The notes under the pieces were generated by a model. It was not told the origin of the DNA, did not search any database, and saw nothing but the letters and a program-made list of their open reading frames with translations. A DNA stretch of 64,000 nucleotides from Eubacteriales bacterium (GTDB lineage: Bacteria > Bacillota > Clostridia > Oscillospirales > CAG-272): positions 57,793-121,792 of the forward strand of contig JAZUPD010000018.1 in the NCBI GenBank assembly GCA_045604985.1, written 5' to 3'. Position numbers and translations under genes: made by a program. Shown here in pieces: positions 1 to 64,000 of this stretch (positions are counted from its first letter, which is position 1; the number at the start of each line of letters is the position of its first letter).

Positions 1-913
1 TGCCTGAAAACACCATGGGGAGAACATTCTTAAATCCCTCGCAGGGCTCGGATGTGGGAGCTTCTGCATGAGTAACCGTGTCGCCGACCTTTGTATCACC
101 GATAAACTTGATGCTGGCGGTAATATATCCTACCATACCCGCTGAAAGCTCGTCGCATTTGGCAAGACCGAAAGGCTCCATTGTGCCAACCTCGACAACA
201 TCAAATTCAGCACCCGTATTCATCAGTTTTATTCTTTCGCCTGCATGGAGCTTGCCGTCCATAACTCGGACATAGACCACAACGCCAAGATAACTGTCGT
301 AATATGAATCGAAGATAAGGCATTTGAGGGGAGCATTTTCATCCCCCTCAGGTGCGGGAATATCGGAAATTATTTTATCGAGAACATCGCCGATATTAAG
401 CCCCGTTTTTGCCGAAACTGCAGGACATCCGTCAGCGGGAATACCGATAATGTCCGCAATCTCGCCCCTAACGCGCTCGATATCGGCAGAAGGGAGGTCT
501 ATCTTGTTTATAACGGGTACGATCTCAAGATTTGAATCTGCCGCAAGGTATGCATTTGCAAGAGTCTGAGCTTCGATGCCCTGTGTTGCGTCGACCACGA
601 GCAGTGCGCCGTCGCAGGCGTTGAGGGATCTGGAAACCTCGTAGTTAAAGTCAACATGACCTGGGGTGTCTATGAGGTTCAGCTCATATTTTTCACCGTC
701 CTTTGCGGTATAATCAAGCTTTACCGCTCGGCTTTTTATGGTTATTCCCCTTTCTTTTTCTAGGTCCATATTGTCAAGAACGCGGTTTTCCATCTCACGC
801 TGTGAAAGTGTGTCGGTATATTCGAGGATTCTGTCCGCAAGGGTGGATTTTCCGTGGTCGATATGTGCGATAATTGAAAAATTTCTTATGTGCTTTTGCT
901 TTTCACTCTGCAT
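1..913 (-). CDS. lepA: Elongation factor 4 (LepA), N-terminal ~304 codons; the 3' end lies beyond the left window edge
   Basis: Absent from the ORF track because the frame runs off the edge. Manual minus-strand translation from ATG (913-911) gives [45 protein letters not shown]..., with G1 motif [10 protein letters not shown] scanned this frame for tta/cta/tca on the plus strand down to position 1 and found no stop. The + ORFs 78-275, 324-569 and 738-947 are antisense artefacts. Confidence 0.9.
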
Positions 914-939
914 AAAACGTTTGATTTCCTTTCAGTGCT

Positions 940-1671
940 TTAGTTAAAAAGGTTTTTTACTGCGCTGTTTATTCCGCTTTTATTGAGCGAATAGAGAATT
1001 AGCAGAGCCGTTCCGGCTATGAGAACGACTGTAAAGATTATCATTTTTTTGCTTGAAACCTTCAGCTCAAGTGTCGGGTCACAAAGCTTCAGCTTTTTTA
1101 GACTTGGCAACAGCGCACCAAAGAAAAAGGTCATTATAAACACTTCGAGGGGTAAAAGAAGAAGATTTTTGATGCCCGAAATTACGACATAATAACCATA
1201 AGGACCGCCCGACATCGCAACTCTCCAGACAGAGCCGAGAAGCACATTGACAAAGAGATTTATGGTAAATCTTGCAGCGGCGAGCCTTTCAAAGGAGATC
1301 CTTGTACGGTATAAGAACAGTGCGTAGATAAATGCACCCAGAACTGCTGAAAGAGTATAGCCAAAAAAGAAGGAATAGCCGTTTACGAGCGCTCCCACAA
1401 CGTCAACTATGATGCCGCATGGGATTGCGATAACGGGTCCTGTCAAAAAGGAGCAGAGGAAGATAGAAATGAATGAAAATGAGACCTCCAAAACCCCGGG
1501 AATTATCGGTATCATAAATTTTTCGAGAATAATGGAAACAGCACAGAGCAATGCACAAATTATGAGCGCACGCACATTCTTCATTTCCGAGATTGCCTCT
1601 CTCCAATATGAGCCTCTGAATGGCAAAGCATAGCTTCTTGATGCAGAATTACTGTTTTTCAAATCGTTCAC
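940..1671 (-). CDS. ECF transporter S component (folate-family-like), polytopic membrane protein
   Basis: 243 aa and very hydrophobic with about 6 TM segments. The layout resembles ECF S components (FolT-like, as I recall that family). No ECF A/T genes are adjacent. Substrate is not established. Confidence 0.55.
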   Translation of the reverse strand: MNDLKNSNSASRSYALPFRGSYWREAISEMKNVRALIICALLCAVSIILEKFMIPIIPGVLEVSFSFISIFLCSFLTGPVIAIPCGIIVDVVGALVNGYSFFFGYTLSAVLGAFIYALFLYRTRISFERLAAARFTINLFVNVLLGSVWRVAMSGGPYGYYVVISGIKNLLLLPLEVFIMTFFFGALLPSLKKLKLCDPTLELKVSSKKMIIFTVVLIAGTALLILYSLNKSGINSAVKNLFN

Positions 1672-1681
1672 TCCTATAAAA

Positions 1682-3343
1682 TCAGCTCTCGCTGTCTATT
1701 ACCATATCACAAACAAGATATGAAGCATTTTCCTTTATGAATACGAGAGAAAGAGTTCCCTCATAAAGCTTTTCGTTTCTGTAAAAGCGCAGATGGACGG
1801 AATAATCCACCTCGCAGTATATAAGGCCGCCGATATCAATGAAATTCTTAGGCTCCAGAAGGTCGATTCGGTAAACGCCTTGATTCACAAATTCAAAGCT
1901 GCTCTTTGACCTTTGTATCTGCATATATGCCGGGCTTTGAGTCTTCATTTTTGAGATCAGAGCGTTGTAATTCTCCTCGATTCCAACAGCACCGTTTGCA
2001 ACATAATGAAAATATGTTTTTGTAAATTCCTCTGCGGCATTTTTTGCGCTTTCGGCTTCGGGTGTTTCCTTGCCGTAAAATTCAGCAGTTATTTCAAGTT
2101 CATTTTTCTTCAGCGAGCAAAGAGGGATCTCCTTACCGTCAATTTCCGCAGATACCGTTGGCTCGTAGATAAGCCCGTATATTTTATAGGTCACGCCTAT
2201 TGTGTCATTCTTATCAAATGCATATTTTTTGACTGCAGTAAGTCCTTCAAATCCGCCGTTTCCAACAAGATATTTTTCCGACACCTTGACTCCGTTTATA
2301 TAAACTGCGGCATCTTCTGGGGCGGTTATTCTCACTCTATATCTACTCTCGTCCGAATAGAGATATATATATTCGTTTTTATCCTCCGTTTGTTTTCCCA
2401 TCAGTTCCTTGCCATTTGCTGTAACAGATATGTCTGAAGGGCTGTAAAAGCCGTAAACTCTATAGGAAAGAGCCTTTGGCGAGGCATCAACGATCGACTT
2501 TTCAAATTCCGAAAGTGCTGCCGAAAGCACTCCCTGTCGTGCAAGAGAAGGCGATGGGGTAACTCCGTTTATACGAACAGATGCATTTGAGGGAACTGTT
2601 AGCAAATAGCTGTTTCTCTCCTCGGAAAACCAATCGGCTTTTCCGTTTTTTATATGCAGATCTACGTATTCACAGTCCTGAGCCGCAGTAAGCTTCGGCA
2701 CAAGGCAAAGATCGTCTATTTTATAAATATTGCATTTTGTACCTTCGGTAACAACGGTTTTTTCGCTGTATTGTACGTTTTTTTCTATAATATATTTCTC
2801 TCCTGCCTCTTTGCCGTTGACAAAAAGGGAAGCACCGGTGGGAATACATACCGTAACAGATGTTAGCTCTATTGCTCCTGGCACCGATTCGGGATAGAGA
2901 AAAGCATCATCCACCTCAAAAACCGTGATTCCAAATGCGGTTTTTTTGTCTTTTGGGCAAAGGATAAGCTTTCCAATGTCCTTATCGCCGCAAATGAGAC
3001 GGTAAACGGGTCTTGCTGATGTATATTCCTTTGCAAGCTTTGCTATATCTATCTTTCCGGAAAGATGCTCTGTATTTGCGATAATAAGCTCCGGAGATTC
3101 AAATTCTCCCATTTCTCCCGCCACTTTTTTCACAAGCGAAGCAAGCACTTCGTCATCAAGTGAGAGTAAAAAATCCTCTGCCGTCTTTTCGGGCAGATTT
3201 TTTTCATATGTATAAAGAAAAGCACAAAGAATGCTTATAAGAGATGCAAAAACAAGAGCGAGCGATATAGTATAAATGATCATACCCTTGGCAAAGCCCT
3301 TTATTCTTTTTTCCTTTGACTTTCTTTTCTTTGTTTCCTTCAA
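1682..3343 (-). CDS. Hypothetical membrane-anchored protein with PEGA-like beta-sandwich repeats
   Basis: 553 aa. Basic N-terminus followed by one TM helix (MIIYTISLALVFASLISILCAFLY). Recurrent P-x-x-A-x-(V/I/F)-x-(V/I)-NG-(K/V) segments: IPTGASLFVNGKEAG, VPSNASVRINGVTPS, APEDAAVYINGVKVS. No catalytic motif recognised. Confidence 0.55.
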   Translation of the reverse strand: MKETKKRKSKEKRIKGFAKGMIIYTISLALVFASLISILCAFLYTYEKNLPEKTAEDFLLSLDDEVLASLVKKVAGEMGEFESPELIIANTEHLSGKIDIAKLAKEYTSARPVYRLICGDKDIGKLILCPKDKKTAFGITVFEVDDAFLYPESVPGAIELTSVTVCIPTGASLFVNGKEAGEKYIIEKNVQYSEKTVVTEGTKCNIYKIDDLCLVPKLTAAQDCEYVDLHIKNGKADWFSEERNSYLLTVPSNASVRINGVTPSPSLARQGVLSAALSEFEKSIVDASPKALSYRVYGFYSPSDISVTANGKELMGKQTEDKNEYIYLYSDESRYRVRITAPEDAAVYINGVKVSEKYLVGNGGFEGLTAVKKYAFDKNDTIGVTYKIYGLIYEPTVSAEIDGKEIPLCSLKKNELEITAEFYGKETPEAESAKNAAEEFTKTYFHYVANGAVGIEENYNALISKMKTQSPAYMQIQRSKSSFEFVNQGVYRIDLLEPKNFIDIGGLIYCEVDYSVHLRFYRNEKLYEGTLSLVFIKENASYLVCDMVIDSES

Positions 3344-3388
3344 TTTTTTGACCTTTCGATGCCATTCAGAAAAAACGGCTTTTGTTAT

Positions 3389-4210
3389 TTACCTGATGCT
3401 GACCTCGCCCGATGCGATTTTTTCCTCTTTCATGTCGGGATAGCGTACGATCAGACTGAAATCTTTGTCAATATCAACTGCCTTTGCCACAGGGAAAAGC
3501 TCTTGTCTTTCAAGAAACAGCTCCCTTGGATCTTTTGCGCCCGAAATTGAGGGCTTTAAAATTCTTATATCTTTACCAAGAGTTTCACAATGAGCTTTGT
3601 AATAGTCGATATAAGGGGGTGCATTGTCGGCTTTTCCCTCAAGTAGAATGGAATATATGGAAAGGATCTCTCCGGTCAGCCTGTAAAGAAGAGCATTTTC
3701 ATCTACCTTTTTGCCGCAAAGAGAATATATTGACGAAGCGATTCCCGAAAGCTCGCCCTCAAAGCATTCCTTTTCTTGATTTGTGTTGATTCCGATGCCG
3801 ATTATGACACGCTCGACTCTGCCGCCTTCTAAAAGAACGCTCTCCGCAAGGATCCCGCAGATCTTTTTGCCAAAAAGAAGCAGATCGTTGGTCCATTTTA
3901 TGCTTGGACATATTCCAACAGTGCCTTCAATGGATCTCGCCACCGCCACGGCGCAAAGTCCCGTCAGCGGGAGAAGTTTCTCTGCCTTAAGATCCTTTGG
4001 AAAAAAACAATATGAGATATAAAATCCACCCTCGTCAGAGAAAAATTTCCTTCCCATGCGACCTCTGCCCTTGCTTTGGTGCAGAGCTCTTATTATGCAG
4101 TCATCTTTAACCGAATCGGATTTGCAAAGCTCGTTTGTGGAATCTACATGATGGAGCAACGTATATCTTTTTTTTAGATATTCCGAAATGGCACCGTCCC
4201 AATTTTTCAT
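3389..4210 (-). CDS. birA: Biotin--[acetyl-CoA-carboxylase] ligase (group I, no N-terminal HTH)
   Basis: Contains the GRGRMGRKF motif (biotin ligase GRGRxGRxW type) and HHVDSTNE. The ORF track starts at 4249 and overlaps the upstream gene by 35 nt. I prefer the ATG at 4210 (MKNWDGAISEYLKK). Confidence 0.85.
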   Translation of the reverse strand: MKNWDGAISEYLKKRYTLLHHVDSTNELCKSDSVKDDCIIRALHQSKGRGRMGRKFFSDEGGFYISYCFFPKDLKAEKLLPLTGLCAVAVARSIEGTVGICPSIKWTNDLLLFGKKICGILAESVLLEGGRVERVIIGIGINTNQEKECFEGELSGIASSIYSLCGKKVDENALLYRLTGEILSIYSILLEGKADNAPPYIDYYKAHCETLGKDIRILKPSISGAKDPRELFLERQELFPVAKAVDIDKDFSLIVRYPDMKEEKIASGEVSIR

Positions 4211-4214
4211 CTTA

Positions 4215-4559
4215 TCAAAAATTCGAACCGTTCCAGCCCCATTTGTCACATTCCTCGTATTTTACATATATTCTGTCCGAGGGAATGTTCAGCTTCGTTT
4301 CGTAAAGCTTGCAGATTGCAGCAGTGACGTTTGAATATGCCTCTTTTGTTGATCTTCCGAATATTTTCACCTCGACGTATGCGGTATCGGCACTGTCGTC
4401 TCCCCTAAAATACATTTTTACATCGTCATTAAATGAGAGCATGAGCCAATCCTCGTTTTTACCGGGGAAAAGGGAAATGATTTTTCCAAGTTCGGACTTT
4501 ATTTCATTTCTTTCTTTATCCGAGATCTTTTTTGTTGTAACTGTGCTTATATACGGCAT
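4215..4559 (-). CDS. Tautomerase / MIF-family protein
   Basis: 114 aa with Pro directly after the initiator Met (MPYIST...) and a C-terminal WGWNGSNF typical of the MIF/phenylpyruvate tautomerase family. Confidence 0.7.
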   Translation of the reverse strand: MPYISTVTTKKISDKERNEIKSELGKIISLFPGKNEDWLMLSFNDDVKMYFRGDDSADTAYVEVKIFGRSTKEAYSNVTAAICKLYETKLNIPSDRIYVKYEECDKWGWNGSNF

Positions 4560-4580
4560 GTTGGTCTCCTTTTATTCGTC

Positions 4581-5309
4581 TTATTTGTCCTGTGATTCTT
4601 CAAGCAGGTATTGTTTTGCTTCGCCCGAGCCAAGAAGTGCCGCTTCCTTTATAAGAAGCTGACCTCGTTTGCGGTTTATGCGGCATCCGATGCCCTCGAT
4701 ATAGAAAAGACCAAGAAGAAATTTTGCATCTCTTACAGTTTGGGTGTATACCTCGTCCTCGTCTTTGTTTGCGGCAACTATGGATAGCCATCTGTGAGCG
4801 TCGATATGACTCTCTGTTATAGCGCGGCAGCGTTCCTCCTCGATCCTCTGCTGTTCTTCCTCGTCGATATTACCCGCAAGAAGCGCATAGTCGTATCTGT
4901 TTTCAGCTTTATGATAGGGGATTCGGCAGATATTACTTGAAACTGGATTTCCTGCGTATCCGATGGAACAAGCGGAAGCAAGATAAAGCTGTGCCTCGGG
5001 ACATCCGCCGTTTGCGCTCAGTTCCATATAATGTATAGCCTTTTTTATGTCTCTTTTGACTCCAATGCCGTTCATAGTCATAACCGCAAGATTATATGCG
5101 GCATCTCCCCCATCAAGATAGATAGCCACCGCATAAAAATCTGCTGCTTTTTCCGTATTCTTCTCAACGCCTATGCCAAACTGATGCAGATACCCTATGT
5201 TGAACATGGCATCAAGGTCGCCTTCATAAGCAAGTGCCCTGTAAATCTCAGCAGCTTTTTCGTATTCACCCTTAACGAAAAGCGCATTTGCCCTGATAAG
5301 ATCATTCAT
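4581..5309 (-). CDS. Sel1-like (TPR-type) repeat protein
   Basis: 242 aa with repeated Sel1 signatures: AMFNIGYLHQFGIGVEKNTEKAADFY, AAYNLAVMTMNGIGVKRDIKKAIHYM, GLFYIEGIGCRINRKRGQLLIKEAA. Confidence 0.75.
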   Translation of the reverse strand: MNDLIRANALFVKGEYEKAAEIYRALAYEGDLDAMFNIGYLHQFGIGVEKNTEKAADFYAVAIYLDGGDAAYNLAVMTMNGIGVKRDIKKAIHYMELSANGGCPEAQLYLASACSIGYAGNPVSSNICRIPYHKAENRYDYALLAGNIDEEEQQRIEEERCRAITESHIDAHRWLSIVAANKDEDEVYTQTVRDAKFLLGLFYIEGIGCRINRKRGQLLIKEAALLGSGEAKQYLLEESQDK

Positions 5310-5466
5310 TTTTTAGTCCTTCATTATCATTTTATATTATTTTATCACATTATCCCATGTATGTCAAGAAAAAATAGCATTTAAGGTAATTTTTTAGCCC
5401 TGAAATCTCATATGATTTAAGGAAAAAGACAAGCGATGGGCATGTCATTTATCTGAAGGCGAGGGG

Positions 5467-8172
5467 ATGAGGATCTTGTTAAAAGAAAAAACCACGAGAA
5501 AGGATGAAATTTCAAAAATTTCGAAAGGTCTTACCTCGGAAGAGGTTCGCATTTCTGAGGAAAAGCACGGTAGAAACGTTATAAGCAGAAAAAAGCGACG
5601 CTCGTTTATAAGACAGTTTATTTCAAATTTGGGAGACCCAATTATAAGAGTGCTTCTCTTTGCGCTTTTTCTTAATATTCTCTTTCTTTTCCGTGATGGG
5701 GATATATATGAGACCGTTGGCATCGGCATTTCGGTTTTTCTTGCAACCTTCATCTCCACTGCTTCCGAATATTCAAGCGAAACTGCATTCAGAAGACTTG
5801 GCGAGGAGAATTCGGGCGGAAAAATAAGAGCTAGAAGGGACGGAAAGCTGATAGAGCTTGATGCCGTGGAGCTTGTTGTGGGCGATATCATATATCTTGG
5901 CGCAGGGGAAAGGATCCCCGCCGATGCAATTCTTCTTTCGGGCAGAATGGGTGTTGATCAATCGTCAATGACGGGAGAGAGCAAGGAGGTAAAAAAAGAA
6001 CCCTGCGGCGGATTTTCGCCTGCGATTTCCCTTGATCCTGCAGAAAAGGACGCACTCCCCGGAGGCAGCCTTATCCTTTCGGGCGAGGGGGTGGCAAGGG
6101 TCTGCTTTGTGGGAGACGAGACCCTTCTCGGCGGCATTTCGAGGGAGATAGATCTGGATACGAGAGAAAGCCCGCTCAGAGTCAGGCTCATGGGACTTGC
6201 CAAAGTTATCAGCCGACTGGGATATATCGCCGCCATCCTAGTTTCATTTGCATACCTTGTGAATTGCTTTTTCCTTGATAGCGGAATGAACAGAAGCATC
6301 ATTATGATGAAGCTTTTTGATATGCGTTATCTTTTTGAAAAGATTCTTCACGCTCTGACACTTGGGCTGACGGTGGTAGTGGTGGCAGTGCCTGAGGGCT
6401 TACCCCTTATGATATCGGTGGTGCTTTCGGCAAACATCAAAAAAATGATAAAAAATAATGTTCTTGTGCGAAAGCCAGTTGGGATCGAGGCGGCGGGAAG
6501 CATGAATATCCTTTTTTGCGACAAGACCGGAACTATTACCGAGGGCGTACCTAAGGTCAGCGAATATATTTGCGGTGACGGAAGACGTTTTTCTTCTCTT
6601 GCAGAACTAAAAAAGGGTGGCGAGATCAGGCATGCTCTGGGACTTTCCGCTTTTTATAATACCTCTGCCTCTCTAACACTCGGTAATGATAAAAAAGAAC
6701 ACGCACTTGGAGGTAACACCACCGACAGAGCGCTTCTTTTGGATGCTGCAGCGATAAAAAACGAATTTTCGGGTCTGGACATAAAAGTCATAGAAAAAAA
6801 TCCATTTGACAGCGACAAAAAATATTCTTCAGTTCGTATCAATGACGAGGGCGATCAATTTTTTATAAAGGGGGCGCCCGAAAAGCTTCTTGGCAAGATC
6901 GAGACCTATCTTCTTGACGACGGAAACGAAAAAGCCCTTGATAAATCCGCATTCTTACGCATCATAAACGAAAAAACCGGAAACGGCGCAAGGGTCATTC
7001 TTATTTGCAGAGGAGATGGGAGAGCGGGGGGAAGAATGGGACTCACGCTCCTTGCCGCTGTCTGTCTTTCGGACGGAATAAGGCGTGAAAGCCCTGCCTC
7101 GGTGAGAAGATTGCGAGATGCGGGAATTCATGTGGTCATGGTAACGGGAGACAATATGGAAACAGCGCAGAGCATTGCACAAGAATGTGGAATTCTCGGC
7201 GGGGGCGTAGATATCTGTCTTACAAGCACCTCCCTTGCTGAGATGGGAGATGAAAAGCTTCGTGCGCTTTTGCCAAGGATTGGAGTTATTGCAAGGGCAC
7301 TTCCTTCGGATAAGAGCAGACTTGTGAGAGTGGCGCAGGAAAAGGAGATGGTAGTTGGAATGACGGGGGACGGCATAAACGATGCTCCTGCCCTTCGCCG
7401 TGCGGACGTTGGCTTTTCCATGGGAAGTGGTACACAGGTGGCAAAGGACGCAGGGGACATCATCATTCTCGATAATGACCTTTCCTCCATCGCAAAGGCA
7501 GTGCTTTACGGCAGAGGAATTTTTAAAAATATCAGGAAATTCATCACTCTTCAGCTCACCATGAATCTCTCTGCTGTGGGAATTTCGATGATAGGTCCTT
7601 TTATCGGATTTGACGCCCCCGTGACCGTAGTGCAGATGCTTTGGATAAATATTATCATGGACACTCTCGGGGGAATCGCCTTTGCGGGAGAGCATGCAAG
7701 TGAGGAATACATGGATGAAAATCCCAAGCGGCGAGACGAGCCGATACTTAATAAATACATGATCTGGCATATACTAACAATGGGCATCTTTACTATTGTT
7801 CTTTGCCTTTCCTTCCTCAAAATGCCCGAGATAAGCCGACTTTTCAGAGCAAGTGAGAGCAATATTTATCTCCTGACCGGCTTCTTCGTGCTGTTTATTT
7901 TCGCCTCTGTTTTTAATTGCTTCTCTGCAAGAGTGGATAGCATTTCTCTTTTTTCGGGGCTTGGTAAAAACAAGGTGTTTATAGGCATTATGCTCCTTAT
8001 CGCATTTATTCAGATACTTTTCGTCTATCTTGGCGGCTCGGTACTCAGAACTGCCCCGCTGATCCCCATGGAGCTTGCATACTCTATCGCACCTGCTCTT
8101 CTGGTTTTTCCTGCAGATTTTGCGGAAAAAATTATTTTGCGTGCTGTGTTTTCAAAAAAATCGGGATATTAA
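5467..8172 (+). CDS. Calcium-translocating P-type (P2) ATPase
   Basis: 901 aa. P-type motifs TGES (MTGESKEV), CDKTGTITEG, MVTGDN and TGDGINDAPAL. The M4 motif PEGLP is typical of Ca2+ pumps. Confidence 0.9.
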   Translation: MRILLKEKTTRKDEISKISKGLTSEEVRISEEKHGRNVISRKKRRSFIRQFISNLGDPIIRVLLFALFLNILFLFRDGDIYETVGIGISVFLATFISTASEYSSETAFRRLGEENSGGKIRARRDGKLIELDAVELVVGDIIYLGAGERIPADAILLSGRMGVDQSSMTGESKEVKKEPCGGFSPAISLDPAEKDALPGGSLILSGEGVARVCFVGDETLLGGISREIDLDTRESPLRVRLMGLAKVISRLGYIAAILVSFAYLVNCFFLDSGMNRSIIMMKLFDMRYLFEKILHALTLGLTVVVVAVPEGLPLMISVVLSANIKKMIKNNVLVRKPVGIEAAGSMNILFCDKTGTITEGVPKVSEYICGDGRRFSSLAELKKGGEIRHALGLSAFYNTSASLTLGNDKKEHALGGNTTDRALLLDAAAIKNEFSGLDIKVIEKNPFDSDKKYSSVRINDEGDQFFIKGAPEKLLGKIETYLLDDGNEKALDKSAFLRIINEKTGNGARVILICRGDGRAGGRMGLTLLAAVCLSDGIRRESPASVRRLRDAGIHVVMVTGDNMETAQSIAQECGILGGGVDICLTSTSLAEMGDEKLRALLPRIGVIARALPSDKSRLVRVAQEKEMVVGMTGDGINDAPALRRADVGFSMGSGTQVAKDAGDIIILDNDLSSIAKAVLYGRGIFKNIRKFITLQLTMNLSAVGISMIGPFIGFDAPVTVVQMLWINIIMDTLGGIAFAGEHASEEYMDENPKRRDEPILNKYMIWHILTMGIFTIVLCLSFLKMPEISRLFRASESNIYLLTGFFVLFIFASVFNCFSARVDSISLFSGLGKNKVFIGIMLLIAFIQILFVYLGGSVLRTAPLIPMELAYSIAPALLVFPADFAEKIILRAVFSKKSGY

Positions 8173-8191
8173 GATAAAAAACACAAAGTTG

Positions 8192-8220
8192 TTGACAAAT
8201 CAACATTTGCGTGATATAAT
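8192..8220 (+). promoter_or_regulatory. Sigma-70-type promoter of the MarR gene (TTGACA-17-TATAAT)
   Basis: TTGACA at 8192-8197, a 17-nt spacer, and TATAAT at 8215-8220, about 40 nt upstream of the ATG at 8261. Overlapped by the inverted repeat GTTGA-caaa-TCAAC (8191-8204). Confidence 0.55.
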
Positions 8221-8260
8221 TACAGAAAAGGATAAAAAAACAATGGAGAGTATCATATAA

Positions 8261-8707
8261 ATGCAAGAGAGATTTGAAATTTTCACCGTCCTTATGATGA
8301 GGATAAACAGATCAATAAGAAGGCTTAAAACAGACGAGATGAAAAAATGGGGGCTGAAGAGTCACCATGTTTCCTGCCTTTATTATCTTTATAAATCAAA
8401 CGGACTTACCGCAACCGAGCTTGGCGAGCTTTGTATCGAGGATAAGGCGTCACTTTCAAGAGCCATCGAGACTCTTGAGGAGGAGGGCTATCTCGTGTGC
8501 AATTCCAGTACTATAAAGAGATATCGCAGTCCTCTTGAGCTTACGAAAAAGGGCAAGGAGGTTGGAAAGAGCCTTTCAGACAAAATAGACGAGGTGCTTA
8601 AGGCGACTTCGGATGGGGTCAGTGACAAGGAAAGAAAGATCATGTATTCCTCGCTTGAAAAAATAAGCGCAAGTCTCGAATCACTTTGCGAAGACTATAA
8701 AGAATAA
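8261..8707 (+). CDS. MarR-family transcriptional regulator
   Basis: 148 aa of winged-helix MarR layout (LTATELGELCIEDKASLSRAIETLEEEGYL). RBS GGAGAG upstream. Confidence 0.85.
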   Translation: MQERFEIFTVLMMRINRSIRRLKTDEMKKWGLKSHHVSCLYYLYKSNGLTATELGELCIEDKASLSRAIETLEEEGYLVCNSSTIKRYRSPLELTKKGKEVGKSLSDKIDEVLKATSDGVSDKERKIMYSSLEKISASLESLCEDYKE

Positions 8708-8712
8708 ACTAT

Positions 8713-8749
8713 GGGGCTGAGCCGAACAAAACGGCAAAGCCCCTTTTTG
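8713..8749 (+). terminator. Rho-independent terminator after the MarR gene
   Basis: GGGGCT(GAGCCG)...(CGGC)AAAGCCCC stem followed by TTTTT. Confidence 0.6.
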
Positions 8750-8908
8750 TTATTCTGAATGATAATGATAAATGTGAATTTGTCGAGGAGTTAGGGCGGG
8801 AGCAGTCAGGCAAAATTTTGCTGAAGCATTTTCAAAAGCTTGCTGAAAACTTTCAAACTGCACTGCTCTGTGCGAATCACTATTTACTGTTTGCAAAGGA
8901 CCGACCAC

Positions 8909-10873
8909 TTATTTTTTAATGGGTTTTCTTTTGGTCTTTTCTCTTTTTCCGCCGTAATTATTTTTCCTTTTGTCGGTGTGATTGCCAACTCTGCTAACGT
9001 TCTTTTTGCTCTGTGAGCCCTTACCTTTAGCGGGTACGCCGATCTTTTGCGGTTTTATAAGGCATTCGGCCCCATAGCCGATAAGATCCTCTCTCCCCGC
9101 CTTTTTAAGAGCCTCGGCAACAAGCGCACTGTTTTCGGGCTTAGAATATTGCAAAAGTGCTCTTTGAAGCTGTTTTTCGTGATAATTTGTTGCCACATAG
9201 ACTTTTTTTCCGTCAAGAGGATTTATTCCCGTATAATACATGACGGTTGAAGCCGTGCCGGGGGTGGGATAATAGTCCTGTACCTGCTCGGGGGCATAGC
9301 CGTCACGCTTAAGGCATCTTGCAAGCGCAATGGCGTCCTCCAAGCGTGAGCCGGGATGGCTTGACATGAGATATGGAACGAGATATTGCTCTTTGCCAAA
9401 GCTTTTTGTCAGTTCAAAATATCTTTTTCTGAATTTTTCATAGACTTCAAAATCAGGCTTACCCATTTTGCGAAGGACCTCGGATGAGCAATGCTCCGGA
9501 GCGACCTTCAGCTGTCCGCTGACATTATCCCTCACGAGTTTTTTGAAAAAGCTATCGTCCTTATCGCAAAGGACGTAATCAAAGCGTATTCCAGAACGGA
9601 TAAATACCTTTTTTATGCCCGGCACAGCCTCGACTGCCTCGATAAGCCTTATATATTCTGAGTGGTCGGCTTTAAGATTTTTGCAAGGGGTAGGAGCCAA
9701 ACATTTTCTGTCGGCGCAAACTCCGTACTCAAGCTGTTTTTCGCAAGCGGGATGTCGGAAGTTCGCCGTTGGTCCTCCAACATCGTGGATATATCCCTTG
9801 AAATCGGGAAGTCTCGTTATTTTTTGCGCTTCCGAAACAACGCTTTCGATGCTTCTGGAGCGCACGGTTCTTCCCTGATGGAATGCAAGGGCGCAGAAAT
9901 TACAAGCTCCGAAGCAACCACGGTTATGGGTTATCGAAAATTTGACCTCTGCAATGGCGGGAACACCGCCCATCTTCTCATATGAAGGGTGATATGTACG
10001 CATATACGGAAGAGCGTAGACTCTATCAAGCTCCTTGCGCTCCAGAGGCGGCATAGGAGGATTCTGAACCAGCATTTTTTCGTCATAGAACTCGATGATC
10101 GCCTTACCGTTTATCGAATCCTGATTTTTATACTGTACGCCGAATGCCTCGGCATATTTTTTCTTATCCGTTTTTAGCTCGTTATAATCGAATGTTGCCG
10201 CCACGGGGAAATGTATCTTTTCATCTTTTTTAGAGAGAAAAACAGTTCCTCTAACGTCTCTTATCTTCTTTATCGGAACGCCCTTTGACAGAAGCGACGC
10301 AATTCGGAGCAGGATATTTTCTCCCATTCCGTATGTGAGGATATCCGCCCTCGAATCCACAAGGATCGAGCGGCGCACCTTGTCGTCCCAATAGTCATAA
10401 TGGGCAAAGCGGCGAAGGGAGGCTTCAAGACCGCCGATAATTATCGGAATATCGCCGAATGCTTCCCTTATTCTGTTGCAATAAACGATGGTGGCTCTGT
10501 CCGGTCTTGCGCCCATCTTGCCGCCGGGTGAGTAATAATCGCTCGAACGCCTTTTCTTTGCGGCGGTATAGTGTGCAACCATCGAGTCGATATTTCCCGC
10601 AGTCACGAGAAAGCCGAGCTTTGGTCTGCCAAAAGTCTTGAAGTCATCTGCGCTCTTATAATTCGGCTGTGAGAGAATGGCAACTCTATACCCCTCATCC
10701 TCAAGAACTCTCGATATTATCGACACGCCAAAGGACGGATGATCCACATAGGCATCGCCCGTAACATATACAAAATCAGGGGCGTCCCATCCCCGCTCGT
10801 CCATTTCGGCACGGCTTATGGGAAGAAACTCCATACCCTCCTCGGGAAAGGGCTTTTTTTCTGTTTTTTTCAT
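8909..10873 (-). CDS. ygiQ: YgiQ-family radical SAM protein (UPF0313)
   Basis: 654 aa. The N-terminus [36 protein letters not shown] is characteristic of YgiQ. Radical-SAM Cys cluster [14 protein letters not shown]. Lys/Arg-rich C-terminal tail. Confidence 0.85.
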
Positions 10874-10891
10874 AATTTTTCCTTTGGTTTT

Positions 10892-12658
10892 TCAGTTTGT
10901 GTCAAACTGGCTGTTATAAAGCCTGCTATAAAAGCCGTCTGCGGCGAGAAGCTCTTCATGGTTACCCTTTTCAATAACGTTTCCGTCCTTCATAACCAGA
11001 ATAATATCCGCTTCTCTGATGGTTGAAAGTCTATGGGCAACGATAAAGGTCGTTCTGCCCTCCATCATATGGGCAAAAGCTTTTTGGATACGGATTTCGG
11101 TACGGGTGTCGATGGATGAGGTGGCCTCGTCAAGAATGAGCATTGGAGGCAGACAAAGCATGACTCTGGCAATGCAGAGAAGCTGCTTCTGCCCCTGAGA
11201 AAGGCTTCCGCCATCCTCGCCGATCTCGGTGTCATAGCCCTTTGGAAGTCTCTTTATAAAGCTATGGGCGTGTGCTGCCTTTGCTGCTTCTATAATTTCC
11301 TCGTCTGTGGCATCGGGCTTGCCCATTTTTATATTGTCTCTAACAGTTCCCGCAGCAAGCCACGTGTCCTGGAGCACCATTCCAACGGATGAACGAAGAT
11401 CCTGCCTTCTCATGTCCCGTGTCTCAACTCCGTCAAGGTATATTTTGCCTTCTTGGACGTCATAAAAACGCATAAGAAGGTTTATGACCGTTGTTTTTCC
11501 GCACCCGGTAGGACCAACGATAGCAATTCTCTGCCCGGGCTTTACGTCAAGCGACAGGTTACGGATAAGCTTCTGCTCGGGGGAATAGGAAAATGACACG
11601 TTTTCTATTTTCACTTCCCCCTTTACATTGTCGATCGAAACGGTATCTTCCCTATCGGGGGTCTGTGGTTTTTCGGCAATGAAATCGAAGATCCTGCTTG
11701 CACAGGCAAGTGAATTCTGAAGCTCGGTAATAACTCCCGATATCTCGTTAAAGGGCTTTGTATATTGGTTTGCATAGCTGAGAAAGACCGAAAGAGAACC
11801 AACCGACATGTTTCCGATAATTCCGACTTTTCCGATGACGGAAAGCGCTCCGAAGCATCCCACAGCCGCATAAACAACGCTGTTTACAAATCTGGTTGAG
11901 GGATTTACGAGGGATGAGAAAAAGGTTGCTTTAAGTGAGTATTTTACAAGCCTGTCGTCTATCTCGCAGTATTTTTCCATCATCTCGTCCTCTCGACCAA
12001 ATGCCTTTACAACTTTTTGCTGACCGATAGCCTCGTCGATAAGAGCGGTCTGATCGCCTCTCGTTTCGCTCTGCAGCCTGAACATATCATACGTGTGTTT
12101 TGAAACATATCTTGCAACGAAAAGCGAAAGAGGTGTCAAAACCACAACGATAAGGGCAATTATGGGGCTGAGAGAAAACATAAACATCAGAGTTCCGAGT
12201 ATTGTCAGAACTCCCGTAAAGAGCTGTGTAAAGCCAAGAAGAAGTCCGTCGGCAAAGGTATCAACATCGCTGACTATTCTGCTGATCACATCGCCAAAGT
12301 TATGAGAATCTATATAGGAAAATGGAAGCCTCTGAAGCTTTTCAAATGCTGCGCGACGCACGTCTCTTATTACCTCAAAGGTGATCTTATTGTTGATCGT
12401 GCTGATTATCCATGTGAGAATCGCAGTGATCAATACTGCGATTGCACCTCTGATAAGCAGCGGCACAAGCCCCTCAAAATCAACTTTTCCCGCCTCAATC
12501 ATAAGGTCTATCGCTTGTCCTATGAGGATGGGAAGATATAGGGTGAGGAAAACGCTTGCGCCCGAAAGTATTATCGAAATGACTGTCAGAAAAGCATAGG
12601 GCTTTAAAAATTCCAGCACACGGCGAAGAACGCTTTTTGTACTTTTTTGATCTTTCAC
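10892..12658 (-). CDS. ABC transporter ATP-binding/permease protein (exporter half-transporter, subunit 2)
   Basis: N-terminal 6-TM domain plus NBD (Walker A GPTGCGKTT, signature LSQGQKQ, Walker B ILILDEATS). The ORF track start at 12715 overlaps the upstream gene by 60 nt. I prefer the GTG at 12658, in a GTGA stop/start overlap preceded by GGAGGGAG. Confidence 0.85.
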   Translation of the reverse strand: MKDQKSTKSVLRRVLEFLKPYAFLTVISIILSGASVFLTLYLPILIGQAIDLMIEAGKVDFEGLVPLLIRGAIAVLITAILTWIISTINNKITFEVIRDVRRAAFEKLQRLPFSYIDSHNFGDVISRIVSDVDTFADGLLLGFTQLFTGVLTILGTLMFMFSLSPIIALIVVVLTPLSLFVARYVSKHTYDMFRLQSETRGDQTALIDEAIGQQKVVKAFGREDEMMEKYCEIDDRLVKYSLKATFFSSLVNPSTRFVNSVVYAAVGCFGALSVIGKVGIIGNMSVGSLSVFLSYANQYTKPFNEISGVITELQNSLACASRIFDFIAEKPQTPDREDTVSIDNVKGEVKIENVSFSYSPEQKLIRNLSLDVKPGQRIAIVGPTGCGKTTVINLLMRFYDVQEGKIYLDGVETRDMRRQDLRSSVGMVLQDTWLAAGTVRDNIKMGKPDATDEEIIEAAKAAHAHSFIKRLPKGYDTEIGEDGGSLSQGQKQLLCIARVMLCLPPMLILDEATSSIDTRTEIRIQKAFAHMMEGRTTFIVAHRLSTIREADIILVMKDGNVIEKGNHEELLAADGFYSRLYNSQFDTN

Positions 12659-14427
12659 GCCTTTTCTCCCTCCTTTTTGAACTGAGATTGATGTATCTCT
12701 CGGTAAACGGGGCAACTGCGGAGAAGCGACGCATGATCACCCATTCCCACCTGCGCTCCGTCGTCAAGGACGATTACCTTATCCGCATTCTTTATGGACG
12801 AGGTCCGCTGGGAAATGATGAAGATTGTTGGGTTATAATCAAGAGAACCGATGGCTTTTCTCAATGCCGCATCCGTTGCAAAATCCAGTGCGCTGGAACT
12901 GTCGTCAAGTATAAGCACTTGGGGACGGCGAACCAGAGCTCTTGCGATCGTTAGTCTCTGTCTTTGACCGCCTGAAAAATTTCTGCCGTTTTGTTCGACC
13001 TTTTCATCAAGCCCGTCCTCCTTTGCAGAAACGAAATCTGCGCTTTGCGAGACTTCAAGAGCCTCTTTTATGTCCTCATCCGAGGCATTTTCATTGCCCC
13101 AAAGGAGATTTTCTTTAATAGTTCCTCTGAAAAGCTCTGCCTTTTGAGGTACGATACCGATAAGTGAACGGAGCGTTTCTATATCGAGACTGTTAATATT
13201 TTTTCCATTTACGAGGATTTCGCCCTCGCTTGCGTCATAAAAACGGGGAATAAGGTTCACAAGGGAGCTTTTTCCCGATCCCGTACCGCCGATAATGCCA
13301 ACGGTCTCGCCTTTTTTCACTGAAAAATCAATTCCTTCAAGGGCATTTTCAGAGGATGAAGCGTACCGTAAATTTACATTTCTGAAGCAGATGCTATCTA
13401 TTTGTGAAAGCTTTTCAGAGCATTCCTTTGTCTCCATAGAGGAGTTTATCTCAAAGACCTTTTCCATTCTATGCTCAGAAGCAACGCTCTTCGTGATGGT
13501 GATGATAAGATTTGCGAATTTTACAAGCTCAACAAGTATTTGGGACATATAGTTATAGAGGGCGATGACTGCACCTTGGGTAAGAATACCTGTATCGACC
13601 CTTATCGCACCCACATAGATAAGAACAAGTACGGCAAAATTTATTAGAACATATGTTAGAGGATTCATGAGGGCGGAAATTCTTCCGACTCTTTCCTGCT
13701 CTGCGGAAAGCTCCTCGCTTTTTGAGTCAAAGCGCTTCTTTTCCTCGTTCTCTCGGCAAAAGGCTCTTATAACTCTCGCTCCCGTAAGGTTTTCACGGGT
13801 GATCGAAAGCACGCTGTCAAGTCTTGACTGCACATTTTTGTAAAGGGGGATGCAAATAAGCATTATTCCGAAAACAACGATTGAAAGGGCAGGGATAACC
13901 GCTGCAAAGGTAAGAGCGGTCTTTACGTCAATGGTAAACGCCATAATCATTGCGCCGAAAACGATGAATGGCGAGCGTATAAAGAGACGCAAAGTAAGAT
14001 TTATTCCGTTCTGCACCTGGTTTGCATCGCTTGTCATTCGAGTAATAAGAGTTGAGGTGCCTGCGCTGTCAAGCTTGGTAAAGGAAAGTGACTGAATATG
14101 CGAGAGCATATCACGCTTTATGCCCGAGGTGATGCAAACCGCAGCCTTTGCGGAAAAATACTGTGCGATCACGGTGCTGGTAAGTCCCAGAACGCCGAGA
14201 AGTATGAGAACAAAGGACATCCCCACGATATATCCGCTTCTACCCTCGCCAATACCCACATCTATCATCTGTTTCATAACAAGGGGAACTCCAAGCTCAA
14301 AGCTTGCCTCAAAGAGCTTGAAGAGAGGGCCGCAGATGACTTCCTTTGTATATTTTTTAGAATGTTTTATAAGATGCTTCAATTTAAGCCTTTCCCTTCT
14401 TTGTCGATCATCATAATTGTAACACAA
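12655..14427 (-). CDS. ABC transporter ATP-binding/permease protein (exporter half-transporter, subunit 1)
   Basis: TMD plus NBD (Walker A GGTGSGKSS, signature FSGGQRQR, Walker B VLILDDSSS). The alternative TTG start at 14382 (MKHLIKHSKKY) has the better RBS (GGGAAAGG). Translationally coupled to the downstream paralogue, so likely a heterodimeric exporter. Confidence 0.85.
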   Translation of the reverse strand: MCYNYDDRQRRERLKLKHLIKHSKKYTKEVICGPLFKLFEASFELGVPLVMKQMIDVGIGEGRSGYIVGMSFVLILLGVLGLTSTVIAQYFSAKAAVCITSGIKRDMLSHIQSLSFTKLDSAGTSTLITRMTSDANQVQNGINLTLRLFIRSPFIVFGAMIMAFTIDVKTALTFAAVIPALSIVVFGIMLICIPLYKNVQSRLDSVLSITRENLTGARVIRAFCRENEEKKRFDSKSEELSAEQERVGRISALMNPLTYVLINFAVLVLIYVGAIRVDTGILTQGAVIALYNYMSQILVELVKFANLIITITKSVASEHRMEKVFEINSSMETKECSEKLSQIDSICFRNVNLRYASSSENALEGIDFSVKKGETVGIIGGTGSGKSSLVNLIPRFYDASEGEILVNGKNINSLDIETLRSLIGIVPQKAELFRGTIKENLLWGNENASDEDIKEALEVSQSADFVSAKEDGLDEKVEQNGRNFSGGQRQRLTIARALVRRPQVLILDDSSSALDFATDAALRKAIGSLDYNPTIFIISQRTSSIKNADKVIVLDDGAQVGMGDHASLLRSCPVYREIHQSQFKKEGEKA

Positions 14428-14498
14428 AAATCTCGTTTTGTACAGAGCTTTCTTAAATTTTGTTTTTCTAAATTAAATGTTAATGTGGTCTTATCACA

Positions 14499-14527
14499 TT
14501 GACATTTTTCGTCTCCTGTGTTATAAT
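14499..14527 (+). promoter_or_regulatory. Sigma-70-type promoter of the two-component operon (TTGACA-17-TATAAT)
   Basis: TTGACA at 14499-14504, a 17-nt spacer, and TATAAT at 14522-14527. This leaves a ~170-nt leader before the ATG at 14705. Confidence 0.5.
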
Positions 14528-14704
14528 ATATCAGCAGTTAAAGAACACAAAGAACGGCAGTATAATAATGTTGCGGCTCGATTGCGATGAGGCTTTTTTG
14601 ATCGTTATAAAGAAAGGTCTCAAAATAAGGGGCGGTTATATAGATCCTTATGGACTGATAAAAGTAAAAATAGTAAAAAAATCATGGAAACAAGGAGAAT
14701 TTAT

Positions 14705-15385
14705 ATGATTTTTTGCGTTGAAGACGACAATGGCATCAGAAATATGATGCTCTATACACTCGGTGTCTCAGGCTTTGAGGCTCTCGGCTTTTGCGACGGT
14801 GCGGCACTTTTTGAAGCACTTAAGGAAAATACCCCCGAGCTTATCATGCTCGATATCATGCTTCCTGGCGATGACGGGTTAACTATTCTCAAAAGACTTC
14901 GTTCGCAAACGGCAACCGCCGATATTCCTATCATCATGGCAACCGCAAAGGGTACGGAATACGATAAGGTCATCGGGCTTGATCTGGGCGCAGACGACTA
15001 TCTTGCAAAGCCCTTTGGGATGATGGAGATGGTTTCAAGGGTCAAGGCGGTGCTTCGCCGAGCTAATCGTCAGGTCCTCGAAAATAAGAAGCTTCTCCGG
15101 ATGGGAGCACTTGAGCTTGATCTGGATCAGCATACCGCAAGTGCAAGAGGAGAGAGACTCCAGCTTACTTTCAAGGAATTTGAGATGCTTTGCCTTTTCA
15201 TGCAAAATGTCGGCAGAGTCTTCACCCGTGAACAGCTTCTTTCTTCGGTTTGGGGGGTAGATTTTATGGGCGAAACCAGAACGGTTGATGTTCATATCGG
15301 AACATTGCGCGAAAAGCTTGGCTCTTGCTCGGATTACATAGAAACAGTGCGCGGAGTGGGCTACCGAATGGAAAAGATCCTCTGA
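14705..15385 (+). CDS. OmpR/PhoB-family response regulator
   Basis: Receiver domain (MLDIMLPGDDGL, ATAKG) plus winged-helix effector domain (TVDVHIGTLREKL, VRGVGYRM). Start moved to the ATG at 14705, which follows AAGGAGA. Confidence 0.9.
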   Translation: MIFCVEDDNGIRNMMLYTLGVSGFEALGFCDGAALFEALKENTPELIMLDIMLPGDDGLTILKRLRSQTATADIPIIMATAKGTEYDKVIGLDLGADDYLAKPFGMMEMVSRVKAVLRRANRQVLENKKLLRMGALELDLDQHTASARGERLQLTFKEFEMLCLFMQNVGRVFTREQLLSSVWGVDFMGETRTVDVHIGTLREKLGSCSDYIETVRGVGYRMEKIL

Positions 15386-15409
15386 AAAACATCTTAAACG
15401 GAGGTTGAA

Positions 15410-16642
15410 ATGAAAAAAAGAGTCACGAAAACAGTTCTTATGATCATTTTTACCCTGATGGTCGGCGGAATGTTTATGATACTGCTCTCGGTAGCGAAAA
15501 AAGATGCACTAAGCACCGTTATCGGTATTGGAATTATGACGAGTCTGCTCTGTGCAACCTCTGCTATTCTGCTTTATAACGGCATTATTCGACCTTATTC
15601 CATAAAAAATGCAGAGCAGAGGGCAGAGCTTGAGCTTGTGCAAAGCAGCCTTACTGTTGCCTCGGACAGAATGAACGAGGGGCTTGTTCTGATCGACAAA
15701 AATTTCTATATCATAAGCCTCAACAGGCGTGCTATGCAGCTTCTTCAAACGGGGACAAACTGCGTTGGAAGCGACATACGAAGCATTGCCGCTCCCTTTG
15801 GCGCAGAGGAGCTTTTTGAAAGGGCAAAGAGCGGTGAGCATGTTGAAAAACTTATAGAATTCAACAGCCTCGAATATCAGATAAAGGTCAGCTCTATCGG
15901 AAGCGACAAAGATACCGATGGCTATGTTATGTTGATCTTTGACGCAACGGAGAGGGAAAGATCGGAAAAAATTCGCCGTGAATTTACCGCAAATGTTTCT
16001 CATGAGCTGAAAACCCCGCTTCATTCTATACTCGGCTGTGCGGAGCTTTTGCAGAGCGGAATGGTAAAGCCTGAAAACTCAAGAGAGTTTACAGACCAAA
16101 TATATTCCGAGGCAAGGAGAATGGTGCGCCTTATCGAAGATATTATGAATCTATCAAAGCTCGATGAAGGCTCTGCAGATCTTAAAAGAATTGAAGTTGA
16201 CCTGTTTGAGATCGCCAAAAGTGCGGTTAAGACTCTTGAAAGCGAGGCTGAACGCGCGTCTGTTACCATTACGGCAGAGGGCGAAAGCTCAATGATGAAC
16301 GGGATACCTCATCTGCTGGGAGGTATCGTGCTAAATCTCTGCGATAACGCAATCAAATATAACAAAGAAAAGGGCAGAGTAGACGTAAAGGTTCATAACG
16401 AGGACGGCTCCGCAGTCCTTTCGGTTATTGATACGGGAATAGGTATTCCGGGAGAGCATCAGACGAGAGTTTTTGAGCGCTTTTACCGAGTTGATAAAAG
16501 CCACTCCAAGGAGGTCGGCGGCACGGGGCTTGGTCTTTCCATTGTAAAGCATTCTGCGAAGATCCATGGTGCAAAGATCGAAATGCAAAGCACCCCCGGC
16601 GAGGGTACGACAATAACTCTCCGTTTTCCGAAATCAATGTAA
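15410..16642 (+). CDS. Sensor histidine kinase (PhoR-like: 2 TM, PAS-like domain, HisKA, HATPase)
   Basis: H-box FTANVSHELKTPL, N-box DNAIKYN, G-boxes IDTGIGI and GGTGLGLSIVK. Two N-terminal TM helices. Confidence 0.9.
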   Translation: MKKRVTKTVLMIIFTLMVGGMFMILLSVAKKDALSTVIGIGIMTSLLCATSAILLYNGIIRPYSIKNAEQRAELELVQSSLTVASDRMNEGLVLIDKNFYIISLNRRAMQLLQTGTNCVGSDIRSIAAPFGAEELFERAKSGEHVEKLIEFNSLEYQIKVSSIGSDKDTDGYVMLIFDATERERSEKIRREFTANVSHELKTPLHSILGCAELLQSGMVKPENSREFTDQIYSEARRMVRLIEDIMNLSKLDEGSADLKRIEVDLFEIAKSAVKTLESEAERASVTITAEGESSMMNGIPHLLGGIVLNLCDNAIKYNKEKGRVDVKVHNEDGSAVLSVIDTGIGIPGEHQTRVFERFYRVDKSHSKEVGGTGLGLSIVKHSAKIHGAKIEMQSTPGEGTTITLRFPKSM

Positions 16643-16647
16643 AAAGA

Positions 16648-16681
16648 GTGAGCTGAGTTTTTACTCAGCTCACGTTTTTTG
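16648..16681 (+). terminator. Rho-independent terminator after the kinase gene
   Basis: GTGAGCTGAG-ttttta-CTCAGCTCAC followed by a T-run. Confidence 0.75.
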
Positions 16682-16756
16682 TTTAACGAAATGAAAAATT
16701 AGGATTTATTGTCGTGTGAAGAGGGAGTAAGGGAGTTATTTGTATCGGTTGATTAT

Positions 16757-18139
16757 TTATTTTCTGAGCCCCTTGGGGTAATAATTTTTCGCCTCACCCG
16801 AGGTGACTTTTGCGCCGCCGATGGCAGCAGTTCCATATAAAACTGCAACAAAGCCGTTTTCAAACTCCGTCTTTATGCTCTCACCATGAAGATATTTTTT
16901 TACTCGTTCGTCCTCAGGCAAAAGAGATATTTTGCGCTCCATGAGTCCGCCGTATGCGGTGAAGAAATTATGATGCGGCACAAGTCTTCCCTTTTGAACA
17001 CTGCCAACAGCAACACCGGGGCATTTTACCGAGCGAGGCATTGTTATCCTCGGCGCAAGATAGTAATTTCCGTCATGAAAAAGGGCTAGCTCGTATTTTT
17101 CGATCTCCGCAATTCCTTCATCCGTCAGAACTTCCCTTAAAAAATCTCTTACGATGTGGATATTCGGATCGGGCTTCGGACTTTTTTTCTTTTTGCCGTC
17201 CTTTTTTTCTTCCTTCTTGACGCTTTGGGTATCAGCATTGCAGTCCCTTCGCATAAGCGCAATAAATTGTCCCTCGCCCCTTGAGATATGAGGGTAAAAA
17301 CGGCGGCAAAGCTTCATTTTGTCACCGTATTGCAAAAGACCGTCCGCAGTGGCTTCTCTAACCGAATCCTTAACGGGAACGAGATGAAAATCGGGGTTTT
17401 CTTCAAGGAAGGAGGCGACTTGCATCTCATTTTCTTCGGGTGCAAACGTGCAGGTGGAATATAGGAGCATGCCGCCTCTTTTTACTGTATGGACGATGTT
17501 TTTAAGTATCTCTTTTTGGCGTTCGGCGCACATTTTTAAATTTTCCATGCTCCATTCGTTAACGGCAAGTGGGTTTTTTCGCATCATTCCCTCACCCGAG
17601 CAGGGGGCATCGACTATGACAAGGTCAAATTCGTCATCGTATGTATCGCCTATCTCGGCAGAATCTGCATTCGTTATCACAGCGTTGCGTATTCCAAGCC
17701 GCTCAACGTTCTGAGCGAGGACGTTGCATCTTTTTCGGTCAATCTCGTTTGAGACGATAAATCCATCACCGCAAAGAAGAGCGGCTGCTTGAGTGGTTTT
17801 TCCGCCGGGGGCGGCACAAAGGTCGAGTATCTTCATGCCCGGTCTTATATCGACAGCCGCCACAGCAGCCATTGCCGACGGCTCTTGAATGTATATTGCG
17901 CCGCTGTGATGTAGAGGATGTGAGCCGATATGCTCGCACTCAAAAATATATCCATGATCGCAAAAGGGAAGCTTTTCGAGTTTCAGAGTTTCCTCAGACG
18001 CAAGTGCCTGTGCCGAGTATTTTAGCGTGTTCACCCTGAGAGATCTTACGACTTCGGAGTCCATTGCGGAAAGAAATGCGGGAAAATCATCCCTTAGCAG
18101 ATTCTTCATTCTTTCTTCAAATTCTATGGGAAGCTTCAT
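16757..18139 (-). CDS. RsmB/RsmF-family rRNA (cytosine-C5) methyltransferase
   Basis: NOL1/NOP2/Sun motifs DLCAAPGGKT, DAPCSGEGM and YSTCTF. Start moved to the ATG at 18139 (MKLPIEFEERM), which follows GAGGT. Confidence 0.85.
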   Translation of the reverse strand: MKLPIEFEERMKNLLRDDFPAFLSAMDSEVVRSLRVNTLKYSAQALASEETLKLEKLPFCDHGYIFECEHIGSHPLHHSGAIYIQEPSAMAAVAAVDIRPGMKILDLCAAPGGKTTQAAALLCGDGFIVSNEIDRKRCNVLAQNVERLGIRNAVITNADSAEIGDTYDDEFDLVIVDAPCSGEGMMRKNPLAVNEWSMENLKMCAERQKEILKNIVHTVKRGGMLLYSTCTFAPEENEMQVASFLEENPDFHLVPVKDSVREATADGLLQYGDKMKLCRRFYPHISRGEGQFIALMRRDCNADTQSVKKEEKKDGKKKKSPKPDPNIHIVRDFLREVLTDEGIAEIEKYELALFHDGNYYLAPRITMPRSVKCPGVAVGSVQKGRLVPHHNFFTAYGGLMERKISLLPEDERVKKYLHGESIKTEFENGFVAVLYGTAAIGGAKVTSGEAKNYYPKGLRK

Positions 18140-18284
18140 TTTTACCTCGTATTTTAAGATTTCTACCGATATTTTACCATACAAAATTAACTAAAGCAAG
18201 ATTTTTTTCGATGTTCACAAAATTCTCTTTTTTTTTTTTACACAATGTGGTATCATTATAGAAAAAGCGAAAGGATGAAAGCAA

Positions 18285-18788
18285 ATGCACGATAAACTCA
18301 CAAGCGTAGATATAAAAAAGATGCAGGAGGAGATAGATTATAGGGCAAAGGAGCTGCGTCCAAAGCTTCTTGAGGAAGTCAAGAGAACGAGAGAATACGG
18401 AGATCTGAGCGAAAACGCCGAATATAAGGAAGCAAAGCGAGAAAAAAATCGCAATGAAAGCAGGATAAGATATCTGAAAAATATGATAGAGACTGCCGTT
18501 ATAATTGAGATCGACGGGAAAAGCGAGGAGATCGGCCTTTTCGACAAGGTTGAGCTTTATTACGAGATGAACGGAATGACAAAGAGGATACAACTGGTCA
18601 CGACTCTGCGTCAGGATGTTACGAATGGTTATATCAGCGGAGAATCACCTCTCGGCAAGGCACTTATCGGTAAAAAAACAGGTGACCGAGTCTATGTTGA
18701 AGTGACTCCCGACAGGAGCTTTTATGTTCAGATAAAGAGTGTGGAAAAGAGCGGGGACGATGATTCTCTGCCCATAAACTCATTCTGA
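18285..18788 (+). CDS. greA: Transcription elongation factor GreA
   Basis: 167 aa. Coiled-coil N-terminus with the acidic-tip motif GDLSENAEYKEAK and a C-terminal FKBP-like domain (ISGESPLGKALIGKKTGD). Confidence 0.9.
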   Translation: MHDKLTSVDIKKMQEEIDYRAKELRPKLLEEVKRTREYGDLSENAEYKEAKREKNRNESRIRYLKNMIETAVIIEIDGKSEEIGLFDKVELYYEMNGMTKRIQLVTTLRQDVTNGYISGESPLGKALIGKKTGDRVYVEVTPDRSFYVQIKSVEKSGDDDSLPINSF

Positions 18789-18789
18789 T

Positions 18790-19341
18790 ATGGCGCATTA
18801 TAAAAGCGAGCGGGGCGGATTTGAATATACAGTCACCAGAAAAAAGGTGAAAAACATCAATTTGAGGATAAGGGAGAATGGAAGCGTTACTGTTTCTGCG
18901 CCATGCTCTACCCCTGAGCGGGTCATAATTTCCTTTGTGGAAGAAAAAAGCTCAAAAATAGCCGAAATTCTTACAAATTTGCCACCGCAATCGCCTCAAA
19001 AGAGATATACCAAAGAGGAAAAAGAGCGTTTTCTTGAAAGAGCCGAGAGCGTTTGCAGAAAAATCGAGCCGCTTTTCTTTGAGGGGGAATATGAAAAGCC
19101 CAAAATTGAGCTTTGCTCGGGAAAGAGCAGACATGGCTACTGCGTCCCCTCAAAAAATCTTATAAGGCTCAATATTTCGCTTTCCGATCATTCCGATGAT
19201 GTCCTCGAATTTGTAGCAATGCACGAATATTGTCATTTTCTCTGCCCGAATCATTCTGCAGCTTTTTATTTTGAGCTGACACGAAGAATGCCCGATTGGA
19301 GAAGAAGAAAGGTGATTCTTCAAAGTGCAAAACCTCAATAA
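18790..19341 (+). CDS. M48-family / YgjP-like (DUF45) metallopeptidase
   Basis: 183 aa with the HExxH motif (AMHEYCHF) and a C-terminal PDWRRRK, typical of the YgjP/DUF45 family. Confidence 0.75.
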   Translation: MAHYKSERGGFEYTVTRKKVKNINLRIRENGSVTVSAPCSTPERVIISFVEEKSSKIAEILTNLPPQSPQKRYTKEEKERFLERAESVCRKIEPLFFEGEYEKPKIELCSGKSRHGYCVPSKNLIRLNISLSDHSDDVLEFVAMHEYCHFLCPNHSAAFYFELTRRMPDWRRRKVILQSAKPQ

Positions 19342-19353
19342 TTGTCAAAAAAC

Positions 19354-19382
19354 TTGACAAATAAAACAAAAAGGGTTACAAT
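19354..19382 (+). promoter_or_regulatory. Sigma-70-type promoter (TTGACA-17-TACAAT) of the dockerin-protein gene
   Basis: TTGACA at 19354-19359, a 17-nt spacer, and TACAAT at 19377-19382. The -35 element is one arm of the inverted repeat TTGTCAA-aaaac-TTGACAA (19342-19360). Confidence 0.5.
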
Positions 19383-19446
19383 AGAACTTACAATACTAAC
19401 GTTTTGAAAGCTTTTGTCAAAACACGGCAAGAAAGGAATTTTAAAG

Positions 19447-21600
19447 ATGAAAAAAGCGGCATTATCTCTTTTTGCTTTTGTTATCGTATTATTCACCTTT
19501 TCTGCAGTTGACATTGCTGCACAGGAGATCCGTGTCGATGCTGAACGCTTTGCTTCTATACAGGGGCATACACTGCAGAACAGCAGAGACGTATTTAAGA
19601 ACTATTTTGATGCTGATGAATTTGAAATGCGTTTACGAGACGCTGTTATGAATTTCGAACCGAGTCTCGACATCAGTGAATATAAAATTCCCAGCACACT
19701 GTTATCTGAGTTTTATTTTTTCTTTTCAGATACTATCACCGATTGCTTTCACGTAAATCTTGACAGTGTGTGGTTTGTTAAAAACGGGAATATAACAACG
19801 ATTGATTTTGCATATCTTGTTGAAAAGGACAGATATGATGAATATCTTGAAAAATGGAATTCAAAGATTGATGAATTTCTCTTTGGCATCAAGGATAATG
19901 ATTCTCTGTCCGATGTCCAGAAGGCTTTGCTTATACACGACAGAATAATAACACACTGCGAATATGACTATGAAAATTATAAGGCACATTCCGTGCCGGA
20001 CGCTTCCTATACTCCCTATGGGGTGGTTATTGAAGGCGTGGCTGTCTGTCAGGGCTATGCGGAGCTTTATTCGTATTTGATGACCCTTGTTGATATTGAA
20101 AGTTATCTTTGCAGTTCGAAGCTCCTTGACCATGTTTGGAATATTCTCTTTATCGACGGAGAATATTATTATGTTGATGTAACGTGGGACGATGCTGTTT
20201 GGGATATTTCGGGAAGGGTGATGCATACCAATTTCCTTTGCTCCTACGAGGAGTTCAAAAAGACACACGTTGCAGATGATTATGACACCACTCCTTCAAG
20301 CACGAAATATGATAACTATTTTTGGCGAGACTGCAGATCGAGTTTTGAGCTTATCGGAGACGAGATTTATTATGTTGATTTTTCAGAAGCGCGCATTGAA
20401 ACATACGATGGGAGCGCAGTATGGGATGTAAGCACTTATTGGCTTACAGGCGATGGCAGTTCTTATTATCCGGGTTGCTATACTTATATTACTGCGTATG
20501 AGGATTTTCTGCTTTTCAATATGCCTGATTCAATTTATGCATACGATACCATGGCCAAAACCGCAAAGAAGGTGCTTACTCCGCACGATCCATTCAGCAC
20601 AAGCGAGAATATCTACAACATTTTCGGCTTCAGAGAGAAAAATGATAAGCTTCTGTTGGAGTTTAACCATAAGGCGGATTTTTCGGAAAAGACCAAACAA
20701 GATTATACCATAGTAACGGATATAGATCCCGATTGGTTTAAGGTGAGTGTTGAGGCTGTTTCCCTTGACAAGGAGACTGAAACTGCGGCCGTGGGTGAAA
20801 TGAGGACCCTTGTTGCAACCGTTGCACCGGCAAATGCTACCAACAAAAATGTTTCATGGAGATCCTCGGATGAAAATGTGGCGGTAGTTAAAGATGGAGT
20901 TGTGACAGCGATAAATGCGGGTACGGTAACAATTACGGTAACAACCGAGGATGGAAGCAAAACTGCGAAATGCGTTATTACGGTTAAAGCTGAAGCGGAT
21001 GAGAAAGATGCTCTGACGTTTAAGGTGGGCGAAGCAAAGGCGATTGCAGGTAAGCAGATAAAGCTGGCGATTGATATTGAAAACAATCCCGGAATTTCAG
21101 GTGTGGTTCTTGAAATCGGTTATGACAGGAGCGTTATGTCACTCGTTGAATATGAAAGTGCCTCATATATTCAGGCAACAAGCAATTTTGATGAAGATGA
21201 AAGCCATGATAAGGCGATTTTCTCTTTGACGTTTTCGTCGAATCATGTTGAGAGCGGAACGATTTTAACGCTTGTTTTTGAAATCAAGGCTGATGCTCCG
21301 TTAGGGGATTATGCGGTAACGATTTCCTGTCCGAAGGTTGCTGCCAATCAGGCTTTAGAAATTCTTGGATGTAAACTCGTTTCAGGCGAGATAACGGTTT
21401 CCGACTCGATTTGCGGAGACATAAATCGTGATGGCAGGATAGATATTAAGGATTCTGTTCTTCTCGTTCAATATCTTGCAAAGTGGAATGTAGAGGTGGA
21501 CGAGGCGGGGGCGGATTGCGACGCCGATGGAGATATAGATATTAAGGACTCTGTTCTTCTTGCTCAATATCTTGCAGAATGGAATGTACACTTGGGATAA
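19447..21600 (+). CDS. Secreted multidomain protein: transglutaminase-like cysteine peptidase core, Big_2 Ig-like domain, cohesin-like domain, type I dockerin
   Basis: Signal peptide MKKAALSLFAFVIVLFTFSAVDIAAQE. The ORF-track TTG at 19414 was replaced by the ATG at 19447, which follows GAAAGGA. Cys-His-Asp triad context: VCQGYAE, DHVWN, VDVTWDD. Big_2: NVSWRSSDENVAVVKDGVVTAINAGTVTITVTTEDG. Cohesin-like: GKQIKLAIDIENNPGISGVVLEIGYD. Duplicated dockerin EF-hand segments: GDINRDGRIDIKDSVLLVQYLA and CDADGDIDIKDSVLLAQYLA. Confidence 0.8.
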   Translation: MKKAALSLFAFVIVLFTFSAVDIAAQEIRVDAERFASIQGHTLQNSRDVFKNYFDADEFEMRLRDAVMNFEPSLDISEYKIPSTLLSEFYFFFSDTITDCFHVNLDSVWFVKNGNITTIDFAYLVEKDRYDEYLEKWNSKIDEFLFGIKDNDSLSDVQKALLIHDRIITHCEYDYENYKAHSVPDASYTPYGVVIEGVAVCQGYAELYSYLMTLVDIESYLCSSKLLDHVWNILFIDGEYYYVDVTWDDAVWDISGRVMHTNFLCSYEEFKKTHVADDYDTTPSSTKYDNYFWRDCRSSFELIGDEIYYVDFSEARIETYDGSAVWDVSTYWLTGDGSSYYPGCYTYITAYEDFLLFNMPDSIYAYDTMAKTAKKVLTPHDPFSTSENIYNIFGFREKNDKLLLEFNHKADFSEKTKQDYTIVTDIDPDWFKVSVEAVSLDKETETAAVGEMRTLVATVAPANATNKNVSWRSSDENVAVVKDGVVTAINAGTVTITVTTEDGSKTAKCVITVKAEADEKDALTFKVGEAKAIAGKQIKLAIDIENNPGISGVVLEIGYDRSVMSLVEYESASYIQATSNFDEDESHDKAIFSLTFSSNHVESGTILTLVFEIKADAPLGDYAVTISCPKVAANQALEILGCKLVSGEITVSDSICGDINRDGRIDIKDSVLLVQYLAKWNVEVDEAGADCDADGDIDIKDSVLLAQYLAEWNVHLG

Positions 21601-21621
21601 AATATTGAATTTTTAGAAGTT

Positions 21622-21662
21622 TCCGCCGTGCATGGATTTTATGCACGGCGGGAGTTTTTTTA
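21622..21662 (+). terminator. Rho-independent terminator
   Basis: CCGCCGTGCAT-ggatttt-ATGCACGGCGG followed by TTTTTTT. Confidence 0.8.
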
Positions 21663-21732
21663 AAATTCGGTATAAAAAAACCTCTCGGTCATATAATAAA
21701 ATAATACCAAAATGAAATTGTGGGGAATTTTT

Positions 21733-22167
21733 ATGAGTTTGACTGAAAAGTGTGAGTCTATTCGTTGGTTTGGAACAGAGATACTTAGAATATCCCGTTT
21801 CATAAAGGGGTTTGAGGGCGTTTCCGATAAAATTTCGAAATTCTATGAATCCGTTCTATACGAGGCGGGTGCGGGAGCTGTGAAAAGTCTGGAAGAGAAG
21901 GCTAAGAAAGATTTTGAAAGAGCAAAAGATGCAGGACCACTTTCTGCCGCATTTTTTAAAAGGTACAACTATTTGATCTCTTGCGAGGCAGAGAGAATAG
22001 AGGAAAAATTTTTAAAGGTGACCCTTTATGTGTCGCTAAAAAGAGCATCCGAAAATATCTTTTATGTGGAAAATGTACATTTTTGGGATATTGACGGAGG
22101 ATTTATGGTGAGCGAAAAGGGCATAAAGAAAGCCCTTTCTAAAAGTGGTAAGATTGTTAAAAAATGA
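21733..22167 (+). CDS. Hypothetical protein
   Basis: 144 aa from the ATG at 21733 (the ORF track starts at 21712). No recognisable motif. Coding status is inferred only from ORF length and position. Confidence 0.45.
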   Translation: MSLTEKCESIRWFGTEILRISRFIKGFEGVSDKISKFYESVLYEAGAGAVKSLEEKAKKDFERAKDAGPLSAAFFKRYNYLISCEAERIEEKFLKVTLYVSLKRASENIFYVENVHFWDIDGGFMVSEKGIKKALSKSGKIVKK

Positions 22168-22203
22168 ACAGTGGTAAAAATCAACAAAGTTTCCTTGAAC
22201 GCC

Positions 22204-22232
22204 TTGAAAATGAATAGATAATATGTTATTAT
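22204..22232 (+). promoter_or_regulatory. Candidate promoter of the V-ATPase operon (TTGAAA-17-TGtTATTAT)
   Basis: TTGAAA at 22204-22209, a 17-nt spacer ending in TGt (extended -10), and TATTAT at 22227-22232. Confidence 0.4.
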
Positions 22233-22298
22233 ATATATAGTTTTACAATGGTGGAGAATTTTTGCAGGGTGGAGATTTACACCGAAAGGAGAACCAAA

Positions 22299-22613
22299 AT
22301 GTCAAAGGAAGCAATAGCTCACATAAGAGATGCTGAGGAGAAGGCAAGGCTCATCGTTGCGGAAGCGGAAAAAAATGCCGGACTTATGATATCTTCTGCT
22401 GAAAAGAATGCGGCAGACCTCAGAGCCGAGACCGAAAGGATCACCGGCGAGGACCTGAAGAAGACTCTTGATGCTATGCGTCAAAAATCCGACCAGCTTA
22501 TCGAAAAAAGCATTGCCGAAGCCAGAGCAGAGGCGGACGAGCTTCTTGAAAAGGCTGATATGAAAACGCTTTCGGCAGTAAAAAAAATAGTTTGGGAAAT
22601 AATCGAAGCTTGA
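22299..22613 (+). CDS. V-type ATPase small stalk subunit (G/H-like)
   Basis: 104 aa from the ATG at 22299, which follows AAAGGAG. Ala/Glu/Lys-rich coiled coil (EAEKNAGLMISSAEKNAADLRAETE). First gene of the ntp-like operon. Confidence 0.7.
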   Translation: MSKEAIAHIRDAEEKARLIVAEAEKNAGLMISSAEKNAADLRAETERITGEDLKKTLDAMRQKSDQLIEKSIAEARAEADELLEKADMKTLSAVKKIVWEIIEA

Positions 22614-22636
22614 GGAAGGGATAAGAGGAAAAATAT

Positions 22637-24568
22637 ATGGCAGTTGTAAAAATGAAAAAGCTGTCCGTTTTTGTTCATAAAAGGGATGCGAACAGGCTTA
22701 TCAGACGCCTTATACGACTGCGGTGTGTTGAGATAAAGCAGAGCGAGCTTGATGATGAAACGTCATCTTGTGAGAACGCAGACAACGGCTTCGCTGAGAT
22801 CGAAAACAATATCGCAGGTGCAGCCAGATGCCTCAAAGCTCTCTCGAAATACAGCGATAGAAAAAAGGGACTTGGGGTATCCAAAATACCGGTCAGACTT
22901 GATAAATTCAGAAGCGACGGCAGCTATGCAAGGGCTGTGTCGATCGTGGGCGAGACCGATGAGCTTCTCGCAAAAAGGGAGGAGCTTAAGGGGGTTATAG
23001 TAAAGGAAAAAGCAGCTCTTTCTTCTCTTGAGCCTTGGCAGGAATATGAGTTGCCCTTTGATTATGAGGGAACGGAAAAAACCGTAATTATTCCTGTAAC
23101 TCTACCGCCCTCCGCGGGGGAGGATAAAATCCGTGAGGTCCTTTGTGATATCGAGGCTGGGATGGAAAGGGTCGGAGGCGGCAGGAACGTTGCTTGCTAT
23201 GCACTGATATCCCATGTTTGCGCAATTGATGAAGCCCTTAGAAGGCTTGGAGCTATCGGAATGCTCAGAGTTCCATTCGAGGGGACTTCGGAACGGGCGA
23301 CAAAGCTGATTTCTGATAGAAAAAAAGCTATCGGAGCTGCTGAAAAAGCACTTCGTAATATAGAAAAACGCCTGAAAGAACTTGCAAAGGATATGGAATA
23401 TGTAGAGATACTGTTCGATGCCGAAAGCACCTCGCTTGTGGCGGAAAAATCAAAAACAAAGCTCGCATCAACCGAGCAGTGCGTTAATCTTTGTGGCTGG
23501 ATTCCTGAAAATGAGACCGAAAGAGTCTCGCAGGTGCTTTCAAAATTCAGCTGTGCATTTGAGATAAAAGACCCATGTGAGGACGAGGAGCCGCCCGTGC
23601 TTCTACGCAATAACTTTTTTGCAAGGACCTTTGAATGGGTGCTTGGAATGTACTCATATCCCAAATACGGCACGTATGACCCCACATTTATAATGAGTAT
23701 CTTCTATTTCATCATCTTCGGACTTATGTTTGCGGATGTTGGATATGGATTTATTCTGGTTGTAGGCTGTTTTGGTGCGCTGAAGCTGCTGAATCCCCGC
23801 AGAGGAATGAGAAATTTTCTTGCAATGTTTGGCTATTGCGGAATTTCTTCGATGATAATGGGCGTGCTTTTTGGAGCTTATTTTGGAAATCTGCCCCAGG
23901 CGTTCAGCGAATATATGCTCGGCGTGGAGGGCGCAAGCACAACGATGCAGACTGCTGTGCTTTTTGACCCCATGGCAGACCCCATGAGCTTCCTCATTTT
24001 GTCGATTGCCATAGGAGCGGTTCATCTCATTGCGGGAATGGCGGTGCAGTTTTATATTCTCTGCCGAAAGGGGCAGTGGCTTGACGCTCTTTTCGATATT
24101 GCAACGTGGTGGCTCGCCTTTGCGGGAATAGGGCTTACGTTTCTTTATCCGTGGGGAAAATATGTTGCTCTTGCGGGAGTTGCCTCTATTGTGCTTACAG
24201 GCGGAAGACGCGAGAAGAATATCATAATGAAGCTGGCAAAGGGCTTGCTTGCTCTATATGGAGCGGTGAACTATGCCGCAGATCTTCTTTCCTATTCGAG
24301 AATTCTGGCTCTTGGACTTGCCGCAAGCGTAATTGCGCAGGTTATCAACACCATGGGAACGATGGGAGGACCGAATTTCATTGGCTTTGTTATGATGATA
24401 CTTGTTTTCATCGTCGGACATCTGCTCAATCTCGTTATCAATGTGCTGGGTACCTTCGTTCATACCAGCAGACTTCAGTATATCGAATTTTTCGGAAAAT
24501 TCTTCGAGGACGGAGGAACTCCCTTCAAGCCCGCAGAGCCTTCCGATAAATATACAACAGAACAATAA
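22637..24568 (+). CDS. ntpI: V-type ATPase subunit I (membrane a-subunit)
   Basis: 643 aa. Soluble N-terminal half plus a C-terminal polytopic domain containing the conserved region FVHTSRLQYIEFF. Confidence 0.9.
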   Translation: MAVVKMKKLSVFVHKRDANRLIRRLIRLRCVEIKQSELDDETSSCENADNGFAEIENNIAGAARCLKALSKYSDRKKGLGVSKIPVRLDKFRSDGSYARAVSIVGETDELLAKREELKGVIVKEKAALSSLEPWQEYELPFDYEGTEKTVIIPVTLPPSAGEDKIREVLCDIEAGMERVGGGRNVACYALISHVCAIDEALRRLGAIGMLRVPFEGTSERATKLISDRKKAIGAAEKALRNIEKRLKELAKDMEYVEILFDAESTSLVAEKSKTKLASTEQCVNLCGWIPENETERVSQVLSKFSCAFEIKDPCEDEEPPVLLRNNFFARTFEWVLGMYSYPKYGTYDPTFIMSIFYFIIFGLMFADVGYGFILVVGCFGALKLLNPRRGMRNFLAMFGYCGISSMIMGVLFGAYFGNLPQAFSEYMLGVEGASTTMQTAVLFDPMADPMSFLILSIAIGAVHLIAGMAVQFYILCRKGQWLDALFDIATWWLAFAGIGLTFLYPWGKYVALAGVASIVLTGGRREKNIIMKLAKGLLALYGAVNYAADLLSYSRILALGLAASVIAQVINTMGTMGGPNFIGFVMMILVFIVGHLLNLVINVLGTFVHTSRLQYIEFFGKFFEDGGTPFKPAEPSDKYTTEQ

Positions 24569-25093
<525 letters not shown>

Positions 25094-25108
25094 GGAGAGA
25101 TTTTGAGG

Positions 25109-25792
25109 ATGACCGGTATTGACAAGATAACGGGCAAGATCATTTCCGAGGCAGAGGCGGACGCAGCGACGATAATATCGAGAGCGCAGGAAAGATGCGC
25201 CGAGATAATGTTTGCTTGCTCCGCAGAATGTGAAAAGATCAAGGCGGAGCTTGAGGAAAAGGCTCAGAGAGATGCGGAGAGCATCATTTCAAGGGCGAAA
25301 TCAGGTGCGGCTATGCAGAAGAGAAATATTCTGCTTTCCGCCAGAAGAGAAGCTACCGACAAGGTTTTCAAAACGGCATATAAGGAAATATTGAATCTTC
25401 CCGAGGAAAAATACTGCGAGGTGGTATCCCGCTTTGTTGCGGACGCCGTTCTCGTGCAGATGGAGAACGAAAAGACAAATATAGCTCTTTATGGTGAGGA
25501 GGAAGCGCTCCTTCCCGAAAAATACGAGCTTATATTCAATAAAAATGACAAAGAAAAGCTTTCTTCTGCAATACTTGAAGGAGTTGAAAGAATAGTCATC
25601 GGCAAAATGAGCCGAGACGAGCTTAAAAAACTGACGGTTGCAGAGGACACCGCCGATATTGATGGCGGAGTTATAGTTAGATTTGGAAGCGTTGAGTGCA
25701 ACTGTTCCCTTAAAACGGTTTTTGCTGAGCTTCGTGAGAGACTTGAGGGTGAGATAAGCACCTTGCTCTTCTCATTTGAAGAGGAAAAATAA
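25109..25792 (+). CDS. ntpE: V-type ATPase subunit E
   Basis: 227 aa from the ATG at 25109 (the ORF track uses TTG at 25103). N-terminal long helix and a C-terminal globular part (GGVIVRFGSVECNCSLKTVF). Position in the operon fits. Confidence 0.8.
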   Translation: MTGIDKITGKIISEAEADAATIISRAQERCAEIMFACSAECEKIKAELEEKAQRDAESIISRAKSGAAMQKRNILLSARREATDKVFKTAYKEILNLPEEKYCEVVSRFVADAVLVQMENEKTNIALYGEEEALLPEKYELIFNKNDKEKLSSAILEGVERIVIGKMSRDELKKLTVAEDTADIDGGVIVRFGSVECNCSLKTVFAELRERLEGEISTLLFSFEEEK

Positions 25793-25810
25793 GATGAAAG
25801 GAGAAGGGCA

Positions 25811-26794
25811 ATGGGTATAAGGAAGAAGAAAGACACCGATTATCTCTTTGCTTGCGCAAGAGTCCGTGCGGCGGAAAACCGTCTCATTGGCTCTGATAAG
25901 ACAGAGAACGCTATAAATGCAAAGGATGCTTCCGAGATCGAAGCTCTCATAGACTCTATAGGCACTTTCGAGAACGGCTCGGATAATCTCAGTGCATATC
26001 TCGGAAGAGCGTATTCCTTTATTGCCGAGATTTCTCCTTGTGAGAATATTGCATCATTTTTGCGCTACGGCTATGATTGCAACAATATAAAGGCGGCTCT
26101 GAAATGCCATTTCAGAGAGACAGACTGCTCCGAAATGCTCTTTTCATTCGGAACTGTGGAGATAGATAAAATACTTGCCATGCCAAAGGAGCTTGACTTC
26201 TCGGCTTTGCCCAAGAATATGAGCGAGGCGGCGTTGGAAGCATTTGATGCATATGCAAAAACAGGCGATCCCCAGCTTATCGACATCATTCTTGATAAGG
26301 CTTGCTATGCGGATATGCTTGATGCGGCGAGATCAGGTGACGATTTTGCTTATGACCTTGTAAGAGCGAAGATAGATCTTACAAACATAATGATGTGTAT
26401 AAGAATCATCCGCATGGGCAACGGTTTTTCCGAGAGAGCTGTGCTGGAAAGGTCGCTTATCGGGGGCGGTTATCTCGATGAAAAGAAGCTTTTTGAGGCA
26501 AAGACCGAAAACGAACTTGCTATGATGCTTTCGGGCAGTGAATACAGCTCTCTTTTGGCTTTTATGAACGATGAAGGCATATTTTCTCTTGCTGAGATCG
26601 AAAGAAGATGCGATGATATCTATATGAAAAAGGTGAGAACCGCAAAGTCTATTCCCTTTGGTGCTTCGGTTCTCTGCTCATATCTTGTGGCTGTGGAATA
26701 TGAGGTGAAAAATCTCCGCATAATCCTTGCAGGTAAGCGCGCGGGACTTTCGGGCGAAAAAATTCGTGAGAGAGTGAGGCTGAGCTATGTATAA
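25811..26794 (+). CDS. ntpC: V-type ATPase subunit C (d-type)
   Basis: 327 aa, assigned from operon position and size. The C-terminal motif YLVAVEYEVKNLRIILAGK is typical of the V/A-ATPase C subunit. Confidence 0.85.
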   Translation: MGIRKKKDTDYLFACARVRAAENRLIGSDKTENAINAKDASEIEALIDSIGTFENGSDNLSAYLGRAYSFIAEISPCENIASFLRYGYDCNNIKAALKCHFRETDCSEMLFSFGTVEIDKILAMPKELDFSALPKNMSEAALEAFDAYAKTGDPQLIDIILDKACYADMLDAARSGDDFAYDLVRAKIDLTNIMMCIRIIRMGNGFSERAVLERSLIGGGYLDEKKLFEAKTENELAMMLSGSEYSSLLAFMNDEGIFSLAEIERRCDDIYMKKVRTAKSIPFGASVLCSYLVAVEYEVKNLRIILAGKRAGLSGEKIRERVRLSYV

Positions 26795-27113
26795 GATAGG
26801 AATAATCGGAGACCGAGACAGCGTTCTCGGCTTTATGGCACTTGGTTTTGCCGTTTACGACGTTTCGTCTTGCGATGATGCGCGTGTAAAACTCAGAAAT
26901 GCCGTAAAAGGCGGGGATTTTGCTGTGCTTTTCATTACGGAAAGCATTGCGATGCAGATTGAGGACGAGATCGAAAAATATAAGGACCTGCCCCTGCCGG
27001 CAATAGTTTCCGTTCCCGGAAGAGACGGCAGCACGGGCTATGGAATGGAGAATATCAGAGATGCGGCACTTCGTGCCGTTGGAGCTGATATCCTTTTTGA
27101 AAATGATAAATAA
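26787..27113 (+). CDS. ntpF: V-type ATPase subunit F
   Basis: 108 aa beginning MYKIGIIGDRDSVLGFMALG, with VLFITESIA. Overlaps the upstream gene by 8 nt. Confidence 0.85.
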   Translation: MYKIGIIGDRDSVLGFMALGFAVYDVSSCDDARVKLRNAVKGGDFAVLFITESIAMQIEDEIEKYKDLPLPAIVSVPGRDGSTGYGMENIRDAALRAVGADILFENDK

Positions 27114-27137
27114 TAGCATAGAAAGGTAAAAACCGCT

Positions 27138-28919
27138 ATGGAAGAGGTTGTTGGAAAAATACTGAAGGTCTCCGGTCCTCTGGTAGTTGCAGAGGGAATG
27201 AGAGAAGCCAATATGTTCGACGTTGTCCGTGTTGGCGAAAAGAGACTTATCGGTGAGATTATAGAAATGCATGGTGATAAGGCGTCTATCCAGGTCTATG
27301 AGGAGACTGCAGGCGTTGGACGCGGAGATGTGGTCGTTTCAACGGGCGAGCCACTTTCGGTTGAGCTTGGTCCCGGACTTATCACGAATATCTATGACGG
27401 TATTCAGAGACCCCTTGAGACTATCCGAGAAAAGGTAGGCTCAAATCTTACGAGAGGTATAGATGAGCCTGCTCTTGACAGAACGAGGGTTTGGCATTTT
27501 GAGGCGGAAAAAAAGATAGGTGATATCGTTCTGCCCGGTGACGTTATCGGCTATGTACAAGAGACCGAGGTCATAAGACATAAGGTAATGGTTCCCCCGA
27601 AAAAGGGAGGAACATTGGTACAGATCAATTCGGGAGATTTCAAGGTCACCGATACTGTTGCAAAGATAAAGCTGGAGGATGGAAAAACCGACAGTTTGAC
27701 TCTTATGCAGAAGTGGCCTGTTCGTGTATCCCGTCCATATAAGGAAAAACTGCCCCCTGCAGAACCTATGATAACGGGACAGCGTTCTATCGACGCACTT
27801 TTTCCCATTGCAAAGGGCGGAACCGCTTGCGTTCCTGGTCCTTTTGGAAGCGGAAAGACGGTGGTTCAGCATCAGCTTGCAAAATGGAGCGATGTTGATC
27901 TTGTTGTTTATATCGGATGCGGTGAGCGCGGAAACGAAATGACAGACGTTCTTCGTGAGTTTCCCGAGCTTACCGATCCCAGAACGGGAAAATCCCTTAT
28001 GGAGAGAACGGTTCTTATTGCAAACACCTCGGATATGCCTGTTGCGGCTCGTGAGGCTTCTATCTATACAGGTATCACCATTGCGGAATATTACCGTGAT
28101 ATGGGTTATGCCGTTGCTGTTATCGCAGATTCAACATCCCGCTGGGCAGAGGCTCTCCGTGAGATGTCAGGCCGTCTTGAGGAAATGCCCGGTGAGGAGG
28201 GCTATCCCGCATATCTTACATCCCGTCTTGCAGGATTCTATGAAAGAGCCGGTAAGGTGGTTTGTCTCGGAACCGACGGCAGAGAGGGCGCACTCAGTGC
28301 CATCGGTGCGGTTTCACCTCAGGGAGGCGATATTTCTGAGCCTGTTACTCAAGCAACCCTTCGTATAGTAAAGGTTTTCTGGGGACTTGATGCATCGCTT
28401 GCATACAAGAGACATTTTCCTGCGATAAATTGGCTTAATTCCTACTCGCTTTACCGTGACCGCCTTTCGGATTGGTGTGCGGATAATATCGCAAAGGATT
28501 GGATGGCACTTACATCAAGAAGTCTTAAAACACTTCAGGAGGAGAGCGACCTTGACGAGATCGTTAAGCTCGTTGGTGTAGACGCACTTTCTTCCGAGGA
28601 CAGACTTACCCTTGAGGTGGCTCGTTCCATTCGCGAGGACTTCTTACAGCAGTACGCCTTTGACGATGTGGATGGCTATACTCCCCTTGATAAGCAGTAT
28701 GCGCTTCTCCGTCTCATCTTCTCCTATGAAGACAGGGCTAGAAAGGCACTCTCGGATGGGGCGTTGGTGCAGACGCTTGCCGATCTTCCCGTAAGAGAAA
28801 TGATAGGTAGAGCAAAGGCGATTCCCTATGAGGGCTTTAAGGCTGAATTTGAAAAGATCGAAGCAGAGCTTGCTTCGCAAATAGACGCTGCGGTAAGAGA
28901 AGCCGCAAGCGAGTTTTAA
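27138..28919 (+). CDS. ntpA: V-type ATPase catalytic subunit A
   Basis: 593 aa. Walker [10 protein letters not shown] and Walker B-region [13 protein letters not shown], plus the non-homologous insert typical of A subunits. Confidence 0.95.
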
Positions 28920-28933
28920 GGAGGACGGCGGAT

Positions 28934-30310
28934 ATGATTCGTGAATACAGAACAATTGAAGAAGTTGCCGGACCTCTGATGCTTGTAAAGCAGGTTGACG
29001 GCGTTAAATATGACGAGCTTGGTGAAATCGAGCTTCCGAGCGGCGAGGTGAGACGCTGCCGTGTTCTTGAGGTCAATGGCAGAGACGTTCTCGTTCAGCT
29101 TTTTGAAAGCTCAGCGGGACTTAATCTTGCTCAGAGTAAGGTGCGTTTTTCGGGACACGGAGTTGAGCTTCCCGTTTCAAAAAATATGCTTGGACGAGTT
29201 TTCAACGGTATGGGCGAGCCTATAGACGGCGGTGCAAAGCTCATTCCCGATAAATCTCTTGATATCAACGGCACGCCCATAAACCCGGCGGCGCGCTATT
29301 ATCCCTCCGAGTTTATTCAGACGGGCGTTTCCACCATCGACGGTCTTAATACTCTTGTCCGCGGTCAAAAGCTGCCTATTTTTTCCGGATCGGGTCTGCC
29401 TCATGCAAATCTTGCTGCACAGATAGCAAGGCAGGCAAAGGTCAGAGGTGGAGATTCCAAATTTGCGGTCGTTTTTGCCGCCATCGGAATCACCTTTGAG
29501 GAAGCAGATTTCTTTATTTCGGATTTTAAGAAGACGGGTGCTATTGATAGGACGGTTCTCTTTATAAATCTTGCGTCGGATGCTGCGATCGAGCGTATTT
29601 CAACACCCCGTATGGCACTTACCGCAGCGGAATATCTTGCATTTGAGTGCGATATGCATGTCCTCGTTATCCTTACCGATATCACCAACTATGCAGAGGC
29701 TCTCCGTGAAGTTTCGGCAGCGAGAAAGGAAGTCCCCGGCAGACGAGGATACCCGGGTTATCTTTATACAGACCTTGCAACAATGTATGAAAGAGCGGGA
29801 AGAAAGATGGGAAGCGAAGGCTCTATCACCATGATTCCGATCCTTTCCATGCCCGAGGACGATAAAACGCATCCTATCCCCGACCTTACGGGATATATCA
29901 CCGAGGGACAGATAATTCTTTCAAGAGAGATGTACCGCAAGGGATATATGCCTCCTGTTGACGTTCTTCCGTCCCTTTCCCGCCTTAAGGATAAGGGTAT
30001 TGGAGAGGGCAAGACCCGCGAGGATCATTCGGGAACAATGAACCAGCTCTTCTCAAGCTATGCGAGAGGAAGAGAGGCTAAGGAGCTTATGGTGGTTTTG
30101 GGCGAGGCGGCACTTACACCTGTTGACCGTCTTTATGCAAAATTTGCAGATGCCTTTGAGGCTGAATATATAAATCAGGGCTTCTATGAGAATAGAACTA
30201 TAGAGGAGACCCTTGATCTTGGCTGGAAGCTGCTTTCTCTGCTTCCCAGAAGCGAAATGAAGCGTATCAAGCCCGAGCTTATTGAAAAATATTGGGTCGG
30301 GGACAAATGA
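28934..30310 (+). CDS. ntpB: V-type ATPase subunit B
   Basis: 458 aa with [46 protein letters not shown]. Confidence 0.95.
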
Positions 30311-30357
30311 TAAAAACAAGGGAATGTTAGAATTTTGCGAAAGGAGCAGTTCCGAAG

Positions 30358-31029
30358 GTGGCAGATATACAACTTAATCCAACGAGAATGGAGATGAAAA
30401 AGCTCCAAACAAGATATATAACCGCAAGGCGCGGTCATAAGCTGCTGAAGGATAAGCGCAATGAGCTTATGAGACAGTTCCTCGTCGTGGTAAGAGAGGA
30501 TAAGAAACTGCGAGAGCAAGTTGAAGCAAAGCTTGCGACAGCATACGGGTCATTTTCGGTTGCAAGCGCAGTGAGCAGTCCCGAAATGCTTCGCGAGGCA
30601 CTTATCATGCCCAGAAAAGAGGGAAGCCTTGATGTTTCCTATAAGAATATGATGAGCGTAACCGTCCCCGTTTTTGATTATAAGACGGAGGGAGAGAGCG
30701 GTGCTATGAATTACGGAATGGCATTTACATCCGGAGAGCTTGACTCGTCGATAAAGGAGCTTGGAGAGGTGATGCAGGAGCTTGTGCGAATGGCGGAACT
30801 TGAAAAAACTGCCCAGCTTCTTGCGGAAGAAATCGAAAAGACCCGCAGAAGAGTAAACGCTCTGGAATATATCATGATGCCAAGATATCTTGAAGGTATC
30901 AAGCGTATCAAGATGAAGCTTGAGGAAAACGAACGAGGAAACCTCACAAGACTTATGAAGGTCAAAGACATGATGGTCAAAAAAACTCTTGCGGCAAAGA
31001 AAAATACGCCCGAGGGAGAGGATATTTAA
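30358..31029 (+). CDS. ntpD: V-type ATPase subunit D (central stalk)
   Basis: 223 aa with a GTG start, beginning MADIQLNPTRMEMKKLQTRYITARRGHKLLKDKRNEL. Long coiled coil and EKTRRRVNALEYIMMPR. Confidence 0.9.
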   Translation: MADIQLNPTRMEMKKLQTRYITARRGHKLLKDKRNELMRQFLVVVREDKKLREQVEAKLATAYGSFSVASAVSSPEMLREALIMPRKEGSLDVSYKNMMSVTVPVFDYKTEGESGAMNYGMAFTSGELDSSIKELGEVMQELVRMAELEKTAQLLAEEIEKTRRRVNALEYIMMPRYLEGIKRIKMKLEENERGNLTRLMKVKDMMVKKTLAAKKNTPEGEDI

Positions 31030-31265
31030 AAAATGCGGCTGAATCTTTTTGATTCATCCTCATTTTTTTAAAAGATTATTTGAGAGTCTCCTCCGATAGA
31101 GTAGGCTCATTTTTTACCATTCGCACATCCCAATAAATTTGGTATTATCAAGGTAAGAGAGGCTCTCTGAACTATGCCCCCGTTTTTGAGATGAATAATA
31201 AATTCAAATGTTGCCGTTTTCTCTATTTAATATGTAAATTTTGCTTTTAAAATTTTCCAAAGCTA

Positions 31266-31294
31266 TGGACAAATGAATTTTGATGTGGTATAAT
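31266..31294 (+). promoter_or_regulatory. Candidate promoter of the AraC gene (TGGACA-17-TGgTATAAT)
   Basis: TGGACA at 31266-31271, a 17-nt spacer ending in TGg (extended -10), and TATAAT at 31289-31294. Confidence 0.45.
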
Positions 31295-31396
31295 ATTCTT
31301 GATAACATTTGATCACGTTTGAATTTGTTGAATCGAAGATTTCTTGAGTCCTTATGTAAAATTTGCTTTATCAATGAAATGATTTGGGAGGTTGAA

Positions 31397-32257
31397 ATGT
31401 CCTGTATAAGAAGCGTAGAGCGCACGGCTGGAGCAAAAAAATATTCTGCCCATTGTCACGATAATGAGCATAGACTGATTTACGTCAGAAGAGGAAGAGG
31501 CAGGGTGCTGATTGGCTCAAAGGAATGGCTTATAGACCGTCCATCGGTAGTCTTTATCAGTAATCTTGAAAAGCATGATGTTTTTCCCGAGAGCGAGAGT
31601 TATGACGGATATTCTGTGGGGATATTTCCCTCTGAGGCGATGATAAAGATAAATTCGGATAAGCTTCTCTCGTCATTCTGCGACAGACCAACAGGCTTTT
31701 CCAACGTTTTCGTGGTAACGCATCTTGCGGGTGAGCTGAATATTCTCTTTGATGCACTTTATAAAGAGTATAATGAGCCACATAAGGATGTTGAAGATGG
31801 ATGCGACTCGATACTGAGAGTGATTCTTATGACTCTTTTGCGCAGTATCCCGAATGCCTTTCCATATGAAAATACTGAGAAGAGAGCGGTCGTTCAGGCT
31901 ATCAGGCGGAAGCTTGAGGGGAGTCTCAAGGAAGAGCTTTCGCTTGATGATATATCGGCGGAATTTCATATTAGTACATACTATCTCTCTCATATTTTCA
32001 AGGATATTACGGGATACAGCGTTAAAAATTATCGCCTCATTTTCCGTCTTGCAAACGCAAGAGAGCTGCTTGTTTCCTCGGAATATACGATAAATGAAAT
32101 TTGCAGCATGACGGGATTCCCTGATATGAGCAATTTTTCCCGCAGATTTAAATTTGAATACGGTGTCACTCCCACTGAATACAGAAAAAATATGGGCAGA
32201 ATATTCAGTCAACCCAAAAAGGAAAGAAAGACACAAATCGGAATTGAATTACTATAA
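31397..32257 (+). CDS. AraC-family transcriptional regulator (cupin sensor domain plus HTH_18)
   Basis: Start moved to the ATG at 31397, which follows GGGAGG. The C-terminal double HTH includes ISAEFHISTYYLSHIFK and ICSMTGFPDMSNFSRRFK. Confidence 0.85.
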   Translation: MSCIRSVERTAGAKKYSAHCHDNEHRLIYVRRGRGRVLIGSKEWLIDRPSVVFISNLEKHDVFPESESYDGYSVGIFPSEAMIKINSDKLLSSFCDRPTGFSNVFVVTHLAGELNILFDALYKEYNEPHKDVEDGCDSILRVILMTLLRSIPNAFPYENTEKRAVVQAIRRKLEGSLKEELSLDDISAEFHISTYYLSHIFKDITGYSVKNYRLIFRLANARELLVSSEYTINEICSMTGFPDMSNFSRRFKFEYGVTPTEYRKNMGRIFSQPKKERKTQIGIELL

Positions 32258-32381
32258 AAAATAACTCACAGAAGAGCTTTCAAGCATAATGCTTTTTCGT
32301 TTGTCTTATAGTTCGCTAAATATCTGTTTAAGCAGTGCGAGCGGTCGGTCAAAATAGATTTAAAAGTTAAGTAAGGCCGTT

Positions 32382-33098
32382 TTATTCGTTTGCTGTTTCC
32401 GTTTCTTCCTTTTCCGAAGAAGAAACGAGTTTTCGCAAAGCATCCATTCTTGAGTCAAGCTCTGCGCTGAGCGAGGCACAATATATAAGCTCCTTTGCCA
32501 TCTTCTCGGTAAATTCGAAGTCCTTTTTATAATGAAGTTGATGCTCCAGGCTCGCCCAAACATCCATTGCGATGGTGCGGAGCTGTATCTCAACCTTCAT
32601 ACTTCTTTTTTCATGAGCGAGAAAAATAGGCACTTTGACTATTAGATGCAGACTTCTGTATCCGTTTTTCTTTGGTTTTTTGATATAGTCCTTTTTCTCT
32701 ATGAGAGTCACGTCATCCTGACTGAGAAGTGCATCTGCAAGGGTATAGACGTCCCTTGGGAAGGAGCAAACCACTCTTACCCCCGCCACGTCGGAGAGGT
32801 TTTCCTCGATAGATTCGGGAGTGAGGGCAAGACCTCGCCTTTCTATTTTTTCTTTGATGCTCAGAGGGCTTTTGAGACGGGATTTTATATCGTTTATGGG
32901 ATTTCTGTCGTGTGTGAGCGAAAATTCCTCGTTCAGAACATTGAGTTTTGTTTCGACTTCCATCATGGCGCATCGGTAATATGCCATCAGCTTATTATAG
33001 CGTTCTACCCAATCTTTCGATTTTTTAATAAAGCTCTCGCTGAAAAGATCTTCAATCTTTCCGCTTTCCAAAGCGGAAATTATATCATTATTCTCCAC
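32382..33098 (-). CDS. Small alarmone synthetase (RelQ/RelP-type GTP pyrophosphokinase)
   Basis: 238 aa RelA_SpoT synthetase domain: DVAGVRVVCSF, NGYRSLHLIVKVP, EIQLRTIAMDVWASLEHQLHYK. No hydrolase domain. Confidence 0.85.
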   Translation of the reverse strand: MENNDIISALESGKIEDLFSESFIKKSKDWVERYNKLMAYYRCAMMEVETKLNVLNEEFSLTHDRNPINDIKSRLKSPLSIKEKIERRGLALTPESIEENLSDVAGVRVVCSFPRDVYTLADALLSQDDVTLIEKKDYIKKPKKNGYRSLHLIVKVPIFLAHEKRSMKVEIQLRTIAMDVWASLEHQLHYKKDFEFTEKMAKELIYCASLSAELDSRMDALRKLVSSSEKEETETANE

Positions 33099-33417
33099 GT
33101 CTCTCCGTCCTTTCTATGTTTTTTTCACTTTTGATTTTACCACGAAAATCAAAATTATTCTACATTTATTTGTAAACAATGTTTTGGTTTTTTGTCCTCT
33201 GCGACACCATACGAAAGATGGTTTGCCGATCTGTTTTGCTTCCGTCTTTTTTTAAATGCTGTTTTTTGTTTAGTATTCATCGTTTTTAGTCAAAAAGATA
33301 TAATATTTCTAAAAAAAAGAGGGTTTTTTGCCTGATTTTAGGTAAAAATGTGATTTTTATGTGCATTGTGCCTAAAAAAGAGGCTTTTCAGAAGGGGTTA
33401 ATCTGCAAAAATCGGGC

Positions 33418-33446
33418 TTGACAATTCGGGGAAAATGAGTTAAAAT
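33418..33446 (+). promoter_or_regulatory. Sigma-70-type promoter of the BMP ABC-transporter operon (TTGACA-17-TAAAAT)
   Basis: TTGACA at 33418-33423, a 17-nt spacer, and TAAAAT at 33441-33446. This leaves a ~90-nt AT-rich leader. Confidence 0.5.
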
Positions 33447-33544
33447 ATCTTCGTATTCTTATTATTATATTCCCTTTAAAATAAGTGATGTTTTTACTCG
33501 GCAAAAAGCCGTGTGAAATAAAAAATTTTTGGAGGAAAAATACC

Positions 33545-34819
33545 ATGAAGAAACTTTTATCCATCGTTCTTGCTCTCATCATGCTCGTTTCCTGCTTTGC
33601 TCTTGCAGCTTGCGGCGGTGCTGAAGATGATGCGAAGGACACAGATGCGGCTGATACAGGCGCAGCTGACACAAACGGCGAGGTTGCCGCTAATGCTGAC
33701 TTTAAGCTTGGCGTTATTCTTCTCCACGACGAGTTCTCTACCTACGACCTTAACTTTATGAACGGCGTAGAAGAGGCTAAGGCGGCTCTCGGTCTTACAG
33801 ACGAGCAGGTTATCATGAAGAAGAACATCCCCGAGTCCGACGCTTGCTACGAAGCTGCTTGTGACCTCGTTGACGAGGGTTGTGACGTTATTTTTGCTGA
33901 CTCCTTTGGTCATGAAACATATATGATCAAGGCAGCAAAGGAATTCACAGATGTTCAGTTCTGCCATGCAACAGGTACGATGGCTCATACAGAGGGTCTT
34001 GCTAACTATCACAATGCATTTGCTTCTATCTACGAGGGCAGATTCCTTGCAGGCGTTGCTGCAGGTCTCAAGCTCAACGAGATCATCGAAGCAGGTAACC
34101 TTAAGGGCGAAGTTCCGAAGATGGGTTACGTTGGCGCATTCACATATGCAGAGGTTATGTCCGGCTACACATCCTTCTACCTTGGCGCAAAGTCTGTTTG
34201 CCCCGATGTAGTTATGGACGTTCAGTTCACAGGCTCTTGGTATGATGAAAATGCAGAGAAGACAGCAGCTCAGGCTCTTATCGCAAACGGCTGCGACCTT
34301 ATCTCTCAGCATGCAGACTCTATGGGTGCTCCCACAGCTTGTGAGGAAGCAAACATCCCCAACGTTTCCTATAACGGAAGCACAGTTGAGGATTGCCCCA
34401 ACACGTTTATCGTAGCTTCCAGAATCAACTAGGCTCCTTACTTTGAGCTTATCTGCAAGAACACAATGGCAGGTGAGGCTATTCCTACCGACTACACAGG
34501 TACTATCGCTACAGGCTCCGTTGTTCTTACAGATGTAAACACACAGGCTGCAGCAGCAGGCACAGTAGAGAAGCTCGAAGAGGTTAAGGCAGGTCTTCTT
34601 GACGGTTCTATCAAGGTATTCGACACAGCTGCTGATAACTTCATCACAGTTGGCGGTGCAAAGCTCGATTCCTACATGGCAGACGTTGATACAGACGCAG
34701 CTTATGAAAAGGATACAGAGGTTGTTTCCGACGGTTACTTCCATGAGTCCGAATTCAGAAGTGCTCCTTACTTCGACGTTCAGATCGACGGTATCACACT
34801 TCTTAACAGCGCATACTAA
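33545..34819 (+). pseudogene. BMP-family (PnrA/Med-like) ABC transporter substrate-binding lipoprotein, interrupted by a single in-frame TAG at 34430-34432
   Basis: Lipobox LVSCFALAAC-GG follows the ATG at 33545 (RBS GGAGGA). ORFs 33485-34432 and 34466-34819 are in the same frame. The 33 nt between them (APYFELICKNT) are open and continue the BMP-like sequence. Without the TAG the product would be 424 aa. Confidence 0.8.
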
Positions 34820-34838
34820 TATCCGAATATCAAACGGA

Positions 34839-34868
34839 GTGGCGGAGCAAACGCTCCGCCACATTTTG
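34839..34868 (+). terminator. Intra-operon hairpin (partial terminator/attenuator) between the binding-protein and ATPase genes
   Basis: GTGGCGGAGC-aaac-GCTCCGCCAC (10-bp stem) followed by ATTTTG. The arrangement is common for over-expressing the binding protein relative to the membrane components. Confidence 0.55.
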
Positions 34869-34910
34869 ATAAATTGATAAAGGCATCTCAAAAAATTACG
34901 GAGGTACAGC

Positions 34911-36482
34911 GTGGAAAACTCTGTTGCACTTGAGCTTCGAGGCGTTACAAAGACCTTTGGAAAGGTCATAGCCAATAATAATGTTGATCTGACTGTTTAT
35001 AAGGGGGAGATTCTTTCTATCCTCGGCGAAAACGGTTGCGGAAAAACGACTCTTATGAATATGATATCGGGTATCTACTTCCCCGATAAGGGCCAGATAT
35101 TCGTTGACGGACGAGAGGTCGTCATTCGTTCGCCAAAGGATGCTTTTGGCTATAAGATAGGTATGATACATCAGCATTTCAAGCTTGTTGATGTTTTTTC
35201 GGCAAGCGAAAATATCGTGCTTGGAATTGATGACGGCAAAAGATACAATATTAAGGATGTAAATAACCGTGTGCTTGAAATTTGCGAGCGTTACGGATTC
35301 AATATAGACCCCAAAAAGAAGATTTATGAGATGTCGGTTTCGGAAAAGCAGACCGTTGAGATAATCAAGGTCCTTTACCGAGGAGCGGATATCCTTATTT
35401 TGGACGAGCCTACTGCCGTCCTTACGCCTCAAGAAACGGAAAAGCTCTTTGATGTGCTTCGCCGAATGCGTGATGACGGAAAGGCTATTATGATAATCAC
35501 TCACAAGCTCCACGAGGTGCTTTCGGTTTCGGACAGAGTTGCAGTCCTTCGCCGCGGCGAGCATATTGCAACGGTTGAAACTGCTACCGCTACCGAGAGT
35601 ATGCTTACAGAGATGATGGTCGGCAAAAAAATAACTCTTAATATCGACAGACTAGATCCCGTTTCTCCCACGGAGCGACTTGCTCTTGAGGGCATAAACT
35701 GCACAAGTCACGAGGGAATCAAGCTTCTTGATAATGTTTCCTTTACCGCAAATTCGGGCGAAATTCTCGGTATTGCGGGCATTGCGGGAAGCGGGCAGAG
35801 AGAGCTTCTTGAAGCCATTGCGGGGCTTCAGCACCTTGACAGCGGTACAATAACATATAAAGACCCCAAAACAGGTGCGGATGTTAATCTCCGCGATAAA
35901 ACACCCATTCAGATAAGAGACCTTGGTGTCAGACTCTCATTTGTCCCCGAAGACAGACTCGGAATGGGACTTGTAGGAAACATGGATATCATAGACAACA
36001 TGATGCTCCGCAGCTATAAGAAGGGTACTTCCATGTTCCTTGATAGAAAAGCTCCCAAGAATCTGGCAAAGGAGATAATTCAGAGCCTTGAAATTGCAAC
36101 TCCCGGTGCAACCACTCCGGTTCGCCGTCTTTCGGGAGGTAATGTTCAGAAAGTTCTTGTGGGACGAGAGATATCCTCCGCACCGTCGGTGCTTATGGCG
36201 GCATACCCCGTTAGAGGACTTGATATAGGCTCTTCCTATACTATTTATAATCTTCTCAATGACCAGAAGGCAAGAGGAGTTGCTGTTATTTTCGTTGGTG
36301 AGGACCTTGACGTTTTGGTTGAGCTTTGCGATAGGATCATCGTGCTGGCATCGGGTAAGATAACGGGTATCGTTGATGCAAGAAAGACCACGAAGGAAGA
36401 GATCGGCTTGCTTATGACAAAGAGCACCTCGATTTATGAGGATGCAGAAAAATGCGAAAAGGAGGAAACGGATAATGGCTAA
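34911..36482 (+). CDS. ABC transporter ATP-binding protein with duplicated NBDs (sugar/nucleoside uptake type)
   Basis: 523 aa, GTG start after GGAGGT. First Walker A GENGCGKTT, signature VSEKQTVEI, Walker B ILILDEPT. The second NBD has a degenerate P-loop GIAGSGQRE and LSGGNVQK. Confidence 0.9.
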   Translation: MENSVALELRGVTKTFGKVIANNNVDLTVYKGEILSILGENGCGKTTLMNMISGIYFPDKGQIFVDGREVVIRSPKDAFGYKIGMIHQHFKLVDVFSASENIVLGIDDGKRYNIKDVNNRVLEICERYGFNIDPKKKIYEMSVSEKQTVEIIKVLYRGADILILDEPTAVLTPQETEKLFDVLRRMRDDGKAIMIITHKLHEVLSVSDRVAVLRRGEHIATVETATATESMLTEMMVGKKITLNIDRLDPVSPTERLALEGINCTSHEGIKLLDNVSFTANSGEILGIAGIAGSGQRELLEAIAGLQHLDSGTITYKDPKTGADVNLRDKTPIQIRDLGVRLSFVPEDRLGMGLVGNMDIIDNMMLRSYKKGTSMFLDRKAPKNLAKEIIQSLEIATPGATTPVRRLSGGNVQKVLVGREISSAPSVLMAAYPVRGLDIGSSYTIYNLLNDQKARGVAVIFVGEDLDVLVELCDRIIVLASGKITGIVDARKTTKEEIGLLMTKSTSIYEDAEKCEKEETDNG

Positions 36483-37560
36483 TGTAAAAAAGCACGAGCC
36501 TCTTTTTCACATCGTTAAAAGAGACAGAATGCCTCTCTGGCAGTCGCTTCTTGTAAGATTTGGAGCAATAGCCCTCGGGCTTCTTTTCTGCGGACTTCTT
36601 TGTAATATAATTCTAGACGTTAGGCCTATGGAGCTTTACAAAACTCTTTATGACGGTGTTTTCGGAACTGAAAGAAGAATCTGGAAGATGGCAAAGGACT
36701 TGGCTGTTCTTCTCTGTATCTCCCTTGCCGTTACACCTGCTTTCAAGATGAAATTTTGGAATATAGGCGCAGAGGGACAGGTTCTTATGAGCTGTCTTGC
36801 TTCTGTTGCCTGCACCATCTATTTCGGCGGCAAGATGCCAAATTGGGCACTCCTTGTCTGCATGGCGGCAGCTGCAATTCTTGCAGGTATGGTCTGGGCT
36901 GTTATCCCCGCTATCTTCAAGGCAAAATGGGATACGAACGAGACGCTTTTTACCCTTATGATGAACTATGTTGCAACTCAGCTTGTTGCATATTTCCTTA
37001 TAGTTTGGGTACCCTCGGGCTCAAGCTCCCTTGGTGAGCAAGCGTTCGGACATATGCCCATCGTTTATCACCGCTATTTTATCCTTATAGCAGTGGTTGC
37101 GGTGCTTACCGTGTTCATGTATATCTATCTTAATTATTTTAAACAGGGATACGAGATATCGGTGGTGGGTGAGAGTCAAAAGACAGCCTGCTATATCGGT
37201 ATAAACGTAAAGACGGTAATTATTCGTACACTTATCGTTTCGGGTGTTCTTTGCGGAATTGCAGGCTTCCTTATCGTCAGTGCGCTTGACCATTCGGTAA
37301 CGACAGACGCCGTAGGCGGCAGAGGATTTACGGCGATAATGGTTTCGTGGCTTGCAAAATTTAATCCCCTTATCATGGTCGCTACCTCGTTCCTTATCGT
37401 TTTTCTCCAGCAGGGCGTTTATGAATTTGCAAATGACTATGGAATAAGTACCGCATTTCAGAATATCATTGTCGGTATAATTCTTTTCTTCGTGATCGGT
37501 TGCGAATTTTTCATCAATTATAAAATAATGTTCAGAGGTAAGGGGGTAGCTAAAAAATGA
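36475..37560 (+). CDS. ABC transporter permease (BMP/nucleoside family)
   Basis: Polytopic membrane protein. Start moved to the ATG at 36475 (MANVKKHEP), which follows AAGGAGGA and overlaps the upstream stop by 8 nt. Confidence 0.85.
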   Translation: MANVKKHEPLFHIVKRDRMPLWQSLLVRFGAIALGLLFCGLLCNIILDVRPMELYKTLYDGVFGTERRIWKMAKDLAVLLCISLAVTPAFKMKFWNIGAEGQVLMSCLASVACTIYFGGKMPNWALLVCMAAAAILAGMVWAVIPAIFKAKWDTNETLFTLMMNYVATQLVAYFLIVWVPSGSSSLGEQAFGHMPIVYHRYFILIAVVAVLTVFMYIYLNYFKQGYEISVVGESQKTACYIGINVKTVIIRTLIVSGVLCGIAGFLIVSALDHSVTTDAVGGRGFTAIMVSWLAKFNPLIMVATSFLIVFLQQGVYEFANDYGISTAFQNIIVGIILFFVIGCEFFINYKIMFRGKGVAKK

Positions 37561-38519
37561 TAATAGATTATATCCTCAATGCTATCGCCATTGGTATGAC
37601 ATTTCTTTATGGTTCAACAGGCGAGATAATCACCGAAAAAGCCGGACACCTTAATCTTGGAATACCGGGAGTTATGTGCGTAGGTGCGGCGGGCGGCTGT
37701 GCAGCTCTCCACTATATGATAGTGGGCGGCATCACAAACGGATTTTTGCTCGTTTCTGTGGGAATACTTGCATCTTTCATCGCCGCTTTCCTCATGGGCG
37801 TGATTTTCAGCTTCCTTGCGGTAACGCTCCATGCAAACCAGAATGTTACGGGTCTTGCAATGACAACCTTCGGCGTGGGTCTTATGAAGTATATCATGTT
37901 CGGACTGAAGCAGGGAAATTCGATTCCTTATCTTAAGGCGCTTTCGGCATTCAGATTCCCCTTTGCTTCTCAGACAAACGGTCTCAAATACTGCGGAGTT
38001 ATGGTTTTCCTCGCACTTATCGTTGCTCTTCTATCTTCCTTCGTACTCTTTAAGACAAAGGTAGGTCTGCACCTTCGTGCGGTGGGCGAAAATCCTGCAA
38101 CAGCGGATGCGGCGGGCATCAATGTAACTCTTTATAAGTATCTTGCAACAAGCATCGGTTGCGGAATTTCGGGACTTGGCGGTCTTTGCTATATCATGGA
38201 TTATGCAGGCTCCCGCGAAAGTTACCTCAGCATCGAGGCTCTTGGTTGGCTTGCGGTTGCGCTTGTTATTTTTGCTCTTTGGAGACCTCACCTCAGTATT
38301 TTTGGTTCTGTTATCTTCGGAGCACTTTTCATTGCGGGGCAGTTTATCCCGATCCTTATTCCACTTAAATTTTTGCAGACCATGACGGCGGCTCCTCTTC
38401 TCAAAATGCTGCCTTATGTGGTAACTATTATAGTCCTTACCGTAACGAGTATTCGTGATAAAAAGGAGAATCATCCTCCTCAGGGACTTGGACTTAATTA
38501 TTATCGAGAAGAAAGATAA
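37557..38519 (+). CDS. ABC transporter permease (BMP/nucleoside family, second subunit)
   Basis: 320 aa polytopic protein with an ATGA stop/start overlap with the upstream permease. Confidence 0.85.
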   Translation: MIIDYILNAIAIGMTFLYGSTGEIITEKAGHLNLGIPGVMCVGAAGGCAALHYMIVGGITNGFLLVSVGILASFIAAFLMGVIFSFLAVTLHANQNVTGLAMTTFGVGLMKYIMFGLKQGNSIPYLKALSAFRFPFASQTNGLKYCGVMVFLALIVALLSSFVLFKTKVGLHLRAVGENPATADAAGINVTLYKYLATSIGCGISGLGGLCYIMDYAGSRESYLSIEALGWLAVALVIFALWRPHLSIFGSVIFGALFIAGQFIPILIPLKFLQTMTAAPLLKMLPYVVTIIVLTVTSIRDKKENHPPQGLGLNYYREER

Positions 38520-38520
38520 A

Positions 38521-38566
38521 ATACAGAGGCTGAGCCAAAATTTCGGCTCAGCCTCTGTATTTTTCG
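38521..38566 (+). terminator. Rho-independent terminator of the ABC operon
   Basis: ATACAGAGGCTGAGCC-aaaatttc-GGCTCAGCCTCTGTAT (16-bp perfect stem) followed by TTTTT. Confidence 0.85.
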
Positions 38567-38611
38567 GTGTTTGCAGAATTTTAAATTTCCGATTGAAAGA
38601 GAAAGGCTGAG

Positions 38612-39391
38612 TCAGGATAGAGAATCAGCCTCTTTATCATCCGAATAAGCATCAATTCCTGAAAGGCGTTGGACGGGCTTGAAACCGTCTATCTCTCCGC
38701 GTTGCATTGCACCGAATATGCGGTAACGAAGCCCTTTATGCTTTCTGTCAAGGTCAAGGAGCAGCTTTTTCATCTCCTCGCGTTCGGTTTTTCCGTCTGC
38801 GGGACAGCTTGATCTAACAACCGGAAGTTCATTTTGTGCGGCAAAGTATCTTACATCCTTTTCCGGCATATACACCATGGGGCGAATCAGATTGAGTTCT
38901 ATCCTTGAAAGATAGGAAACGGGCGAAAAGCACCCTAGTCTGCCCTCAAAGAAAAGATTGAGCATAAAAGTTTCAACGGCATCGTCAAAATGATGCCCCA
39001 GTGCCACAGATGTACATCCAAGCTCTTTTGCTGCATTGTGCAGTGCTCCTCGGCGCATTTTTGCACAGAGAGAACAGGGGCTTTTTTCTTTGCGAACATC
39101 AAAAATTATTTTAGCTATCTGAGAGGGGACGATATGGTATTCCACATTAAGGCGACGGCAAAGTTTTTCGATCTCTGAAAAATCAGTACCCTCAAAGCCC
39201 ATATCAATCGTTATTGCAATAAGCTCAAATTTTATTGGGTAAAAACGGCGCAGAGCCGCCATTGCACAGAGAAGAGTCAGCGAATCCTTGCCCGCCGAGA
39301 CACCAACGGCGATTTTGTCGCCTTCTTTTATCATTTGGTAGTCGTCAACGGCTCGCCGAACATAGCTTAAAAGTCTTTTTGTATCCTTCAT
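38612..39391 (-). CDS. ttcA: TtcA-family PP-loop ATPase (tRNA 2-thiocytidine synthetase-like)
   Basis: PP-loop VGVSAGKDSLTL. Cys motifs CSLCAKMRRG and SSCPADG are typical of the Fe-S dependent TtcA family. Confidence 0.8.
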   Translation of the reverse strand: MKDTKRLLSYVRRAVDDYQMIKEGDKIAVGVSAGKDSLTLLCAMAALRRFYPIKFELIAITIDMGFEGTDFSEIEKLCRRLNVEYHIVPSQIAKIIFDVRKEKSPCSLCAKMRRGALHNAAKELGCTSVALGHHFDDAVETFMLNLFFEGRLGCFSPVSYLSRIELNLIRPMVYMPEKDVRYFAAQNELPVVRSSCPADGKTEREEMKKLLLDLDRKHKGLRYRIFGAMQRGEIDGFKPVQRLSGIDAYSDDKEADSLS

Positions 39392-40173
39392 AATTCCCCT
39401 TCAAAAGCTTCAAAAGAGCAGTTTTTATATATGTTTTTTGCATCCTCGCTTTCGGTTCGGTGACCTGTTTTATCTCCGTCACAAAGATGCAGGAAAAGTG
39501 GTTTTGTTAGATTAAGTCCCGTTTTTCCGCCTTTCTTTGCTTCTACAAGCATCATAGATGGTGCGGTGACCTCATCGGCACATACAAAGGTCATTCTCTT
39601 TGGCTCTAATTTGTGTTTTCTCATTGCCGCCAGAAGATCCGTCATTCTGTCGGGACGGTAGACGCAATAGAATAAGCCACCGAATTTCAGAATTCTTGAT
39701 GCAGCGGCACAGAAATCCTCAATATCTCCGCAGACCTCGTGTCTTGCAATGAATTTTTCATCATGCTCGTTCCTTTTTCCCGAATCCATACGCATATAGG
39801 GAGGGTTTGAAAAAACGATGTCAAATTCTCCGCCCAAGGTCTCTGCCCTAAGGTCACGCACATCGGCACAAATAGTTTTTATTACGCTATCCAGCCTGTT
39901 AATAGCCGAATTTCGACGGCAAAGCAGAGCGAAATCCTCTTGAACTTCTGCAATATATATTTTTTTGAACTTGCCTTTTGAAGCGCAAAGTAGGGAAATT
40001 ATTCCCGTGCCGCCTCCAAGCTCAAATGCTCTTGCATTTTTTGCGGTACGCATAAAAGCGGCGAGCAGATACGCATCGGTTCCAAAGGTGAGTCCATCTT
40101 TTTTCTGAATAAGGCGAATATTCTCATTGACCGTATCCAGCCTTTCGCCTTCAAATAAAATGTTATCGGTCAT
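39388..40173 (-). CDS. tRNA1(Val) (adenine37-N6)-methyltransferase (YfiC/YabB/TrmN6 family)
   Basis: SAM-binding ELGGGTGIISL and catalytic FSNPPYM (NPPY) motifs. ATGA overlap with ttcA. Confidence 0.8.
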   Translation of the reverse strand: MTDNILFEGERLDTVNENIRLIQKKDGLTFGTDAYLLAAFMRTAKNARAFELGGGTGIISLLCASKGKFKKIYIAEVQEDFALLCRRNSAINRLDSVIKTICADVRDLRAETLGGEFDIVFSNPPYMRMDSGKRNEHDEKFIARHEVCGDIEDFCAAASRILKFGGLFYCVYRPDRMTDLLAAMRKHKLEPKRMTFVCADEVTAPSMMLVEAKKGGKTGLNLTKPLFLHLCDGDKTGHRTESEDAKNIYKNCSFEAFEGEL

Positions 40174-40239
40174 TTTAACTCCTCTTTGCAGAAAGAAGCA
40201 GGCGAAAAGCCTGCTCCATCTGTATAATTATGTACCGAA

Positions 40240-40413
40240 TTATGCTTCTTCGATAGCTTCAGCAGGGCAGCTGCCGGCGCAAGCACCGCAGCTGATGCAA
40301 GTATCAGCATCTATAACGAACTTGCCGTCATTCTCGGAAATAGCCTCTACGGGGCAAGCGCCAGCGCAAGCACCGCAACCGAGACACTTATCAGCATCAA
40401 TCTTGAAAGCCAT
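40240..40413 (-). CDS. fdx: 2x[4Fe-4S] clostridial-type ferredoxin (57 aa), absent from the ORF track
   Basis: Manual minus-strand translation gives MAFKIDADKCLGCGACAGACPVEAISENDGKFVIDADTCISCGACAGSCPAEAIEEA. It has two CxxCxxCxxxCP motifs, RBS GGAGGTG and a TAA stop. The 116-aa + strand ORF 40127-40477 is its antisense shadow. Confidence 0.9.
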   Translation of the reverse strand: MAFKIDADKCLGCGACAGACPVEAISENDGKFVIDADTCISCGACAGSCPAEAIEEA

Positions 40414-40547
40414 GTTATTACACCTCCGTATTCAGTATACTAATATTTTATCACATTTATCGCAAAAATCAATATGATTTTCGAAAAAAATTGATACAAA
40501 ATAGGATTTTCTATCGGAAAAACGCAAAAAATATGGTTTTTTAGGAA

Positions 40548-41714
40548 TCATTCTTCACTATCGGGTTCTTCGCCTTCGTTATTTGTGCGCCTTTTTGGGG
40601 AACTGATTACCTTAACCGAGTCTCTGTGATAAAACTTGGGAGCGACGTCGGCTTTGTCATTAAGCCTTACTTTTATAAGGCCTGCAAGGGGGCTTGTTTC
40701 TATAACGGTGCCAACTCCGTCTTCTGTTTTGACAACGGAATCAACGGGCGGGGTGAGCTTTATCTCTGCTTCATAGGTGTCGTGTTCATAGCGCAAACAG
40801 CACATAAGCCTTCCGCATGAGCCGGAGATCTTTGTAGAATTAAGTGAAAGATTTTGCTCCTTTGCCATTTTTATAGAAACCTGAACGAAATCCGAAAGGA
40901 AGCTTGCACAGCAGAGTGGTCTGCCGCAAACTCCAAGACCGCCCATGAGCTTTGCCTCGTCTCTTATACCTATCTGTCTTAGCTCTATTCTCGTGTGGAA
41001 TACAGATGCAAGGTCCTTAACAAGCTCTCTGAAATCGACTCTTCCCGAGCTTGTGAAATAGAAAAGAAGCTTACTATTATCAAAAGTATATTCAACATCC
41101 ACCAGCTTCATGTCAAGACCGTGTTCAGCAATCTTTGAGAGACAAATGGAAAATGCCTCATTTTCCTTTTTTCTGTTTTCCTCACCGTGGCGTATGTCCT
41201 CCGCCGTTGCAATCCTGATTACAGGCCGGAGAGGCTGAACTATGTCCTTTTCTCTTACCATTCTATTGGCGCAGGCAACATCTCCAAGCTCCTGACCTCT
41301 TGCGGTCTCAACTATTGCAACGTCACCGAGGCGAAGCTTAAAGTTGCCCGGCGCAAAATAATATACCTTTCCCGCTTTTTTGAACCTTACACCAACCACC
41401 TCAACCTTTGGCGAATCATCATTTTCAGGGGCTTCGTCGATAAGGAGAGTAGCATCGTCCGAGAGATCAACAGTTACGGAATACTCGGTGGCTTCGACGG
41501 GGTCAGTTACATTTACCTCGGAAACACTTTTTTGTGTTATTTCTTCGGTGTGAGAAGAAATAATCTCATTTTTAAAAGGCTGATCTTCTCTTTTTTCATT
41601 ATTTTTGTTACGCTCGAAGTGATGTTTTTTGTTGTAGCCTTTTCCGTGGTAGCCTTTGTTCTTTTGATGTCGCAGATTTGTATTTTTAGGTGCCTGATTT
41701 TCGCTGTTATTCAT
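40548..41714 (-). CDS. ricT: PSP1-domain protein RicT/YaaT (stage 0 sporulation / RNase Y-associated Ric complex subunit) with extended N-terminus
   Basis: PSP1 core: VVGVRFKKAGKVYYFAPG, VIVETARGQELGDV, RELVKDLASVFHTRIELRQIG and the Cys cluster GVCGRPLCCASF...CGRLMCCLRYE. I prefer the ATG at 41714 (MNNSEN), which follows GGAGAA. The ORF track starts at 41726. Confidence 0.85.
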   Translation of the reverse strand: MNNSENQAPKNTNLRHQKNKGYHGKGYNKKHHFERNKNNEKREDQPFKNEIISSHTEEITQKSVSEVNVTDPVEATEYSVTVDLSDDATLLIDEAPENDDSPKVEVVGVRFKKAGKVYYFAPGNFKLRLGDVAIVETARGQELGDVACANRMVREKDIVQPLRPVIRIATAEDIRHGEENRKKENEAFSICLSKIAEHGLDMKLVDVEYTFDNSKLLFYFTSSGRVDFRELVKDLASVFHTRIELRQIGIRDEAKLMGGLGVCGRPLCCASFLSDFVQVSIKMAKEQNLSLNSTKISGSCGRLMCCLRYEHDTYEAEIKLTPPVDSVVKTEDGVGTVIETSPLAGLIKVRLNDKADVAPKFYHRDSVKVISSPKRRTNNEGEEPDSEE

Positions 41715-41739
41715 ATATTTCTCCATTATAGGTTTATTT

Positions 41740-42771
41740 TTATAGGAGTCCGCATTTTATTGCAAGCTCAAAGAGCGTGAGGCGCACATTTGAATTTGCT
41801 CGAAGTCGGTTCTTTGCATCGTAGATATTGCAGAGAAGATCCATGATGGCGTCGGAATTAAATCTAAGAGAAAGCTCTGCCGCTTCGTCTTCGCTTGTGA
41901 AGAAGCAAAGAGGGGCATTTTCGCTTTTTTTAACTATAATAAGGTCTCTTGCCGCAAGCTCAATCTCTGAAAGCATAAGAGAAAGCTCGTCGCGCTTTTT
42001 GGAAAAGCTTTGGATCATTTCCGCTGTTTTTTTACCGTTTTTTCTCTCTGTTATCTGCAAGATAAAGCTTTTTGCCATGTGCCTTGCCGCAAGAAGCGGG
42101 CGTCTTGTTTTTTCGTCAAGAAGTTCCAGTGCCTGTCCAATGAATCCTCCGGATAGTTTGATGATCTCTTCAAATTCCTCGGGTGACTTTTCTTTAAGTT
42201 CCTTTGCACGCTGCTCCGATGAAAGAATATGATTTGCAACCGCCTCTTCGTGAACAGGTCTCATTCGAAGAATCGGCGCTCGGCTTTTGATGGTTTCAAG
42301 AAGACTTACGGAATTTTCTGCTAGGAGAAGAAAAACTACGAATTTTGGAGGCTCTTCGAGGGTAAGCAGAAAAGCATTTTGCGCCTGCTCGTTCATCAGA
42401 TGAGCATCCTCGATTATATATACCTTCGTATCAAGGTTATTTGGCAGAAGCCTCACGTTGCTTCTGAGGTTTCTTATGACGTCAACTCCCATGCTTGCCT
42501 TGTCTTCCTCGCGAGTTACGGTGATAACGTCGGGTGACTTGTTTGCGAGGATCTTTTTGCATGAGGGACACATGAGGCAGGGAATGGGTTGGGAATTAGC
42601 ATCTAAATTTTCGCAGGAGAGAGCCGCCGCAAGATTTTTTGCGAGGGTGTGCTTTCCCACTCCTCTGGGACCTTCAATGATGTAGGCATGGGACAGAGTC
42701 TTTTCTCTAATGTCATTTGCCAAACGCAAACGAAGCTCGTCGTTTCCGAGAATACTCTCAAAATGCTTCAT
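41740..42771 (-). CDS. holB: DNA polymerase III subunit delta-prime
   Basis: Begins MKHFESILGNDELRLRL, with the P-loop-like IIEGPRGVGKHTLA, the zinc module CLMCPSCKK, and box VYIIEDAHLMN. The ORF-track start at 42975 is rejected because it runs through a terminator and a small gene. The ATG at 42771 follows GGAAAGGA. Confidence 0.85.
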   Translation of the reverse strand: MKHFESILGNDELRLRLANDIREKTLSHAYIIEGPRGVGKHTLAKNLAAALSCENLDANSQPIPCLMCPSCKKILANKSPDVITVTREEDKASMGVDVIRNLRSNVRLLPNNLDTKVYIIEDAHLMNEQAQNAFLLTLEEPPKFVVFLLLAENSVSLLETIKSRAPILRMRPVHEEAVANHILSSEQRAKELKEKSPEEFEEIIKLSGGFIGQALELLDEKTRRPLLAARHMAKSFILQITERKNGKKTAEMIQSFSKKRDELSLMLSEIELAARDLIIVKKSENAPLCFFTSEDEAAELSLRFNSDAIMDLLCNIYDAKNRLRANSNVRLTLFELAIKCGLL

Positions 42772-42810
42772 TTGCACACATCCTTTCCTCTTTTCATAAG
42801 TTCCCTCTAA

Positions 42811-42839
42811 ATTATAACAAAAAAAAGCCGATATGTCAA
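42811..42839 (-). promoter_or_regulatory. Sigma-70-type promoter of the holB-ricT cluster (TTGACA-17-TATAAT on the minus strand)
   Basis: Minus strand: TTGACA (42839-42834), a 17-nt spacer, and TATAAT (42816-42811). Confidence 0.55.
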
Positions 42840-42883
42840 TAGAGAATGTTTGGAGACGAGAAGAAGAGAGGTGACCGTCACCT

Positions 42884-42919
42884 ATAAAAAGCACCGAGGC
42901 TGAGCAATGCTCAGCCTCG
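42884..42919 (-). terminator. Rho-independent terminator of the small peptide gene
   Basis: CGAGGCTGAGCA / TGCTCAGCCTCG palindrome (42895-42919), followed on the minus strand by GTGCTTTTTAT. Confidence 0.7.
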
Positions 42920-42926
42920 TCATTAT

Positions 42927-43019
42927 TTAGCAGTGGCAGCAGGAGATAAGAAGTATGGCAATGATTATGAGCCAAATGATGTTGTTGTCGTCAAAAAGGT
43001 TGCAAAGGCAGTTATTCAT
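42927..43019 (-). CDS. Small Cys-rich membrane peptide (30 aa), absent from the ORF track
   Basis: Manual translation gives MNNCLCNLFDDNNIIWLIIIAILLISCCHC. A strong RBS (GGAGGAA) sits 7 nt upstream of the ATG. TAA stop, its own terminator directly downstream, and a candidate promoter upstream. Confidence 0.6.
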   Translation of the reverse strand: MNNCLCNLFDDNNIIWLIIIAILLISCCHC

Positions 43020-43113
43020 AAAGAGTTCCTCCAAAAATTTTTGAGAGTTTTTGCCTCTCTGTTAGTATAATATGTCGCTATTAAGTTTTTGTTACCGTTT
43101 TTTGTCGTTATTC

Positions 43114-43142
43114 TTGAAAAAATAAAAGTAATGTGATAAAAT
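43114..43142 (+). promoter_or_regulatory. Promoter of luxS-mtnN (TTGAAA-17-TGaTAAAAT)
   Basis: TTGAAA at 43114-43119, a 17-nt spacer ending in TGa (extended -10), and TAAAAT at 43137-43142. Confidence 0.5.
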
Positions 43143-43174
43143 GTATAGAGAAAACGAATGCGGAGGAATACAAG

Positions 43175-43654
43175 ATGAATAATCCAAGCAGAATTGAATC
43201 CTTTAAAGTTGATCACGACTATATAATTCCGGGATTTTATGTTTCCCGCCGTGATGGGGATATCACCACTTACGATATGAGAACCAGACATCCCAATATG
43301 GGCGATTACATGGACGACAGAACCATGCATTCGGTCGAGCATATGTTTGCAACCTTTATACGGTCCTCGGAGATAGGCGAAAAAGTTATATATTTTGGTC
43401 CTATGGGGTGCCAGACGGGATTTTATCTCCTTGTAAGAGACGCCGTTGATAGGGAAGTGCTGGACGTTGTCAAAAAGGTCCTAAAGAGAATAACCGCCCA
43501 TGACGGTGAAATGTTTGGCGCAAGCCGAAAGGAATGTGGAAACTACATGAATCTGTCTCTTGACAATGCAAAAAAGGAATGTAAGAGCTATCTGGATGCG
43601 CTTGAAGCCAATAAAAATACAGATTTTAAATATCCTACGGAGGAAGTAAAATGA
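43175..43654 (+). CDS. luxS: S-ribosylhomocysteine lyase
   Basis: 159 aa from the ATG at 43175, which follows GGAGGAA. Contains FKVDHDYIIPGFYVSRRD, the metal-binding HSVEHMFATFIR (HxxEH) and GPMGCQTGFY. Confidence 0.92.
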   Translation: MNNPSRIESFKVDHDYIIPGFYVSRRDGDITTYDMRTRHPNMGDYMDDRTMHSVEHMFATFIRSSEIGEKVIYFGPMGCQTGFYLLVRDAVDREVLDVVKKVLKRITAHDGEMFGASRKECGNYMNLSLDNAKKECKSYLDALEANKNTDFKYPTEEVK

Positions 43655-44349
43655 GAATAGGAATAATAGGCGCAATGTCATGCGAGACGGAGACTCTTTG
43701 CGGGATGCTTTCAGATGCTTCGCAGGAAAAGATAAGCGGAGTGGAATATCATAGCGGTAAACTGATGGGACACGATGCTGTTATCGCCACCTGCGGAATA
43801 GGAAAGGTTTTTGCCGCTATTTGTGCCCAGACTATGATACTTAAATATTCACCCGATATTATCATAAATACCGGTGTTGCGGGGACGCTGACAGACCAGC
43901 TTTCCGTCTGCGACGTGGCACTTTCAACAAGCGTTGTTCAGCACGATATGGATACGAGTGCAATAGGAGACCCCATTGGACTTATTTCGGGAATAAATAT
44001 CGTAAATATCCCCGCCTCGGAGGAGCTTTGCAAAAAGGCACAGAAGGCTGCAGGGGCTGTTGGGCTTAAAGCTGTTTCGGGAACTATTGCATCGGGAGAC
44101 GTTTTTGTTGCCGAGGAGGGCAGAAAGGCATTTATACGAGATATGTTTTCAGCGATTGCCTGCGAGATGGAGGGGGCAAGCATAGGACAGGTTTGTTATG
44201 TGAATTCTGTGCCGTTTGTCGTTATTCGCGCCATTTCCGACGGAGGAGATGAAGCAGCGGCAATGAGCTATGATAAATTCGTTAGGATTGCCGCAGAAAA
44301 TTCTGTGAAGCTTCTTTGCGAGATGATGAAGACACCTTTTCAGACGTGA
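43651..44349 (+). CDS. mtnN: 5'-methylthioadenosine / S-adenosylhomocysteine nucleosidase
   Basis: 232 aa beginning MRIGIIGAM, with CGIGKV, IACEMEGASIGQV and RAISD. ATGA overlap with luxS. Confidence 0.9.
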   Translation: MRIGIIGAMSCETETLCGMLSDASQEKISGVEYHSGKLMGHDAVIATCGIGKVFAAICAQTMILKYSPDIIINTGVAGTLTDQLSVCDVALSTSVVQHDMDTSAIGDPIGLISGINIVNIPASEELCKKAQKAAGAVGLKAVSGTIASGDVFVAEEGRKAFIRDMFSAIACEMEGASIGQVCYVNSVPFVVIRAISDGGDEAAAMSYDKFVRIAAENSVKLLCEMMKTPFQT

Positions 44350-44365
44350 ATATTTAAGGTGAAAA

Positions 44366-44905
44366 ATGAAAGACGAAAAGAAAATTTATAAAATGGTACT
44401 GTCTGCCTTCTTTTTAGCTTTGGCATATGTTTTACCTTTCCTTACCGGACAGATACCCGAGATTGGCTCAATGCTCTGCCCCATGCATATTCCAGTCCTT
44501 CTTTGCGGCTTTGTCTGCGGTTGGCCATGGGGACTTGCTGTGGGCTTTATAGCTCCTGTTTTTCGCTCGCTCATCATGGGAATGCCACCTTTTTTACCTT
44601 ATGCTCTTGCTATGGCATTTGAGCTTGCTGCATACGGTGCTTTTTCGGGATTTATGCATAGATATCTACCAAAAAGAAAACCATTTATCTATTTTTCGCT
44701 TCTCATCGCAATGATAGCAGGCAGACTTGTATGGGGAGCGGCAATGTTCATTCTTGCTGGTATAAAGGGCGAAGGCTTTACTATTTCCGCCTTCCTTGCG
44801 GGAGCTATTACAAATGCTCTCCCGGGCATAATAATTCAGATAATTTTAATACCCGTTTTAGTTATGATAATCGACAGCCCAAAAATTCTTAAATTGAGGA
44901 ATTGA
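44366..44905 (+). CDS. ECF transporter S component (substrate unknown)
   Basis: 179 aa with about 5-6 TM segments. ECF S-component-like pattern (LCPMHIPVLLCGFVCGWPWG). Directly downstream of mtnN and 1 nt upstream of the kinase-like gene. Confidence 0.6.
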   Translation: MKDEKKIYKMVLSAFFLALAYVLPFLTGQIPEIGSMLCPMHIPVLLCGFVCGWPWGLAVGFIAPVFRSLIMGMPPFLPYALAMAFELAAYGAFSGFMHRYLPKRKPFIYFSLLIAMIAGRLVWGAAMFILAGIKGEGFTISAFLAGAITNALPGIIIQIILIPVLVMIIDSPKILKLRN

Positions 44906-44906
44906 T

Positions 44907-45989
44907 ATGAAAAACAGCACAATGCTGCAGAACGTCAGAACTCGTGAACTTCTGAAAAAGCATCAGCAGACATATTCGGAGCTTCAAATTGAAGACGTTT
45001 TTAAATATATTTTCCAGAGTGCCTTTGGCTGCGAGCATCTTGTGAAGGACGAGGAAGCAGCGATAAACTATATAAAAAGCGAGTTTTCAGCAATGGAAAG
45101 CACGAGCATTATACCACTGGAAGAACTTGACGGGGAATATAGCAGAGCTTCTCTATCATTGCTCTCGGATGGAATGAGAGCAGAAACGCTCGGAAAGCTC
45201 TTTTGCCTTTCGGCAAAAAATGAGCCAAACGGCATGGATGCGCTGATTTGCAAGCTGAAAATTGCAAGAGATATGGTGTTTGATGGCGAATTGCCTTTTT
45301 CCGCAGACGATTTTGACAGAAGAATGGGTGAATGGTCGACCTCTTGCTATGGTGCGGTGCATCATTCAGAGATTTTTCGAGCCAAATATAACCCCCATTA
45401 TCGCGTAATTTCAAATAGATATGCCCCTTTTCTCCCCTTTTTTTCAGAAATCGACAAGCTTATATCCAAAGGCAGAGCAATAATTGCAATAGAGGGCGGG
45501 AGTGCAAGCGGAAAAACCACTCTTGCGGGAATGCTTGCGGAAATTTACGATTGCAATGTGTTCCATATGGACGATTTTTTCTTGCGTCCCGAGCAACGCA
45601 CACCGGAACGCTTATCCGAGGTTGGCGGTAATGTTGACAAGGAGCGTTTCCTTTCAGAGGTGCTTATTCCTCTTTCGGAAAACAGGGAGGTTTGCTTTAG
45701 AAGATTCGATTGCTCATCTCAGTCTCTGGAAAGTCCCATTACAGTCTTTCCCAAAAGGCTGGTATTTGTAGAGGGTGCATATTCTATGCATCCTTCACTT
45801 GCAAAATACTATGATTTTTCCCTTTTTCTCGATATAGCCCCCGAGTGTCAAAGAGAGAGGATATTCCTGCGAAATTCACGTCAATTTGCAAAGCGTTTTT
45901 TTGATGAATGGATCCCGCTTGAGATTCTTTACTTTTCGGAAACGAAAATAAAGGATCGCTGTGATATGACGATCTCCGTTAATTTCTGA
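44907..45989 (+). CDS. Uridine-kinase/PRK-family P-loop kinase with an uncharacterised ~190-aa N-terminal domain
   Basis: The C-terminal half has Walker A IAIEGGSASGKTTLA and the uridine-kinase-like FHMDDFF. I did not recognise the N-terminal half (FKYIFQSAFGCEHLV ... GAVHHSEIF). Confidence 0.6.
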   Translation: MKNSTMLQNVRTRELLKKHQQTYSELQIEDVFKYIFQSAFGCEHLVKDEEAAINYIKSEFSAMESTSIIPLEELDGEYSRASLSLLSDGMRAETLGKLFCLSAKNEPNGMDALICKLKIARDMVFDGELPFSADDFDRRMGEWSTSCYGAVHHSEIFRAKYNPHYRVISNRYAPFLPFFSEIDKLISKGRAIIAIEGGSASGKTTLAGMLAEIYDCNVFHMDDFFLRPEQRTPERLSEVGGNVDKERFLSEVLIPLSENREVCFRRFDCSSQSLESPITVFPKRLVFVEGAYSMHPSLAKYYDFSLFLDIAPECQRERIFLRNSRQFAKRFFDEWIPLEILYFSETKIKDRCDMTISVNF

Positions 45990-46045
45990 AAACATCGGAT
46001 ACGCAAGGTGGAATAGAAGAACGATTTCAGCAAAAATATATCTAA

Positions 46046-46082
46046 AAAGGACGCAAAGCCTTATATTGGCTTTGCGTCCTTT
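46046..46082. terminator. Bidirectional terminator between convergent genes
   Basis: AAAGGACGCAAAGCC-ttatatt-GGCTTTGCGTCCTTT, with A/T runs on both sides. Confidence 0.75.
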
Positions 46083-46237
46083 CAGCATTTTCATTTCTAT
46101 ATGAGCGTAGCAACAGTGCTTTGATAGGGATTTTTTAAAGCTTGTCAAGGACGTTCGCCCTTTCCTTGCTTTGTAGTAGGATCACTATGTTCTAAACAAA
46201 AAACGATATAAAGCTTTTGCTTTAGTAACAGTTTTGG

Positions 46238-47008
46238 TTAAAGCTGTTTTTTATTGAAGACGGGGATGCTGATAGATATAAGGGCGACGCTGATTATAAA
46301 AGTAATAATAATTGTTGCAAAATAATCGCTTGCATTTTCCGCTCCGACGAGCAATTTTCCACTGTTCATAAGAGACGTTGGGAGATATTTTGCGGTTTTT
46401 GGGACGATCCCAATAATATATAGACAAAAAATACTACCGCCCGTGCCTACAAGCACCATGCCACTATTCCTTGCCAAAACCGAGAAGAAAACGGTAAGGG
46501 CTATGGTAAATATCCCGAAAATGAAGCAATTTAAAACAGCGGGGAAAAGTCCGAGGGCAATGCTGTTATCCCAAAAATAAGCGTTATAGGCATAAGTGAT
46601 GCCAAAGCAGAACCAATAACCCACCGTCCATACGACAAACATCAAAAGTGACTTGGCAAGCAGAGCTTTATATCGTGCAAGACCCTTTGTGAGAATGAGC
46701 ACCAGAGTTCCGGATTCATATTCCTTTGTAAAGATTCCGCTGTAAATGAGAACAAATGCGATAAGAGCCATGGGAATATTCTTGAAAAACTGCGTCCATG
46801 AGGTCAGTGCATCAACCGTAACCTCATTTATCGCCATTCCGCTTGCCGAAAGCTCCTCAGAGAGCATTTCCATAAGAAAAGGAGTCAGCTTTGCAACGGC
46901 AGGATTCATTATTCCGAAGGCAAAAAACAGTATGCCGAGTATCAACAAATTTCCGTTTCTCATGCTCTCAAGAAGTTCTTTTCTAAAAAAAGAAATGAAT
47001 GACCTCAT
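46238..47008 (-). CDS. ABC-2 family transporter permease
   Basis: 256 aa with 6 TM segments. ATGA overlap with the upstream ATPase gene. Confidence 0.8.
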   Translation of the reverse strand: MRSFISFFRKELLESMRNGNLLILGILFFAFGIMNPAVAKLTPFLMEMLSEELSASGMAINEVTVDALTSWTQFFKNIPMALIAFVLIYSGIFTKEYESGTLVLILTKGLARYKALLAKSLLMFVVWTVGYWFCFGITYAYNAYFWDNSIALGLFPAVLNCFIFGIFTIALTVFFSVLARNSGMVLVGTGGSIFCLYIIGIVPKTAKYLPTSLMNSGKLLVGAENASDYFATIIITFIISVALISISIPVFNKKQL

Positions 47009-47919
47009 TTTTTCGCCACCTCCGCAAATAGAGATTCAAGGGACGGCTCTATGCGCTCGATCTTACGCAGAGGGAGCCGACTTTGGCTTATGAAATCAAG
47101 GACTTTTGACATTTTTTCTTCACCGACTGAAAAAATCAGGCGGTCATTTTCTTCCGTGCAGTCACTCGGAAAGGCCTTTTTCAGCTTTTCCATGCTCTCG
47201 GTATCAAGCATTTCTGCACAAAATTTTTCTGAAATACCATGAGCGCGCTTGAGTTCCTCCACCGTGCCTTGAATTTGTATTTTTCCGTTATGAAGAAGTG
47301 CGACCTCGGTGCAGATGCGCTCAATATCCGACAAAATATGGCTGGAAAAAATAACCGTTGTTCTATCTCTTACCGAAAGAAGAATGTCAAGGATCTCCTT
47401 TCTGCCTATGGGGTCAAGGGCACTTGTTGGCTCATCGCAGATGAGGAGCTTGGGATTGCAGAGAAGTGCCTGAGCAATACCAAGTCTTTGCTTCATTCCC
47501 CTTGAAAACCCCTTTATGCGATGCTTTTCCTCCGAAAGTCCAACCAGCGAAAGAAGCTCCTCAGTCCTCTCCGATATTTCTTCCTTTTTCATGCCAAGTA
47601 TCTTGCCACAGAGCGTCAGATATTCACGGGCATACATAAAAGGATAAAATTCCGGCACATCGGGCAGATATCCGATATTGCGGTTAGTCTTTGTTTCGCC
47701 GTAAGCAACCTTTTTACCGCACACGTATATTTCTCCGTCGTCAATACGGAGAAGCCCCAGAATAGCCTTCATTGCGGTTGTTTTTCCCGCACCGTTTCTG
47801 CCAACGAAGCCGAAAATACTGTGCTCGGGGATGGAAAGGTCCAGCCCCATGAGAACATCCTTATCACCAAAACTCTTTTTTATATTATTTATCCTTAAAA
47901 TTTCCATATTATGAGTCAT
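47005..47919 (-). CDS. ABC transporter ATP-binding protein (ABC-2 type)
   Basis: Walker A GRNGAGKTT, signature FSRGMKQRL, Walker B LLICDEPTSALD. The start is uncertain between the ATG at 47919 (MTHNMEIL) and 47907. The ORF-track start at 47955 would overlap the upstream gene by 47 nt. Confidence 0.88.
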   Translation of the reverse strand: MTHNMEILRINNIKKSFGDKDVLMGLDLSIPEHSIFGFVGRNGAGKTTAMKAILGLLRIDDGEIYVCGKKVAYGETKTNRNIGYLPDVPEFYPFMYAREYLTLCGKILGMKKEEISERTEELLSLVGLSEEKHRIKGFSRGMKQRLGIAQALLCNPKLLICDEPTSALDPIGRKEILDILLSVRDRTTVIFSSHILSDIERICTEVALLHNGKIQIQGTVEELKRAHGISEKFCAEMLDTESMEKLKKAFPSDCTEENDRLIFSVGEEKMSKVLDFISQSRLPLRKIERIEPSLESLFAEVAKK

Positions 47920-48112
47920 CTTTTCCGAAAATGAAATAAAGAATAGGACCGACAAAATTCATCAGCACTATCGTTATTATCAGCCAAAGAGTTCTATTTC
48001 CTATTTTGAAATTTTTATGCGTTAAAATGTGATAAAGTGTGTAGCCGAAAAGGGCAAATTGCGCTATAATTATTGGAATTAAAAGGGGCAGAAACTCCAT
48101 TATCTTATCCAT
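47909..48112 (-). CDS. PLDc_N-domain small membrane protein
   Basis: 67 aa with two TM helices and the C-terminal VGPILYFIFG motif, characteristic of the phospholipase-D N-terminal-like small proteins often found upstream of ABC-2 systems. Confidence 0.75.
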   Translation of the reverse strand: MDKIMEFLPLLIPIIIAQFALFGYTLYHILTHKNFKIGNRTLWLIITIVLMNFVGPILYFIFGKDDS

Positions 48113-48491
48113 TTTTTTCTCCTTAAAAATAGTTTTTCGGTGTTTGCCGACTCTGATATCAAAATGATATCATATAAAGCGATGGTTGTCAATAATAAAG
48201 GCAGATAATTTACACTTCGTTAATAGAATATAAAAATAACGGATAGGGATTTGGTGGTTCGCAAATACGAGTGCAGGTCGAGATTTTTGCTAAAGCTTTT
48301 TTAAGCCTTAGTGGTCAAGCGTGAGTGCGCCTGTCGCATCATATATAAAACCGCTGAGATCTGTGGGGCGATCCCCTGCTTTATATATAGTATTTCCATA
48401 TCAATGTAAGTATCCAAATAAACAAAGTCTCTATGCAAAATCGGATATAGTGGAGAAAGGTGAAAAAATATGAGGAAAAGCGATAAAAGAC

Positions 48492-48520
48492 TTGAATACG
48501 GGGTGTTATCGTGGTATAAT
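48492..48520 (+). promoter_or_regulatory. Promoter of the sbcD/sbcC-like operon (TTGAAT-17-TGgTATAAT)
   Basis: TTGAAT at 48492-48497, a 17-nt spacer ending in TGg (extended -10), and TATAAT at 48515-48520. Confidence 0.5.
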
Positions 48521-48551
48521 TAAAATGATAAATATATTTTGGAGTGATTTT

Positions 48552-49712
48552 ATGATAAAAATTTTCCAAACAGGAGATCTGCATCTTGACAGTCCCTTCA
48601 GCGGGGGCGATATTTTGCGTAGTGAAAACGGTAGGAAGCGTCTTCGTGCGCTTTTCAAGAAAATGATGCAATTTGTCAGAGAAAAAGGATATGATCTTAT
48701 GCTTATCCCCGGAGACCTTTATGATACGGGATTTCTCTGCGAGGAGAGTGCCGAAATGATAAGAGCGGAGCTTTCTTCACTTCCTTGTCCCGTCGTCATC
48801 TCCCCCGGCAATCATGATCCTTATGAAAAGGGAAGCTTTTATGCCGCGGGTTCTCTTCCCGAAAACGTTTATGTTTTCAGTGATGAGAAGCTTGGAAAAT
48901 TTGAATTTGAAGAGCTTGGTGCGGTGGTTTACGGATATGCCTTTACATCTGCAAGTCACAGAGAAAATCCTCTTGAGGGCTTTTTTGCAGATAGCGATAA
49001 GATCAAGATACTTTGTGCTCACAGTGAGGTCGGAGTGCCTCTTTCAAACTATGCCCCCATGTCATATGGAGATATGGAAGCCTCTGGCTTTGATTATGCG
49101 GCACTTGCCCATATACATAAATCTCCCCGAGTATATTGCTCCCCCCGTCTTACCGCCGCATATAGCGGTTTTGCCGAGGGACGCGGATTTGACGAGATAG
49201 GCAAGGGTAGTGCTATCTCGGTTTCTATCTTTGAAACAGGAGAGAAAAAGGAAATAAAATACGAAAGACTTTCATTTTCCGATTATTCCTTTGAAATTCT
49301 CCCTATAAACGTTACCGACCTTCTCGGCGACGATTATATTGCTTCTCTTATTGAAAGAGAGATAGATAATCTCCATTATGGAGAAAATAATTCGCTTAGA
49401 GTTATCCTTGAGGGATTTCTCCCTCTTGATTTTTTGCCAAATCTCTCATATATAAAGAAGAGATGTGCTTCTCTTGTGGATTATTTTGAGATAAAGGATA
49501 ATACTCTGCCACTTGCAGATGCAAAGTCTCTTTCCAAGGACATGACGCTTCGCGGCGAATTATACAGAACGCTTGAAGAGAGACTTAATTCTCCCAATAT
49601 GAGGGAAAGAAGCCTTGCGGCAATGGCACTCAGAATAGGTCTTGCCTCTCTTGACGGCGGAGATCTGACTGTTTTTTTGCCAAAGGATGAGAATGGCGAG
49701 GAGGTTGACTGA
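48552..49712 (+). CDS. Mre11/SbcD-like metallophosphoesterase (YhaO-type DNA repair exonuclease)
   Basis: Start at the ATG at 48552, which follows GGAG. Calcineurin-like motifs: TGDLHLD, PGDLYD, SPGNHD, CAHSEV, ALAHIH. Confidence 0.85.
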   Translation: MIKIFQTGDLHLDSPFSGGDILRSENGRKRLRALFKKMMQFVREKGYDLMLIPGDLYDTGFLCEESAEMIRAELSSLPCPVVISPGNHDPYEKGSFYAAGSLPENVYVFSDEKLGKFEFEELGAVVYGYAFTSASHRENPLEGFFADSDKIKILCAHSEVGVPLSNYAPMSYGDMEASGFDYAALAHIHKSPRVYCSPRLTAAYSGFAEGRGFDEIGKGSAISVSIFETGEKKEIKYERLSFSDYSFEILPINVTDLLGDDYIASLIEREIDNLHYGENNSLRVILEGFLPLDFLPNLSYIKKRCASLVDYFEIKDNTLPLADAKSLSKDMTLRGELYRTLEERLNSPNMRERSLAAMALRIGLASLDGGDLTVFLPKDENGEEVD

Positions 49713-52021
49713 TGCTTATAAAAGAGATAAATATTATCGAGTTCGCCTCAATTAAGGAGCGTTCCTTCAGCTTTCGCGAGGGGCTTAACATAATCGAGGG
49801 AGAGAATGAATCGGGGAAAAGCACCATTCTCTCATTTATAAAATTCATTCTTTACGGAATTTCCAAAGGAAAGGGAAGCGAGGCCGTAGAGGAAAGAGGA
49901 AAAAGCTTTTCGTGGGAGAACGGAATTGCGGCGGGAAGCATGACGGTGGCGGTACGCTTTGGCGAATACCGCATCGAGAGAAGCGCAAGAGAGGGAGTTA
50001 AGGGCGACAAGCTGAATATAATCGACCTCTCGGATGGAAGCACAGTACATAAGGGCGAGGTTCCGGGGGAGCTTTTCTTGGGAGTTCCTCTTGCGCTATT
50101 TGAAAGCACCGCTTGCGTAAAGCAGCTTGGCTGTACGAGCATTGATTCAGGTGAAATCGGCGGAGCTATTCAGAATCTTCTGCTCTCTGCCGATGAAAAT
50201 GTTGATTCTGCGAAGAGCATTGCAAAAATCGACGCTCTTCGCAAGAAACTTATGCTTAAAAAAGGCACGGGCGGCTCCATTCCCGCACTCTCTGCCAAGA
50301 GAGACGAGCTTGCGGCAAAGCTGAGAACTGCAAAGGAACGTGCTTCTCTCATAATGGAGTATGAAGCGTCCTACGAAAAGGCAACAAAAATTTATACCGA
50401 AAGCCGTGAGAAGGTTCGAGAACTCAGCTTCTTAAATGATGCATACGAGGCAAATCAGGCACTTATAAAGCTTGATTTTATAAGGAGCACCAAGACGAGG
50501 ATCGAAAAGATCGAGGGAGAGATAGAGGCACTGAAGGCAAAAAAATGCTTCTGTGGATTTGTGCCGGGAGCAGAGTACCGTCAGGCACTTGCCCTTGCCC
50601 ATAAGGACTACGAAAATGCATTTGCAGACCAAAGCGAATTGCTTTTGGCATTGAATGAGGCGAAAAAGCGTCGTATTCCCGATTCAAAGGGAGACCTTTA
50701 TGCTGAAAAAACACAGGAGATGGGCGGTGCGGCGGTAATTACCGCAGGATACGGTACGGCAAAAAGAAAGGCGAAGAAGAATCGTGCTTTTGCCGTAATT
50801 ATGCTCTGTACTACCATAGCATCGGCACTTGTTTCGACGGCTTATTTTATGAAAAACGTACTTGATTTTATCCCCGCTGCCATTTTGACAAGTGAGGTTG
50901 CAATCGGCGGAGCTGCACTTGCTTTAATAACTCTGATACTCAGCATTATTTTCTTCTTGTGTTACTCAAGAAGAAGAAACGACGCTTTGGCGATAAGTGA
51001 CGAATACGGCTTTGACGGTAATATTTCGGAGCAAGAATTTTATGCTGCCCTTGTGGGGTATATCGAAAAAAACCGTAACAAAAATAAAAGCATCGAGGAT
51101 ATAAGACGTGCCGAAACGGAGTATGAAAAGTCAAGTGAAAGACTTGCAACATGCACACTTGCATTAAACTCCCTTTTGGAAAAGGTGGGAAAAAGCACTG
51201 AGGGCTGTGACATGACCGAGGCGGTAAAGGAAGCTATTGAAGGCGGCGAGGAGATATGCCGTGAGCTTGACGAGCTTTGCCGTGAGCTTGAAAAATACAA
51301 GGTTCTTTATGAGGACAGACTTGAAGATGCCGAGCAGATTGATGAGAAGGCTATGATGGGACTGCTCACACCCGATGCAAAGGAAGCACTAAAGCATATA
51401 AATATAACCGTGCTTCGTCGCGATCTTGAATTTGAAAGATCGAAGCTTGAAAGCAATGAAAGCAGAAAAAACAGGCTTGACCGTGAGCTTGTGGGTATTA
51501 GAGCTGCGGCAGAGAATCCGCTTAGATGCGAGGCACAGCTGAGAAGCATCGAAAAGCAGCTTGATGAGGAGACGTTTCTATATGATGCTCTAAGTCTTGC
51601 AAGCGAGTGCATAAGCGAAGCCTCGGAAAATATGAAAAAGAATGTAACACCAAGACTTCACCGCAGCGCAGGCGAGCTTATGGGGACTCTTACGAGTGGG
51701 AAATACAGTGAGCTTGGCATCACTGCAGATTTTTCTCTTACCGTAAATGCATCCGGCACTACTCGTGGCATAGAGTCGCTGAGTGCGGGTACGAAGGATG
51801 TGGCATATATTTCTCTCAGATTTGCTCTTATCGAGATCCTTTATAAAGATGAGACTCCTCCGCTTCTGCTTGACGAGGTGCTTTCGCAGATAGATGACGG
51901 CAGAGCAAAAAATTTGTTGGAGATGATCAAAAATTATAACGACAAAGGCAATCAAATCCTGCTTTTTACTTGCCATACAAGAGAAGCATCCATGACAGAT
52001 GCCAATCTGATAAAACTTTAA
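49712..52021 (+). CDS. Rad50/SbcC-like AAA ATPase (YhaN-type) with a central transmembrane hairpin
   Basis: Walker A GENESGKST near the N-terminus, long coiled coils, and C-terminal LSAGTKD (signature-like) plus Walker B PLLLDEVLSQID. Residues ~359-417 form two hydrophobic helices. TGATG overlap with the upstream nuclease gene. Confidence 0.85.
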   Translation: MLIKEINIIEFASIKERSFSFREGLNIIEGENESGKSTILSFIKFILYGISKGKGSEAVEERGKSFSWENGIAAGSMTVAVRFGEYRIERSAREGVKGDKLNIIDLSDGSTVHKGEVPGELFLGVPLALFESTACVKQLGCTSIDSGEIGGAIQNLLLSADENVDSAKSIAKIDALRKKLMLKKGTGGSIPALSAKRDELAAKLRTAKERASLIMEYEASYEKATKIYTESREKVRELSFLNDAYEANQALIKLDFIRSTKTRIEKIEGEIEALKAKKCFCGFVPGAEYRQALALAHKDYENAFADQSELLLALNEAKKRRIPDSKGDLYAEKTQEMGGAAVITAGYGTAKRKAKKNRAFAVIMLCTTIASALVSTAYFMKNVLDFIPAAILTSEVAIGGAALALITLILSIIFFLCYSRRRNDALAISDEYGFDGNISEQEFYAALVGYIEKNRNKNKSIEDIRRAETEYEKSSERLATCTLALNSLLEKVGKSTEGCDMTEAVKEAIEGGEEICRELDELCRELEKYKVLYEDRLEDAEQIDEKAMMGLLTPDAKEALKHINITVLRRDLEFERSKLESNESRKNRLDRELVGIRAAAENPLRCEAQLRSIEKQLDEETFLYDALSLASECISEASENMKKNVTPRLHRSAGELMGTLTSGKYSELGITADFSLTVNASGTTRGIESLSAGTKDVAYISLRFALIEILYKDETPPLLLDEVLSQIDDGRAKNLLEMIKNYNDKGNQILLFTCHTREASMTDANLIKL

Positions 52022-52026
52022 TAAAA

Positions 52027-52069
52027 ACGAGGCTGAGTCAAATCGTTTTTGGCTCAGCCCCGTTTTTTA
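52027..52069. terminator. Bidirectional terminator between the sbcC-like gene and pepF
   Basis: ACGAGGCTGAG...CTCAGCCCCGT stem (1 mismatch) flanked by an A-run on the left and TTTTTT on the right. Confidence 0.7.
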
Positions 52070-52091
52070 TTTTGGTAAAGAAGTTTTTACT

Positions 52092-53894
52092 TTATTTCTG
52101 TTTATTGTAAAGCTCCTTGAACATTTTAACCGTTTCTGAAAAATCTGCAATAGCATCCTCGATGACCTCGGATTTTGTCAAATCAATTCCCGCAACCTTA
52201 AGGCTCTCAAGAGGGCTTATTCTGCCGCCGCAGCCAAGGAATTTAAGATAGCTTCCGATATAAGCTTCGCCCTCGGTCTCTATGCGGCGAACGATGGAGG
52301 AAGCCGCAGAGATACAGGTGGCATATTTATAAACATAGAACCAGCGATAGAAATGCGGTATTCTCATCCATTCAAGAGCTATTTCCTTATCAGCAACTAC
52401 ATGATCTCCGAAATATTTTTTGATGAGAGCATAGTATTTCTCGCAAAGCAGCTCCTTTGTAAGAGTTGCGCCGCTCTCGCAAAGCTCATGCATGGTCTTT
52501 TCAAATTCAGCAAACATAGTCTGGCGATAGAGTGTACCCTTGTATGTCTCCATTATTTGATTGAGAATGGAGAGCTTTTCCTCATCGCTGTTGGATTCGC
52601 GCAGTTTTCTGTGGGCAAAGAGCAGCTCGTTTACAGTTGAAGCAACCTCGGCAACGAAAATGGTATACTGTGCCTCCTGATGAGTGTTATCCTTCTTTGA
52701 ATACCATGAGTGCATGGAGTGACCTGCCTCATGAGCAAAGGTGGAAACGTCATCGAGCTTGCCTGTGTAGTTAAGGAGCATATAGGGAGCTGTATCATAG
52801 CAACCGGAGCTGTATGCGCCGCCCCGCTTGCCCTTGCTGGGGTAAACATCTACCCATCTCTGATCTTTGATACCCTTTTCAAGTGTATCATGGTATTCGG
52901 AACCGAAGATCTCGACTGTTTTTAGAACCTCCTCTGTTGCTTCCTCAAAGCTGTATTCCTTAGTGCAGGAGGAGATAAGGGGGGTATAAACATCATACAT
53001 ATGGAGCTTGGAAAGTCCCAGTACCTTGCGCTTAACGTCATAATATTCAAAGAGAGGTTCAAGTCCTGCCGATACGGCGTTGATAAGATTATTATATATG
53101 GCGGGTGTCACCTCGTCATTGAATACAGAAGCGGTAAGGCTGTCGCTGAACATACGAACCTTTGAAACGGTAGTGCGCTCCCGAACGTAAGCGTTGATGA
53201 GTGCGGAAAGGGTATTTCCGTATTTATCATACGTCTCATAAAGCTTCTTGAATGCCGCACGACGGACATTTCTGTCCTCGCTCATAAGGCGGAGAACATA
53301 TGTGGACTCGGTAAGCTCAACCAGCTTTTTCTGCTCGTCTCTGATCTTGCCAAAGGTCATATCCGCATTTGCAAAGATGGTTCTGATATTCGAATGAGAG
53401 CCCATTCCCATCTGAAGATCGGCAAGAAGCTTTTCATTTTCATCCGAAAGGGTGTGTGGGCGGTATCTCTGCTCAAGGACGATGGTTCTTCGGTATTCCT
53501 CAAGTTTCGGAAATTCCTTGAACCATTTTTCGGTGGTCTTTTCATCAATGCGGAGGAGGGAAGGGGAAACGAAGAAGGAGGCCGAGCCTGCTTCACAGGC
53601 AAGATTCTGCATTTTGCCCATAAGCGCAAGATAGAAATTATCCGAGAGATCTAGATCTGAGCAAAGATGGGCATAGGTGAAGAGCTTTTCAATAATTCTT
53701 TCAAGCTCTGTTTTATCGCAGAGCATATTATAAAGCCCCTCTGCACTCTTCGTCATCGTTTCTGCGTGCCGTGGAAATTCCTTTACAAGAGCGGATGCCT
53801 TTTCAAAATCGGCATCAAAAGCTGCCATGTCCGAATAGATCGCCGTAAGATCCCATTTGTATTTTTCGGGAATATCTTTTCTATGGTCTGTCAT
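52092..53894 (-). CDS. pepF: Oligoendopeptidase F (M3B family)
   Basis: 600 aa with the zinc motif FAHEAGHSMH (HExxH) and PepF-type overall length and N-terminus (KYKWDLTAIY). Confidence 0.9.
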   Translation of the reverse strand: MTDHRKDIPEKYKWDLTAIYSDMAAFDADFEKASALVKEFPRHAETMTKSAEGLYNMLCDKTELERIIEKLFTYAHLCSDLDLSDNFYLALMGKMQNLACEAGSASFFVSPSLLRIDEKTTEKWFKEFPKLEEYRRTIVLEQRYRPHTLSDENEKLLADLQMGMGSHSNIRTIFANADMTFGKIRDEQKKLVELTESTYVLRLMSEDRNVRRAAFKKLYETYDKYGNTLSALINAYVRERTTVSKVRMFSDSLTASVFNDEVTPAIYNNLINAVSAGLEPLFEYYDVKRKVLGLSKLHMYDVYTPLISSCTKEYSFEEATEEVLKTVEIFGSEYHDTLEKGIKDQRWVDVYPSKGKRGGAYSSGCYDTAPYMLLNYTGKLDDVSTFAHEAGHSMHSWYSKKDNTHQEAQYTIFVAEVASTVNELLFAHRKLRESNSDEEKLSILNQIMETYKGTLYRQTMFAEFEKTMHELCESGATLTKELLCEKYYALIKKYFGDHVVADKEIALEWMRIPHFYRWFYVYKYATCISAASSIVRRIETEGEAYIGSYLKFLGCGGRISPLESLKVAGIDLTKSEVIEDAIADFSETVKMFKELYNKQK

Positions 53895-54005
53895 TTGTAT
53901 TTACCTACCTTCATTGGTTTTACTATATTATAAATCATATTTTAGCTTTTGTCAATCAAATTTATGACAACTTTATTTCAGATGAGGCTAAAAACGCTTC
54001 TCCTC

Positions 54006-54034
54006 TTGACATTTTTGGGTTTTTGTTATATAAT
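54006..54034 (+). promoter_or_regulatory. Consensus sigma-70 promoter of proS (TTGACA-17-TATAAT)
   Basis: TTGACA at 54006-54011, a 17-nt spacer, and TATAAT at 54029-54034. The leader is short (~45 nt), with no room for a T-box. Confidence 0.6.
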
Positions 54035-54085
54035 AAACTATAAAATTGATTTTTAAATGCTTATATGTAAGGAAAAAGGAGAAAC

Positions 54086-55522
54086 ATGGCAAACGACAAG
54101 AAAATGGTTGAGCAGATAACGGCGATGGACGTCGATTTTGCTCAGTGGTACACAGATATCTGCAAAAAGGCAGACCTTATTGATTATTCAAGTGTAAAGG
54201 GATGTATGATAATCCGTCCCTACGGTTACGCTATTTGGGAAAATATCCAGCGCATCCTTGACACACGCTTCAAGGAGCTGGGTCACGAAAACGTATATAT
54301 GCCTATGTTTATCCCCGAGTCTCTTCTCCAGAAAGAGAAGGATCACGTTGCCGGGTTTGCTCCCGAGGTCGCTTGGGTAACTCACGGCGGAAGTGAAAAG
54401 CTCACAGAGCGTATGTGCGTCCGTCCTACCTCCGAGACTCTTTTCTGTGAGCATTATGCAAATATAATTCGCTCATACAGAGATCTTCCCAAGCTTTATA
54501 ACCAGTGGTGTTCGGTTGTAAGATGGGAAAAGACCACCAGACCCTTCCTTCGTTCAAGAGAGTTCCTCTGGCAGGAGGGACACACGATGCACGCAACCAG
54601 AGACGAAGCAGTTGACGAAACAGTACAGATGCTCAATGTCTATGCTGATTTCCACGAAAACGACCTTGCGATCCCCGTTATCAAGGGTAGAAAAACTCCC
54701 TCGGATAAGTTTGCGGGAGCAGAGGATACTTATGCCATCGAGGCTCTTATGCATGACGGTAAGTCCCTGCAAGCGGCAACCTCTCATTTCTTCGGAGATG
54801 GCTTTGCAAGAGCTTTTGACATCACATATCAGACAAAAGAAAATACGCTTGCATATCCTTTCCAGACCTCTTGGGGTTGTACGACCAGAATGATCGGCGG
54901 TATCATTATGACACACGGCGATGACAACGGTCTCGTTCTTCCCCCTGCAGTTGCACCCGTACAGGTGGTGATCATCCCCGTTGCGGCACATAAGGAGGGC
55001 GTTCTCCAGAAGGCAAACGAGCTTTATGAAGAACTCAAAAAGAATTTCAGAGTTAAGCTTGACGACAGCGATAATTCTCCTGGATGGAAGTACGCAGAAT
55101 ACGAGATGAAGGGCGTTCCGCTTCGCATCGAGATCGGTCCCAGAGATATTGAGAACGGTCAGTGCGTCATAGTAACTCGTCACAATCTTGAAAAGTCTTT
55201 TGTTAGCCTTGAAAATCTCAGCGAAACAGTTGCAGAAAAGCTTGCCGAGGTAAGAGACGGAATGTTCGAGAAGGCTCTGGCAAACAGAGAGAGAAGAACA
55301 TATTCCTGCAAGACCATTGATGAGATAAATGAGGCTCTTAAAAACGGCGACGGATTTGTCAAGGCAATGTGGTGCGGAGACGAGGAGTGTGAGGACGGTG
55401 TTAAGGAAAAGACCGGCATCGGTTCACGCTGCATACCTCTCGAGCAGGAGCAGATAGAGGACGTTTGCGTCTGCTGCGGAAAACCCGCCAAGCATATGGT
55501 AGTCTGGGCAAGAGCTTATTAA
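54086..55522 (+). CDS. proS: Proline--tRNA ligase, archaeal/eukaryote-like type (no INS editing domain, C-terminal Zn domain)
   Basis: 478 aa with [35 protein letters not shown], class II motifs, and the C-terminal CGDEECE...CVCCGKPA. Confidence 0.92.
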
Positions 55523-55535
55523 GATATTAACTTTT

Positions 55536-55570
55536 TTAGGGCTGTTATCTTGAGACAGCCCTAAATTTTA
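55536..55570 (+). terminator. Rho-independent terminator after proS
   Basis: TTAGGGCTGT-tatcttgag-ACAGCCCTAA followed by ATTTTA. Confidence 0.65.
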
Positions 55571-55591
55571 AAAATCGGAAAGGAGGAGCAT

Positions 55592-56719
55592 ATGGTAAGA
55601 TCATTCAGCATAACGGCAAAAGAGAGAATGCGCATGATAGACCCCGTACTCCTCGTTTGCACTCTTATTCTCACCGCTATGAGCCTTTCGACTTTGGGCG
55701 GCGGGCTTGGTGGTATGATGGATTTTTCAAAATCCGCTTATATTGTTCAGATAGTTTCGGTGATTCTTGGTATTGGCATGATGATCGCCATAACTATGAT
55801 GGATTATGAGGAATTTATCGACAAGTTCGGCGGCGTCTTTTACGTTGGTGCGTTGCTTTTGCTTGGTATAACTCTCATTTTCGGCATTGCTGCAGGCTCA
55901 AACAAAAGTTATCTGCGATTCGGTCCTGTGGGAATACAGGCATCGGAATTTGTAAAGGCAGCATACATAATGACCTTTTCAAAGCATCTTGCATTTGTTA
56001 AGGATAAGATAAATAACGTCAAAAATCTGGCGGGACTTGCTCTCCATGCAGGACTTATCATAGGACTTATCCTCGTTTCGGGAGATCTTGGAGTTGCCCT
56101 TGTTTATATGGCTTTCACTCTTATCATGCTTTTCTGTGCAGGACTCAGCTCGTGGCTTTTTGCAGGCGTCGGGGCGGCTGCGTTAGTGGGTTTTCCTTAT
56201 ATCTGGCCTCATCTTCATGAATATCAACAAAAAAGGATTCTTGTAGGCTTCAATCCCGAGCTTGACCCTCTTGATAAGGGGATGCAACCCCTCATCAGCC
56301 GTCAGGCCATCGCAAACGGCGGAATGTGGGGACAAGGAATAAATGGTGGCTCATATTATGAAAGGCTTTTTGCCTCCCACACCGACTTTATCTTTGCTTC
56401 CTTCTGTGAAAAATTCGGATTTGTGGGCGGTGCTATACTTATTATCACGCTTACCGTTATGGCAGTGCGGATATTGATGATCGCAAGGCAGGCAAGATGT
56501 CTTATGGGAGCATATATCTGCATAGGTGCGGCGGCGATAGTTATAGTTCAGACCCTTGAAAATCTGGGAATGTGCATGGCGTTTCTTCCCGTTGTGGGAA
56601 TAACACTGCCATTTATGAGCTATGGGGGATCTTCAATGCTTTCGATGTATATAATAATCGGACTCGTGCAGAGCGTCAGAGCACACAGGGATAAATACTT
56701 CTTTGAAATGAATGAATAA
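55592..56719 (+). CDS. FtsW/RodA/SpoVE-family peptidoglycan glycosyltransferase
   Basis: 375 aa polytopic SEDS protein (GPVGIQASEFVK, SHTDFIFA, LPFMSYGGSS). Confidence 0.88.
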   Translation: MVRSFSITAKERMRMIDPVLLVCTLILTAMSLSTLGGGLGGMMDFSKSAYIVQIVSVILGIGMMIAITMMDYEEFIDKFGGVFYVGALLLLGITLIFGIAAGSNKSYLRFGPVGIQASEFVKAAYIMTFSKHLAFVKDKINNVKNLAGLALHAGLIIGLILVSGDLGVALVYMAFTLIMLFCAGLSSWLFAGVGAAALVGFPYIWPHLHEYQQKRILVGFNPELDPLDKGMQPLISRQAIANGGMWGQGINGGSYYERLFASHTDFIFASFCEKFGFVGGAILIITLTVMAVRILMIARQARCLMGAYICIGAAAIVIVQTLENLGMCMAFLPVVGITLPFMSYGGSSMLSMYIIIGLVQSVRAHRDKYFFEMNE

Positions 56720-56759
56720 AAAATGACCGCTTCACTTGAAACATGAAGCGGTCATTTTT
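56720..56759. terminator. Bidirectional terminator between ftsW/rodA and the NUDIX gene
   Basis: AAAATGACCGCTTCA-cttgaaaca-TGAAGCGGTCATTTT. Confidence 0.75.
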
Positions 56760-56812
56760 GCTTAGATAATGCTTTTAAAATATGGTTGACTTACATATGA
56801 CATCCTCGGCCA

Positions 56813-57304
56813 TTATAAAAGCTTTTTAAAAACGAGTTCTGCCGTTTTTTTGATATGGTCGGGTATGGGGATATCTTTTTCATTTCGCACTATCTTACCA
56901 TCCGATACCTCTTTTTGACTAACAAAATAGAACTCTTTACTCTCGCCCGAAAGAGGAACTAATGGGGTGGATTCGTCAAAATTTTCGGGGAAAAAGGCAA
57001 TGTAAACGAAATCTAAATTTTGAATGGGATTTTGGATATTTTCGTGGAGTAGAAAAGATGGCGTAGGAAGGAAAAAAACATCTGCCTTTTTTATTTTTTT
57101 GCCATTTTCATCAGCGAGAATGGCACTTATTCCCGATTCTTCGTAAATCTCGCGCAAAACAGCCTCGTGAGGTAGCTCATGTGGCTCAATATGCCCGCCA
57201 AGAGGATAAAGCTGACAGAATTTTTTATGTTTGTGGAGCAGGATTTTTTTACTTTTTTCATTATAGAGATAGGCCGTTGCCGTCATTGTTCTGTTATAAA
57301 CCAT
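56813..57304 (-). CDS. NUDIX hydrolase
   Basis: 163 aa with the Nudix box GGHIEPHELPHEAVLREIYEESG (GX5EX7REUXEEXGU). Confidence 0.85.
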   Translation of the reverse strand: MVYNRTMTATAYLYNEKSKKILLHKHKKFCQLYPLGGHIEPHELPHEAVLREIYEESGISAILADENGKKIKKADVFFLPTPSFLLHENIQNPIQNLDFVYIAFFPENFDESTPLVPLSGESKEFYFVSQKEVSDGKIVRNEKDIPIPDHIKKTAELVFKKLL

Positions 57305-57328
57305 ATTTTCCTCTCCTTCCGTCAGGTA

Positions 57329-57357
57329 ATATTAACATATTTCCTATTTTTTGTCAA
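57329..57357 (-). promoter_or_regulatory. Candidate promoter of the NUDIX gene (TTGACA-17-TAATAT on the minus strand)
   Basis: Minus strand: TTGACA (57357-57352), a 17-nt spacer, and TAATAT (57334-57329). Confidence 0.45.
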
Positions 57358-57598
57358 TAGAGTCAAAGTGAATTTTTTTATATTGAAAATGTGATTCGAT
57401 GGATAAGTACGCCATCGTTATCAGATGTGATGGATAAGTCGTTCCAAATTTTCTTAAAGCGATACTTGAGCTGTTTCCTCTTGACACGTATGTGGAAAAG
57501 CCTGTTAAATTTATGTAGATCGCAAATGCGTTCAATTCTCTTCCTCTATATTTTTTGGGATAAAAATAGTTCAAAGATCATATTTTGACTTTTGTAAT

Positions 57599-57631
57599 GA
57601 GAAAATCCGCCGAAAATCGGCGGATTTTCTC
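57599..57631. terminator. Terminator hairpin downstream of rubrerythrin
   Basis: Perfect palindrome GAGAAAATCCGCCGA-aaa-TCGGCGGATTTTCTC. Confidence 0.7.
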
Positions 57632-57673
57632 AATTTTTAATGTCTTTCGTACTACAACGGATACGGTTTTTTA

Positions 57674-58213
57674 TCAATAGTTTTCAGCCTTGAGCTCAAA
57701 GAAGGACTTAGGATGAGCGCAAACGGGGCAAAGCTCGGGTGCTGCCTTACCAACTACGATATGACCGCAGTTTCTGCACTTCCAAATAGCATCGCCATCC
57801 TTTGAGAATACAAGTCCTCCCTCAACGTTTGAGAGAAGCTTAAGGTATCTCTCCTCGTGTTCCTTCTCGATATCGCCAACTGCCTTGAAGAGATATGCGA
57901 TTCTTTTGAAGCCCTCTTCCTCTGCAACTCTTGCAAATTCAGCATACATATCCGTCCATTCATAGTTCTCTCCTGCAGCAGCATCCTTAAGATTCTCTGA
58001 TGTTGTGGGAATATCGCCGTCGTGGAGAAGCTTGAACCAAAGCTTTGCGTGCTCCTTTTCATTGTGAGCTGTCTCCTCAAAGATAGCTGCGATCTGCTCG
58101 TAGCCTTCCTTTCTTGCCTTGGAAGCATAATATGTGTACTTGTTTCTTGCCTGCGATTCGCCTGCAAATGCAGCCATAAGATTAGCTTCTGTTCTTGATC
58201 CCTTAAGTTCCAT
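57674..58213 (-). CDS. rbr: Rubrerythrin
   Basis: 179 aa. Di-iron four-helix bundle (EExxH pairs: [23 protein letters not shown]) plus a C-terminal rubredoxin-like domain (CRNCGH...CPVCAHP). Confidence 0.92.
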
Positions 58214-58240
58214 AATTCTTAATCCTTTCGAAAATAAAAT

Positions 58241-58609
58241 TTATTTTTGTTTGCCTTTACAGCAATTACAAACGTGTTTCACCATCAGCTCATAGCCGAC
58301 TATTTTTTTTCCGATGCTGTTCTCAATGACATCCCGGAGAGAGCCGATGTCGGTATCAATTATTGAGCCACACTCAGTGCAAACCATATGGTCGTGGAGA
58401 GGGGCAACTCGATCGTACCGATCGGGTGCATTTTCAGAGACAAGTTTGCGTATCTCGCTCTCCTTTGTCAAAAGTCCAAGATTTCTGTAAACCGTTCCGA
58501 GGGCTATTCTCGGCATTATGAGCTTTGCTTCATGGTATATTTCATCGGCACTTGGATGTGATTGCGATCGGTTTATAATATCGAGTATAAGCTTTTTTTG
58601 TTTAGTCAT
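58241..58609 (-). CDS. perR: Fur-family transcriptional repressor (PerR-like, co-operonic with rubrerythrin)
   Basis: The ATG at 58609 follows GAGGT. Contains HPSADEIY, GTVYRNL, HDHMVCTECG and the C-terminal CNCC. Context directly upstream of rbr suggests a peroxide regulon. Confidence 0.8.
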   Translation of the reverse strand: MTKQKKLILDIINRSQSHPSADEIYHEAKLIMPRIALGTVYRNLGLLTKESEIRKLVSENAPDRYDRVAPLHDHMVCTECGSIIDTDIGSLRDVIENSIGKKIVGYELMVKHVCNCCKGKQK

Positions 58610-58624
58610 ATTTGACCTCACTTT

Positions 58625-58641
58625 TTAGGAATGATTCTTAA
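58625..58641. promoter_or_regulatory. Candidate Fur/PerR box (8-1-8 palindrome) between the -10 element and the RBS of perR
   Basis: TTAGGAAT-g-ATTCTTAA has one mismatch from perfect dyad symmetry. It is AT-rich like the PerR-box consensus TTATAATnATTATAA. Confidence 0.5.
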
Positions 58642-58651
58642 CTCTGATATT

Positions 58652-58679
58652 ATTATACCACTTTTTTTTTATTTGTCAA
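58652..58679 (-). promoter_or_regulatory. Promoter of the perR-rbr operon (TTGACA-16-TGgTATAAT on the minus strand)
   Basis: Minus strand: TTGACA (58679-58674), a 16-nt spacer ending in TGg, and TATAAT (58657-58652). Confidence 0.5.
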
Positions 58680-58695
58680 GAGATTTTGAAAAAAA

Positions 58696-59409
58696 TCAAG
58701 AATTATTCTTAATCAATTTTCTCAGCTCATCCAAAGCGTCCGAAAGACCTCCTACCTTGTCGATTATTCCAAGCTCGACCGCCTCGTTTCCGTCGACTAT
58801 CGAACCAACGTCTGTCGCCATTTCATCGGGACGCATCATAAGCTCTCTTATTTTTTCTGGGGCAACTCTTGAATGATCGGTTATAAATTTAATGATCCTT
58901 TTTTGCATATCCTCAAAATATCTGAAGGTCTGGGGAACTCCTATAACAAGTCCGTTTATTCTCACAGGATGGATAGTCATGGTGGCAGAGGGAACGATAA
59001 ATGATCGCTTTGCGGCAACGGCAAGAGGAACTCCGATGGAATGTCCGCCGCCGAGAACGATAGAAACTGTCGGCTTTGACATAGAGGCTATCATCTCAGC
59101 AATAGCAAGTCCTGCCTCAACATCTCCTCCCATAGTGTTCAGTACAATGAGAAGTCCTTCTATCTCCTCGCTTTCCTCAATGGCAACGAGAAGCGGGATC
59201 ACATGCTCATATTTTGTTGCCTTTTGGCTTTCGCCAAGAAGGTAATGCCCCTCGATCTGCCCGATAATGGAAAGACAATGAATGGTCTCGCAAGAGTTTT
59301 TGGTAACCACGCTTCCGCTTTTGATTATTCCCTCAAAATTTTCCCCCAGTGGGGAATTGTTTTCGTTCTGAGAGGAATTTTGTTCCGTCTTTTTTTCATT
59401 TTCAGCCAT
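58696..59409 (-). CDS. tepA: ClpP-fold protein TepA (translocation-enhancing protein family)
   Basis: 237 aa, very similar to B. subtilis TepA as I recall it: [72 protein letters not shown]. Confidence 0.85.
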
Positions 59410-59519
59410 TTTTATTCTCCTTTGGTATAGATATTAACATAATTATTTACCAAAAAGAGTCCCCATACCCATCTGTCGAATACTTTTTTTGCCTTTTTTC
59501 AGATTTTTTCAAATAATAC

Positions 59520-59548
59520 TTGACAAATGGATGAACTTGTTGTATAAT
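59520..59548 (+). promoter_or_regulatory. Consensus sigma-70 promoter of the tRNA gene (TTGACA-17-TATAAT)
   Basis: TTGACA at 59520-59525, a 17-nt spacer, and TATAAT at 59543-59548, about 20 nt upstream of the tRNA 5' end. Confidence 0.6.
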
Positions 59549-59569
59549 ATCTCTTGTTCAACTGAATAG

Positions 59570-59646
59570 GGGGCATTAGCTCAGTTGGTTAGAGCTACCG
59601 GCTCATAACCGGTCGGTCCGGGGTTCGAGTCCCTGATGCCCCACCA
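59570..59646 (+). tRNA. tRNA with CAT anticodon (elongator tRNA-Met, or tRNA-Ile2 if C34 is lysidinylated); CCA encoded
   Basis: Hand-folded cloverleaf of 77 nt. Acceptor GGGGCAT/ATGCCCC, D-arm GCTC-AGTTGGTTA-GAGC, anticodon arm ACCGG-CTCATAA-CCGGT (CAT at 59604-59606), variable loop CGGTC, T-arm CGGGG-TTCGAGT-CCCTG, discriminator A, CCA. G1-C72 pairs, so it is not an initiator. Confidence 0.9.
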
Positions 59647-59651
59647 AAAAA

Positions 59652-59682
59652 ACAGATTTCAATGCGAAATCTGTTTTTTTTA
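59652..59682 (+). terminator. Rho-independent terminator after the tRNA
   Basis: ACAGATTTC-aatgc-GAAATCTGT followed by TTTTTTTT. Confidence 0.8.
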
Positions 59683-59689
59683 TTAAAAT

Positions 59690-60053
59690 ATGTTCGAAAT
59701 AACTTTCTTCTTCCACAGCATCGAAAAAATCCGTATTTTTTCATTACAGCAAGAGGGTGTTTTTCCACATGGGCAAGAAGAAGCTCGATGTTCTTATCCT
59801 TACGTTTATCATATAGTGCTTCAACGGCATTCATTGCCGTTGAGTCAAGGGAATTTACTGCACCCAAGTGAAGAATGAGATATTTTATATCTTCGTCGTC
59901 AAGAGCAACTCCGGATGCAAGTGCAAGGGCGATTGAAAGAGGAAGGGCAATTATTGCAACTATAATCCCCGCTATGACATCGGAAACGAATTGCTTTCCC
60001 GAATAGTTTTTAATTACAGAAAAGAACTTTGGCTTCAGATAAAAATTATTCAA
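59690..60053 (-). pseudogene. SulP-family anion permease remnant: N-terminal ~48 aa fused in frame to the C-terminal STAS domain, with the membrane core deleted
   Basis: The ORF 59595-60053 begins like SulP permeases (KPKFFSVIKNYSGKQFVSDVIAGIIVAIIALPLSIALALASGV). It jumps directly to a STAS-like end (DEDIKYLILHLGAVNSLDSTAMNAVEALYDKRKDKNIELLLAHVEKHPLAVMKKYGFF). The C-terminal frame then degenerates and reads through the tRNA terminator and the tRNA. Confidence 0.65.
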
Positions 60054-60176
60054 GATCTATGTCTACTTATGATCAAAGATTCTATATATTATAGCACGCT
60101 GAAATGAGATTTCAATGAATTTTTCCAACAAAAAAGACATGAAAAAGCGTCAAAACACTATATTTCAACAAAATTC

Positions 60177-62786
60177 TTATATGTTTGGTTTTTTGAATTT
60201 ACTTAGCTCCTCGTCAATTTCTTTCCGCACTTGGCAGACCTCCTCATAGAATATCCTTGCGGGTATTCTCTCCGCTCCGTGCCCGAGGACTATCATCTGC
60301 TCAAGATTATCAGAAGTTGCAACCCTCACTCTGTATTTTTTCGCCATTTCAAGAGTGACTCGTTCGATATAGGCATCTGCAGTTTCTGCTTCCTTGGTAT
60401 ATACCACATGGATTCCTCCGTACTTTTCGACAGAGCCGCGCCCGCCTGCAACCTTATATGCATCGAAAACCAGTATAACTCCGCAGTCACGATATCCCTG
60501 ATAATTGCAGAGGATGTCGGTGAGTAGTTTTCGCGCAAGATTGAGATTGTCCTCTGCGATCCTTTTAAGCTCATCCCATGCAAAAATTATATTATAACCG
60601 TCAACAAGAAGATATTCGGGAAGATACGCCTTGGTTTTTTTCGTCTTCTGAGCCTTTGGTTTGTCATAATCTCGCAGGATCCTCTCCGGAGGCAAGGTCC
60701 TCTTTTTTATTGGGCCGAAGGTGCGCTCAAAAATGGCTTTAAGCTCCTTATCCATAATGAGATTTTCCTCATAGGAAAGTTCGCTTTTGACTTTTATATT
60801 GCCGCCGCCAATGGCGATTGAAGAATCATCCTTCGAGTCATTCTGAGTGTTCCTATAAAAATCCTCGATATGCATATGGGATTCAACCTCGTCCCATTTC
60901 ACGAGGAAGCCCGTTCCCGCCGAGCAAAATACCGAATCCGCACTGTTTTCCGGATCTCGCTGTGCATCATAGCCTATTTCGCTGATGACGTTTTCCGGAT
61001 GGCAGCATTTTTTATAGCCGCCGAAATTTATAGTCAAGCGTCCTTTTCCCTTGGTATAGGCACTGACATCCTTTGCATAGCTCCTCATTTTTCTTACGGG
61101 CGCAGAGCCAACTAGAAGCATATATCCCTCGCTCTTTACCTCGGGAGGCGAAAAGCTTCCGCTCATAAGTCCGATATCCGAAATGGCACGTCCGATATTT
61201 TCCTCGGGAACTGTAAGTCTGAAATCGTAATAAGGCTCAAGAAGTACGCTTTTTGCCCTCATAAGTCCCTGACGGACAGCACGGTAAGTCGCCTGTCTGA
61301 AATCTCCGCCCTCGGTGTGCTTTTTATGGGCTTTTCCTGCCATGAGAGTTATTCTCATATCTGTGATAGGAGACCCTGTGAGCACTCCCAAGTGCTGTTT
61401 TTCACCAAGATGGGTCATAATAAGCCTTTGCCAATTCTTTTCAAGGAGATTTTCGCTGCAAAGAGTGTCAAAGCTGAGACCGCTGCCTTCACCCGTGCCT
61501 TCAAGCATCAAATGAACCTCCGCATAGTGACGCAAAGGCTCAAAATGACCGACACCAAAGGCTGCTCCTTCAATAGTTTCCTTATAAACTATATCTCCTT
61601 CGTCAAAATCGACTTCGATTCCATATCTGTCAAGAATGACTCGCTTCAGCACCTCAAGCCGGACCTCGCCCATGACCTTGATGTGTATTTCACCGAGTCT
61701 TTCGTTCCAGAGCGACGAAAGCTCGGGATCTTCCTCCTCGAGACGGCGAATGAATGAATAAAGTTCGGCAACATTGCAGTCCTTTGGAGGGATGATCCTG
61801 TATGTCAGAACAGGCTCAAGAACGGGTTCGGGAGATTCCATTTCGATTCCTATTCCTTGCCCTGCATAAGTGGATTCAAGACCTGTTACTGCACATATCT
61901 GACCTGCCTCAACTCTTTCACACGGGGTGAATTTTGAGCCGGAATATATCCTTATCTGATCGACCTTTTCGATTTTGTCATCGCCAAGCTCCAGCACGGT
62001 TTTTGCTGAAAGAGTACCGCCTGTTATCTTCATATGCGTTAGGCGGTTTCCGCTCTTGTCTCGTGTTATCTTATATACTTTTGCGCCGAAATTTTCGGAG
62101 TATTTTTTCGGTAGTGTATATTTTTCGAGGGCTTCAAAAAGCTCGTCAACACCTTGAAGCTTTAGGGCCGATCCGAAAAAGCAAGGGAAAAGACGGCGGG
62201 ATGCAATAAGCGCCGTTGTGCCTTTATCGAGTTTTTCGGAGGTCAGCTTCCCCTCTATATAATCATCAAGGAGTTCCTCCGAAAGAAGGGATATTTCCTC
62301 TGCCATGTTTTCGCCCGAAAAATCAATGCATCCGTCTCCAAAATGATCCTTCAAAGCACGCATCGTCACCTCTCTGATGGGAGAGGGAAGGTCCGTTTTG
62401 TTTATAAAAATAAAGGTTGGGATACGATAGCGCATGAGAAGCTGCCAGATGGTAGATGTATGCGCTTGAATACCCTCTGAGGCACTGATAACGAGAATGG
62501 CATAGTCAAGAACTCGCAATGTTCTCTCTGCCTCTCCCGAAAAATCCACATGTCCGGGTGTGTCAAGCAGGGTCATCTGACAGTCGGGAGAAAAATTAAG
62601 CAGTGCCTGTTTTGAAAAGATGGTTATTCCTCTTTCTCTTTCAAGAAAGAAGGTGTCAAGAAAAGCATCCTTATGGTCAACTCTGCCAACTTTGCGTATT
62701 GTTCCGCTTTTGAATAGCAATGCCTCGGAAAGAGTGGTCTTTCCCGCATCCACATGGGCAAGTATTCCGAGAGTAAGTCTTTTCAT
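60177..62786 (-). CDS. Fusion protein: EF-G/Tet(M)-like translational GTPase (res 1-~640) plus YacP/Rae1-type NYN ribonuclease domain (res ~724-855)
   Basis: 869 aa in one uninterrupted frame. G1 AHVDAGKT, G2-region RERGITI, G3 DTPGH, G4 NKTD, and EF-G-like domains II-V (GAKVYKITRDKSGNRLTHMKITGGTL ... LLEPYYDFRLTVPEENIGRAISDI). A Lys-rich linker follows. The C-terminal part (YLLVDGYNIIFAW...VILVFDAYK...TKEAETADAYIE...VRVATSDNLEQ) is collinear with B. subtilis YacP/Rae1. RBS GGAAAGGAG. Confidence 0.85.
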   Translation of the reverse strand: MKRLTLGILAHVDAGKTTLSEALLFKSGTIRKVGRVDHKDAFLDTFFLERERGITIFSKQALLNFSPDCQMTLLDTPGHVDFSGEAERTLRVLDYAILVISASEGIQAHTSTIWQLLMRYRIPTFIFINKTDLPSPIREVTMRALKDHFGDGCIDFSGENMAEEISLLSEELLDDYIEGKLTSEKLDKGTTALIASRRLFPCFFGSALKLQGVDELFEALEKYTLPKKYSENFGAKVYKITRDKSGNRLTHMKITGGTLSAKTVLELGDDKIEKVDQIRIYSGSKFTPCERVEAGQICAVTGLESTYAGQGIGIEMESPEPVLEPVLTYRIIPPKDCNVAELYSFIRRLEEEDPELSSLWNERLGEIHIKVMGEVRLEVLKRVILDRYGIEVDFDEGDIVYKETIEGAAFGVGHFEPLRHYAEVHLMLEGTGEGSGLSFDTLCSENLLEKNWQRLIMTHLGEKQHLGVLTGSPITDMRITLMAGKAHKKHTEGGDFRQATYRAVRQGLMRAKSVLLEPYYDFRLTVPEENIGRAISDIGLMSGSFSPPEVKSEGYMLLVGSAPVRKMRSYAKDVSAYTKGKGRLTINFGGYKKCCHPENVISEIGYDAQRDPENSADSVFCSAGTGFLVKWDEVESHMHIEDFYRNTQNDSKDDSSIAIGGGNIKVKSELSYEENLIMDKELKAIFERTFGPIKKRTLPPERILRDYDKPKAQKTKKTKAYLPEYLLVDGYNIIFAWDELKRIAEDNLNLARKLLTDILCNYQGYRDCGVILVFDAYKVAGGRGSVEKYGGIHVVYTKEAETADAYIERVTLEMAKKYRVRVATSDNLEQMIVLGHGAERIPARIFYEEVCQVRKEIDEELSKFKKPNI

Positions 62787-62822
62787 GCTTATTTTTCTCC
62801 TTTCCGAAATAGTACGATATAT

Positions 62823-62851
62823 ATTTTAACATAAAATATACGCTATTTCAA
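62823..62851 (-). promoter_or_regulatory. Promoter of the GTPase-NYN gene (TTGAAA-17-TAAAAT on the minus strand)
   Basis: Minus strand: TTGAAA (62851-62846), a 17-nt spacer, and TAAAAT (62828-62823). It lies back-to-back with the asnA promoter. Confidence 0.5.
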
Positions 62852-62860
62852 CATAGAATA

Positions 62861-62889
62861 TTGACAAATTGCGAAAAAAGAGGTAAAAT
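62861..62889 (+). promoter_or_regulatory. Promoter of asnA (TTGACA-17-TAAAAT)
   Basis: TTGACA at 62861-62866, a 17-nt spacer, and TAAAAT at 62884-62889. Confidence 0.5.
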
Positions 62890-62921
62890 AATAAAGTATT
62901 TTTTTATCAGAGGTGGTTTAA

Positions 62922-63926
62922 ATGTCAAAGCTTTATATCCCGAATGGGTATTCCTCTCATCTTACGGTAAGACAGACCGAGCTTGCAATTAAAAAGGTCA
63001 AGGATTTCTTTGAGCGGGATCTTGCCATCGGGCTTAATCTGACTCGTGTTTCAGCACCGCTTTTTGTCGAATCCACAAGCGGTCTTAACGATACCCTCAG
63101 CGGTGTTGAACGCCCCGTTGATTTCTCGGTTTTCTCGGGAGAAAGATTTGAGATTGTTCAGTCTCTTGCAAAATGGAAGAGAATGGCACTGAAGCAATAT
63201 GATTTCAAGGTTGGCGAGGGGCTTTACACCGATATGAACGCTATTCGCCGCGATGAGGAGACGGACAATATCCATTCGCTTTTCGTTGACCAGTGGGACT
63301 GGGAAAAGATAATAACAAAGGAGCAGAGAACTATTGAAACTCTGAAAAAGGCGGTTACAAATATCTATGCTGCCATCCGTCACACGGAAAACTATATCGT
63401 CGATGATTATAACTTTATCGAAAGTTTCCTGCCCGAAGATATTACATTTATTACCACCCAAGAACTTGAGGACAAATATCCCGAACTTACTCCAAAAGAG
63501 AGAGAATACGCAGCTTCAAAGGAATTCGGCGCAATTTTCCTTATGCAGATCGGTGGCAAGCTCCGCTCTGGAAATATGCACGACGGCAGGGCCCCTGACT
63601 ATGACGATTGGACACTTAACGGTGACCTTATAGTATATTATCCCGTTCTCGATATAGCTCTTGAGCTTTCCTCAATGGGAATAAGAGTTGACGAGGAAGC
63701 TCTTGACAGACAGTTGAAGGAGCGAGGATGCGAGGTCAGAAAATCACTGCCTTTCCACCGTGCGCTCCTTGCGGGTCAGCTTCCTTACACCATCGGCGGC
63801 GGCATCGGTCAATCGAGGATCTGTATGTTTTTCTTGCGAAAAGCACATATAGGAGAGGTTCAATCTTCTTTCTGGCCTCGGGATGTTGTGGAGAAATGTG
63901 AAAAACACGGCATAAAGCTGCTATAA
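62922..63926 (+). CDS. asnA: Aspartate--ammonia ligase (asparagine synthetase A)
   Basis: 334 aa beginning [31 protein letters not shown]. Class II aaRS-like motifs: [25 protein letters not shown]. Confidence 0.92.
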
Positions 63927-63941
63927 GATCTTTTAGAACAC

Positions 63942-63976
63942 AAAAAAGTCAAGGCAAATTCACCTTGACTTTTTTC
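63942..63976 (+). terminator. Rho-independent terminator after asnA
   Basis: AAAAAAGTCAAGG-caaattca-CCTTGACTTTTTT. Confidence 0.8.
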
Positions 63977-64000
63977 TTTGGAATATTTTTATTTCATCAG

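Follow-up and report, generated by a model that had tools for sequence, protein, structure and literature searches.

An in-frame TAG at an invariant tryptophan codon of a BMP-family lipoprotein gene from a Clostridia genome, most likely a very recent nonsense mutation

The DNA analysed here (the window, 64,000 nucleotides in length) carries on its forward strand the gene of a BMP/PnrA-family substrate-binding lipoprotein (33545-34819, 424 codons), which is the first gene of an otherwise intact ABC transporter operon and is broken at codon 296. Counted from the ATG at 33545, this codon reads TAG in frame (34430-34432), and the local translation runs from ...FIVASRIN through the stop into APYFELICKNTMAGEAIP.... 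Past the TAG, the reading frame is open for 128 more codons (34433-34819) up to its natural TAA at 34817-34819, and this segment is intact and without decay. When X was placed at the stop, the 424-aa product scored 88 bits with the Pfam family Bmp (PF02608), well over its 24.1-bit cut-off, and the alignment, covering residues 73-329, crosses the TAG. A sequence-only reading of this DNA had proposed a single BMP-family gene split by one TAG; since both the frame and the PF02608 match continue across the stop, this description is borne out.

The features required for expression and export of the lipoprotein were read from the sequence. A site resembling a promoter (TTGACA-17 nt-TAAAAT, 33418-33446 on the forward strand) with 11 of 12 consensus matches is located 5' of the operon and presumably drives its transcription, and a GGAGG ribosome-binding site (33531-33535, +) lies 9 nt 5' of the ATG. 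The gene starts with a lipoprotein signal peptide, MKKLLSIVLALIMLVSCFALAAC (33545-33613, +), ending in the lipobox L-A-A-C, in which Cys23 is encoded at 33611-33613. The lipobox was assigned by eye, and the alignment showed that signal peptide and lipobox are kept in the nearest BMP homologues. Lipoproteins of the BMP/PnrA type (PF02608) include Treponema pallidum PnrA/TmpC and Borrelia BmpA-D. The PF02608 match, the lipobox, the operon order and the component sizes observed here all agree with importers of this type, and, judging from the family, the product probably binds nucleosides. What sets the window copy apart from these lipoproteins is the premature TAG at codon 296.

Downstream of the BMP gene, a GC-rich hairpin (34839-34862, +; 10-bp stem with 8 GC pairs) followed by a T-run separates it from the ATPase gene and is likely to act as a partial intra-operon terminator. 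The ATPase gene (34911-36482, +) has a GTG start after GGAGG and encodes a fused double-domain ABC ATPase of 523 aa (orthologues 522-525 aa). It is followed by two permease genes with BPD_transp_2 domains, permease 1 (36436-37560, +; 374 aa with an uncertain start, orthologues 361-378 aa) and permease 2 (37557-38519, +; 320 aa, as in its orthologues). A long palindromic, terminator-like hairpin with a 20-bp stem (38518-38563) closes the operon and is common to the convergent ttcA gene. The ATPase, recognized by its domain match like the permeases, and both permeases are full length, as the orthologues are, and the gene order BMP, double ATPase and two BPD_transp_2 permeases is also found in the relatives. 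Comparison of the window with these relatives gave dN/dS values of 0.03-0.05 for the ATPase, 0.02-0.05 for permease 1 and 0.02-0.03 for permease 2, which points to strong purifying selection on the rest of the operon. Sequence, profiles and orthologue sizes thus agree with the earlier statement that the promoter, lipobox, ribosome-binding site and three downstream transporter genes are intact.

Synonymous divergence from the relatives differs along the operon, with dS of about 0.3 in the BMP gene, 0.5-0.6 in the ATPase and 0.6-1.0 in the permeases. The low value of the BMP gene and the hairpin at 34839-34862 agree with a first gene that is codon-biased and expressed at a high level, part of whose transcription ends ahead of the transporter genes. 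In the window, an AraC-family regulator gene and a small gene with a RelA/SpoT domain (alarmone synthetase-like) lie upstream of the BMP operon (31319-33098), and the corresponding pair is located downstream of the operon in two relatives, L001 (5855-7486) and L084 (15337-17078). The differing placement represents a local rearrangement among close species. In another relative, L085, the downstream synteny is the same as in the window, namely ttcA, methyltransferase, ferredoxin, ricT and holB.

Several other genes of the window were characterized as well. A 728-aa protein (19414-21600, +) combines Big_2, cohesin and dockerin domains, which are cellulosome-type scaffolding parts, and adjoins a V/A-type ATPase operon (22248-31029, +) whose subunits I, B and D match Pfam; the two together fit fibre-degrading gut Clostridia. 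On the reverse strand, a single 869-aa ORF (60177-62786) joins a translational GTPase similar to Tet(M)/EF-G to an NYN nuclease domain of the YacP/Rae1-like kind at the C-terminus. Its GTPase part contains GTP_EFTU and EFG_III/IV/C domains and reaches 400 bits with the tet_protect model, below the 775-bit cut-off, and the NYN domain occupies residues 726-866 (2.5e-47). Such a fusion would bring together a GTPase that binds the ribosome and a ribosome-associated RNase domain. Three ORFs are without a Pfam or NCBIfam match (1682-3343, -, 553 aa; 44366-44905, +, 179 aa; 46238-47008, -, 256 aa), and the longest of them, with 553 aa, scores well as coding sequence.

To find which residue belongs at codon 296, 5.8 billion proteins were searched, among which full-length BMP homologues numbered in the thousands. 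The top one has 425 aa and 94% identity, and the closest full-length ones share 94-96%. Column 296 is an invariant Trp in the alignment of the 15 nearest homologues and is Trp in all 131 full-length homologues; the same residue is kept in the remote solved structures 3S99 (basic membrane lipoprotein) and 6PI5 (AtzT). No homologue was found that ends at codon 296 or continues as a separate downstream gene. At the DNA level, the closest relatives are the ENA contigs L001-L003, the MAG RGIG6239 (L004) and L084-L086. Codon 296 is TGG in the six closest ones (about 87-88% nucleotide identity) and in L005 as well, and the 90 bases around it are nearly identical between the window and the relatives. 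In a metagenome scan that left the middle base of the codon free, 35 of 35 contigs read G and hence TGG, all of them distant (≤75% nucleotide identity), while a longer 52-base pattern had given no match in the first metagenome scan. The sequence-only reading had pointed to Trp (TGG) as a candidate at this codon, and both the PF02608 homologues, which carry Trp in this column and run past it, and the sister genomes, which read TGG, confirm that suggestion. Since all relatives have TGG and the homologues continue, the window differs from them by one G-to-A transition at 34431.

The TAG allele itself was traced to one source. In a collection of 15 billion proteins, the 295-aa and 117-aa fragments flanking the stop came from only one NCBI contig (148,969 bp), and a cluster look-up assigned the permease 2 product of the window to the same single contig. 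Exact-product searches with the 295-aa fragment and permease 2 returned no contig, and among the members of the 90% protein cluster, identity to the window does not exceed 96%. A scan of genome collections gave other species only (≤95% amino acid and about 87% nucleotide identity), with the nearest DNA being 87-88% identical across the operon. As the protein, genome and metagenome collections searched gave no further genome of this species, the TAG is without independent confirmation.

If the gene had been broken for long, the segment behind the stop should differ from that of intact relatives. Compared with the 131 homologues, the mature BMP protein has no private residue either before or after the TAG, so that the stop is its sole private state. 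For codons 297-424, dN/dS is 0.11-0.22 between the window and its relatives and 0.06-0.18 among the intact relatives themselves. An apparent surplus of window-specific non-synonymous changes after the TAG was considered as a trace of decay and rejected, as the residues in question (ADN...K.D) are shared with the intact sequences P0002 and P0003 and none is private. The lack of private residues and the dN/dS values, similar to those of intact relatives, suggest that the part behind the TAG has been under purifying selection essentially since divergence. Since no downstream decay is seen, the TAG should be of very recent origin, an artefact or translated; more specifically, as neither relaxed selection nor further lesions were found after the TAG by private residues and dN/dS, the event appears very recent or artefactual.

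We then considered how TAG is used elsewhere in the window and in its relatives. A census of the 54 window genes (19,177 codons) counted 111 TGG and one in-frame TAG. These genes end with TAA in 33 cases and TGA in 21, and none ends with TAG. The TAG at 34430 is the only one in the window with strongly coding sequence on both flanks, and no such TAG was found in the loci of five close relatives. In the nearest relatives, 2 of about 74 called genes terminate with TAG, compared with about 12% in the wider family. The chance of observing no TAG stop in 54 genes is 0.23 at a usage of 2.7% and 0.06 at 5%. The weight that the sequence-only reading had given to a non-standard TAG from the absence of TAG terminators is therefore largely gone, and the avoidance of TAG terminators seems to be a trait of the lineage and not particular to one genome. 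In the relatives, TAG does terminate genes, as both TAG-ending genes stop there at their natural C-termini. One of these is the ttcA orthologue of a sister species (GCA_964411355.1; L085, 8459-9217, -), in which the TAG stop follows ...AYSEE; the window ttcA (38612-39391, -) has AAA where L085 has TAG and reads 7 more codons to a TGA.

Two window ORFs that seemed to end with TAG stem from the first rough gene calling and were rejected as TAG-terminated genes. ORF 13295-13552 is antisense inside the gene of a 590-aa ABC half-transporter (12655-14427, -). ORF 59595-60053 (-) is a 152-aa deletion remnant of a SulP-type transporter, in which the first-helix motif FVSDVIAGIIVAIIALPLSIALALASGV is joined directly to the STAS domain (Pfam 7e-9); it enters the antisense of a tRNA-Met gene (59570-59646) and ends with its TAG there. 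Being an antisense ORF and a remnant, neither of them informs on TAG as a terminator.

The machinery that might decode a TAG was also looked for. Neither a tRNA with a CUA anticodon nor pylT was detected in the 64-kb window with Rfam and ARAGORN, the sole tRNA being tRNA-Met(CAU), and Rfam gave no riboswitch in the window. Pfam and NCBIfam scans of about 40 of the 54 window gene products revealed no pylS/B/C/D-like product and no release factor. A candidate position for prfA beside a HemK-like methyltransferase gene was dismissed, as the gene at 39388-40173 is TrmN-like, lies in a holB-ricT context and is not prmC. The search for pyl genes and a tRNA(CUA) that had been proposed for the genome was therefore negative for the tRNAs of the window and for the gene products scanned.

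Combined, a very recent TGG-to-TAG nonsense mutation in the BMP lipoprotein gene is the most likely explanation, with a probability of about 0.58. The stop stands at a column that is sense in all homologues and is one substitution away from the expected codon. A single transition leads from TGG to TAG, and this is the classic way in which pseudogenes acquire in-frame stops (Shulgina & Eddy 2021, PMC8629427). Real decay is also present nearby in the window, in the form of the SulP/STAS remnant. The proposed course of events would begin with one G-to-A transition at 34431 that converts Trp296 TGG into TAG read as a stop, the A at 34431 being probably real and not a consensus error. Translation would then halt after residue 295 and leave the periplasmic-binding-protein fold without its C-terminal 128 residues (30%). 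A lipoprotein truncated in this way is presumably inactive, and, with the end of the fold missing, the receptor of the BMP/PnrA-type (nucleoside-type) importer would presumably be non-functional, while the ATPase and permease genes, which have their own ribosome-binding sites, would stay intact. The result would be a loss-of-function allele of recent origin that is fixed or dominant in the population sampled and was caught in one metagenome-derived assembly. Like the young TGG-to-TAG/TGA nonsense pseudogenes described before (PMC8629427), the window gene shows a single transition, its stop falls on a Trp column that is conserved, and a suppressor tRNA was not found; it differs from them in being still without secondary lesions.

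A sequencing, assembly or consensus artefact ranks second after the nonsense mutation and is a possible, if less favoured, source of the TAG. According to this explanation, the organism has TGG, and the A reflects a base-calling or polishing error or a minority strain variant in the consensus. The TAG is present on one contig of one assembly with TGG in every relative, and an operon that is otherwise perfect, with no decay downstream of the stop, is what an artefact predicts. However, the window comprises 64 kb without other signs of poor quality, as it contains no Ns, and neither frameshifted or split genes nor any other broken gene were seen among the about 40 products scanned with Pfam and NCBIfam. 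Consensus assemblies seldom contain substitution errors, and a random substitution creates a stop in only a few per cent of cases. From such general reasoning, genuine nonsense alleles are expected to outnumber error stops per genome. Nevertheless, a real mutation and a consensus or base-calling error predict exactly the same pattern. Moreover, the knockout of a binding protein in a strongly constrained operon should be selected against, which means that the allele, if real, must be very young, unless the transporter is dispensable or redundant.

The explanations in which the TAG is translated have no positive support. Partial readthrough of a real TAG, either by near-cognate decoding or by a suppressor tRNA encoded elsewhere, would keep the gene functional and would account for the fully preserved 128 downstream codons and the intact operon; but this preservation is equally well explained by recency or error, the about 19,200 codons of the window genes contain no other in-frame TAG, the window has no CUA-anticodon tRNA and the sister species have a plain TGG, which makes readthrough improbable. 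To our knowledge, no readthrough-promoting element exists for the context of codon 296. It is still harder to believe that TAG is no longer a stop in this organism, being unassigned or newly captured as Trp after the loss of RF1, with codon 296 as its first sense use. The absence of TAG at the ends of all 54 window genes and the position of the single in-frame TAG exactly on an invariant Trp column would agree with this proposal, and a stop at a conserved Trp position is also what is seen in the bacterial stop-to-Trp reassignments of UGA (Mycoplasmatales and others, genetic code 4). Unlike in those genomes, which have many such codons each, the codon here is UAG and a single TAG stands against 111 TGG; unlike in genetic code 4, TGA is an ordinary terminator, ending 21 of the 54 window genes. 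Across these genes and the loci of the five relatives, no in-frame TAG at a conserved sense column was found beyond codon 296. The low usage of TAG stops in the nearest relatives, with chances of 0.06-0.23 for none in the window, the termination of real genes by TAG in the relatives, including the syntenic ttcA orthologue in L085, and the missing tRNA(CUA) of the window likewise argue against reassignment. In addition, the stop-codon reassignments known from bacteria all concern UGA, and pseudogenes are a recognised cause of spurious stop-at-Trp signals, as transitions from UGG are the preferred origin of their in-frame stops (PMC8629427). An early codon capture in an uncultured ruminant-gut Clostridia lineage, in which TAG is purged as a terminator, RF1 is lost or dispensable and a mutated tRNA-Trp(CUA) starts to decode TAG as Trp, is accordingly very unlikely; if it were true, codon 296 would be among the first sense uses, and no bacterial chromosome would have shown a reassigned UAG before. 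Least credible of all is that the TAG encodes pyrrolysine, for which the in-frame UAG, as in pylTSBCD systems, is the sole argument. The position is an invariant Trp, the sisters have TGG, and, in contrast to pyrrolysine systems, neither pylT or another tRNA(CUA) in the window nor a pylS/B/C/D-like product among the about 40 scanned was found, and the BMP family is unrelated to the methylamine methyltransferases. We know of no pyrrolysine in the BMP family. The four explanations considered by the sequence-only reading are thereby narrowed to a recent nonsense mutation or an assembly or sequencing error; as the sister genomes read TGG, readthrough is disfavoured and a non-standard reading of TAG is unsupported.

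With the recent nonsense mutation as the preferred explanation, the lesion has the textbook signature of a nonsense pseudogene and is nothing new in kind. It calls for caution in so far as a solitary in-frame TAG in a Trp column, in a genome that makes little use of TAG, mimics an early change of the genetic code, although a TGG-to-TAG nonsense mutation or a base error is expected to leave just this pattern. For annotation, the gene should provisionally be marked as a pseudogene with an internal stop. The biological weight of the finding is small: at most, a nucleoside-type importer would just have been deprived of its binding protein in one strain.
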